In this document: in pieces, positions 1 to 64,000 of the stretch
How positions within the stretch are numbered: the first letter of the stretch is position 1
Layout of the letters: every line of letters begins with the position of its first letter
Source: Eledone cirrhosa
Taxonomy: Eukaryota
Length of the DNA: 64,000 bases
Direction of reading: 5' to 3'
NCBI GenBank assembly: GCA_964016885.1
Contig: OZ024740.1
Coordinates: 256,494,001 to 256,558,000, forward strand
Translations under genes and position numbers: made by a program
Notes under the pieces: model-generated
What the model saw: the letters and a program-made list of their open reading frames with translations, nothing else
What the model was told of the DNA's origin: nothing
The model's database searches: none

Positions 1-305
1 CGATTATGTTCAGAGCCATCCTCAGCATCCTCAAGTAGCACTCATCCACCATCTGAGTGAGCCTATTTGTGTGCAAGTCTCAGACCCGTAGAGCAGCACA
101 GACTCCACTGTAGCGACGAAGAGATGGGTTTTTATGAAGGTCCGACTTCCACACCAGTCTCAAACCTTGACACGCTGCCGTGGCTTTATTCTTCCTCTCC
201 AACATATCATCTTCTATGTTCCCAATCTTTGCTTTTAGATACAGGAATTCCTCAAGCAGTTCTAGCGGCTTCCCGCCCGCATTCATAATCTTCTCTGGCT
301 TCTTG
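1..305 (-). mobile_element. RTE-clade LINE fragment (C-terminal RT region), degenerate
   Basis: Minus frames read EEFLYL...KATAACQGLRLVWKSDL and, after a frameshift, LFVATVESVLLYGSET, the typical RTE post-RT motif. Confidence 0.7.
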
Positions 306-333
306 ATGTTCTCTACCAAATACTTAAAAAAGA

Positions 334-415
<82 letters not shown>

Positions 416-417
<2 letters not shown>

Positions 418-495
418 GGGTGGCCCACCAGAAATGTTTACAAACTTCAACAGCATTTTCATGAAAGTGTGTATACATGTTTTGGGGTCACCCTG
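416..495. mobile_element. ~80-bp Tc1/mariner-type miniature element
   Basis: Imperfect TIRs (T)AGGGTGGCCCA...TGGGGTCACCCTG with TA on both sides, inside (TA)n. Confidence 0.55.
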
Positions 496-526
496 TATAT
501 ACATACATACATATATATATATATAT

Positions 527-590
<64 letters not shown>

Positions 591-592
591 GC

Positions 593-639
<47 letters not shown>

Positions 640-646
<7 letters not shown>

Positions 647-890
647 ATACTTTGGAAGAGTCATGTTGCCAATAAAAACACACGCACCTTTTGGTTTTCA
701 CTTCAATCTATTATACATTTCCGGTTGGTTGGTTTGATAACGGAAGGTTGTTTATATATTGTCAAAGCTCTTCCGTCACACATTCTGTGACCTCCCCAGT
801 GACTAGGTTTATATTTTGTATGTCTCCATCTTGTTTTTGTGTGTTGTGTGTTGTGTGCTTAGCTCCTGCATGCGTTACATCGAAGTATAT
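640..890 (-). mobile_element. 3' end of PLE-derived family B with degenerate hammerhead
   Basis: TTGTTATACTTTGG...GTCATG(T/C)TGCCAATA recurs at 23805, 30180, 51755, 57235 and 57724. The 23765 copy is continuous with a minus-strand GIY-YIG fragment. Confidence 0.6.
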
Positions 891-1056
891 AATCGGAGTA
901 TATAATAAAGGTAAAAACGTAAATATGTTACCAGAAGTTTGTCATAAGAACATTGGGAGGATAGATGATATGGGAAGTAAGCATAAGTATCAATATTTAT
1001 ATAAGAAAAGATAGCAAAGGCTATATCAGATTTTCAAAGAAAAGCACATTATATAT

Positions 1057-1337
<281 letters not shown>

Positions 1338-1369
1338 AGATCAAAAGATGGTTAAAGGAGTTCAATGTA

Positions 1370-1436
1370 TTTTATTATGCGCATTTCAAAAACAAACATC
1401 ATCATGCAATAATATTTGTGTTTTCATCAGATAAAA
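1370..1436 (-). ncRNA. Type I hammerhead ribozyme (PLE pLTR type)
   Basis: Minus: TTTTAT-CTGATGA-AAAC...GTTTTT-GAAA-TGCGCA-TA-ATAAAA. Palindromic stem III; near-identical to the 5329 and 5522 copies. Confidence 0.75.
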
Positions 1437-1525
1437 CAGGAGAACATGATATGAAGGCTACATATATATATATATATAGATGAGATTCTGCAGGACTAGA
1501 ACTGCTTCAATATTTAGAAATCATC

Positions 1526-1692
1526 GGTAGAGGGTCAGACGCCATGCTTTCCAGCATAGTTACGTCCCTTTACGATCTGAGTTCAAATCCCGCCGAGGTT
1601 GACTTTGCCTTTCATCCTTACGGGGTCGATAAAATAAAGTACCAGTAATGCACTGGGTAATTTTCTGGCCTTGTGCCTAACGTAGAAACAAT
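1526..1692 (+). mobile_element. 5'-truncated SINE with 15-bp target site duplication
   Basis: TATTTAGAAATCATC at 1511-1525 and 1693-1707 flanks the SINE body. Confidence 0.85.
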
Positions 1693-1715
1693 TATTTAGA
1701 AATCATCAGGAATCA

Positions 1716-1768
1716 GAGATTCCTGATGATTTCTAAAGAATGAAACAGTTCTAGTCCTGTAGAATCTC
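1716..1768 (+). ncRNA. Type I hammerhead ribozyme
   Basis: GAGATTC-CTGATGA-TTTCTAAAGAAT-GAAA-CAG(TTCTAGTC)CTG-TA-GAATCTC; GUA cleavage triplet; weak base of stem II. Confidence 0.65.
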
Positions 1769-1826
1769 ATCTATATTAAAACTTTTATACTCTGCAATGT
1801 ATTGAGTACCTTAATAACGAAATAAC

Positions 1827-1945
<119 letters not shown>

Positions 1946-1988
1946 CGATATTAAATAAATGGAAACTATATTTATAAAACCATATTTA

Positions 1989-2050
1989 TTTCATTATATA
2001 TATTTCAGGGATATCATATTAAAAATATGGTATGCCTTCATCAGACAAAA
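1989..2050 (-). ncRNA. Type I hammerhead ribozyme in PLE 3' pLTR
   Basis: Minus: TTTTGT-CTGATGA-AGG...CCT-GAAA-TATATA-TA-ATGAAA. Confidence 0.7.
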
Positions 2051-3415
2051 TACAATATAAACAGTCTTATAAATAGATAGATTTGACATACCTTACACTT
2101 CAACTTCCATTTAAAAAGTTGATTTGGTAGTGAAAAATGTTAGGGACAGTTATAGAGAAAAAAAAAGAAAGAAAGAAAGAAAGCGAAGAAAAAGAAGAAA
2201 TGCATGCAACGAAAAACAGAGAGAGATAGATATAGAGAGATAGATAGAGAGAAGAAATTCATGTAAAGAAAAACAGAGAGAGATAGATAGAGAGAGAAAA
2301 AACAGAGGGAGATAGATAGAGAGAGAGAGAGAAAAGAGAGAGAGAGAGAGAAAAAATAGTGAGAGATAGATATAGATAGAGATAGAGAGAGAGAGAAAAA
2401 TAGGTAGTTGGGCACCAGTTGAATGACGTATCAATGATATATTTATTTCTTTATTTCTTTATTTAGTTCTAGTATTAAGGTAGAGAGAGATATATGTGGT
2501 TAGGAGAGAAAACAGCCGTTACATAGAGAGAAAAGAAAAATATCCAGAGATAAACGAGGCAGATTTAAAACATTATGTTTCATCAATCTAAAATATCAAT
2601 TCGTATGAATTAGGTATTATAATGTAAATATCAGTATTCATGAATGAGACACGTATCAATAATGTGTGAAAAATAATGATCATATGTCTAGTTTAAAATT
2701 CCTAGGTTTATAATCAGAACTGAGTTAAAAAACTGAGGTAAAAACTTAAAAAAAAATTGAAATACATAAGTATATATGCACTTTCATGAAAAAAGAAAAA
2801 GAAAATAGATGGTTATCCCAGATTCGATACTATAGACATCCATGTGAATTTACGTGATCAACTCTGCAAATTCCTATTTCACATGAAAACATTCTCATTG
2901 TGCTATAAAAATTCTAGTATACATATATGTGTACATATACACCAATATATATAGAATCTACATTAATTTTAACAATAATATTCTTGTCTTTACTCTACAT
3001 GATTATCGTTCAAGCATAAAATAGACAACAGATATCAATATATCAATAAAAATATTAAAAATATTAAAAAATAAAACACAGTATGCCCCGCAAATCAACC
3101 ACAGAATCTACCCTTCAAATTTAATTGACAATATATTGCCAAGTTCATTATAAGCATCAGAATCAAAAGCATACAAAACCAAAATTATTCACCAAATCCT
3201 GTCTAGCAGAAATCATTCCAAAAGTTTAGGATACCCATTTGATCTACAGATGGTCTTATATTTATTATAGAAGTTTATCTAGTGTAAAATTTATTCGATA
3301 TATTTGGAGCATCATCTTTTAGGGTAGTTTAATTATTCATGAAGAAGGTTTAAAAAAAGAAATCGAAAGATTTATCGGCGAGTTTCATAATAATTACAAA
3401 TCATAAGTAAATATA

Positions 3416-5047
3416 CTACATTTTAAATTTATATTTATATTTAAAAGTTGAGTTCAATCTATGTCTGCAGCAACTGAATAAATTTGTCCGTAAATTAAGG
3501 GAATTTTTAGATTTTAGTATAAAGAATATCTCCTCCGCGCAGAGGTCACATGTCTCAGAGGATGAATTAAAAGGAATCCCTCTTGAGACTATATTCCAAG
3601 CCGTCGAATACCCAACGTTATCATGCTTAAGTTGCCAGAGTAAGCCTGATAGTGATGTTGAAGATTTTTTGCTTGGATCTGTGAAAGAATTCTTGTGGTT
3701 ATTATAGCGAAGTTTAAATTCTGTCGAGGTGGAACCAACATAGTTAAAAGAATTTAAGTCCGTTTTAACATTACAGTTGTATATTATATTTATAACTAAG
3801 CAATTGTTATTTAACGGACATTTAGATATATCTCTACAGTTACATTTGTTTACTTGGATATTATTTAGGCTATTATCGGTATTTTGGCTAGGTTTTAAAT
3901 TCCTATTATTTATTCTATTAATATTTTGTGCTAAATTTTTGGTGGATGAGTAAGTTAATTTTATAGTATGTCTATTGAAAATTGAGTGATACTTATGTGT
4001 TCTAGGGAAGCGATTATCAAGAGCATTAAAAAATAGTTTAGCGATGTGGGTTTTAATGTTTAGTGAGAAAGGGGGGGCAAACCATATTATATTTCTAGTT
4101 CTATTTCTTTTTTGGCTTTTGGAATTATTGAAATGCTTTCTATTATAGTTGTTAAAGTTGTTGCCGTAATTAAAATTGTTGTTATTTTGGTTAGTTTGTC
4201 TATTATTATCTATGTACATAATTTTATCACTATATCCTGCTCTAGCTAACGCTTCATTGTAATACTGGGCTTTTTCGTCGAAAATCTTTTTATTAGATGA
4301 GATTCTAGAGATACGTTTTTGAACAGAGTTCACTATAGTATTTTTAACAGATCTGGGGTGGTTAGAGTTAAAACTGACATAGTTTAAGTTTTCATTCAAC
4401 TTGTGAAATGGATAGTGAAGACATGTGTTGAGATTTAATGTTACATCTAGGAAATTGACTATTCTATGGTTATTCTCAATTTCTATTTTTAGATTAAAGT
4501 AATTAAAAAATTGTGTAATTTGTTTTCTTTTTCTATTTAGTTCAGAGTTATTATTTTCAATAAGTAAAAGCATGTCATCTCTATATAATCCTCCGGTAAC
4601 ACCGGGTATTTTCCTATGCAGCGAATTGATTATAAATAGGCCCACAAGGTCCGTTACCTGAGCTGAGTCGGATGATCCCATAGTAATGTCGAAATTGTTA
4701 TCTCTATTTGCTCTGGTCTATAGTTGGTTATTAAATTCTATCAATGTTTTCCTAGCCGATAATATAATGTGCATTTCATTGCTAGTTAGGTCTGTATGTT
4801 TGAATGCGTAATTTAGTGCCTTATTTAGTAGATTAGGGGTAATAGATGAATAATAGTTAGCAATATCTAGTTGAATAAATTTATTATTATTGTTATATTT
4901 AATTTCTTTAAACCACTCAACAACCTCTCCAGTTCCCTTCCACAAGCTCAAGTTAGGTAAACAATTCAAGTTTTTAATTTGCTGTATCACCCTGTCTAGA
5001 ATGTTTTTGCTAAGTTTACCCGGGTCAGATTTTGATGGTGCAATCAA
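3416..5047 (-). pseudogene. PLE reverse transcriptase + GIY-YIG endonuclease (Naiad-like), one in-frame stop, N-terminus missing
   Basis: ORFs 4718-5047 and 3416-4681 share a frame. Motifs: LDIANYYSSI, MGSSDS, LYRDD, VNFLDVTL, linker CNCRDISKCP, IIYNC...NYVGST...LRYNNH, CDLCAEE. Confidence 0.9.
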
Positions 5048-5137
5048 TCTAACTGGCAGGTCATTTTCACTTGTTGAGTGCTTTTATATCAGTTATAAAT
5101 ATTTACTCGTTGTAACCCAACAATTTAAATAAAACTT

Positions 5138-5202
<65 letters not shown>

Positions 5203-5288
5203 GTAGGAGGTGAGTTTTATTGTAGTACAATAAAGCAATGCAGATATCGGATAAGAAGCACTCTACAGTTTGTGGGACTGGAGTATGC

Positions 5289-5628
5289 ATAATATAAGAT
5301 CAAAAGATGGTTAAAGGAGTTCAATATATTTTATTATGCGCATTTCAAAAACAAACATCATCAAACAATAATATTTGTGTTTTCATCAGATAAAACAGGA
5401 GAACATGATATGAAGGCTAAAAAAAACACTTGTTGATAGTGCAGTTTTAAATCAACATATGTTGATTTAAAACTGCACTATCAACAAGTGTTTTTTTTAG
5501 CCTTCATATCATGTTCTCCTGTTTTATCTGATGAAAACACAAATATTATTGTTTGATGATGTTTGTTTTTGAAATGCGCATAATAAAATATATTGAACTC
5601 CTTTAACCATCTTTTGATCTTATATTAT
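5289..5628. repeat. 340-bp spacerless palindrome carrying two divergent hammerheads
   Basis: 170-bp arms centred on ATCAACAT|ATGTTGAT (5458/5459); HHRs at 5329-5395(-) and 5522-5588(+). Confidence 0.95.
5522..5588 (+). ncRNA. Type I hammerhead ribozyme (mirror copy at 5329-5395, minus)
   Basis: TTTTAT-CTGATGA-AAAC...GTTTTT-GAAA-TGCGCA-TA-ATAAAA. Confidence 0.75.
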
Positions 5629-5811
5629 ATGTATATATATATATATATATATATGTAGAAGTTGTATTTAATTTGTTTGAATTCCGATAAACATAAATGT
5701 TTATAACTGATATAGAGCACTCAACTATCTGAGCACTGACTATCCAGCGAATTTCCGACCGTTAAGGTTGATTTCCATGGGTATGTCGTTATTTATAAAA
5801 CAAATTTTGTA

Positions 5812-5863
5812 TTTTATCTGATGAAAGATTGGCTTGAAATATAAATAATAAAATAAATATGGT
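5812..5863 (+). ncRNA. Minimal type I hammerhead ribozyme
   Basis: ATTTTAT-CTGATGA-AAG(ATTGG)CTT-GAAA-TATAAA-TA-ATAAAAT. Downstream sequence matches the reverse complement of 1955-1988. Confidence 0.65.
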
Positions 5864-6054
5864 TTTATAAATATAGTTTCCATTTATTAATAACTTGGTA
5901 TATATATATATATAATAGTAGAACACTGGAGGGTTATATCCGTAATAGTAGAGCACTCAGTCCATGAGTTTGGTAGAAGTAGTTCCACAACAGGGTACAC
6001 TAACTGTTGTGGAACTACTTATATACATATACGTATATATATATATATATATGG

Positions 6055-6676
6055 TAAATTTCTTTAAGTCGTTTGGAAGCCTCGACAATGTAGATGGGTA
6101 AATCGCCGGGTAACAAGATCCGGTGGTGGAGAGAGAGATGTAAGTGGGTGTACGTTGAGATGCGTGGCGTGTATAAGACTGTAACGTGTAGAGGAATGAA
6201 GCGAAGAGCGTAAAGGATAAAAATAAAAATAACAACACGAGAAAGAGTTACCTTGGGAGAGATTTAATTGTCCCTATATATTTCGGATTCACATCCATCA
6301 ATTGGGTTTTTTTCCGGAGGGGGGGGGGGGAATGTTTCTGTCGGAAAGGTGATATTCAAAACAACGAACAGCGGAGGACACGTTTCGCACCTTTCCGACA
6401 GACGACCCCCTCCCCGGAAAAAAACCCAGTTGATGGATGTGAATCCGAAATATATAGGGACAATTAAATCTCTCCCAAGGTAACTCTTTCTCGTGTTGTT
6501 ATTTTAATTTTTATCCTTTACGCTCTTTGCTTCATTCCTCTACACGTTACAGTCTTATACACGCCACGCATCTCAACGTACACACACTTACATCTCTCTC
6601 TCCACCACCGGATCTTGTTACCCGGAGATTTACCCATCTATATTGTCGAGGCTTCCAAATGACTTAAAGAAATTTA
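6055..6676. repeat. Inverted repeat, ~290-bp arms, ~36-bp spacer
   Basis: TAAATTTCTTTAAGTC... mirrored by ...GACTTAAAGAAATTTA; inner ends TCTGTCGGAAAGGTG / CACCTTTCCGACAGA. Confidence 0.9.
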
Positions 6677-6746
6677 TCTTATCATTCCACAATGCTTCAA
6701 GCAAACTTCAATACTCTCATATATATATATATATATATATATGAGA

Positions 6747-6851
<105 letters not shown>

Positions 6852-6901
6852 TATATATATATATGTATGAGAGTATTGAAGTTTGCTTGAAGCATTGTGA
6901 A

Positions 6902-6952
<51 letters not shown>

Positions 6953-6954
<2 letters not shown>

Positions 6955-7173
6955 TATGTATACGTACATACATATATGTATACAGACGTACAGTAATATG
7001 TATATATATACATACATGCACACATATATATGTACGTCTGTTTACAAACAATCTGAGCATTATAATATGTGCTCGGTAAATCCATACGTACATATATATA
7101 TGTCTGCATGTATGTATATATATACATAATACTGTACGTCTGTATACATATATGTATGTACGTATACATACTT
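6953..7173. repeat. Inverted repeat of TA/CA-rich sequence (~68-bp arms)
   Basis: AAGTATGTATACGTACATAC... mirrored by ...GTATGTACGTATACATACTT. A second short IR pairs 6688-6720 with 6867-6899. Confidence 0.7.
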
Positions 7174-7227
7174 TTATTTAAGTAACAGCCGTACTAAGAG
7201 TGAGAAATGGAATTTCGTTTCATTTTT

Positions 7228-7271
<44 letters not shown>

Positions 7272-7759
7272 GTTTATATATATTTATATATATAATTGTT
7301 TCTACTTTACGCCCAAGGCCAGCAAATTACCCAGTGCATTACTGGTACTTTATATATAATGAGGTTTAATTTGAAAATCTGTTACCAAGAAGGATGGAAA
7401 TGAATAAATTTATTCATCAGTAAATAAACAATAATAATAACAATAAAAATTACCTCCACAACAGCAATACCTCTCTAATCATCACAATAAAAACACCTGT
7501 AAGAACACCATCAGGCGATTTTTTTTTTCTTTTATTAACATTAAGGAGATCAGCTGAAATTATGAATATGTTTCCGTAATCGATCGGTCAGACCGAGTGT
7601 TAATCTGCTGCAGGCGGCGGGAAAGTGTATGTTAAATTTATTTGGCACCCATCATTTTCTTTTTTCCACAATATATGGTATTAAGTCTTTAACAGCGAGC
7701 ATTAACCACGCTAAGCATTGTAACTCCCAGCATAAATATACGTCTCATTATGAATGACA

Positions 7760-8230
7760 CAAACTAAAGAAAAGTGCAGTCCAAATTGTCTAGAAGGATC
7801 AAAATCAAACTGTTCCTTGGAACTGTTGAATCCATACATTTGTATGGCAGTGAAACATGGGCACTAGCTGAGTTAATAATCGGGCTAAACATCTGCCAGA
7901 TAAGGATGCTACGAATGTGAAATGGCGGCAACATATGATAAATAATTGCCTTTATGGAGATCTGCCAAATGTCAGCGAAAAGATCAAGCAATGACGACTC
8001 CGCATATCTGCTCATTGTGTGCGACACACTGAACTGGAAACATCTAAATTAGTCCTTTGGGATCCATTTCATGAGGTTGTAAGGAGAGGAAAACGCAGAT
8101 ACACCTATATCAACAACCTGATCAAAGACATTAGCCTGCACTACGTCCAGGAACTCAAGGCAATAATGTTGGATCAATACGTGTAACGGAGGAACTGTGT
8201 ACTGCGGCCCGAGTTGAAACCGACTAAGAA
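7760..8230 (+). mobile_element. RTE-clade LINE 3' fragment
   Basis: Translates to LSRRIKIKLFLGTVESIHLYGSETW. Confidence 0.65.
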
Positions 8231-9263
8231 GAATATAAGCGACCATCCTCAAAGTCAATGGCGAATGCTCCAGTTGTTTCAACAATGGAATAGCTTGCAC
8301 GTGAAATTAACGTGCAAATAGTTGAGCAATCTACAGATACGTGCACCCTTAACATAGTTCTCAGGGAGATTCAGTGTGGAACTGTGCGTAACAAGAGTAG
8401 CCCTTTCAGTCATTGGCACAAATTGTCAGCTGGGTGGGCTGGCGCCTTTTGAAATAAGATGACTGGTATAAGGACACAATGCCACTAGTCATATATGACG
8501 ACGCCTCTGATTTGGAGTCCTAAATTAAAATTCATATTTAGTAATAAATAAACAGGCAGAGAAAAAAGAAAAAAAGGAGGTTTGAGAATTAAATAAAAAC
8601 GAAAAGGTGCGGTAGCATACTCTACATCCTTAGTGGCGATAAATGCGTACTTAGATACGTTCGGTAGACAAGATAGACAACGCATTGCCGTGGAGAACAG
8701 CCATTTCATATCACTGGACTCCTTTCTCGGGAGAGATGCCTCCTCCCATCCCTATTTTCCAGTCTCGATGACAACAGACGTAAAAAAGGCAGAGTCGGGT
8801 CCTTAATTACCTTTCTTTCCTCTGAGTTACAGACAACGGTACGGCGTTAAGGGGGTAATGTGGTACGGTGATGAAATAGGCATGAAAGAACAAGTCACAC
8901 AATATGTGGCACCCCAGATCAGAGACAACCCCTTGAAACAGAAAAAACGGTTACTCTATCTACGAGTCTACTGCCACATGGCTGCAATTGCGTCGGTAGA
9001 CATTAGCCATCTAGTCAACTTCCAAATATATCCTTCAAGATTGCACATCGCGGGAACTGATCTGCACTGGATTAGTCCGACTTTATATTTAAAACAGAAA
9101 TTTCATTGATCAATATATGACCAAACAGACCTCTTGTAACATTTTTTACCTGAGTGACCTTTCACATTTCCTCATTTGACCTGTAGTCATTATTGCGAAA
9201 CATAATTCTCACAAAGAGCAACAAAAGAAATTTGAACACCTCATACATACATACATACATACA

Positions 9264-11490
9264 GATGAACAAGCAGCTGGAAAGAAAGGGGTTTGGGGAT
9301 GTGCTGAACAACTCCTAATCAACAAAACTGCGATGTCGGAGGTGCGACAACTTAGGAGGAATATGACTACAGTCTGGCTGGACTACAGGAAATCTTTTGA
9401 TTCTGTTCCCCACTCTTGTATGATAGAGGCCCTCCAACTTGCTAAAGTCCCAGACATTATTGTCAGAGCCATAGAGAGGCTGTCTTCTTCTTGGGCTACT
9501 ATCCTAAGGTTAAAGACAGAGAGGGAGGACTCTATTTTCACTGATAAAATAAAATATTGCAGGGGTATATTTCAGGGGGACAGTAATATTGTTCATCTTG
9601 TCATTAAACCCCTTGTCCTTTCTGCTCAAGAAATGTGAGGGATACATCATTGGCTAACAGGAGGACAGAAATACGAACCAAACCCATAATTTCTTTGTGG
9701 ATGATCTGAAACTCTATGCGAAGAACATGGATGGGATGAAGAAAAATCTTGACCTGGTTACAACATTCTCAAAGGATATAGGGATGGAGTTTGGCCAAGA
9801 TAAATGCTCATACATGACTGTAAAGCGGGGAAAAACAACAACCCAATCTAGCAACATTGTCACCAATGGCCTAACTGTTTCACCGATATCTGATGAGGAC
9901 TGCTACAGATACCTGGGGATAGATGAGAACATATCCTATAATGGTATCTGTAATAAAGAACGCGTAACCAAGGAATACTACACCCGATTAAGAAAGATCT
10001 GGTCATCGGAACTCTCTGCGCAAAACAAAACAGTGGCTCACAATGTGTTTGCTGTGCCTGTCCTAACACCAACGTTTGGAATACTCAATTGGACGATAGA
10101 CGAAATCCGAGCAGTTGACGTTGGAACTCGAAAAATACTGAACAACACCGGAAACTTCCACATCAACAGTGACACAGAACGCCTTTACTTGAAACGTAAG
10201 CAGGGAGGCAGAGGCCTAACATCAGTCCAGACAACATTTGAATGTCGCATCATATCTCTCCGACAACATCTACGAACCTCGAAGCGTAGGAGCCCGTCTC
10301 TCGAGCAAGTCTATCTGCATGAAACAGATAAGATCATAAGAGTTGGGAAGGAACTCCTCGAGAGATATTCCCTGTGTGATAATCAAAAACTCACATCCAG
10401 GGAAGTCGCTCAGCAGTATCGCAGTGAATCCATGGATGAAAAACTGCATACTTATCAGCAAAAAATCATGCATGGATATGTTGCCAGGAAGCTTCCTAAT
10501 ATGGATAAGGAAAGTAGTCTAACTTGGACCAACAACTGCTATATTGGCTCCCACTTTGAGGGATACTCTTTTGCAATCCAGGAACAGGAGATTAACATGA
10601 AATACCTGATTCACAAAAGAGATAGGGATGCATGCAAAACACCTAGATGTAATAACAAGTGCAGACTCTGTAGAACTAACATCGAGGATATCACCCATGT
10701 CATCAGCAGCTGTCCAAATATGTCATCGCGGTACTATCTACCTATGAGGCATGATGTAGTGGCCAAAACACTGTACAATCCAGTTCGTAAAAAGGATAGC
10801 CCCGATAATAAACACATTAAAAGCTACAGCAATGTGGGAGACATCCATGTACATGATATGAAAGAGTACTGGTGGAATGTTCCAGTAAAAACCCCAATAA
10901 AATGCAGACATAACAGACCAGATATAATGATATGAGTCAGGGAAAAGAAGGCATGCACAGTAGTGGAGGTTAGCTGCCCAGCAGATGCCAATATAATCTC
11001 AAAGATTAGCGATAGGAGAATATTTATGCAGAACTGATGAGAAATCTGCAGATATTCCACCCTGATTACATCTTCAGATTTATGCCTGTGATTATTGGGG
11101 CACTGGGATATGTTAGTAACTGCCTCAATACAAATCTTGAGAAGCTTGGCTTCACAGGAACAGAAAGAACACAACTAATTAGGAAATTACAAGTACAATC
11201 CATTAATGGAACAGTAAAAATATGTAAAACATTCCAAAATGTGTGCATCTAATAACTGCATATACACATGTACAGATACAAATTGTATACACATGCACAC
11301 ATACAACTCAAAACATACACATCCACACATACAATAACATCCATATCTACACATGCATACATACATAATCTGCCTAGTTGATGTTGTGTAAATTCCAATG
11401 AGAGAGTCTTTTGTCTATGTTAGAAACCGACTCTCTCTCTATGGGGAAAACATTTGTGAAATTATAAAACCAGAACATACATACATATAT
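9264..11490 (+). mobile_element. 5'-truncated Dong/R4-like non-LTR retrotransposon (RT + CCHC + restriction-like endonuclease), disrupted
   Basis: WLDYRKSFDSVPH, RGIFQGD, FFVDDLKLY, GGRGL, CRLC..E...HVISSC, RHD, RPDI, VEVSCP; several stops and frameshifts; (CATA)n on both sides. Confidence 0.85.
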
Positions 11491-12138
11491 AGGTATGACA
11501 CTATTGAAGGCAATAATTCAACTTCCATCGACAGACAGAGAATGGTCACCTAAATCTAGCAGTAAACAGCCCACCAACAACCTAGCTGAAATCCAACCCA
11601 CTTCCACTGATGAACAGAGAGAATGGTCAGCTGAATCTAGCAGTGAATAGCTCAGCAACGCGTAGCTGAAATCCATAATTCTACTGTACAAACAGAACAC
11701 AGTCAATTTGTGTAGCCAAATCGCGACACATACAAACACACAGCTGTGACGAATATTAGAACGCTGGACTCCTATACTTTCTCCCTACTCCCCATTTTCT
11801 CAGTCATCACATACATGTGTATGTGTATTTAATAATTATTTTTTCTAAGTTTGTCTGTTTATATATATATGTATGTGTAGATTCGTGTGTATTTGTAATT
11901 CTATTGTCTGTGTAACTTTCTAAATATAAACACACAAACACATATACACCCACACAAATATTATATATAAATATAATTTACACAAAAACACATATACCCC
12001 CCCCCCCCCCCCCTCATACGTAATCATAACAGTCAATGTGTGTAGCTGATTCGCTATTACATATAGACAGACAGAGATGTAGTTTGTCATAACATTTCAT
12101 ATAACACTATCAATAGCATTATTAGTATTAGTCTAAAG

Positions 12139-14639
12139 CAGGGTTTCCCAACCTGGGCAATATCGCCCACCGGTGGGCGATTTCAACTAGCGGGTGGGCG
12201 ATGAACGAATTTTTAGGAAATGGTGGGCGACAAAGGATTTTCGGTAATTAAGTATGTTATTGATCATATAATAATGGCTGGTATGCTCTAATCACAGAGC
12301 TCGGATTCGCTCTTCTCTAGTTTAGACCAGCTGTATGACTGTAATTCATCTGTTTTCAACTGATTCATGTCTAGCAGTTTACAGTTGCCAAACAGCTCAC
12401 ATGGGCAGCTCGCATTGGACGCACACACATCCGCGTTCACCGGTAAGCTAAAACAGGTGATGTCGCAAGACCAACGGCAAAACGTGTTAACACTGCTGTT
12501 GTCGCGCATCGTGAATTTCTGCCTTCGCCGATTCCGCCTCTATGAATTATTTTTTCGAATTTTAACTTCCCTGATGCCTCCGGTAAAGAAAACTTGTCGC
12601 CAGTACAGCATTGATTATTTATCATATGGCTTTATTGCTTCTCTTCAGAACTCTCAATTACCCATGTGTCTTCTACGCCAGCAAACTTTGAACAATGAAA
12701 CCATGAAACCTTCATGCTTGAAATATCATTTTGATTTCAAGAATTCTGACAAAAAAGACAAACCGTTGTCATATTTTTTGCAATTTAAGGCCTCTTTCGA
12801 AAAGCGGAAAACACTGAACACGATGTTTAGGGAAGCAACTGTACAGGAAAATGACTGTATGATTGCGTCGTACAATATTGCATTACTGGTCACAAAGATC
12901 GGGAAGTCCCACACTATAGGAGAAACATTGCTCCGACCTGTCATTGAAGAAGTTCTGTCGCCTGTAATGCACGAGAAGTCCAACACAATTATCAAGAAAA
13001 TTCCACTTAGTAACAATATAATTTCTCAACGAATAGATGAAATGACCACCGATGTCAAACATAAACTCATTCAAATTCTCCAGTGTTCTGAATTTTCTAT
13101 ACAAGTGGATGAGTCAACCATTATAGACAACCAATGTTTGATGATGGTTTATGTTCGATATTTCAATGAATACCTTCAACCTTGTGAGGAAATGCTGTTC
13201 ACAGAGAACTTGCTGCTTGATTCAAAAGGTACATCTATTTTCGATATGCTTAAAGGTTCCCTTTCTGAACATCATATCCCACTGACCAATATTATTGCCT
13301 GCGCGTCTGATGGGGCCCCTTCCATGGTTGGAAGATACAGAGGTTTTTCATCTCTCCTAAAGCGTGAAATTTCTCAACATATTTTAACAGTTCATTGTGT
13401 GATACACCGACAACATTTAGCAAAAAAAATCAATGGTCAGTTGAATGATGCGCTGCAGTTGGTTATCAAGACTGTGAATAAACTGAAATCAAATTCCTTG
13501 TCTGATTGAATTTTCCAACAACTGTGTCTCAATAATGATGATGACCTTGTTAGGCTTGTGTACCATACCGAAGTACGATGTGTGTCAAAGGACAACTGTG
13601 TTGTTCGCTTTGATGAACTGTTTCATGTGATCATATCTTTCTTTGAAAGTACTCCTCTGTCGGCTTCATTGATTGCTGCAAAGCGCGATATTTTTTTCTG
13701 AGCAATATATTCACTAAACTTAATGATTTGATTAAGTTGTTGCAAGGAAAGCAAAAAACTCTTGTCGACTGTAAATCCTTTATCACCACCTTCATTTAGA
13801 AATTGGTCCTGTACAAAATAAACATTTCCAAACATCAATTGCATCAATTTCCACAACTGGATTCTTTGAAAGATGAATTGGTTGACGAGGATATCGTTAC
13901 CTATCGTGACTATCTACAATCATTGCATGATGACGTGGCGGAGCGATTTCAAGATGTTATTACATTGAATATTCCAAATTAGTATAGCAATCTGTTTGAA
14001 GTCCAAGCAGTCTATTGCGAGGACGACGTTCAGGAGGAGCTAATTGAATTGCAAAATGATAATGAGGCCACAAAGCGATATCGGCTTCATGGCAAAGAAG
14101 GCTTATGTTATCATCAAAGTATATTGAATTCTTACCCCCCCCCCCAACCTATGGAAGCATTTGAAATTAATTTTGCTTGCCTTCCCAACGTCGTACTTGG
14201 TCGAATCTAGTTTCAGTCACGTTGGTACTTTACTTTCTAAAAGCAGAAGTGGACTGGATGTAGCCAAACGAGGAGACTTGAGATTAAAATTGACAAGTTT
14301 GCAACCAAATGTGTCTGCACTAGCTGCGTCACATCAGCCTCAAGGACCACACTGAAAACTAAACATGGTGAATTTGTTGAACATTTAATACATGCATCAT
14401 TTTTCAATTTTGTTTCATTGACAAACATTTAGCAATCAAAAACTTCATTCTTCCGAATAACGTTTCAACTCCGAATGCCCATTTAAAAATATTTCTTCTC
14501 AATAAATATTTCATATTTTAAGCAACCGTTCCGAATAATGGTTTATTTTTGCGTCCTTCAAATTACTGCACAGGTGGGAGATGGGAATTTTTGTGTGTGG
14601 AAAAGTGGGGGATAACGACAAAAAGGTTGGGAACCCCTG
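12139..14639 (+). mobile_element. Full-length hAT (Charlie/Buster-type) DNA transposon
   Basis: 16-bp TIRs CAGGGTTTCCCAACCT / AGGTTGGGAACCCCTG (15/16 match); 8-bp TSD GTCTAAAG at 12131-12138 and 14640-14647. Confidence 0.95.
12574..14355 (+). pseudogene. hAT transposase (ZBED8/SCAND3/Buster-like), disrupted
   Basis: RQYSIDYLSYGF, FSIQVDEST, SDGAPSM, HCVIHRQHL, FPTSYLVESSFS, RGDLRLKLT; stops and frameshifts after 13509. Confidence 0.9.
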
Positions 14640-14726
14640 GTCTAAAGTATCCTTTTAAACCTGAATTCCACCTCAGAATTTTAGGGTCGATCTACGCGCC
14701 GGATCGACTTGTACGCCGGCATATAG

Positions 14727-14762
<36 letters not shown>

Positions 14763-14819
14763 ACATGATGTATTTACAAGTAACAGAACAGAATAAAGGG
14801 ATTAAAACGATGTAGTGAA

Positions 14820-14935
14820 TCTTTCTCAGTCGACATTATCACCTCTTCCTTTCTCAGTCGACGTTATCATCCCTTCCTTTCTCAGTCGACATTATCCCCC
14901 CTTAAATTTTCAGTTGACGTTATCACCCTTCCTTC
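14820..14935. repeat. ~30-bp minisatellite, ~4 copies
   Basis: Repeated TTCTCAGTCGAC(A/G)TTATC...CCTT. Confidence 0.7.
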
Positions 14936-15214
14936 GCCAGTCATCGCTTGTGACGGACAAAAACACAAGGGTATTATATATTAGTAGGTTATTAATATTT
15001 GGTTCGTTTGCAACTAATCACAGCCTGATTAACACCATGTGTGCTTTCTAGACGACTAACGTCATTTCTTTTGTTCCAGCGGTATCAGAGACAAAAGAGT
15101 CTACAATGTTACTCACATATGTGTTCCAGCCAACAGGCTGAGACCATTCTGGGGCACCACCATTGATGCTACACTTTCTATAGCCAGTTTTCCTTGGTTG
15201 GCAATTGATGCAAA

Positions 15215-16190
15215 AGTGTTTTGAGTTCATTCAGGATCTTGCTCAGCAAGTTGTCTCTTGAAAACATCTACATGCACACTATGTAGATCTATCTTTTTGG
15301 GGGGCAGATTATTAAAAACCTGGGGTCCCTTGAAACCCTGGCTATGGCAGTATGTGTTCTTTATTCTTTTTCAGCCTCTTCCAATAGCTCATCTCTTTCA
15401 TTGAGGCGATCCCTTTGGTGTAGCGTCGTTAGATTGCTCCAAGTTCTGCAGTTAGTTTGACACTGTGGTTCGACCACAGCTGAGAGCAATAGTCCACTCG
15501 GCTGAGGACGAAAGTCCTTTACAGAACCAACATAGTTTCCGGATCTCTTGTATTGAAAGTCATCGGAATCATACCCGCCACTCATCGTCACATTCCCATA
15601 ATTTTGGTGGTGTGTGCATGAAACGATGCATCATTTGCTCATGTCAATAGCCAGTTCCCATATTGATTTGGGGATTTCGATCCCTTCTGGTCCAGTGTAC
15701 CTTTGTTGTGGAGGTCCAATGTTTGTGGCGTGATAGCAGAGGGTTTGAAACATAACTGCCTTAAATTGCATATTGTTGTCTTCAGCCCATTCGTATATGG
15801 CATCTAAATCATGTTGTACGAGACTAGCATCAGCCGGTTTTGATTGCCCGTGCTACTTCCGTTTCATCTGCATAACATATGAGAGTGATATACGTATTAT
15901 AAGATGGCATGTCTGAGATAGCAACCACAAACAGCAGTTGTCCCATTACTGTTCCCTGGGGCAGGTTCCTACTTATTGACGTTTCCTTTGAGAGGGCCCT
16001 ATTGATTGCAACAGTTTTCCAGCTAAGCCAAAGCTATGTAGTTTGTGATATATCATGCCACGATCAACCTTGTCGAAATCCTTCCCAAAGGTGAGATGCA
16101 TCACATCCACGTTCGAACGGTGTAGCAGTTGTTTGAGTATCCTGTCATAATACTGCAAGAGCTGCATATGACATAGAGAGACTTTCTGTC
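15215..16190 (-). mobile_element. CR1/L2-group LINE 3' fragment
   Basis: Reverse-complement homologue of 21065-22345; frame reads DFDKVDRGMIYHKL. Confidence 0.65.
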
Positions 16191-16789
16191 CAGTTTTGTA
16201 GAATTTACATAGTACTTGCGCTTTCTTTCCCCACAGGTTCTCTTTTTTCTTAGTTTTAGTTTTCATCACCTTAGCATTCATCCACTGGTCGACTCTTGTG
16301 AGTTTATTTAGGATTTTTGTTTCTTATTGGGATTCGCCTGGTGGTTCTTTAGTTTACATTTGCTGCATTGTAGTGTTTCATTTTCTTTTTCATCTTCTCC
16401 ACTGATATTGCCTGCGTCACAAACCATCTCACTGTCAGAGGCTTTCAGATCCTTCTGGGCTTCTGTGGGTTCTTTGTTTTCCTCTTTCGTCTTCTTTCGA
16501 AGCCTCTGTGAAAATATGATTCAGCTGATCCACGTATGGCCTAACAAACGTATAGGCACTAAAACACTCAATCTTTCTTCGCTGTATCTGCGCCAAAGTT
16601 CTTAGAAAGCCATAGCACTGCAGGGTCTCCTTAATACGGATTCCATTTTCATGAGCAGTTGTATTTCTGGAATAGTTCAATTAAAGTATTGAATTAATTA
16701 AAAATAAAACGAAATAAAATTTCTATTTCAGAAATTAAAATATAATACCTTCGAGAAAGATCTCAGAAATAAGCAATATTTTCAGTATA

Positions 16790-17255
16790 TTACTGTTTTT
16801 CGAGAATTAGTAGTTATAAAGGAGGTTTTCTAGTTGGCTGTTATTAAGTCCGCAGGCCATGATCAGAGCGTCGTCTTTGTACAGTTACCTGCCTATGCTA
16901 CGGATTGCTTCCGTTAGTTTACTTAGGAGGTTCAAGCCGACAACGTCCGTAATTTGGTTGGAGTCACTAGACACCATTGTAATATCAAAGCTACCTAGTC
17001 TATTTTGTCTCTCCCAAATTTACCGTCGAATTCTAGTAGTGTTTTTCTAGAAACTAAGATGATGTCAACTTCCTTTCTTGTGAGGCTTGACCTGTTCATG
17101 GCTGAGATCAATGCCTTGTTTAAGATGACTGGTGATATTCAGGCATAGTAGTTTGCAATGTCGAGTTGGACGAATCGAATTTCTGACTTGGTTTCAATGC
17201 TGGAGAACCAGTCAATAACCTCTCTAGTACAAGACGACAGGCTGAGTTTTGTCCT
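16790..17255 (-). mobile_element. PLE RT fragment related to 3416-5047
   Basis: Minus frame EVIDWFSSI...FVQLDIANYY...FDITMVSSDSNQITDVVG...LYKDD, with stops. Confidence 0.75.
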
Positions 17256-17732
17256 ATTTCTTAGGAATGTTCAATGAAGGAACGGCACTCTTCTGACAAG
17301 ACGTAGTAATCAACATATCCAATAATAATATTATTAATCTTCGAACGCAGCGCATTAACTTCACAGCCAAGGACTGTAGCAGTAGCCTTGGTGGCGGGAT
17401 TACGTGGTCTTTCTCAAGAAAAGAGGAAGTTGACATCCGGGCTTTGGCGGGCGAATTCAAACGTGTGAACAAAGGAATTTATTCAGTCTCGAAAGTAAGC
17501 TCTTTACTAGGTTTTCAAACAAACAATAAATAATTAATCAATCAATTAATCAATTAATTAATCAATTATAAAGGGTAGGAAAAAAATAATAGTGAGTAAA
17601 ATCGAAGTTGCAGCTGCTATTAGAAGTTTCGAAATGAGTCTTGTTTGCATAATTGCAAACGAATCGAATGTTATTATTAATATTCTAAAATCGCAGATTA
17701 CATTTATTGTATTCAACCATGTAGAGCGAAAT

Positions 17733-17763
<31 letters not shown>

Positions 17764-18352
17764 AGATATACAAGATTCAATGAGTACATCAAAGAATGAG
17801 TTTTACAGTAGATTGGAAGCACTCTACAATTAAAATATTTTCCAGAGTTATTAATATTAAAATACAAATATTAATAAAATAGATGTTCTTTTGATCAATT
17901 AAATTTTATTATACATATTTCAGAGGTACAACAGTACGTCCTCATCAGACAAAATATAATGATACATGACATACCCTGAGATGTTAGATGGTGAAGATTT
18001 AATCAAGGTAATGATTAACCTATGAGAAAACTCAACATTTATACCTTAATAATGAGAAAATGCGAAAACGTAATAAATTCAATAGAGAATGTATGAGTAA
18101 GAAAAACGTTGCTTAATGTAACAGTTATAGAGATTTTAAAATGTGGGATACTACAAGTTATGGTTATCGAGGAAGACATCTCTGGAATTATAATTTTATT
18201 ACAGTCCATGAAGGCAACTGATATATGCTTAAAGAGAGGGAAAGATAAAGGGGAGTAATTTATGCAGAATATTTTTTCCCCTTAAGGACTAAACGGTTGT
18301 TTCAAAATATTTAATTTATGTTATTTACGGGTGAGGAATCAAAATTTTGTGT

Positions 18353-18502
18353 GCGTGACTGGTACTTTATTTTATCAACCCCGTAAGGATGAAAGGCAAA
18401 GTTAACCTCGGCGGGATTTGAACTCAGATCATAAAGGGCCGTAACTCTTTGCTGAAAAGCATGGCGTTCGACCCTCTACCGATACTGCCAATCCACCGCC
18501 CT
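18353..18502 (-). mobile_element. SINE at the PLE inversion junction
   Basis: Reverse complement of the 1057/63024 family. Confidence 0.8.
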
Positions 18503-20876
18503 AATCCTGATAAAAATAATAGCATATATAAACGAAACTCTAATAATTCAAACAACCATACGCCAAACAAATTGAGGAAAAGAACTAGAACTAAATCAGT
18601 CATATGGTTCCCCCCTCTGCTTCGGTAGAACGCCAATTGCAAAATTATTCTTTAATGCTTTGGACACCTCTTTCCCTACTCAACATAAATACCATTCCAT
18701 TTTTAATAGACACACCATTAAATTGTCTTATTCTACAACTATGAATATGGCCCAAAACATTGCTAAATTAAACACTAAAATTCTAAAGCAGAATCAGCAT
18801 AATGACCTTAATAATAGCGTTAACATAAATGATAATAAACCAAAATGTAATTGTAGAAATAAAATTGACTGTCCTCTGCAAAATAATTGTCTAGATAGTA
18901 ATTTGGTTTATAAATGCACCGTAAAAACTGATTACAACACATACAACTACATAGGATCGACTTCTACATTTAAAGCAAGATTTGCGAACCATAAATGCTC
19001 ATTTTCGAACTCAAGGTGGAAATCATCCACATCTTTATCACAGCTTATATGGTCATTAAAAGAGAAGAATTTAAAGTAGTCAAATTTTTGGACAAAACTT
19101 CGGAATACTGGAGTTTACCGCAACTCAAGTATATCAAGTATTATCAATTATTAATAATTATGAGACCTTAATTAACAAAAAAAATTAATTATTCTCTAAT
19201 TGCCTTCATAAAGCTTTATCTACATTTCAAGCCTCCCATAAGACCAGGAAAAAGCACTAGGACACTAAACTTGGTCCTTAGACCTACATAATCAACAGTT
19301 GAAAATCTTAATGGCTTAATCTTAATGCTTTATTTTATAACTGTCTATAGAAGAAATAACGTTTGATTGAATGACACTTGTTTAATAACATGCTGACACG
19401 TTGATATACATAACATAATATTATTAACTTTCATCCATACCGTTATTTCTCTACATTTATTTTTCTATCTATGTTTTAAATATAGTTCAAATATCCAACC
19501 TGTAAACTTTTATGGAACTTATTTCAAACTGTCAATCATTCATGCGTTTACACTCCTTTATTTATATATATGTATTCAACTTTTGCATGTTTTTAAATAT
19601 ACCTACCTTTATTTTTCTATCTATGTTTTTAATATAGTTTAAATATCCAACCTGTGAATTTTTACGGACCATATTTTGAACTGTGAATCATTCATGCGTT
19701 TACACTCTTTTATATATATGTATGTATTTAACTTTCGCATGTTTGAATCTATTATATAAGATTATAATCGTTATCATTCACCAAAAGTGTGCTGTCTCAT
19801 TAATACTTAATATATCTCTCTATACCTAATTTTTTTTTGCAATTATGTATATATTCTATAATAACATAATCATATTATTAGTCACGTATATCTCAGCTTT
19901 TGGTTTCTTGCATCTATATCTATAGTGTACAATAACTTATTCATAATTACCGTTTCGGTTTAACGCTATATATAGTTTGTGCAAATATAGATATATTGTA
20001 CAATAACACATTTTTATTTAGAGTTCTTTCCTCCCATGAAGCTAGATCTAATATAGAGATCTAATATAATATAATTGTTTCTACTTTAGGCACAAGGCCA
20101 GCAATTATCCAGTGCATTACTGGTTAATTTATTACGATAATTGCACACATATATATGTAAATATATGTGGCTGAAAACTATGCGTTAATCATTACACTTT
20201 AAACACTGTATCTACTTGACAATAAATTGTTCGATATTTCTAACAATAACTACTTCATAAGTTTGACATACCGAAAATGTTGACACTCTTACAGGTAATT
20301 TTTGTTAAGCGTTACATTTTAAGGTAATATTCAACAGTGTAAATTTTCCTTTCGCGGGCCAAGTAAATCCTTTAACTTTGTTTTCATTAGATTCAGAATT
20401 TTAGAAATGTAACAATTTAAAAAAAAATAAAATAAAATTTATAAAATTAATAAATATAAATAACCACCAACTTTTAAAAACACAAAATTTTGATTCCTCA
20501 CCCGTAAATAACATAAATTAAATATTTTGAAACAACCGTTTAGTCCTTAAGGGGAAAAAATATTCTGCATAAATTACTCCCCTTTATCTTTCCCTCTCTT
20601 TAAGCATATATCAGTTGCCTTCATGGACTGTAATAAAATTATAATTCCAGAGATGTCTTCCTCGATAACCATAACTTGTAGTATCCCACATTTTAAAATC
20701 TCTATAACTGTTACATTAAGCAACGTTTTTCTTACTCATACATTCTCTATTGAATTTATTACGTTTTCGCATTTTCTCATTATTAAGGTATAAATGTTGA
20801 GTTTTCTCATAGGTTAATCATTACCTTGATTAAATCTTCACCATCTAACATCACAGGGTATGTCATGTATCATTAT

Positions 20877-20929
20877 ATTTTGTCTGATGAGGACGTACTG
20901 TTGTACCTCTGAAATATGTATAATAAAAT
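20877..20929 (+). ncRNA. Type I hammerhead ribozyme (mirror copy at 17903-17955, minus)
   Basis: ATTTTGT-CTGATGA-GGACGTAC(TGTT)GTACCTCT-GAAA-TATGTA-TA-ATAAAAT. Confidence 0.75.
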
Positions 20930-20971
20930 TTAATTGATCAAAAGAACATCTATTTTATTAATATTTGTATT

Positions 20972-21059
<88 letters not shown>

Positions 21060-21064
21060 GCATA

Positions 21065-22345
21065 TAAGCCTGCCTTAGCATGACCACTGAAGATCCTCTG
21101 CATAAGTTCTTTGGCTAGCGGTAAACTACCCAGAGAGCTAAAAGAAGGCACAATATGATTTATCCATAAAGGAGGCAGCAGAACTGGGGCCAAAATCTAC
21201 AGGCCAGTCTCCCTGATGTCACATATCAGTAAGGTCTTGGAACAAATCATCAGATAGAAACTGTTCACGCTCCTCGAGGAGAATGACCGTCTAACTAGCA
21301 CGCAGCATGGTTTTCGCCCAGGAAGAAGCTGCCTTACACACCTGGTACTTCAATATGACTGGGTACTGAAACAACTGCTAGAGAGCTCACATGTGGACAT
21401 GATATATCATGATATATCTCGGACATGATATATCACGGAATGATATGTCACAAACTACACAGACTCGGCATAACTGGAAAAGTGAGAGGCTGTATGATTT
21501 CTTAAAAGACAGAAGCCAGGCAGTTGCAGCCAATGGGGCCCTCTCAAAGGAAACATCAATAACAAGTGGGGTGCCCCATGGCACAGTCTTGGTACCACTA
21601 CTGTTTTTGGTGGCTCTCTGAGATATGCCCACTGTAATACATACAATATCGCTCTGATGATACAAAGGTAGCACAGGCAATCAAAAACCCGGCTGATGCT
21701 GCCCTTTTACAACGAGATCTAGATGCCGTATACAAATGGGCTGAGGACAACAAAATGCAGTTTAATGGTAAAAATTTTCAGGTCCTACAATACCAACTTT
21801 CCGGACAAGAGACCGAAAGACGGTGTTGATACTATGGATGACATCTGTTCTAAGCCGCCTGGACTATTGCTCCTAGTTGTGGTCATCCCATTGTGTCAAA
21901 CTAACCACGGAGCTTGAGGCAATCCAGCCGAGCTACACCAAGAGGATTGCGACGATGAAGGAGATAAGCTACTGGGAGAGGTTAACAGAACTGAACCGCT
22001 ACTCCTTGGAACGAAGACGGGAGAGATACGCGGTGATATACATGTGGATAATCCTGGAGGGACTAGCACCAAACTTTGGCATTGCGAGATGGACCAGCCC
22101 CCGAGCAGGACGTCACTAGAATAAGGAGCAGATATTGCAATAGCCTGGGGTTCAAGAGCCCTCAACTCTTTAACAAGCTCCCGAGAAATTTGAGAGATCT
22201 GCATGGTGTAGTCGTGGATGTTTTCAAGAAATATCTTGACACTCTGCTCTCTAGGATCCCGGATGACCCCACAGCACGGTACGAATGTAATCTAAGGGCA
22301 GCAGCAACGAACTCCTTCTTACACCAATGACCAGTCAACACAGGC
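21065..22345 (+). mobile_element. CR1/L2-group LINE RT fragment with 3' end
   Basis: IHKGGSR...YRPVSLMSHISKVLE, QHGFRPGRSC, SGVPHGTVLVPLLF, YSLERRRERY. Confidence 0.8.
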
Positions 22346-22559
22346 TGGAGATAGAACCTGTTTTCCGATTTCACCCTGCCCGTTCACTCATTTTCTCATT
22401 ATTTCTTCCGATGAAAGACTAGCGTCCGAAACTTTAAGACTCTTTTCCTGCTATTTCAAGGGTTAAACTAATATATTCTTTCCATATACTTCACTGTTTG
22501 TGTTGCTATTTCTGTTTAGCTTTTACATACATACATATATATATATATATCAACGCTTA

Positions 22560-23400
22560 CGTGGACCTCTCAAATTCGTTGAATTTTTAAATTGGAATTT
22601 CACTCTGAAACTGAATCTACACTTGGAGTTTACCTGAACTTCCACCTGGATATCTTTTCGTATCACTGATATTTTATTTGAATACACCACCGTTTTCGTC
22701 GATAATTTACCCCCAGATATTTTATTCTTGGCATAAAAAATTCACAGTTTTCATCGTTAAGCGTAAAACAATTCTTTAATTTTTTCAAAAAAACCTTGTT
22801 AACATGCCCAGCATGATGACCTCAAGATTCACTTTTTATGAGTATATCATCGAGGGAAGCCAGTGCGAAATCCGGACCTGTGAGCATAGCGTCCATAATT
22901 TATTGAAAAATAGCTGATGCTACCTTTATATCAAAAGGGATGCGATTAAATTTATATAATCCTTTATTTAATCGCTAATAACTTTGAACATTCCTCATCA
23001 ACTAGTATCTGAAGATATGCCTCAGTTAGGTCCAACTTTGAAAAAAATTTCTTCCGGGCACGGTAACAAGTATATTATATGACATCAAGCATTCATTTAA
23101 ACCTGTTGAAAAATCAGCACATATGCGTATTTTCTTCTTTTTTTTTCTTGGCTTAAACTGTTGGGGACGCCCATCAGCATAAATAACCCCGAGCTTTTCA
23201 AGTCTATCCAATTCTTCATTAACTTGTTCCAATGCCGTGAAAGGTACACTCTTTTTTGGTTTGAATGCTGGTATAGCATATTCCCTTACACGAAACTTTG
23301 CCTTTGTTTTGGTGCAAAGTCCTAAACTTTTCAGAAAATAATTCGGGAAAAGCCTTTTTAAATTTTTTTTTTTAATTCTTGCGATGCCTTATTTGTGCTG
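22560..23400 (-). mobile_element. Gypsy LTR retrotransposon pol (RT) fragment
   Basis: Minus frames EELDRLEKLGVI, IRICADFSTGLN, GLYKFNRIPF, LDDILI. Confidence 0.75.
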
Positions 23401-23764
23401 GAGAAAAACATTCACTCTTTTACAAAAAAAGTTTATGGGGATGTTCCATAAATCAAATAATTCCATTCATTCTGTTCCAAATAAATTCGTCGTCTTACAC
23501 AAATAAATTCGTTCCATTTATTCTGTTCCAAATAAATTCGTCGTCTTACACAAAATATTTCGCTTTTTACCACGAAATGAAGCATCACTTGTCATTTCGC
23601 CCTTAAAATCCAACATTTTTCATGAGAAATGTTACCTTTTAATCATGTTTTGCTGTCTGAAGAGATCACGATATTTATCGTCATTGAAATATGTATAACG
23701 GCTCAATTAATAAAGGACTCTAACATTTTCAACTTCGCATTTTCATCTTTATATATATATATAT

Positions 23765-24400
23765 ATACAAGATATCTTATCAGAAAATGTGTGTTGAAAT
23801 AGATATTGTTATACTTTGGGAGCGTCATGCTGCCAATATGAAGGCGTGTGGCTTGAATGGTTAGAGAATTGGATTCCTGAACTAGGCAATGCGTTATGTC
23901 CTTGAGTAAGACACTTTATTTCAAGCTGCTCCTTCTACCTGGAGTTGCGACCGATAGATTTTGTGTCCTTTGTTCTCTCCTACACCATCTTGTCTTTGTG
24001 TGTTGTGTATAGTGTGTTTAGTTTGTGCATGAATGACATCCGTCTGTGTGTGTGTTTATTTATGTGTTTATTCATGTGTTTATTTACTGTTCACTAGTTG
24101 GTTGTTCTATCTGTGTGTATCTGATTTGTTTTGTTAGCTTGTTTTTTTAGTTTGTCTGTATGTCTTCAGTGTGTCCTTAATTACTAGTTGTGATGTTGGT
24201 ATTCCACCCATATTTTCTTTTTTCAGAGTGGATATAATTATCTCAATGCTCTCTAATGTTCCCCTATGTTCTATTTTGGCATATTGGTGGAATACTGACG
24301 AGTTTTTCCCATCCTGGAGTTCTCGCCAGTATTCACTTATTCTTTCTCCTATGCTACGGGCTGTTTTACCTATGTACCAGTGAGGAGGGTAATTTTGGAC
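23765..24400 (-). mobile_element. PLE 3' fragment (GIY-YIG + family B 3' end) with nested tRNA-type SINE at 23840-23945
   Basis: YIGKTARSIGERISEY...SSVFHQYAKIEH; 3' end on (TA)n at ~23765. Confidence 0.65.
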
Positions 24401-24959
24401 ACCCTGCAGGACAAAAAAACCCAAACCTGACCAATGGCGGAAAAACTCATAAAAGTCAACGTCCATCCAATAATGTGTAAATATGTATATACTCTATGGG
24501 TTTGGGTGGGTATGGGATTGATTGTGCGCTTGCCTGTGTACAGATATATATATTTAATAAAAAAAAAATTAAAAACATTTTAAAATCTTTTAAACACTTT
24601 TAAAACTTTAAAAAACCTTTTAAAGTATTTATATATAAATATATATATAATTTGTTTTTACATTTTAACTTTCAAATGGGATAGAGTCTCTAGTTTACGT
24701 TTTTGAAAGAGGTCAGTGAATCATCGCAACTCATTTGCAGGTCTGGAGGCCCGCAGATGGATAAAAAGAAAATCCACTGGGAGTGAAGACCCAGAGCTGA
24801 TTTTACAGTATCTTTCTAAAAGAGGGAAACTTTGAAATAAAACTTGCAGTTGATGTGATTACAGGTCATCAGGCTTAGGCTTGTCACCAAACAATGATCA
24901 CTGAAACTTAGAGAGTGATACTCGTGTAGTACAAGCGTTTGCCACTATAATCCAGTGAT

Positions 24960-27230
24960 GTACAAATCTCGTATTTGTGATCTTCTCATCCGTCATTTTA
25001 TCAGCTGAGAGTCCTATGGCGATGGAGGAGTGATGACGTGTGCAGACCTGACCAGTTGAAAGCACTCAATTGCAAATCTGTACATAGGCACCAGGGGTCT
25101 TGTCATAACATCGATGTCCTGTGACAGGGACTAACTCCGGTGGAGACTCCTGTGTCTGAGCAGCCTTAGGGACAGCACTGTTCACCCAAAGAATCAGAGA
25201 AAATCCTTAAGCCTTGGCAAGAACATTTCACTGAATTATTTGATAATCCATCATCAGTTGACCATGATGTGTTAGATGGTGTTGTAAATTTTAAAATGGA
25301 TCGATTACCAGATTATAATGAGGTTAACAGGGCCATCAACAAATTAAACAGAAGTAAAGCACCTGGATCAGATAGATTTCCTGTAGAAGTGTTAAAGGTT
25401 GGTAATAAGAACATAACACAAACTCATCAAAGAGTGCTGGGCTGGAGCTCCTATACCACAATATTGGATAGGTGGTTTCTTGGTGACCTTGTTTAAAGGT
25501 AAAGGTGATAAAGGAATCTGCGATCACTACTGTGGCATCACTCTGTTGGAATCTGTGGGCAAAGTTCTTGCTAGATTATTGTTGAACAGATTGATGGAGG
25601 ACATTTGTCCTACAGTAATCCTTGAATCACAAAGTGGATTTAGATCTGACAGAGGGACGATTGATATGATCTCAGCAAGGCAGATAGGTGAAATGTATTG
25701 AACAGTGTGTTCCTTTATATCAGGGTTTTATCGATCTGATAAAGGCCTTTAAAACGGTGAACAGAGGTGCACTCTAGAAAATACTAGAGAAAATAGGATG
25801 CCCACCCAAGTTTATTCATATTTTCCTCAGACTGCACAGAAATATGAAGGCTCAGGTTGTCTTGAATGGAGAATTGTCCAATGAAATCCCAGTTGATAAT
25901 GGCGTGAAGCAGGGAGATATCCCGGCTCCCATACTGTTTTCAATATTTGTTGTTGTGATGCTGACTCATGCATTCCAGGACTGTGCAAAGGGTGCAGGTT
26001 AGAACTACGGGAAGAATCTTTGACCGAGAAAGTTTCAATTTCAAATCCAAGGTGCTCCAAATATTAGTTACAGAACTCCTGTATGCAGACGATGTTGACT
26101 TTCTGGCTCACTCTCAAGATGACATGCAGCACATCATTGGATTGTTTTTCAGCTTTTAATGTCTTTGGTATGAACATTAATCTAAAAAAGACTAAGGTAA
26201 TGTTCACCCCATCACCAGGGGAAGCATATATTGAGTCAAATATAATGGTGCATGGAACTAGGTTGAGCATAGTTGACACTTTTGTTTATCTGCACGGTGC
26301 ATTGTCGAGGGATGGTTCACTGGATGCAGAAATACACCTGCGCATTCAGAAGGCCTCTGTAGCCTTCGGAAAACTTGAAAAGATAGTGTGGGTGCATCAT
26401 GGCAACAATGTCGGGACCAAGATCAGTGTGTACAATGTCTGCATTCTGAGTACTCTGTTGCACTCTTCGGAAACATGGACGTCGAAGACACCTTAATTTG
26501 CTTGAACACTTTAATCATGTCTTAAAGACGATTCCTAAACATCAAATGGCAACAAAATATACTTGACACACAAATCCTTATAGATGCTGGTTACACGAGC
26601 ATTGAATCTACCAGTATATCCTCTCAAATGCGATGGGTAGGCCACGTTGTGCGCAGGAATGAAGAAGGACTCCCAGTTAATTGCTCACTGGGAAACGCCG
26701 TCAGTACAAACCAAGAAAAATATATAAAGATTGCATAAAAATTAACCTTAAAGATCTACAGTTTGAAGTTCCGAACTGGGAAGTGCTTTCTTTAAAGAGC
26801 GTTGAATAGAGACAACACGTGAAGTAAGGCTGCAGAATGTTTGAAGAGAGACGTCTTGGCTGTGAAAAACTTAAACACTAGTTTCAAAACGATCACAGTA
26901 TGAACCTCTATAGGAACATAGGGAGCTGGAGTTGTGAGGTTTGTGGTCGTTTACTACTCTTTAAATCTGGGTATATCACTCATTTAAAATCACACAAAAA
27001 GCCAACTTATGCAGCTCTATCATCCCAATTCTAGCTGAGACAACATGTGTAGTGTGCAAAAAGATCTGCAAATCAACCTCTGGTCTTAAAAGGCTTACAT
27101 AAGGATGACATCCCACAAACTGATCCAATCAATCCAATAGAGGGTAAATCTTTTGTCTGTCACATTTGCTACAGACAGTGAAAATCTGAAGCTAGAATTA
27201 AAAGCCACCTAAGAGGACATGAACGGACGT
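24960..27230 (+). mobile_element. RTE/BovB-like LINE, internally deleted, with C-terminal C2H2 zinc fingers
   Basis: KAPGSD, GITLLESVGKVLAR, ESQSGFR, GVKQG, LLYADD, LLHSSETW; terminal CEVC..HLKSH, CVVC.., CHIC..HLRGH. Confidence 0.85.
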
Positions 27231-27319
27231 TTGGAGTTTTTGTCCATTTAATTTTCAGCAAAGCCTACCGTAAAATCGCACGGAATACAAATTAAGCTAA
27301 TCAGCCGATGTATACCTTA

Positions 27320-27500
27320 GAGAATACTATGTACTCTCAACAGTTCCAGTGGATGGCAGAGATAAAGGGCAATAACCCCGAAACAATTGCAGATTATTTT
27401 TCTCTCTGCTACCGCTGGAACAAAAGGTTGTCGTTAGTCGTCTAGAAAAGACACATGGAGTCATGAGGCTGTTTGCTTGCAAACGAATCAAATATTAATA
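27320..27500 (+). repeat. Dispersed family C (PLE-end-like), often next to (ATT)n
   Basis: CCGCTGGAACAAAAG...GTCGTCTAGAAA...GCAAACGAATCAAATATT; reverse copies at ~14995-15100, 29830-30020 and 56950-57120. Confidence 0.6.
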
Positions 27501-27590
27501 TTATAATATTATTATTATTCAATCACGTATATATTTAAGTATATGCCATGTCAGAGCAAAAACAAATTATGTTTATAACCCCCCGCCCCC

Positions 27591-27680
<90 letters not shown>

Positions 27681-28319
27681 CTATCTATCTATCTATTTAT
27701 ATATAATATATAAACTTTTAGCTCCGACATAGCTGATTAGCCTCATTTATATATGGACATTTATAAGTTGGCTCAACTTGAAAGTAAGATTAAAACTTTA
27801 AGCTCTGACATAGCAGTATGCATACAAGTATATGGGTTTCGTATACTTAATGATATACGGTACGTTAAATAAATAAACATTTGCAAAGCCTAACTATGAA
27901 TATTGAAAGGCTAACAGTATGCGCCGTCTAGCGGATTCCAGCAGAAGCAGCGGGGGACAACTGTCTATGCACATTTCTGGCTCTGGCTATCACTAGGACA
28001 GTGCTGCCCTTCCTCTCTGCTGGAACTTGAAACTGGCGAAACTTTATAGTTTTTTCGCCTGTGTAGATGGGCTGATAGCCTCATTTTTATATGGAGTTGT
28101 GTATGTTAGTTCAACTTGAAGTAGAATTTAAATATTTAACTCGGACATAGCTGTATACATGCATGTATGTGAACTTAGTGTGTTTAATTATATACGGTAT
28201 GTTATACGGTGTATAAATATATCAGATAGAGTGTGGTAAAATACCAGGTGAACCATAACCCACCAGAGTACTCGATACTTATATATATGTGTGTTTATAC
28301 GTAAATTAGTCTATCTATC

Positions 28320-28419
<100 letters not shown>

Positions 28420-28584
28420 GTGCGTATGTGTGTGTGTATGTATATATAGTTCAAGGAGACAACAAACAGAGGTACAAACTGTCTTCTTAGTTTCACGCTT
28501 TATATTGGAAAGATAGATAGATAGATAAAGAGAGAGAGAGAGAAAGAGAGAAGAATACACACACACGTGTGTATGCCTGTTATT

Positions 28585-28652
28585 TTTTCTTCTTGTTCTT
28601 CTTCTTCTCGTTCTTCTTCTTCTACTTCTTCTCCTCCTCTTACTACTACCAT

Positions 28653-28717
<65 letters not shown>

Positions 28718-28765
28718 TAACTACTGCTGCTCTGCTGTTGCTACTACTGCTGTTGTTACTGCTAT
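28585..28765. repeat. Compound trinucleotide microsatellite (TTC)n(TAC)n(TGC)n
   Basis: Read directly from the sequence. Confidence 0.9.
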
Positions 28766-28964
28766 TATCAATCCACATGTATTCGAGTCTGCCGACACCA
28801 AGTTGTAAAACCTCTACACGCAAATCTATCTAGCTTTCTATCTATTTATCTCCCAATCTATCTATCTATATATACTTAATGATATTTGTACTCCCCCCAC
28901 ACACACATGTATACACATCCGTATATACATTCTTACATACACACACACACAAACACACACACAT

Positions 28965-28999
<35 letters not shown>

Positions 29000-31900
29000 C
29001 ACACATACATACATAAATATACACACACACATATATATGTGTGTGTGTATTTATGTATGTATATATGTATATATATGTGTGTGTGTGCGCGTGTGGGTGT
29101 GTGTGTGTAAGTGTGTGTGTGTATATATATATTCGTATATTGTTTTTGTCTATCTCTCCCTTCTCATATTCACGGTTTTATTTTTATTTCTATTTTTTTT
29201 ATTTATTTTCATGTTTTCTTTCCACCAAGAATAAGTCCAGAGTGCAATGGCGATAAGAGAACGATAAAATGTCCCAGACAAACATTGTTAAAGACACAAC
29301 AGCAATTATTTCCATTTCAGATAAACACGATTACACAGCACTGTTTCCACTGTCGTCAAAGATGGCCGATATAAGGGGAGATAATAGCGGATGTACGTGA
29401 TTTTCACTAGAGTCAATGGGAAATTTGGAACTGTGATAGCTAGATTCAACAGATAGATTGTGATATTGACTCTATATTCTCACTTTTTACTGTTGTCGTA
29501 TGTGTTGATGACTAAGAGTGGAGTTTTCCGAGTGTCTGTCTGCATGTATGCTTGTGTCTCTGTGTGCGCATATGTATGTATAACTAGGTGTGGTTGCATC
29601 TATACCTGTATGTATGTATTTATATATGTGTAATATAGCGGTATGTACGAAAGTATATTTGTCTGCATTAATGTGTGTGTATATTATTAAATGTACAATA
29701 CGTACATTCATGTATACCTCACTATTTCAGCGCTCCAGCGCAAATATATATATGTGTGTGTGTATGTGTGTGTGTGTGTGTATTAGTGAGTAAATAATAA
29801 TAATATTATAATAATATCATAATAGTATTATTATTCGGTTTGTTTTTAAGCAAACAGCCTCATAAACACCACGAGTGTTTTTTAGATGAACAACGTCATC
29901 CTTTTGTTCCAGCGATAGCTGAGAGTAAACAATCGACAATTGTTTCAAAATGCTTGGTTCTTATCAAGATTGTGTATTCTCGTGTCTGCTACTCACTGGA
30001 ACTGCTGAAACTACATAGTATTATAATATTATTATTATCCGCTCACCAATACATTTAGGTATCCACCATGTTGAGAGCGAAAACAAATTTTGTATATATA
30101 TATATATATATATATACTTCGTTTTTGTGTTTGATTTGCAAGATTCTTGATGTGAAATTATGTGTTGAAACATAGATATTAGTAAACATTGGGGGGGTCA
30201 TGCTGCCAATAAAAACATACGCAAGAGCGAGTGTCATTTCAGTTTAGCTTTAGTTGAGTAAGTAATCCAATCATCGGTCAGTTTAATAACCGGTTTGTTG
30301 TTTAATTACTGACACGTCATGTTACTTTCCTGTAATTCTACGTCTACTTTTTGTTTCCATCATTTTGCTATCCACTCCAAAATGCTGGTAGATTTGTTCA
30401 AATCTTCTTCCGAATTTATTATTGGGTCATGGAATCTTAAACGGAATGGCTTAATTAAATAGGTGGTAGCTTGCTGTAGATATATAGACAATATTTTCGC
30501 TGAGAACTAAGGCTACGTCGAGGATATACTTGCAGACGGTACCATAGTCGTTCGGAAGAAAATAGGATTAGTTGCGATGTAAATAATTAGATAACCCTGT
30601 TAAAAGGAACAAGAGGTTTATTGTAATTAAAGTGTTTAGATTTGAGTTAGATTAGATGCCTTTTGATTCCATGCTGTAACCCGACAAAATAATAGAATAC
30701 AACGTATTTTCTAACCAGATAATAAGATGTAGTAGGATTAGCAGTCGGATTAAAGTTTTTATGGAAGTTAAATGGTTGTTGTTACACATGTTTATCCAAG
30801 GATATGATAAGAAAATAAGAAAAAGTTGATAAGAGGCTCTAATCGCTGCATTGAAATAAGAGGGAAAATTCGAAAAAAAATCTAGTCCTTTTTTCCTTGC
30901 AGTTGAGTAACAAGTGGGGAAACATAGGTGGCCATGAAGTGGTGGTGGGGGTGCTTCAGAAGGCAAACACTTAATATCGATATTAGTACTAAATTCGTTA
31001 ATATTTTTATTTTTATTTAATTTTGTTAGAACGTTTTCCATTTATTTATTTAATTTCTGTAGATGCACGCTTCGGTCTGCATGTTGTAGCTAAGGATTGA
31101 TGACAATACATGGTTGGCTGTTTACTTAATGGTAAGTCTAGGGATGGGTGAGCAGACCTGTCTTTGGCCACTTCCCCTTGGTAGCATGTGTAACATTTCC
31201 TTGCTGTATATAGGGGTACAGGTAGGCAGAAAATCATGCTAGTCAGGAAAATGCACATTGCGGCGAGGGTAATTTACTATTTTTTTATCATTTATTTTAT
31301 TGTTTTGTATGATACTTTATTATTTAATGGTTATTCTTTTGTGTTGTCTAAGTTTTACTTTAATCTTGTATTATTCGCTTCCAACTGAGTCTAATATGAT
31401 GGTGTTAGCTAGCATATACGTGTTGTTTAGTATGAGGTTTTTATGTTATTGTTGCACTTCAGGGTGTTCATGTTGACAATTTCTCCTATAAAAACAACCA
31501 CATTTTCATTTAGTTTTTCTTTATTAATTATTTCCTCGTGTTTAGGTTTTGGTTTAAAATCCTGTATTTAGTTTACTCGTGGGCATTTTTCAATTGTTTG
31601 TAAGTTTACTTATTTACTTGTTGAGTCTGCAATCTCATTTGTTTCCGATTTTTCGAATTGTGAAGGTAATAGTTAGGTTGGGGAATTTTTTAAAGGATCT
31701 GCTGGGGATACTGTTGGTTGGAGATTCTGTTTCATCATTTTGATTGCGTTTATCTCTTCGTTAAGCGGGTTGTTAATTTCCAGAAGGGTTGGTAAGTCCT
31801 AGTTTTAATTGTTAAGCGAGTAGTTTATTTCAGTTAGTGCGTTTGAATGTTTGAAGGCATGTGTTCGGAGCTGCTTTCTTTCTTGTGATTGTTTCGATTC

Positions 31901-33689
31901 TGTGTGGATGCAATGTCAATTATGTCACGAAGGAGAAGTCACTAAAGAATACAGCATTTTTTTCCGAAGAAGGATAAAAAGTGAGAAAGAGGTATAGAGG
32001 AAGAACCCACCCCAGTACTAGGCTGGTAGTTTTTTTCTTCGCCCCAGGACTTTAGCCATGCCATTCTTATGAGTAATAAGGCCTTGGTCCGAATGTTTAC
32101 AAGAGTGGACTTCGGTAATGGCGTCTTGTAACTAGGTGGTGGTTTTAAAACAGGTAGTGAATTAAAACAACAACCTATGAAATCAGCATGTAAAGATCTA
32201 AAAAAATTGTCACAAGTGATCGTGCCCAGTATCATACTAATTCTGTCAATCCACTTCTCTAGAGTGATACTTTATTTGATAGATTCCAGGAGAATGAAAG
32301 GCTAAGTTGAATTCGGAAAGATTTGAATTGCGAGCGCAATGAACAGGAAGAAACGCCGGAATACTTTTGGTTTTATCCTACAATCTAACCACTTTAATAA
32401 TCGCCTCTTTGTGAAGCAGAGGAGAGAACGAATGAACTCCTATCTGGATAGATAGCTAGTCTGTCGCAGGTATACGCTCCTAAAACAATTTTCTCGTTGC
32501 TCATTCCTAACAGCGTGTTGAACCAAGAAACGTAGGATAGGGGAGGGGGTCTTTCTTGCGAATGGCCATCTCAATCCCGATCACAGTAAATAGGGATGTA
32601 TTTCGGGGACCCAGAGCGCCACATATTTCCACAAATATATAGGCACTTACAGGGAGCTTCCTAGTTATTAACCGGAGTAACATACCGGGATCATCAAGCA
32701 ACAAAATTAAACACAATATTGATTGTCTTATTCCTTCAATCGAACAACATAAATCAGGTAAATTCTCCTGCGGAATATACAATGCAGAAGAAAAAAACAA
32801 AAAGAAAAAACAATACAGTCCTTAGGAGTTGAACTCGGCAGCCGACAATTCATCGTTGTTGGTTCCAGACGGTGGAATGTTGACGGTGGGGTGGGGTAAT
32901 CAGTGTACGTGGGCTACATATATTCTTTTATCTATATCCATCAATTTATGGCTAGTATCAGATTTTCGTGATGGTCACAGCTGTTGAAATGGTCACTGTA
33001 TGTCTTACATCTAAGTAACAACTTTCAGCATTGACAGAGTTGGAGCTAAATAAGCCGCTAATGATGTTTCCGATCTTATCACATCACTGAATCTACGAAT
33101 GTATATCCCTTCCCTCCGTACCTTTCCCACCTGGAAAGGTACCAGCTGCATCATTTGATGGTAGGATGGATATGAGTTGGGCTGGGTTAGGAGGATTTGA
33201 AGTAGTAAGTGTGTAGATGTATAGGGAATGGTGGGAATGGTTGAGAAGGAAATGAAATGGAAGGTGTGTGGATGTGTAAGGGATTGGTGGGTTTCCATTT
33301 AAAGGAATCGAGTGGTAGTATGGTAACACGGTAATGTTAACGTGAAAAACAAAACATGGTTGTTAAATCTTCGATTTCTTTTTCTTCCTTTGTTAAATGG
33401 AAAAGCTTTCAAAATGTGTAAGGAGATGCACGCGCGCGCGCACACACACACACAACCAGATATAGACAAAAATATATACATTCACGCACATATATGCATC
33501 CCCTCTCTCTCTGTTTATATATATATATATGTGTGTGTATATGTGTATATATATATATACACACACGCACACATAGACATTATATTAATATATATATATA
33601 TATATATATATAATCGATCGATCGACTTTCGTCAAATCGGACCGAGAAAACAATGTTTCCGTTGGTCTTTCCAATTTCTAATACTCTCT

Positions 33690-33828
33690 ATTGGTCGCAA
33701 CTCCAGGTAGAAGGAGCAACGTGAAATAAAGTGTCTTGCTCAAGGACATAACGCTTCGCCTGGTCCGAGAATCGAACTCTCAACCTTACGATTGCGAATC
33801 CAATTCTCTAAGCACTCATCACACGCCT
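33690..33828 (-). mobile_element. tRNA-derived SINE
   Basis: Minus: AAGGCGTGTGATGAGTGCTTAGAG...GAGTTCGATTCTCGG...GTCCTTGAGCAAGACAC; same family as 23840. Confidence 0.7.
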
Positions 33829-33862
33829 TTCACACACACACACACACACATACACACACATA

Positions 33863-33946
<84 letters not shown>

Positions 33947-33951
<5 letters not shown>

Positions 33952-36900
33952 AATTAAGTTAAAGATGTACATCCATATATGTATACTGAAATACTAGTAT
34001 GTATATGAATACACACACGTATACATATGTAGGTGTACCAAGTTTTTTCACTGGTCACTTTACTGTGAGTGGCCAGCTATTCTGTATGTAAACACACAGA
34101 CAAACCGGTTTTTAGAGTCATACTGGTTTTTGAGGAAACACCTCTCCTCTATTCTCCAGAAAGCCAGACAAGGAATATTGAACTAGTTTCGTTGTTGTTA
34201 CAACTCATCAGCAATATTTACCTATCTTCCGGCCTCTCTAGAGAATCGTAAAAGCACATATCGTTATATGCTTTTTCTATGAAAATTAGTAGTGGGCAGA
34301 CTAATTTGCATAGAGTGTGAGTAAGTACCGGTTCAACGGAGACGATAAAAACAAATAACGAAACGAAATTAAATTTCGTTTCGTTTGTAACTCACTTTTG
34401 TATGACTGACGCTTAAACAATTAAGTTAAAGATGTACATCCATATATGTATACTGAAATACTAGTATGTATATGAATACACACACGTATACATATGTAGG
34501 TGTACCAAGTTTTTTCACTGGTCACTTTACTGTGAGTGGCCAGCTATTCTGTATGTAAACACACAGACAAACCGGTTTTTAGAGTCATACTGGTTTTTGA
34601 GGAAACACCTCTCCTCTATTCTCCAGAAAGCCAGACAAGGAATATTGAACTAGTTTCGTTGTTGTTACAACTCATCAGCAATATTTACCTATCTTCCGGC
34701 CTCTCTAGAGAATCGTAAAAGCACATATCGTTATATGCTTTTTCTATGAAAATTAGTAGTGGGCAGACTAATTTGCATAGAGTGTGAGTAAGTACCGGTT
34801 CAACGGAGACGATAAAAACAAATAACGAAACGAAATTAAATTTCGTTTCGTTTGTAACTCACTTTTGTATGACTGACGCTTAAACAATTAAGTTAAAGAT
34901 GTACATCCATATATGTATACTGAAATACTAGTATGTATATGAATACACACACGTATACATATGTAGGTGTACCAAGTTTTTTCACTGGTCACTTTACTGT
35001 GAGTGGCCAGCTATTCTGTATGTAAACACACAGACAAACCGGTTTTTAGAGTCATACTGGTTTTTGAGGAAACACCTCTCCTCTATTCTCCAGAAAGCCA
35101 GACAAGGAATATTGAACTAGTTTCGTTGTTGTTACAACTCATCAGCAATATTTACCTATCTTCCGGCCTCTCTAGAGAATCGTAAAAGCACATATCGTTA
35201 TATGCTTTTTCTATGAAAATTAGTAGTGGGCAGACTAATTTGCATAGAGTGTGAGTAAGTACCGGTTCAACGGAGACGATAAAAACAAATAACGAAACGA
35301 AATTAAATTTCGTTTCGTTTGTAACTCACTTTTGTATGACTGACGCTTAAACAATTAAGTTAAAGATGTACATCCATATATGTATACTGAAATACTAGTA
35401 TGTATATGAATACACACACGTATACATATGTAGGTGTACCAAGTTTTTTCACTGGTCACTTTACTGTGAGTGGCCAGCTATTCTGTATGTAAACACACAG
35501 ACAAACCGGTTTTTAGAGTCATACTGGTTTTTGAGGAAACACCTCTCCTCTATTCTCCAGAAAGCCAGACAAGGAATATTGAACTAGTTTCGTTGTTGTT
35601 ACAACTCATCAGCAATATTTACCTATCTTCCGGCCTCTCTAGAGAATCGTAAAAGCACATATCGTTATATGCTTTTTCTATGAAAATTAGTAGTGGGCAG
35701 ACTAATTTGCATAGAGTGTGAGTAAGTACCGGTTCAACGGAGACGATAAAAACAAATAACGAAACGAAATTAAATTTCGTTTCGTTTGTAACTCACTTTT
35801 GTATGACTGACGCTTAAACAATTAAGTTAAAGATGTACATCCATATATGTATACTGAAATACTAGTATGTATATGAATACACACACGTATACATATGTAG
35901 GTGTACCAAGTTTTTTCACTGGTCACTTTACTGTGAGTGGCCAGCTATTCTGTATGTAAACACACAGACAAACCGGTTTTTAGAGTCATACTGGTTTTTG
36001 AGGAAACACCTCTCCTCTATTCTCCAGAAAGCCAGACAAGGAATATTGAACTAGTTTCGTTGTTGTTACAACTCATCAGCAATATTTACCTATCTTCCGG
36101 CCTCTCTAGAGAATCGTAAAAGCACATATCGTTATATGCTTTTTCTATGAAAATTAGTAGTGGGCAGACTAATTTGCATAGAGTGTGAGTAAGTACCGGT
36201 TCAACGGAGACGATAAAAACAAATAACGAAACGAAATTAAATTTCGTTTCGTTTGTAACTCACTTTTGTATGACTGACGCTTAAACAATTAAGTTAAAGA
36301 TGTACATCCATATATGTATACTGAAATACTAGTATGTATATGAATACACACACGTATACATATGTAGGTGTACCAAGTTTTTTCACTGGTCACTTTACTG
36401 TGAGTGGCCAGCTATTCTGTATGTAAACACACAGACAAACCGGTTTTTAGAGTCATACTGGTTTTTGAGGAAACACCTCTCCTCTATTCTCCAGAAAGCC
36501 AGACAAGGAATATTGAACTAGTTTCGTTGTTGTTACAACTCATCAGCAATATTTACCTATCTTCCGGCCTCTCTAGAGAATCGTAAAAGCACATATCGTT
36601 ATATGCTTTTTCTATGAAAATTAGTAGTGGGCAGACTAATTTGCATAGAGTGTGAGTAAGTACCGGTTCAACGGAGACGATAAAAACAAATAACGAAACG
36701 AAATTAAATTTCGTTTCGTTTGTAACTCACTTTTGTATGACTGACGCTTAAACAATTAAGTTAAAGATGTACATCCATATATGTATACTGAAATACTAGT
36801 ATGTATATGAATACACACACGTATACATATGTAGGTGTACCAAGTTTTTTCACTGGTCACTTTACTGTGAGTGGCCAGCTATTCTGTATGTAAACACACA

Positions 36901-38011
36901 GACAAACCGGTTTTTAGAGTCATACTGGTTTTTGAGGAAACACCTCTCCTCTATTCTCCAGAAAGCCAGACAAGGAATATTGAACTAGTTTCGTTGTTGT
37001 TACAACTCATCAGCAATATTTACCTATCTTCCGGCCTCTCTAGAGAATCGTAAAAGCACATATCGTTATATGCTTTTTCTATGAAAATTAGTAGTGGGCA
37101 GACTAATTTGCATAGAGTGTGAGTAAGTACCGGTTCAACGGAGACGATAAAAACAAATAACGAAACGAAATTAAATTTCGTTTCGTTTGTAACTCACTTT
37201 TGTATGACTGACGCTTAAACAATTAAGTTAAAGATGTACATCCATATATGTATACTGAAATACTAGTATGTATATGAATACACACACGTATACATATGTA
37301 GGTGTACCAAGTTTTTTCACTGGTCACTTTACTGTGAGTGGCCAGCTATTCTGTATGTAAACACACAGACAAACCGGTTTTTAGAGTCATACTGGTTTTT
37401 GAGGAAACACCTCTCCTCTATTCTCCAGAAAGCCAGACAAGGAATATTGAACTAGTTTCGTTGTTGTTACAACTCATCAGCAATATTTACCTATCTTCCG
37501 GCCTCTCTAGAGAATCGTAAAAGCACATATCGTTATATGCTTTTTCTATGAAAATTAGTAGTGGGCAGACTAATTTGCATAGAGTGTGAGTAAGTACCGG
37601 TTCAACGGAGACGATAAAAACAAATAACGAAACGAAATTAAATTTCGTTTCGTTTGTAACTCACTTTTGTATGACTGACGCTTAAACAATTAAGTTAAAG
37701 ATGTACATCCATATATGTATACTGAAATACTAGTATGTATATGAATACACACACGTATACATATGTAGGTGTACCAAGTTTTTTCACTGGTCACTTTACT
37801 GTGAGTGGCCAGCTATTCTGTATGTAAACACACAGACAAACCGGTTTTTAGAGTCATACTGGTTTTTGAGGAAACACCTCTCCTCTATTCTCCAGAAAGC
37901 CAGACAAGGAATATTGAACTAGTTTCGTTGTTGTTACAACTCATCAGCAATATTTACCTATCTTCCGGCCTCTCTAGAGAATCGTAAAAGCACATATCGT
38001 TATATGCTTTT
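33947..38011 (-). repeat. 467-bp hammerhead satellite, left block (8.7 units, ribozyme on minus)
   Basis: Exact 467-bp period; 9 HHR copies, the leftmost at 34174-34218; starts directly after (TA)n. Confidence 0.97.
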
Positions 38012-41000
38012 GTGAAAAAACTTGGTACACCTACATATGTATACGTGTGTGTATTCATATACATACTAGTATTTCAGTATACATATATGGATGTACATCT
38101 TTAACTTAATTGTTTAAGCGTCAGTCATACAAAAGTGAGTTACAAACGAAACGAAATTTAATTTCGTTTCGTTATTTGTTTTTATCGTCTCCGTTGAACC
38201 GGTACTTACTCACACTCTATGCAAATTAGTCTGCCCACTACTAATTTTCATAGAAAAAGCATATAACGATATGTGCTTTTACGATTCTCTAGAGAGGCCG
38301 GAAGATAGGTAAATATTGCTGATGAGTTGTAACAACAACGAAACTAGTTCAATATTCCTTGTCTGGCTTTCTGGAGAATAGAGGAGAGGTGTTTCCTCAA
38401 AAACCAGTATGACTCTAAAAACCGGTTTGTCTGTGTGTTTACATACAGAATAGCTGGCCACTCACAGTAAAGTGACCAGTGAAAAAACTTGGTACACCTA
38501 CATATGTATACGTGTGTGTATTCATATACATACTAGTATTTCAGTATACATATATGGATGTACATCTTTAACTTAATTGTTTAAGCGTCAGTCATACAAA
38601 AGTGAGTTACAAACGAAACGAAATTTAATTTCGTTTCGTTATTTGTTTTTATCGTCTCCGTTGAACCGGTACTTACTCACACTCTATGCAAATTAGTCTG
38701 CCCACTACTAATTTTCATAGAAAAAGCATATAACGATATGTGCTTTTACGATTCTCTAGAGAGGCCGGAAGATAGGTAAATATTGCTGATGAGTTGTAAC
38801 AACAACGAAACTAGTTCAATATTCCTTGTCTGGCTTTCTGGAGAATAGAGGAGAGGTGTTTCCTCAAAAACCAGTATGACTCTAAAAACCGGTTTGTCTG
38901 TGTGTTTACATACAGAATAGCTGGCCACTCACAGTAAAGTGACCAGTGAAAAAACTTGGTACACCTACATATGTATACGTGTGTGTATTCATATACATAC
39001 TAGTATTTCAGTATACATATATGGATGTACATCTTTAACTTAATTGTTTAAGCGTCAGTCATACAAAAGTGAGTTACAAACGAAACGAAATTTAATTTCG
39101 TTTCGTTATTTGTTTTTATCGTCTCCGTTGAACCGGTACTTACTCACACTCTATGCAAATTAGTCTGCCCACTACTAATTTTCATAGAAAAAGCATATAA
39201 CGATATGTGCTTTTACGATTCTCTAGAGAGGCCGGAAGATAGGTAAATATTGCTGATGAGTTGTAACAACAACGAAACTAGTTCAATATTCCTTGTCTGG
39301 CTTTCTGGAGAATAGAGGAGAGGTGTTTCCTCAAAAACCAGTATGACTCTAAAAACCGGTTTGTCTGTGTGTTTACATACAGAATAGCTGGCCACTCACA
39401 GTAAAGTGACCAGTGAAAAAACTTGGTACACCTACATATGTATACGTGTGTGTATTCATATACATACTAGTATTTCAGTATACATATATGGATGTACATC
39501 TTTAACTTAATTGTTTAAGCGTCAGTCATACAAAAGTGAGTTACAAACGAAACGAAATTTAATTTCGTTTCGTTATTTGTTTTTATCGTCTCCGTTGAAC
39601 CGGTACTTACTCACACTCTATGCAAATTAGTCTGCCCACTACTAATTTTCATAGAAAAAGCATATAACGATATGTGCTTTTACGATTCTCTAGAGAGGCC
39701 GGAAGATAGGTAAATATTGCTGATGAGTTGTAACAACAACGAAACTAGTTCAATATTCCTTGTCTGGCTTTCTGGAGAATAGAGGAGAGGTGTTTCCTCA
39801 AAAACCAGTATGACTCTAAAAACCGGTTTGTCTGTGTGTTTACATACAGAATAGCTGGCCACTCACAGTAAAGTGACCAGTGAAAAAACTTGGTACACCT
39901 ACATATGTATACGTGTGTGTATTCATATACATACTAGTATTTCAGTATACATATATGGATGTACATCTTTAACTTAATTGTTTAAGCGTCAGTCATACAA
40001 AAGTGAGTTACAAACGAAACGAAATTTAATTTCGTTTCGTTATTTGTTTTTATCGTCTCCGTTGAACCGGTACTTACTCACACTCTATGCAAATTAGTCT
40101 GCCCACTACTAATTTTCATAGAAAAAGCATATAACGATATGTGCTTTTACGATTCTCTAGAGAGGCCGGAAGATAGGTAAATATTGCTGATGAGTTGTAA
40201 CAACAACGAAACTAGTTCAATATTCCTTGTCTGGCTTTCTGGAGAATAGAGGAGAGGTGTTTCCTCAAAAACCAGTATGACTCTAAAAACCGGTTTGTCT
40301 GTGTGTTTACATACAGAATAGCTGGCCACTCACAGTAAAGTGACCAGTGAAAAAACTTGGTACACCTACATATGTATACGTGTGTGTATTCATATACATA
40401 CTAGTATTTCAGTATACATATATGGATGTACATCTTTAACTTAATTGTTTAAGCGTCAGTCATACAAAAGTGAGTTACAAACGAAACGAAATTTAATTTC
40501 GTTTCGTTATTTGTTTTTATCGTCTCCGTTGAACCGGTACTTACTCACACTCTATGCAAATTAGTCTGCCCACTACTAATTTTCATAGAAAAAGCATATA
40601 ACGATATGTGCTTTTACGATTCTCTAGAGAGGCCGGAAGATAGGTAAATATTGCTGATGAGTTGTAACAACAACGAAACTAGTTCAATATTCCTTGTCTG
40701 GCTTTCTGGAGAATAGAGGAGAGGTGTTTCCTCAAAAACCAGTATGACTCTAAAAACCGGTTTGTCTGTGTGTTTACATACAGAATAGCTGGCCACTCAC
40801 AGTAAAGTGACCAGTGAAAAAACTTGGTACACCTACATATGTATACGTGTGTGTATTCATATACATACTAGTATTTCAGTATACATATATGGATGTACAT
40901 CTTTAACTTAATTGTTTAAGCGTCAGTCATACAAAAGTGAGTTACAAACGAAACGAAATTTAATTTCGTTTCGTTATTTGTTTTTATCGTCTCCGTTGAA

Positions 41001-44000
41001 CCGGTACTTACTCACACTCTATGCAAATTAGTCTGCCCACTACTAATTTTCATAGAAAAAGCATATAACGATATGTGCTTTTACGATTCTCTAGAGAGGC
41101 CGGAAGATAGGTAAATATTGCTGATGAGTTGTAACAACAACGAAACTAGTTCAATATTCCTTGTCTGGCTTTCTGGAGAATAGAGGAGAGGTGTTTCCTC
41201 AAAAACCAGTATGACTCTAAAAACCGGTTTGTCTGTGTGTTTACATACAGAATAGCTGGCCACTCACAGTAAAGTGACCAGTGAAAAAACTTGGTACACC
41301 TACATATGTATACGTGTGTGTATTCATATACATACTAGTATTTCAGTATACATATATGGATGTACATCTTTAACTTAATTGTTTAAGCGTCAGTCATACA
41401 AAAGTGAGTTACAAACGAAACGAAATTTAATTTCGTTTCGTTATTTGTTTTTATCGTCTCCGTTGAACCGGTACTTACTCACACTCTATGCAAATTAGTC
41501 TGCCCACTACTAATTTTCATAGAAAAAGCATATAACGATATGTGCTTTTACGATTCTCTAGAGAGGCCGGAAGATAGGTAAATATTGCTGATGAGTTGTA
41601 ACAACAACGAAACTAGTTCAATATTCCTTGTCTGGCTTTCTGGAGAATAGAGGAGAGGTGTTTCCTCAAAAACCAGTATGACTCTAAAAACCGGTTTGTC
41701 TGTGTGTTTACATACAGAATAGCTGGCCACTCACAGTAAAGTGACCAGTGAAAAAACTTGGTACACCTACATATGTATACGTGTGTGTATTCATATACAT
41801 ACTAGTATTTCAGTATACATATATGGATGTACATCTTTAACTTAATTGTTTAAGCGTCAGTCATACAAAAGTGAGTTACAAACGAAACGAAATTTAATTT
41901 CGTTTCGTTATTTGTTTTTATCGTCTCCGTTGAACCGGTACTTACTCACACTCTATGCAAATTAGTCTGCCCACTACTAATTTTCATAGAAAAAGCATAT
42001 AACGATATGTGCTTTTACGATTCTCTAGAGAGGCCGGAAGATAGGTAAATATTGCTGATGAGTTGTAACAACAACGAAACTAGTTCAATATTCCTTGTCT
42101 GGCTTTCTGGAGAATAGAGGAGAGGTGTTTCCTCAAAAACCAGTATGACTCTAAAAACCGGTTTGTCTGTGTGTTTACATACAGAATAGCTGGCCACTCA
42201 CAGTAAAGTGACCAGTGAAAAAACTTGGTACACCTACATATGTATACGTGTGTGTATTCATATACATACTAGTATTTCAGTATACATATATGGATGTACA
42301 TCTTTAACTTAATTGTTTAAGCGTCAGTCATACAAAAGTGAGTTACAAACGAAACGAAATTTAATTTCGTTTCGTTATTTGTTTTTATCGTCTCCGTTGA
42401 ACCGGTACTTACTCACACTCTATGCAAATTAGTCTGCCCACTACTAATTTTCATAGAAAAAGCATATAACGATATGTGCTTTTACGATTCTCTAGAGAGG
42501 CCGGAAGATAGGTAAATATTGCTGATGAGTTGTAACAACAACGAAACTAGTTCAATATTCCTTGTCTGGCTTTCTGGAGAATAGAGGAGAGGTGTTTCCT
42601 CAAAAACCAGTATGACTCTAAAAACCGGTTTGTCTGTGTGTTTACATACAGAATAGCTGGCCACTCACAGTAAAGTGACCAGTGAAAAAACTTGGTACAC
42701 CTACATATGTATACGTGTGTGTATTCATATACATACTAGTATTTCAGTATACATATATGGATGTACATCTTTAACTTAATTGTTTAAGCGTCAGTCATAC
42801 AAAAGTGAGTTACAAACGAAACGAAATTTAATTTCGTTTCGTTATTTGTTTTTATCGTCTCCGTTGAACCGGTACTTACTCACACTCTATGCAAATTAGT
42901 CTGCCCACTACTAATTTTCATAGAAAAAGCATATAACGATATGTGCTTTTACGATTCTCTAGAGAGGCCGGAAGATAGGTAAATATTGCTGATGAGTTGT
43001 AACAACAACGAAACTAGTTCAATATTCCTTGTCTGGCTTTCTGGAGAATAGAGGAGAGGTGTTTCCTCAAAAACCAGTATGACTCTAAAAACCGGTTTGT
43101 CTGTGTGTTTACATACAGAATAGCTGGCCACTCACAGTAAAGTGACCAGTGAAAAAACTTGGTACACCTACATATGTATACGTGTGTGTATTCATATACA
43201 TACTAGTATTTCAGTATACATATATGGATGTACATCTTTAACTTAATTGTTTAAGCGTCAGTCATACAAAAGTGAGTTACAAACGAAACGAAATTTAATT
43301 TCGTTTCGTTATTTGTTTTTATCGTCTCCGTTGAACCGGTACTTACTCACACTCTATGCAAATTAGTCTGCCCACTACTAATTTTCATAGAAAAAGCATA
43401 TAACGATATGTGCTTTTACGATTCTCTAGAGAGGCCGGAAGATAGGTAAATATTGCTGATGAGTTGTAACAACAACGAAACTAGTTCAATATTCCTTGTC
43501 TGGCTTTCTGGAGAATAGAGGAGAGGTGTTTCCTCAAAAACCAGTATGACTCTAAAAACCGGTTTGTCTGTGTGTTTACATACAGAATAGCTGGCCACTC
43601 ACAGTAAAGTGACCAGTGAAAAAACTTGGTACACCTACATATGTATACGTGTGTGTATTCATATACATACTAGTATTTCAGTATACATATATGGATGTAC
43701 ATCTTTAACTTAATTGTTTAAGCGTCAGTCATACAAAAGTGAGTTACAAACGAAACGAAATTTAATTTCGTTTCGTTATTTGTTTTTATCGTCTCCGTTG
43801 AACCGGTACTTACTCACACTCTATGCAAATTAGTCTGCCCACTACTAATTTTCATAGAAAAAGCATATAACGATATGTGCTTTTACGATTCTCTAGAGAG
43901 GCCGGAAGATAGGTAAATATTGCTGATGAGTTGTAACAACAACGAAACTAGTTCAATATTCCTTGTCTGGCTTTCTGGAGAATAGAGGAGAGGTGTTTCC

Positions 44001-47000
44001 TCAAAAACCAGTATGACTCTAAAAACCGGTTTGTCTGTGTGTTTACATACAGAATAGCTGGCCACTCACAGTAAAGTGACCAGTGAAAAAACTTGGTACA
44101 CCTACATATGTATACGTGTGTGTATTCATATACATACTAGTATTTCAGTATACATATATGGATGTACATCTTTAACTTAATTGTTTAAGCGTCAGTCATA
44201 CAAAAGTGAGTTACAAACGAAACGAAATTTAATTTCGTTTCGTTATTTGTTTTTATCGTCTCCGTTGAACCGGTACTTACTCACACTCTATGCAAATTAG
44301 TCTGCCCACTACTAATTTTCATAGAAAAAGCATATAACGATATGTGCTTTTACGATTCTCTAGAGAGGCCGGAAGATAGGTAAATATTGCTGATGAGTTG
44401 TAACAACAACGAAACTAGTTCAATATTCCTTGTCTGGCTTTCTGGAGAATAGAGGAGAGGTGTTTCCTCAAAAACCAGTATGACTCTAAAAACCGGTTTG
44501 TCTGTGTGTTTACATACAGAATAGCTGGCCACTCACAGTAAAGTGACCAGTGAAAAAACTTGGTACACCTACATATGTATACGTGTGTGTATTCATATAC
44601 ATACTAGTATTTCAGTATACATATATGGATGTACATCTTTAACTTAATTGTTTAAGCGTCAGTCATACAAAAGTGAGTTACAAACGAAACGAAAATTTAA
44701 TTTCGTTTCGTTATTTGTTTTTATCGTCTCCGTTGAAACGGTACTTACTCACACTCTATGCAAATTAGTCTGCCCACTACTAATTTTCATAGAAAAAGCA
44801 TATAACGATATGTGCTTTTACGATTCTCTAGAGAGGCCGGAAGATAGGTAAATATTGCTGATGAGTTGTAACAACAACGAAACTAGTTCAATATTCCTTG
44901 TCTGGCTTTCTGGAGAATAGAGGAGAGGTGTTTCCTCAAAAACCAGTATGACTCTAAAAACCGGTTTGTCTGTGTGTTTACATACAGAATAGCTGGCCAC
45001 TCACAGTAAAGTGACCAGTGAAAAAACTTGGTACACCTACATATGTATACGTGTGTGTATTCATATACATACTAGTATTTCAGTATACATATATGGATGT
45101 ACATCTTTAACTTAATTGTTTAAGCGTCAGTCATACAAAAGTGAGTTACAAACGAAACGAAATTTAATTTCGTTTCGTTATTTGTTTTTATCGTCTCCGT
45201 TGAACCGGTACTTACTCACACTCTATGCAAATTAGTCTGCCCACTACTAATTTTCATAGAAAAAGCATATAACGATATGTGCTTTTACGATTCTCTAGAG
45301 AGGCCGGAAGATAGGTAAATATTGCTGATGAGTTGTAACAACAACGAAACTAGTTCAATATTCCTTGTCTGGCTTTCTGGAGAATAGAGGAGAGGTGTTT
45401 CCTCAAAAACCAGTATGACTCTAAAAACCGGTTTGTCTGTGTGTTTACATACAGAATAGCTGGCCACTCACAGTAAAGTGACCAGTGAAAAAACTTGGTA
45501 CACCTACATATGTATACGTGTGTGTATTCATATACATACTAGTATTTCAGTATACATATATGGATGTACATCTTTAACTTAATTGTTTAAGCGTCAGTCA
45601 TACAAAAGTGAGTTACAAACGAAACGAAATTTAATTTCGTTTCGTTATTTGTTTTTATCGTCTCCGTTGAACCGGTACTTACTCACACTCTATGCAAATT
45701 AGTCTGCCCACTACTAATTTTCATAGAAAAAGCATATAACGATATGTGCTTTTACGATTCTCTAGAGAGGCCGGAAGATAGGTAAATATTGCTGATGAGT
45801 TGTAACAACAACGAAACTAGTTCAATATTCCTTGTCTGGCTTTCTGGAGAATAGAGGAGAGGTGTTTCCTCAAAAACCAGTATGACTCTAAAAACCGGTT
45901 TGTCTGTGTGTTTACATACAGAATAGCTGGCCACTCACAGTAAAGTGACCAGTGAAAAAACTTGGTACACCTACATATGTATACGTGTGTGTATTCATAT
46001 ACATACTAGTATTTCAGTATACATATATGGATGTACATCTTTAACTTAATTGTTTAAGCGTCAGTCATACAAAAGTGAGTTACAAACGAAACGAAATTTA
46101 ATTTCGTTTCGTTATTTGTTTTTATCGTCTCCGTTGAACCGGTACTTACTCACACTCTATGCAAATTAGTCTGCCCACTACTAATTTTCATAGAAAAAGC
46201 ATATAACGATATGTGCTTTTACGATTCTCTAGAGAGGCCGGAAGATAGGTAAATATTGCTGATGAGTTGTAACAACAACGAAACTAGTTCAATATTCCTT
46301 GTCTGGCTTTCTGGAGAATAGAGGAGAGGTGTTTCCTCAAAAACCAGTATGACTCTAAAAAACCGGTTTGTCTGTGTGTTTACATACAGAATAGCTGGCC
46401 ACTCACAGTAAAGTGACCAGTGAAAAAACTTGGTACACCTACATATGTATACGTGTGTGTATTCATATACATACTAGTATTTCAGTATACATATATGGAT
46501 GTACATCTTTAACTTAATTGTTTAAGCGTCAGTCATACAAAAGTGAGTTACAAACGAAACGAAATTTAATTTCGTTTCGTTATTTGTTTTTATCGTCTCC
46601 GTTGAACCGGTACTTACTCACACTCTATGCAAATTAGTCTGCCCACTACTAATTTTCATAGAAAAAGCATATAACGATATGTGCTTTTACGATTCTCTAG
46701 AGAGGCCGGAAGATAGGTAAATATTGCTGATGAGTTGTAACAACAACGAAACTAGTTCAATATTCCTTGTCTGGCTTTCTGGAGAATAGAGGAGAGGTGT
46801 TTCCTCAAAAACCAGTATGACTCTAAAAACCGGTTTGTCTGTGTGTTTACATACAGAATAGCTGGCCACTCACAGTAAAGTGACCAGTGAAAAAACTTGG
46901 TACACCTACATATGTATACGTGTGTGTATTCATATACATACTAGTATTTCAGTATACATATATGGATGTACATCTTTAACTTAATTGTTTAAGCGTCAGT

Positions 47001-50000
47001 CATACAAAAGTGAGTTACAAACGAAACGAAATTTAATTTCGTTTCGTTATTTGTTTTTATCGTCTCCGTTGAACCGGTACTTACTCACACTCTATGCAAA
47101 TTAGTCTGCCCACTACTAATTTTCATAGAAAAAGCATATAACGATATGTGCTTTTACGATTCTCTAGAGAGGCCGGAAGATAGGTAAATATTGCTGATGA
47201 GTTGTAACAACAACGAAACTAGTTCAATATTCCTTGTCTGGCTTTCTGGAGAATAGAGGAGAGGTGTTTCCTCAAAAACCAGTATGACTCTAAAAACCGG
47301 TTTGTCTGTGTGTTTACATACAGAATAGCTGGCCACTCACAGTAAAGTGACCAGTGAAAAAACTTGGTACACCTACATATGTATACGTGTGTGTATTCAT
47401 ATACATACTAGTATTTCAGTATACATATATGGATGTACATCTTTAACTTAATTGTTTAAGCGTCAGTCATACAAAAGTGAGTTACAAACGAAACGAAATT
47501 TAATTTCGTTTCGTTATTTGTTTTTATCGTCTCCGTTGAACCGGTACTTACTCACACTCTATGCAAATTAGTCTGCCCACTACTAATTTTCATAGAAAAA
47601 GCATATAACGATATGTGCTTTTACGATTCTCTAGAGAGGCCGGAAGATAGGTAAATATTGCTGATGAGTTGTAACAACAACGAAACTAGTTCAATATTCC
47701 TTGTCTGGCTTTCTGGAGAATAGAGGAGAGGTGTTTCCTCAAAAACCAGTATGACTCTAAAAACCGGTTTGTCTGTGTGTTTACATACAGAATAGCTGGC
47801 CACTCACAGTAAAGTGACCAGTGAAAAAACTTGGTACACCTACATATGTATACGTGTGTGTATTCATATACATACTAGTATTTCAGTATACATATATGGA
47901 TGTACATCTTTAACTTAATTGTTTAAGCGTCAGTCATACAAAGTGAGTTACAAACGAAACGAAATTTAATTTCGTTTCGTTATTTGTTTTTATCGTCTCC
48001 GTTGAACCGGTACTTACTCACACTCTATGCAAATTAGTCTGCCCACTACTAATTTTCATAGAAAAAGCATATAACGATATGTGCTTTTACGATTCTCTAG
48101 AGAGGCCGGAAGATAGGTAAATATTGCTGATGAGTTGTAACAACAACGAAACTAGTTCAATATTCCTTGTCTGGCTTTCTGGAGAATAGAGGAGAGGTGT
48201 TTCCTCAAAAACCAGTATGACTCTAAAAACCGGTTTGTCTGTGTGTTTACATACAGAATAGCTGGCCACTCACAGTAAAGTGACCAGTGAAAAAACTTGG
48301 TACACCTACATATGTATACGTGTGTGTATTCATATACATACTAGTATTTCAGTATACATATATGGATGTACATCTTTAACTTAATTGTTTAAGCGTCAGT
48401 CATACAAAAGTGAGTTACAAACGAAACGAAATTTAATTTCGTTTCGTTATTTGTTTTTATCGTCTCCGTTGAACCGGTACTTACTCACACTCTATGCAAA
48501 TTAGTCTGCCCACTACTAATTTTCATAGAAAAAGCATATAACGATATGTGCTTTTACGATTCTCTAGAGAGGCCGGAAGATAGGTAAATATTGCTGATGA
48601 GTTGTAACAACAACGAAACTAGTTCAATATTCCTTGTCTGGCTTTCTGGAGAATAGAGGAGAGGTGTTTCCTCAAAAACCAGTATGACTCTAAAAACCGG
48701 TTTGTCTGTGTGTTTACATACAGAATAGCTGGCCACTCACAGTAAAGTGACCAGTGAAAAAACTTGGTACACCTACATATGTATACGTGTGTGTATTCAT
48801 ATACATACTAGTATTTCAGTATACATATATGGATGTACATCTTTAACTTAATTGTTTAAGCGTCAGTCATACAAAAGTGAGTTACAAACGAAACGAAATT
48901 TAATTTCGTTTCGTTATTTGTTTTTATCGTCTCCGTTGAACCGGTACTTACTCACACTCTATGCAAATTAGTCTGCCCACTACTAATTTTCATAGAAAAA
49001 GCATATAACGATATGTGCTTTTACGATTCTCTAGAGAGGCCGGAAGATAGGTAAATATGCTGATGAGTTGTAACAACAACGAAACTAGTTCAATATTCCT
49101 TGTCTGGCTTTCTGGAGAATAGAGGAGAGGTGTTTCCTCAAAAACCAGTATGACTCTAAAAACCGGTTTGTCTGTGTGTTTACATACAGAATAGCTGGCC
49201 ACTCACAGTAAAGTGACCAGTGAAAAAACTTGGTACACCTACATATGTATACGTGTGTGTATTCATATACATACTAGTATTTCAGTATACATATATGGAT
49301 GTACATCTTTAACTTAATTGTTTAAGCGTCAGTCATACAAAAGTGAGTTACAAACGAAACGAAATTTAATTTCGTTTCGTTATTTGTTTTTATCGTCTCC
49401 GTTGAACCGGTACTTACTCACACTCTATGCAAATTAGTCTGCCCACTACTAATTTTCATAGAAAAAGCATATAACGATATGTGCTTTTACGATTCTCTAG
49501 AGAGGCCGGAAGATAGGTAAATATTGCTGATGAGTTGTAACAACAACGAAACTAGTTCAATATTCCTTGTCTGGCTTTCTGGAGAATAGAGGAGAGGTGT
49601 TTCCTCAAAAACCAGTATGACTCTAAAAACCGGTTTGTCTGTGTGTTTACATACAGAATAGCTGGCCACTCACAGTAAAGTGACCAGTGAAAAAACTTGG
49701 TACACCTACATATGTATACGTGTGTGTATTCATATACATACTAGTATTTCAGTATACATATATGGATGTACATCTTTAACTTAATTGTTTAAGCGTCAGT
49801 CATACAAAAGTGAGTTACAAACGAAACGAAATTTAATTTCGTTTCGTTATTTGTTTTTATCGTCTCCGTTGAACCGGTACTTACTCACACTCTATGCAAA
49901 TTAGTCTGCCCACTACTAATTTTCATAGAAAAAGCATATAACGATATGTGCTTTTACGATTCTCTAGAGAGGCCGGAAGATAGGTAAATATTGCTGATGA

Positions 50001-51721
50001 GTTGTAACAACAACGAAACTAGTTCAATATTCCTTGTCTGGCTTTCTGGAGAATAGAGGAGAGGTGTTTCCTCAAAAACCAGTATGACTCTAAAAACCGG
50101 TTTGTCTGTGTGTTTACATACAGAATAGCTGGCCACTCACAGTAAAGTGACCAGTGAAAAAACTTGGTACACCTACATATGTATACGTGTGTGTATTCAT
50201 ATACATACTAGTATTTCAGTATACATATATGGATGTACATCTTTAACTTAATTGTTTAAGCGTCAGTCATACAAAAGTGAGTTACAAACGAAACGAAATT
50301 TAATTTCGTTTCGTTATTTGTTTTTATCGTCTCCGTTGAACCGGTACTTACTCACACTCTATGCAAATTAGTCTGCCCACTACTAATTTTCATAGAAAAA
50401 GCATATAACGATATGTGCTTTTACGATTCTCTAGAGAGGCCGGAAGATAGGTAAATATTGCTGATGAGTTGTAACAACAACGAAACTAGTTCAATATTCC
50501 TTGTCTGGCTTTCTGGAGAATAGAGGAGAGGTGTTTCCTCAAAAACCAGTATGACTCTAAAAACCGGTTTGTCTGTGTGTTTACATACAGAATAGCTGGC
50601 CACTCACAGTAAAGTGACCAGTGAAAAAACTTGGTACACCTACATATGTATACGTGTGTGTATTCATATACATACTAGTATTTCAGTATACATATATGGA
50701 TGTACATCTTTAACTTAATTGTTTAAGCGTCAGTCATACAAAAGTGAGTTACAAACGAAACGAAATTTAATTTCGTTTCGTTATTTGTTTTTATCGTCTC
50801 CGTTGAACCGGTACTTACTCACACTCTATGCAAATTAGTCTGCCCACTACTAATTTTCATAGAAAAAGCATATAACGATATGTGCTTTTACGATTCTCTA
50901 GAGAGGCCGGAAGATAGGTAAATATTGCTGATGAGTTGTAACAACAACGAAACTAGTTCAATATTCCTTGTCTGGCTTTCTGGAGAATAGAGGAGAGGTG
51001 TTTCCTCAAAAACCAGTATGACTCTAAAAACCGGTTTGTCTGTGTGTTTACATACAGAATAGCTGGCCACTCACAGTAAAGTGACCAGTGAAAAAACTTG
51101 GTACACCTACATATGTATACGTGTGTGTATTCATATACATACTAGTATTTCAGTATACATATATGGATGTACATCTTTAACTTAATTGTTTAAGCGTCAG
51201 TCATACAAAAGTGAGTTACAAACGAAACGAAATTTAATTTCGTTTCGTTATTTGTTTTTATCGTCTCCGTTGAACCGGTACTTACTCACACTCTATGCAA
51301 ATTAGTCTGCCCACTACTAATTTTCATAGAAAAAGCATATAACGATATGTGCTTTTACGATTCTCTAGAGAGGCCGGAAGATAGGTAAATATTGCTGATG
51401 AGTTGTAACAACAACGAAACTAGTTCAATATTCCTTGTCTGGCTTTCTGGAGAATAGAGGAGAGGTGTTTCCTCAAAAACCAGTATGACTCTAAAAACCG
51501 GTTTGTCTGTGTGTTTACATACAGAATAGCTGGCCACTCACAGTAAAGTGACCAGTGAAAAAACTTGGTACACCTACATATGTATACGTGTGTGTATTCA
51601 TATACATACTAGTATTTCAGTATACATATATGGATGTACATCTTTAACTTAATTGTTTAAGCGTCAGTCATACAAAAGTGAGTTACAAACGAAACGAAAT
51701 TTAATTTCGTTTCGTTATTTG

Positions 51722-51728
<7 letters not shown>
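38012..51728 (+). repeat. 467-bp hammerhead satellite, right block (29.4 units, ribozyme on plus)
   Basis: Reverse complement of the left block; 29 HHR copies; ends directly in (TA)n. Confidence 0.97.
38312..38356 (+). ncRNA. Type I hammerhead ribozyme of the 467-bp unit (representative of 38 copies)
   Basis: AATATTG-CTGATGA-GTTGT(AACA)ACAAC-GAAA-CTAG-TT-CAATATT: 7-bp stem I, intact core, 5-bp stem II, palindromic minimal stem III, GUU site after 38349. Confidence 0.9.
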
Positions 51729-51759
<31 letters not shown>

Positions 51760-51982
51760 GGGAGGGGCATGCTGCCTATAAAAACACACGCACATGTTGG
51801 AATTTCACTTCCTTTTACTATCAACTCGTAACAACGGTTAGGTCAATAATCAGATGGTTGTTTAGTTGTTGTTTATTGTCAAAGCTCTTTCATTACACAT
51901 ACTGTGACCTCCCCGGTGACTACTTTCGTAGCTATTTTGTGACTCCTCTTGTAATTTTATGTATATATACACACACACACAC

Positions 51983-52113
<131 letters not shown>

Positions 52114-52466
52114 TGCATACATACATATATATATATATATAAATGAAAATAGAGAAATTAATGTGAGCGAGAAGCCAACAGTATATCATAATATATAAGT
52201 GAATATAACGTCAAGATGGAAAATATTTAACGTAAGATATGTTAAAATAATTCAAACTTTATTTTTTTAAAAATCAAGACAAAAATTTTATTCACAGATT
52301 TTGTGAAATCCAGGGAAGAAACCAATCGAGTCTTAACTCAGAATAAAATTAAGGTTAAATACTCATCCTTCAATTTGGAAAAACTACAAATGCTCTCTAT
52401 AGTCTTAAAAAGACTATTTCACGAAACTTTTTAGTGGGATTAGTCACGGTTGGAATAGAATATATA

Positions 52467-52788
52467 TATTAATTCAAAATATTAACAAAAATAGACATTC
52501 GTGTGATCAAGTATATTTTATTATACATATTTCATGACTGAATCTTAACCATCTACTAAGTGAGGCTATGTCATGCATCATCTTATTTTATCTGATGAGG
52601 ACGGACTGTTGAAGATAGCTCAGTACCTCTGAAATATGTATAATAAAATATACTTGATCACACGAATGTCTATTTTTGTTAATATTTTGAATTAATATTA
52701 ATAACTCCGGAAAACCATTACTGTTGAGTGCTTCCAATCTATTGTAAAACTCATTCTTTGATTTATTCATTGAACCTTGTTTAACCTT

Positions 52789-52792
<4 letters not shown>
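52467..52792. mobile_element. PLE pLTR fragment with short inverted copy; hammerhead at 52584-52650(+)
   Basis: TATTTTAT-CTGATGA-GGAC...CTCT-GAAA-TATGTA-TA-ATAAAATA; 52467-52534 mirrors 52630-52698; related to 17755-17960. Confidence 0.75.
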
Positions 52793-52830
<38 letters not shown>

Positions 52831-52848
52831 TCTATATCTCTCTCTCTC

Positions 52849-52930
<82 letters not shown>

Positions 52931-53111
52931 AATCTTAGACGGGATATACATATATATATATATACATATATGTATATACACACGTATATATCTCTATCTA
53001 TATACACATATATATATATAACCAAAGATTAATATGGTTCATTGATTACTCAATGAATATAGTTTTACAATAGATTAAAAGCACTTCACGGGGTAGTTCC
53101 TGGAGTTTTTA

Positions 53112-53719
<608 letters not shown>

Positions 53720-54085
53720 TATATATATACATACATATATATATATGATGGCTGCCCCCTCGTTATCGAGTATGGTCGTTGCACGAAAAAACAGAAAAAA
53801 CATAATAACGTCAATAATAATAATAATAATAATAAAAATACACACACACATACATATCTATACATACACACGCACACACAGACACACAAACACACAAACA
53901 ATAACAATTAACGGTACTGCGATCGAATGTGCCCAGCCAATGATCTAAAATGTCTTGCACAGAGTTGGCACCCAAAACATTGACTGGGAATAGCCGGCTG
54001 TGGTTGGAGTTCATGTACATTTGCATGTCACTTGAGCCCTCCTGCTGATTCACACTCTCTACCACATACTTATACATACATATAT

Positions 54086-54143
<58 letters not shown>

Positions 54144-54173
54144 GTTATTCCGGGTTGAATCGAAGGTAACCAC

Positions 54174-54274
54174 AGTAAGTAAGGTACTCAATGCATAGCA
54201 GAGTATAAAAGTTTTTGAATCTCATCTATATTAAAACTTTTATACTCTGCTATGTATTGAGTACCTTACTTACT
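54174..54274. repeat. Short palindrome made of the 3' tail of the 1716-1812 family
   Basis: AATCTCATCTATATTAAAACTTTTATACTCTGC...GAGTACCTTA is shared with 1763-1812; ~41-bp inverted arms. Confidence 0.8.
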
Positions 54275-54396
54275 ATACATATATATATTATACATATATA
54301 CACACACACACATACACATATATATATACACACACACATACATATATATAAATACACACACACACACACACATAAATACACACACACACACACGCA

Positions 54397-54445
<49 letters not shown>

Positions 54446-55329
54446 TGGAGGTTGTGTGCGTGTAAAATTCTCTAAACGTATATATATGCAAAATGCAAAA
54501 AAGTACATTTACAAGGATATGACTCACCCAAACAAATCCATATACACCTAAACCCAACCATCCCATCCACCAACAGACCTGTGCCACTCTCAGTACACAT
54601 CTGAGGTCACGATTTCTATACGGCAAAACGTACAGAAAATACCGTCAAACTGGCTAGCGTCTAAAAAAAAATCGTTTTTGATTCAGTTTGACACGGCTTT
54701 CCTACAGATGTTAGTGATTGCTCGCTTCAGTAAAAGCTTCTTTATGTCCAGCACAATGGTCAAATGGACAGACTGTGGAGCGTCAATTAATAAAACTTTT
54801 AAACAGCCCTCATTAATGTTGCCTTTTATATGTTATGCTGAGGTGAAATGTACTGAGAAGTTATATTTTAAAAACTAACCCACCCCACCCATATAATGCG
54901 CACCACCTACCACCTACCACCTACCACTTTAATCTCCTACCTACTAGATCCTTGACCCTAGACACGATACATGCTGTCTACTTTAGTAGCACTTGATTAG
55001 ACATAATCATTTTCTACAAAGACATACACTAGTTGGTCTCTTTTGTATGAGATTTACACGCCGTTTTTACTCTTTTCACAGACATTTCGAAATCGAATTA
55101 ATACCTTTGCCATTTTGAAGATGAAACACACTTCAGGCATATATGTAGAGTCTGTTATTCTCCCCCCTCCCTCCTTTCTTCCGTCTGTTGCCTACTACCC
55201 CCTGTTCTTTCCTTCTTTTCCCTCTCATTTATGGCACTACAAGTTTCAGGCTTTTCTCTCAACTTAAATTAACATTTATTGGACATATGTATATATATAT
55301 TTCAGTGCAGAAGTAAATGATAAAGTAGA

Positions 55330-55980
55330 AAATCAAACTTTCCAGTTATTGTCTTCCTGTTTCTTCTACAACAACTACAACGGTACGCGATGGGGCCCAC
55401 CCACAGCCACGGTGGACAGAATGGAGAAGGCGTTTCCCCGGAGGACGGCAAGGGAGATGCGCTGGAAAAGCCACTCAAACTCGCGGGGCTCACACCTTCG
55501 GCTGGCCAGCTCAGCCCCTATGCTGGTAAGTAAGGAGGTAGCCCTGGAGCCGAGGACACCAGAAGTCTCCACTGCCAGGGGGCACGACCGCAAACCTGTC
55601 GGAGAGCGACGGGTATTTGAGGAGTTTGTCCCCCTCAGCCCGACGTGCAGCAGAACCTGGGTCAGTCGCAGACTGCACCAGGTTGTGGCTGCAGAAAGTG
55701 TCGGTGCAAGTGGCATCCCAGACGAGGGGTTTTCCACCGCAGAACGGGAAGATGGTCATGTCATCTGGCCTTTTGCCGTACCCTCGATCCAGCCCCACCG
55801 GCTCGAGCTGGGAAGGGAAGCCTGCAGCGTCTAAGCCATGCTTAATGACCTCGTTGAGGGCAGTATGGCATGGAATGCGGCCGGCACTGTGGCGACAGGA
55901 AAGCGGGTGGAGGCCGAAAGAGTCCACGGTGGAACCGCAGCGACATTGGAGGCCGAGCCCCAGGGAAACGCTGTTATAGG
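55330..55980 (-). mobile_element. CRE-clade non-LTR retrotransposon 3' fragment (zinc knuckle + REL endonuclease)
   Basis: CGSTVDSFGLHPLSC, KRPD, LVWDATC, AVETSG, FQRISLAVLRGNA. Confidence 0.85.
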
Positions 55981-56348
55981 CCTTCCATTTTCTTTTCTTT
56001 TTTTGTATGTTTAATCAACTATTAAGTTAATCAATTAATTACCATTCTGAAAGGAAAATTTCATTATCTGTGTCTTTGAATGTTGATCTTGCCATTCCAT
56101 ATAATTCAACTCATGTTGATTCCAACACAAACAACAGTGACACATTCTTACACTGAGACACACACACACATAATATATAACCAGGTATTTTTGACAGACG
56201 TGAGTAGATTATGAATATTCATTATGTTACTTTCGAGTTTCACCTGCACAATCACAGGGATCATATATATAAATATGATCATATATACGTCTATACACAG
56301 ACACACACCCTCTCTCTCCACACCTCCTTCTCTCTCCCCATCCCCCCC

Positions 56349-56416
<68 letters not shown>

Positions 56417-56585
56417 AGAATTTTATTGCTCGCTGTAGCATAGCAGATACCTAAATGTAAGCATGCATACGTACACGCACACACATACACACACGCACAC
56501 ACACATACACACACACACTCACATACACACACACTCACGCAGGCATACACACATAAACACACGCACACACACACATAAACACACG

Positions 56586-56663
<78 letters not shown>

Positions 56664-56714
56664 ATATATATATAAACACACACACACATATATACATATT
56701 TACGTATGGGTTAT

Positions 56715-56934
56715 AATGGTTTCTTATATAGGCACAAGGCCAGCAATTTTGGGGGAGGGGGAAAGTCGATTATATCGATGCCAGTGCGTGACTGTTACTT
56801 TATTTTATCGACCCCGTAAGAATGAAAGGTAAAGTTAACCTCGGCGGGATTGAACTCAGATCATAAAGGGCCGTAACTCGCTGCTGCAAAGCATAGCATC
56901 GTACCCTCTACCGATACTGCCAATCCACCGCCCT
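56715..56934 (-). mobile_element. SINE
   Basis: Reverse copy of the 1057/63024 family. Confidence 0.8.
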
Positions 56935-57034
56935 ATATCGAATATTCATAATGATATTCGATTCTTTTGCAAGCAAATGGCCCGACAAATCTATGCTGTG
57001 CCTTGGTGACAACTGTTTAACAGTGGCATCGAGG

Positions 57035-57079
57035 AACAATCAACAAGTTTCTGGGTCATTACCCTTCATCGGGACTGTT
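57035..57079 (-). ncRNA. Hammerhead-like motif (family C; CCGAUGA core variant)
   Basis: Minus: AACAGTC-CCGATGA-AGGGT(AATG)ACCCA-GAAA-CTTG-TT-GATTGTT. Confidence 0.5.
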
Positions 57080-57425
57080 TAGCTCTCTGCCACTCTGTTG
57101 AATAGTTGAAAATATATAGTATTTTCTGAACTGGTTAGCCTCATTTGTATACCCAGCGAGTTACGAAAATTAAAAATAAACTTAGCAGAGCAGATACATA
57201 AATGTAAGCATGCATACGTACCATATATATATATATTGTTTTATTTGGGGAGGGTCAAATTGTTGTAATAATATTGCCAGAAATAATAATAGAACACGCT
57301 CACTGTTTGGTTGGTTTTCGCTTCTGTGTCTTTTATATCCCCATAGTTAATTTATCTGGTAATCAATGTTTATCATTGATTGACCAACCGTTAAAAATAC
57401 AGATATAAATTTATATATATAGCCT

Positions 57426-57466
57426 ATCAAAGTTCTTTCGTCACACATCTGTGACATCATCAGTGG
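57426..57466 (-). ncRNA. Hammerhead-like motif (family B); second copy at ~57935-57975
   Basis: Minus: ACCA-CTGATGA-TGTCACA(GATG)TGTGAC-GAAA-GAAC-TT-TGAT; weak stem I. Confidence 0.5.
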
Positions 57467-57629
57467 TACTATTATGTTTCCTCCCGTTGTATTGTAATGG
57501 CTACGCCATTTTCTATTTTATTTATTTATTTAATTCTTGTTTTCTGTCTCTGCGCATGCGTTTGTGTGTGTGTTTCCTGTTTGGTGTGTTTATTTAAATA
57601 TATTTCCCTCAGGTCAGTATTGTTTGTTT

Positions 57630-57687
<58 letters not shown>

Positions 57688-57691
57688 ATAA

Positions 57692-57722
<31 letters not shown>

Positions 57723-57730
<8 letters not shown>

Positions 57731-58091
57731 ATATTTGGGGAGGGTCATGTTTGCGTAATATTGCCAGAATTAATAACAGAACACACTCACTGTTTGGTTG
57801 GTTTTCGCTTCTCGCTGTCTTTTATATATATATATCTGCGATCTAACTTACTCGGTCCTCAATGTTGCCATTGACTGACCGGCGGTCAAAAATAATACAG
57901 ATACAATATAGACAAACACATATATATATAGTTTACATAAATCTTTCGTTGCACATCTGCAACATCGTCAGTGGTGTTATATTCATTGTTCCTCCTGTTG
58001 TGTTGTATGTCTACGCCATTTTTTTTTGTTCAGTCTGTTATTAATTCTGGCAATATTACGCAAATATGACCCTCCCCAAATATAACAATAT
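57723..58091. repeat. Family B inverted repeat (~58-bp arms) between (TA)n tracts
   Basis: ATATTGTTATATTTGGGGAGGGTCAT...AACAGA mirrored at 58034-58091. Confidence 0.85.
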
Positions 58092-58145
58092 CGGTTTCGA
58101 CACACGATTTCATATAAAAAACCTCGCAAAACTAATTCATCGCCG

Positions 58146-58223
<78 letters not shown>

Positions 58224-58277
58224 ATATTAATAAAAGATGGGAAGCCATATTCAGTTGATTCAGATTTATTTAAAACT

Positions 58278-58335
58278 CCGTTATACATATTTCACTGAGG
58301 ACTATCTGTTATGATAGCCTGAGCTCTTCAGACGG
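58278..58335 (-). ncRNA. Type I hammerhead ribozyme
   Basis: Minus: CCGT-CTGAAGA-GCT...long stem II (GGCTATC/GATAGTC)...AGT-GAAA-TATGTA-TA-ACGG. Confidence 0.65.
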
Positions 58336-58426
58336 CCAAACCTAAAATATACATTGAAAGTTCCTAAGAAACCTTTAAATTTTGGAAAACATCCAATAAT
58401 TTCTCCGAAAAAAATTCTTTTCGTGA

Positions 58427-59860
58427 TACAAGGGGGAGGGCTGATTTGAAATGGACATAAAGGTCCCTGCTGGCGACCTTTCTGTAGAAGCTGGTGTTAA
58501 TGTCCCCTCCTTCCGTTACCCTGAACTGAAAGTCTAGGAGGGAGAGGGACCCAGTGTCATCGGGCTGTTCCATGCTGAAACTTATGTTAACGTCTATGCT
58601 GGAGAATGTTGTGCATATTTTGTCTGCTTCGTCACGAGATGATGTAAGGATGAGTATGTCATCGGCCTTCCCTTTGGTACCAAGTCCGGATACATAAGGA
58701 AGGAACTGACACGTATCCGGAATAAATGCAACACCACAGGAAACCGAGACACGCACACCACACACTTCTTGGAAGTGCTTAATCTAAACGGCTACCCGAC
58801 ATCCACCGTGAACCCCGTTAGAAATAGGAAACACCGCATCCGTAGCACGAGCTCCACCAATACCTGCTTCCGGAAGCTTCCACATTTCACTGATGACACA
58901 ACAAAAGTCATCCGCAGGGCCATCCGAAGAGAAGGACTAGACTTACAACTAGCCCACTCAGGGCTCTCACTATGTGGACAACTATCTCGGAGACAACCTA
59001 ATGAACACAACAGCCGCTGCACGCTGGCCAACTGCCCCATCGATAACACAGACATATGCCATCAACCTTACATCATGTGCAGAGTCCAGTGTGATAATTG
59101 CGACAACTTCTATATAGGTAGCACCACCAGACACCTACATATCAGGATTAATGAAGACATTAACACTAACGCTTCCTTATTCAAGAAACAGAGAAATGCA
59201 ATAACACCAGCAAAAGTCAAGATTGAAGCAAAAGAAAGAAACTTCGGCAATCTCAGAATTAAGGAAGCAAATCAATAATAGACTAGAACTAAGCACTCAA
59301 TATCAACATAGAAGGCTACTGGACTCTACATATAAGGGCACACATAGGCCCGCTTACGACCACATTATCCATCTGAGAGAAATCGTTTATATGCATTCAT
59401 GTGTTTACCCGATTCCGCCCATGCGTGTTTACGTATGTGCGTGCGTGCTTACACACGCACACATGTCTGCATGCACGTGTGTGTCAGCACGTATTAATAC
59501 ACATGCGTCTAAGCGGATTTAAGGGGAGACAATTCTGTGCCCCTTGACCTGTCCAGACCTTAATTTTAACAGAAATGAGGTTAGAAGAAAAAATAAATTA
59601 AATAAATGAATAAATAATAAAACCACTTCCGGTCAGCATGGTATAGCAAGCCTCATCGGACACTGGAATAGCTCCTTTTTTTCCTCGGAAGAAGAGATAT
59701 TAATCTCGAAATATCACGACATATGAAGAAATTAAGATAAGAAAACAAACCCTATTTCTTACGATTTGATTTATTTCTCCGTCGAAACCTGCATTGTCGT
59801 GGCTTTCAAATTTCGAATTCTTTATACCATATACAATGATTCAAGTAAACTATGAATTCC
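58427..59860 (+). mobile_element. PLE of a different clade (CCHH-type GIY-YIG) with inverted 5' segment
   Basis: 58427-58667(-): DDILIL...LSLLDF...FYRK...HFKSALP. 58688 onward(+): LNGYP...CDNCDNFYIGSTTRHLHIRINE. Decayed HHR near 59686. Confidence 0.8.
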
Positions 59861-62595
59861 TTCTTATATATGTATATATATACACACATATATATATATA
59901 CATATGTATGCATCAGTGACGTATTGCTGCTGGTGCGTGTAGGTGCAGCTGCCCCCCACCCCACCTCCCAAAATAATAAAGGTAAAAATACAATAATATA
60001 TATATATATATATTTATTTATATATTGTCGAAAACTTTGGTTTTGTCGGAAAAATTCTTAAATTTTCAAAACATTTTGTACTTTGATTATTTATTTTAAT
60101 TATCCAAACCGTAATAAAATATGTACAATACAATAATGAATAAATGTCTATGTGCGCGCGTACGTGCGTGTGTGTGTGTGCAAATATTGTATGTAATTAA
60201 TATTTAGATGTATTAATAAATCTAATAGTCCAATTAGGTGGAATGGCTGATGTAATAGGTATCTTCGGCTCTTCTCCGTGGCAATGCTTTCGCCATCTTG
60301 TCCATGGCACGTACTTCAGATGTACTTTATTGGATTAATACTTTATCGACCTCGGAAAGATCAAAGGCATATTTGACCTGTGCGGGAATTGAACTAGTAC
60401 CGCAAAGGGCCGGAATAAATATGGTAAAATATTCTATCCGACGTTCTAACAAGTCTGTTATTAGGACGGATCCCGAAGATAATTCAATGATAATCTTGAA
60501 AAATTATAATTTCATTTCAGTAGACCTTAACCTGTGGAGGCGTGTGGACTGGTCGTAACGGTGCTGGATCATAATGTCGTATATTCGATTTCAATATACT
60601 CAGCTGAAAATGAGTTCCAGCAATAGCTGGTGGTTTAATCCTCTGGACTGGTGTCCATTCCGGATTGGCGGGGTAGTCTTCTACTCTCAGTCTCTTTACG
60701 CTATGGAACCTGGAAAACGTGTACAAAATAATGGTTTCTAATTTAGGCACAATACCAGCAATTCTGTGGGGGACGGAAAAAGTCGAATAAATAAACCCTA
60801 GAACTTATCTTGTACGTATTTTATCGATCACAAAAAGATGAAAGAGCAAAGTTGACCTCCGCGAGATTTAAACTCTGAACTTTAAGAACCGTAACTAAAT
60901 GCCGCACTTATGAATCCCCCAATCCACTACACGATTCAATAAAAAGGAGAGGTTATTTTCACCGAACAAAGAAGAGAAGGAGAGAAAGAAAGAGAGAGAG
61001 AGGGGAGAAAGGACAGGTGAGTAGTAGCAAGAGGTTGTAATATCAATATAGAAAAGAGAAAAAGGGAGATGAGAATGTCATGAAGAGTAGAAAGAGATGC
61101 GAAAAGCAGGTAGAAATTAAATGAAGATGAGATGCGTACATACACATAAATATTCATAAATATTATATACATAGATATATGTGTGTGTGTGAGAGAGTGA
61201 GAGTGTGTGTGTGTGAGAGAGTGTGTGTGTGAGAGAGAGAGAGTGAGTGGGTGAGAGAGAGAGTGAGTGTGTGTGTGAGAGAAAGAGTGAGAGTGAGCAC
61301 GCGAGAAAGAGAGTGAGTGAGTTAGTGACACCTTTTTAAAGCTTAACTATGAAACTTGGAAATGTTTAAGAATATATTTTCTAAGATTTAAAAGAAAGAC
61401 CCCCCCCCTCTATTTAAATTGCACCTTTGGGTGTAACTATGTTTACCCTTTCATCACCATATTTCTAATGAAATATACTGCATATGTTTCATTCAATTTA
61501 GAAAATAATAAAATTTCGGAGGAATTTAGTAAAATAACTAACTCTTTCATTAGTAAGCTAACATTTTGTACATTATTTAACAAACATTTTACAATGAAAT
61601 TATGATGTAAATCTTTGATTTAAATATGAACTCTTTAAAATGGGTCTGTTTCACGTGGGATCATGTCAAAATAGTTAAGGAAAGTTCTTTCACCTCAATA
61701 TTGTGAAGTGGCTAGTCACTTGAACCACGAATAGGGTGCTTTGTAGTGATTCCGGCGCTCTGCGTTTTGAGTGCAAACCTCACCCAAGTCAATTTTGCTT
61801 TTTAATAAATAATGTGTCAACCCAATGCTGTGATCGATTTGTCTTCTATATCTATTTTAATTTTCTATATATTTTCCCTCTCTACCTTTTCTGAAAGAAA
61901 TCTGCTATGATTTGCCCTGGAGGCACCGCCAGGTTTGAATGCCTGAAACACTCCGTATTTCACGACAGTGCCCCTGCAACTCAATTAGGAATTCAGGAGG
62001 ATTTTATTATTATTTGATATAATCGTTGGAGCATTGCACATATTTGATTTTGTATTTGTTCCGAATTTATAGGGTCTAAATTCAAATATAGAAGAGGTTG
62101 ATTTTGCTTTTCATCCTTCCGTGGTTGATAAAATTAAGTACTAAGGTCAATCTAATCGACTTTCTCCTACAACAAGTTGCTAGTATTGTGCCTAAAGTAG
62201 AATCCATTAATACGAACCCTTTATAGAATGGGAAACGGCGTTCTCCACTACTTTAAATAAAACAAATCTAAAAATGTCTAATGTAATGACTTTTAATTTC
62301 TGAGCCAAAATATATATATGAGAAAGATTCATTAATGTTTTCAATTTTTCTATCTTCGGCTGAATTGCTGAAGCAATATCGCATTATTTAATATAAATTT
62401 TAAAATGTAATAAAATGGTCACCCACGTCTATTTCTTGTAGACACAGAGCCGCTCACGTCACTTTGATATCAGAACTCTCGGGTGGCAAATACATTAAAT
62501 GTGATGAAAAAAACCAAAAAAACAGGTTGAATCTAATATTTGTCTATATATTCGTCGTGCTTAATTTATTCTAATCCGTTGGCATAATAACCTGT

Positions 62596-62950
<355 letters not shown>

Positions 62951-63023
62951 ATAATACTCTGCTCCGTAGGAGCATAGAGTGCTCAACCGGCATACCGCCT
63001 ATGGAAGCATCTTAGCTAACATT

Positions 63024-63212
63024 GGTGGATTGGCAGTATCGGTAGAGGGTTGGGCGCCATGCTTTTAAGTATAGAGTTACCTCCCTTTATGATCTGAGTT
63101 CAAATCCCGCCGAGGTTAACTTTGCCTTTCATCCTTACGGGGTCGATAAAATAAAGTACCAGTAATGCACTGGTATAATTTCTGGCCTGCTGCCAAAAGT
63201 AGAAACAATTAT
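63024..63212 (+). mobile_element. SINE
   Basis: GGTGGATTGGCAG...GAGTTCAAATCCCGCCGAGG...AGTAGAAACAATT then (TA)n. Confidence 0.8.
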
Positions 63213-63376
63213 ATATATATATATATATGTCCCAATGACTTTTTTTAGCCGTTGTTCGCACCAACCTGAGGCATATGGCCCTTAAAGCGATGAAATGCCT
63301 GCGACGGTTGGAGGGTCACTGATGAAGGACCTACTTTTTCACACGCCCCACCATTTGCAACGGGCAGCCTATTATT

Positions 63377-63407
<31 letters not shown>

Positions 63408-63411
<4 letters not shown>

Positions 63412-63932
63412 AGAGTCAGGACCCCGACGGCTGAGCTCCGGCCGTTTCGACTTCTATATGCTTTTTAGACAACTGTTAGACCTGGCATACTCACTTTCAC
63501 TCTACAACTTTCCTTGATTCTCATATGCTGATTTTACCCCATTAGAGATAGCTGTAAAGAATTCTCTTTTAGCGCATGACCGGCCTGGCATCGAAAGGTC
63601 AGAATGTCATCTTACTCCCTTCCTTTTGTTCCACAGGCCGTTTCACCCCCCCCCCCATGCCCCCCCCCCCCCCCCCCCCCCGCCGCTATGAAGGAATTTA
63701 ACCATGTACATGACATATCAAAATCATTGATCACCCTCCGTGACAGACAAGAAAAACAACAATTTTTAGGATTGTTTGATATACTTCTACTGTGTTTTGA
63801 TTGCATGCCCATATATGGACTGTACTCCTTGATAAGTTCAGCTAAGTCCCTGCCGTCCTAATACTACTGGTTTAGTTCGGATCTAGCTGTCGAAACGGCC
63901 GGGGCTCAGCCGCTGGGGTCCTGACTCTTTTC
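63408..63932. repeat. ~44-bp inverted repeats flanking ~440 bp
   Basis: GAAAAGAGTCAGGACCCC...CCGTTTCGAC and GTCGAAACGG...GGGGTCCTGACTCTTTTC. Confidence 0.75.
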
Positions 63933-64000
63933 CTATTACCCACTCTACTATTCTAAGTATCGAGTACTCTGGTGCGTTATGGTCTACCTTGTTCCTTACC

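Follow-up and report, generated by a model that had tools for sequence, protein, structure and literature searches.

Two-armed arrays of a 467-bp hammerhead unit in (TA)n of the Eledone cirrhosa genome: probable products of twin-primed, rolling-circle reverse transcription of a retrozyme

How can a tandem array reverse its polarity once in its interior and run into (TA)n at both ends? The question is raised by a 17.8-kb array in the window, i.e. the entire 64,000-nucleotide stretch of DNA that was analysed. Unit positions (phases) were numbered from the predicted cleavage site (GUU/C) of a hammerhead motif, and the array was resolved into the following parts.

33860..33946, no strand: left (TA)n target tract, (AT)44, with (CA)15 upstream at 33831-33860
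33947..38011, minus strand: left arm, 4065 bp, 8.7 copies, 9 ribozyme motifs, period 467
38011..38012, no strand: 5'-to-5' (head-to-head) junction, microhomology 0 nt, insert absent
38012..51728, plus strand: right arm, 13717 bp, 29.4 copies, 29 motifs, period 467
51729..51755, no strand: right (TA)n target tract, (TA)15

The left arm runs from phase 373 at the junction to 234 at its outer end (site A), the right arm from 130 to 303 (site B). Block sizes, single flip and phases given in the original prediction were thus reproduced exactly. The TTGTTT(TT)A motif, named there as the stop of both outer ends, was found in the window but is not general, as the commonest A end at loci not chosen on their ends (229) precedes it. 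Left-arm copies carry zero variants and right-arm copies five single-copy variants (four 1-nt indels and one substitution), and the array holds no private allele usable for a clonality test. Of 24 sequencing runs listed for the unit, four (X1, X4, X6 and X21) were compared with the window; none resembled this individual, and no read spanned 38011/38012: almost all of the X1 depth departs from the window's unit at one site, X4 and X6 each yielded a single contig of low depth, and 0 reads of X21 matched. A fold-back artefact at the window junction is unlikely, because the two-arm layout recurs genome-wide.

The unit of 467 bp and 35% GC contains a type I hammerhead motif in each copy, 38 in the window at a spacing of 467 bp. 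Its elements are listed here for the first plus copy.

38111..38116, plus strand: site A, unit 229-234, putative reverse-transcription start 1, recurring each 467 bp
38112..38185, plus strand: tail between sites A and B, ~70 nt, assigned from folds and comparison with PMC11167929
38180..38185, plus strand: site B, unit 298-303, putative reverse-transcription start 2
38312..38356, plus strand: type I hammerhead, assigned from sequence, folds and a compensatory stem II swap in other subfamilies

The hammerhead, composed of a 7-bp stem I, the CUGAUGA core, a 5-bp stem II, GAAA and a short palindromic stem III, is of the dimer type, its fold evidence being a two-copy fold, and the cut is predicted between 38349 and 38350. 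At the Rfam gathering score the window gave no match to any family, hammerhead included. A search for open frames of at least 200 aa inside the array returned none, so that no reverse transcriptase/GIY-YIG frame lies in the element, which is non-autonomous. The array ends pass directly into (TA)n with no LTR visible. A 467-nt RNA circle, self-cleavage and expression are predicted for this unit by analogy; the sequencing runs listed as containing the unit included no RNA, and a closed contig of 497 nt (467+30) in X4 is as compatible with a circle as with a tandem of low depth. The A-B tail contains a 13-bp hairpin at 38145-38173 and may be the counterpart of the Penelope tail, which makes it a candidate protein-recognition element. 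The unit was also found at a low share in runs from many organisms, which is no evidence of horizontal transfer.

Across the genome, the ribozyme motif was matched 8,775 times; ribozyme copies of this family number in the thousands, and the two-arm layout is its standard form of insertion. When the first 100 ribozyme matches were inspected by eye, polarity was divergent at 12/12 mixed-strand places. Exact ends into (TA)n were located at phases 229-235 (site A) in 29/63 cases and at 298-304 (site B) in 32/63; A or B therefore accounts for 61/63 exact ends, in a tally that drops very TA-like windows at phases 140-210, where ends may be undercounted. Since the 13 unit positions at which TA alternates over 4 nt or more lie elsewhere, priming through (TA) microhomology alone was ruled out by this tally, as were ends fixed at the cleavage site by the end-phase tallies. 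At loci not chosen on their ends, 229 was the commonest A end (16/29), and the B-end/(TA) junction was matched exactly 1,875 times in the genome. The independent run X1 contains loose ends into (TA)n exactly at A (38116) and B (38185).

The two sites are used in pairs. Among two-arm loci of the position-ordered samples, 44 have both ends at one of these sites, and 43 of them combine one A with one B. Of 39 non-redundant loci anchored on B, 30 have a partner arm with its end at A, 0 at B and 2 elsewhere, and the other 7 lack a partner; for 20 A-anchored loci, the corresponding counts were 13 at B, 1 at A, 2 elsewhere and 4 without partner. An automated tally of 65 elements with both ends at A/B, one duplicate pair included, yielded 34 AB, 30 BA, 1 AA and 0 BB, and 12 further loci, anchored on the ribozyme and not on an end, comprised 8 AB, 1 ending elsewhere and 3 with a single arm. 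Exceptions are L106 (A/A), L124, with an extra B/B-ended fragment missed by the automated tally, and L046, where 950 bp separate two divergent arms that both end at A. The divergent polarity proposed for this locus holds as a rule among its sister loci, and the proposed internal priming away from the cleavage site is supported. Junction ends are scattered, unlike the outer ends, which are fixed at A and B.

TA-like flanks were present on both sides in 62/65 elements, most of which had been chosen on one TA flank; the remaining 3 are AT-rich and carry duplications. (TA)n as the target, as predicted, was thereby borne out. Target duplications of 14 bp (L047), 12 bp (L061), 11 bp (L051), 11 bp by script or 16 by eye with end overlap (L063) and 13 bp by eye (L042) were recorded; they sit at non-(TA)n targets, and the pure (TA)n of the window cannot resolve one. 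Duplications of 11-16 bp point to a staggered endonuclease cut, i.e. to Penelope-like enzymology. Because sister loci carry them, the single insertion event of the original prediction is upheld, as the standard form of the family and not as a one-off. Its break in (TA)n with priming from both ends was retained as to the two ends; chance breakage and arbitrary microhomology gave way to a staggered cut and two fixed sites ~70 nt apart.

The array is best explained, with a probability of about 0.68, as a non-LTR retrozyme copied by a Penelope-like enzyme via twin-primed, rolling-circle reverse transcription. Array transcripts would self-cleave as double hammerheads and be ligated into monomer circles, as in published retrozymes. 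A Penelope-like protein, probably a dimer, would bind the A-B tail and cut (TA)n or AT-rich DNA with a stagger of ~11-16 bp, the size of the duplications at sister loci. One 3'-OH would prime cDNA at A and the other at B, either strand using either site, in line with the observed pairing. Each cDNA would circle the template with strand displacement, to the arm lengths seen, after which the two cDNA 3' ends would be joined by a presumed repair pathway into the junctions observed and the second strands filled in. Unequal exchange may later alter the copy number of long arms, as its signature at two loci suggests. The accessible text of PMC11167929 describes in vitro cutting and extension of both strands by a Penelope-like protein, with initiation at two internal sites on either side of the tail; a dimer is predicted for this protein.

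Arm lengths are roughly exponential with a mean of ~1.26 kb (A 1258 nt, B 1260 nt), either arm may be the longer, and the two are correlated (rho 0.38). More than one unit is contained in 91/140 arms, and in both arms of 32/70 elements. The cleavage site was crossed 366 times in the 70 elements, and among 161 passes inspected, 2 indels lay close to it. Lockstep movement of two polymerases was ruled out, neither equal arm lengths nor a constant 70-nt phase offset being seen. At 58 two-arm loci, 214 singletons, 30 partly shared alleles and 0 arm-specific alleles were counted, whereby a singleton in an arm that covers the position only once is indistinguishable from an arm-specific allele. At 18/58 loci, 32 private alleles are fixed in every covering copy of both arms (e.g. 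15/15 copies at L060 and 10/10 at L063), in support of one clonal template for both arms. Singleton density falls as array length rises (rho -0.33). Counted against the preferred explanation were a partly shared allele in 8/25 loci with at least 4 copies, runs of another subfamily's alleles at L046 and L050, attributable to template switch or conversion, and two loci: L070x, with 14 partly shared alleles at period 4 and 7, and L098x, with one allele in copies 3, 4, 6, 7, 9 and 10 of one arm only. The higher-order repeats of L070x and L098x, which are among the longest arrays, show growth by unequal exchange after insertion. Because some long arms also grew in this way, the 9 and 29 laps originally proposed for the window array can be taken as an upper bound only.

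These data bear on a reading in which no circle is needed: twin priming at A and B on a linear un- or partly cleaved multimer, or with jumps between linear monomers, most of the length being added by later unequal crossing-over. The higher-order repeats at L070x and L098x speak for it, as does the enrichment of arm 5' ends directly inside the cleavage site (15 observed vs 7.4 expected at phases 1-25, p 0.009, the phase window having been picked post hoc), from which some templates may have been linear and cleaved. Eight minor alleles are shared across arms, and 3 of them lie equidistant from the 3' ends, as a heterogeneous multimer predicts; as a test of mirrored errors from snap-back this count has no power. 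In the available portion of PMC11167929, moreover, unprocessed RNA was the dominant substrate in vitro, and hammerhead mutants had no effect on insertion. Donor singletons would, however, stay singletons on such a template, leaving no route to private alleles fixed in both inverted arms, and growth of each arm from its own founder predicts the arm-specific alleles that are absent. Together with the ratio of singletons to partly shared alleles (214 vs 30) and the almost scar-free cleavage site, this renders the linear template unlikely.

The junctions, with 0-5 nt of microhomology or a short insert, bear on single priming, whereby the first cDNA snaps back (or a template of antisense polarity primes itself), DNA serves as the template of the second arm, and the hairpin is then resolved at the other site by the endonuclease. 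Junction phases at most 20 nt apart, as snap-back would give, were enriched (10/47 loci observed vs 4.1 expected, p 0.007), several of these near-palindromic junctions lying at unit hairpins (L034, L082, L100 and L107), and the same alleles in both arms as well as correlated arm lengths are likewise predicted; the idea has been published for Penelope head-to-head repeats (PMC3846280, in the text accessible). Against it, 37/47 junctions are not near-palindromic, and the A arm is the longer in 30/70 elements, so that both sites would have to serve as start and as resolution site. At L063, two junction-side alleles of the longer arm are missing from the other arm's 4 copies, which a later duplication could explain, and the extension of both strands from RNA in vitro (PMC11167929, accessible part) also argues for two primings. 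Snap-back is accordingly rated improbable, below the linear template.

Penelope-like elements of the same genome were compared with the twin-primed retrozyme. The autonomous L064-type family has its own hammerhead, a 103-nt tail and no BLAST similarity to the 467-bp unit. It appears to be Penelope-like and Hydra-clade-like, judged from reverse transcriptase motifs, an IVY..YIG core and C-terminal CxxC and CxH seen by eye, against the accessible text of PMC8557442; the label 'Neptune' was dropped. The Penelope-like frames from the window and from L064 match no Pfam family, and homologues of the L064 frame mostly carry PF26215, with uninformative names. At 20 loci of this type anchored on the tail-less end, a divergent partner was found at the tailed end in 12, two of which look like duplicates, and at the tail-less end in 0, and 8 had no partner within 7.5 kb; the exceptions in the family are two B'/B' pairs, spaced by 3 kb and 11 kb. 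The autonomous family follows the same two-end rule. No autonomous element with terminal repeats homologous to the unit was present among the loci examined, which left out 66,313 first-look candidates, nor were the examined flanks of Penelope-like fragments similar to the unit. Two candidate partners were ruled out, namely the Penelope-like element adjoining L064, a separate insertion with a different terminal repeat, and the 5.3-kb gap at C1:53-59 kb, where a LINE-type (endonuclease-RT) element has integrated into a retrozyme.

An origin at the DNA level (dispersal of an ordinary satellite via extrachromosomal DNA circles, its rearrangement through break-induced fold-back, or a chimeric assembly of the window junction) is very improbable: no available read crosses 38011/38012, 4/5 window variants are 1-nt indels of the kind that long-read error produces, and L094/L095 and L167/L168 look duplicated in the assembly, but polarity, fixed A/B ends and target duplications repeat at dozens of unlinked loci on many contigs, X1 has its loose ends at exactly A and B, a protein-coding Penelope-like family obeys the same rule, and stem II changes in a compensatory manner between ribozyme subfamilies.

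A more far-reaching form of the twin-priming explanation is put forward tentatively, at slightly less than even odds: one Penelope-like dimer, with its active sites at A and B, would roll round one ribozyme-made circle from both cut strands, and kilobase two-armed satellites of up to tens of units, including the 17.8-kb window array, would be born in a single step. The same twin priming would then be the general cause of Penelope head-to-head ends and their one-sided tail.

Two questions are addressed by these elements: whether reverse transcription round circular RNA generates retrozyme arrays, as proposed in 2014 and 2020 in the accounts available, or whether they grow by unequal crossover, and what causes the head-to-head ends with one-sided tail of Penelope-like elements. 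Thousands of young, non-coding 467-nt copies provide a direct genomic readout in paired fixed starts, clonal arms and near scar-free passage of the cut site. A minimal in vitro test substrate for Penelope-like enzymes is defined by the circle, the A-B tail and the (TA)n target, and some euchromatic satellites can arise as single retrotransposition products.

In L1 twin priming, reportedly described by Ostertag and Kazazian in 2001, cDNA synthesis on a single RNA is primed from the two 3' ends of the target. L1 5' inversions show microhomology at their 5'-to-5' junction and carry a target duplication. The present elements resemble them in the 5'-to-5' junction, the target duplication and the presumed priming by both target ends. 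Unlike in L1, priming does not involve poly(A), the second start lies at a fixed site rather than at a chance complementarity, and both arms repeat the same unit, whereas adjacent non-overlapping parts are found in L1.

Endonuclease-positive Penelope-like elements, as described in the accessible parts of PMC8557442, PMC3846280, PMC11167929 and PMC4209133, are similar in having an inverted, 5'-truncated head-to-head copy, a tail at one end only, (TA)n targets (Naiad, Hydra), target duplications (8-10 bp in Adineta), a hammerhead in the terminal repeat and two internal reverse-transcription start sites, with both strands cut and extended in vitro. Differences from the Penelope-like elements described there are the lack of a coding frame, a tail of ~70 nt vs 30-40 nt and arms that are often both multi-unit. 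The inverted Penelope arm has been explained in print by antisense self-priming or endonuclease resolution, and whether two starts are paired within one insertion was left aside in the work of Frangieh et al. 2024 (PMC11167929), as far as the available text shows.

Metazoan non-LTR retrozymes, according to the portions available of PMC7229834 and bioRxiv 10.64898/2026.07.22.740005, are proposed to involve circular RNA templates, tandem cDNA and Penelope-like mobilisers; circular RNA and cleavage have been demonstrated for the published ones, and Li, Clavereau & Pollet 2026 suggest local amplification after insertion by unequal crossover (the latter source). What is available of bioRxiv 10.1101/2022.05.23.493040 holds nothing further on structure. 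Our search, which did not extend to supplements and most subscription papers, found no published description of two-armed retrozyme insertions; the ingredients are already published as hypotheses or as Penelope features, and their demonstration for a retrozyme was not found in the literature. In common with metazoan non-LTR retrozymes as described in the available text, the family has a low-GC tandem unit, a type I hammerhead per copy, no coding frame, dispersed multimers, target duplications >4 bp and Penelope-like elements in the same genome. Its unit of 467 bp slightly exceeds the range given by Cervera & de la Pena 2020 (150-450 bp, PMC7229834) but falls inside that of bioRxiv 10.64898/2026.07.22.740005 (51-972 bp), by the same portions. 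Divergent arms, fixed paired ends and (TA)n targets are not mentioned in the accessible text of these two sources; the retrozymes published there are head-to-tail tandems only, whereas the elements described here have two divergent arms and fixed paired ends.

The 467-bp unit was resolved by Tandem Repeats Finder into two arrays between (TA)n tracts, listed here with an octamer of the unit:

33947-38011: left array, 8.7 copies, reverse complement of the right array
38012-51728: right array, 29.4 copies
38219-38226 (unit 337-344): ATGCAAAT octamer, ~125 nt upstream of the predicted cut site

Numbered from the predicted cut site, the left array runs from phase 373 to 234 and the right from 130 to 303, with a clean junction between them, exactly as laid out in the original prediction; the two-armed feature is real. 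Every unit has a type I hammerhead motif, with a stem I of 7 bp, a CUGAUGA core, a stem II of 5 bp, GAAA, a stem III that is short and palindromic, and a cut site at GUU/C. In other subfamilies of the genome, one U-A pair of stem II is replaced by A-U. The whole unit was predicted to fold far more stably than shuffled sequences (z -9.0), and two copies folded together gave a predicted double-hammerhead-like arrangement, a form known for metazoan motifs (PMC4209133). Rfam at gathering score returned no match for the motif in the window. On all sequence features tested, the feature is a non-LTR retrozyme, and it behaves like a Penelope insertion.

Related retrozyme-like families were seen at L116:1780-2330, L185:448-1050 and L189:6050-6200 (other genomic loci), with motifs in L040, L053 and L128; they show 67-78% local identity, have units of ~400-540 bp and retain the ATGCAAAT octamer, the palindromic stem III and, ahead of their (TA)n end, the AATTTCGTTTCG hairpin arm. 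The octamer, which may resemble an snRNA enhancer, is possibly an internal promoter element. A different hammerhead-like element forms a short head-to-head palindrome at L113:6470-6560 and at ~1700-1790 of the window; at L113 a retrozyme arm begins at its predicted cut site. A LINE-type element (1040-aa open frame, tandem 5' repeats, (GAT)n tail) lies inside a retrozyme arm at L182:2950-7710. Reads from X4 and X6, runs labelled as other organisms, compared with 37788-38254, gave the unit as a single low-depth contig (497 nt = 467+30 in X4), which may reflect carry-over, a circle or transfer.

A similarity search of the 3.0 Gb source genome with one unit gave at least 261 matches, from 35 scored candidates of 391, and most of the 35 loci examined had a minus-strand block ahead of a plus-strand block. 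The exact ribozyme pattern matched 8,775 times; among the first 100 matches listed, inspected by eye, matches on both strands lay within 6 kb at 12 places, every one of them divergent, so that the polarity to be looked for at other loci was found there. The divergent two-arm layout is a family trait. Exact junctions with (TA) numbered 1,875 for the outer end at site B (unit 298-304) and 165 for that of one subfamily at site A (unit 229-235).

Junctions were sampled by list order to avoid similarity bias (first 40 B junctions, 20 of the first 26 A junctions), leaving out loci already sampled or in the same stretch; removal of one B duplicate left 39. The partner arm of these 39 B-anchored loci ended at A in 30, at B in none and elsewhere in 2, with no partner in 7; for the 20 A-anchored loci it ended at B in 13, at A in 1 (L106) and elsewhere in 2, with no partner in 4. 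A script count restricted to elements that end at A or B on either side gave 34 AB, 30 BA, 1 AA and 0 BB, one duplicate being included and a small B/B fragment of the complex locus L124 missed. Twelve ribozyme-anchored loci comprised 8 AB, 1 other and 3 single-arm. In the 48 sources not selected on their ends, sites A and B account for 61/63 exact ends into (TA)n, in a tally that filtered very TA-like windows and may undercount phases 140-210. The independent run X1 also contained loose ends into (TA)n at both sites. The outer ends are fixed in position and occur as A/B pairs. Anchoring in (TA)n is as in the original prediction; the ends are not freely TA-matched: the match at A and B is just 1-3 nt, and 13 positions elsewhere in the unit match better. 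At targets other than pure (TA)n (L042, L047, L051, L061, L063), the two flanks have 11-16 bp in common, with an overlap of a few bases into the element ends, which supports single insertion events. Among 22 near-identical loci, junction microhomology was 1-5 nt in 13 and at least 2 nt in 8 (18% in a random-join control); the rest had inserts of 1-2 nt (5), were blunt (2) or were not resolved by the script (2). At L048, L060, L067 and L103, the (TA)n tracts on either side are broken up by a common periodic unit of 6-20 bp, as if a duplicated target had undergone several rounds of copying during or after insertion.

Across 58 two-arm loci (arms >100 bp), no allele was specific to one arm; 214 were singletons and 30 were partly shared. 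Private alleles (absent from other sampled loci) fixed in both arms numbered 32, in 18 of the loci. For such alleles to be fixed in all copies of both inverted arms, a bottleneck of one molecule would be needed, the simplest being a monomer circle. The window's unit is the common young type without a private allele, so this test says nothing on the window itself. In 70 curated elements, 91/140 arms exceed one unit (both arms in 32/70), mean arm length is 1258 nt for A and 1260 nt for B, and arms cross the predicted cut site 366 times; 161 passes checked held 2 indels near it. The best explanation, at a probability of roughly 0.68, is that twin-primed rolling-circle synthesis on a putative monomer circle gave rise to the two arms.

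A linear template with later growth is unlikely, though it ranks second. Consistent with it, one arm of L070x (30.6 copies) and one of L098x (11.3 copies) carry periodic shared alleles, a sign of unequal exchange after insertion. There is also a roughly twofold excess of arm 5' ends at phases 1-25 (15 vs 7.4 expected; range chosen post hoc): some templates may have been linear cleavage products, or the enzyme may stall at the ligation site. Some partly shared allele occurs in 8/25 loci with at least 4 copies. The copies counted therefore set only a maximum for the number of laps, and the ~9 and 29 laps predicted hold just as such a maximum. The window's five singletons are compatible with later growth and with its absence. 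Subfamily alleles change in mid-arm at L046:3873-6286 and L050:1-7016, which would reflect a switch from one RNA template to another or gene conversion. Growth of ~130 bp of (CA)n within the unit at CACAC (L036:5434-5563) and of an A-run at an AAAAAA site adjoining the junction (L112:7070-7100) suggests template slippage by reverse transcriptase.

Snap-back, less probable again, predicts near-palindromic junctions, and these are enriched (10/47 vs 4.1 expected); hairpin-guided joining of two cDNA ends would equally give them. A DNA-level or assembly origin ranks last and is very improbable.

The enzyme behind these insertions is likely Penelope-like. Such elements are abundant (66,313 first-look genome candidates for one endonuclease query). 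The autonomous family at L064, Hydra-clade-like as assigned on motifs, carries a hammerhead of its own, and its two ends, separated by 103 nt, both run into (TA)n; its terminal repeat showed no homology to the 467-bp unit, so the true partner would be another family. Of twenty loci anchored on its tail-less end, 12 are paired with a divergent arm that ends at the tailed end (two of these look like duplicates), no partner ends at the tail-less end, and 8 loci have no partner within 7.5 kb; one or two tailed/tailed pairs also occur among the matches listed. A remnant of another Penelope-like family lies at 1828-4798 on the minus strand, with RT and GIY-YIG-like frames (~3455-4798, 35-52% identical to the L064 protein) and a hammerhead-like motif close to its 3' end, which merges into a (TA)59 tract (1828-1945); further fragments of that family lie at 16813-17087 and 18630-19209.

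The two-armed retrozyme is of interest in that two standing mechanistic questions become testable. In the literature searched, two-armed, A/B-paired, clonal retrozyme arrays are not described; supplements may hold such an account. Retrozymes have been proposed as circular-RNA-templated, Penelope-mobilised tandems (PMC4209133; PMC7229834; bioRxiv 10.64898/2026.07.22.740005), with local amplification suggested for their arrays (bioRxiv 10.64898/2026.07.22.740005). Penelope elements are already known for inverted copies truncated at the 5' end, for a tail on one side and for (TA)n targets (PMC8557442). The published account of their head-to-head repeats is antisense self-priming (PMC3846280), and in vitro two internal starts were shown, with both strands extended and the hammerhead dispensable (PMC11167929).
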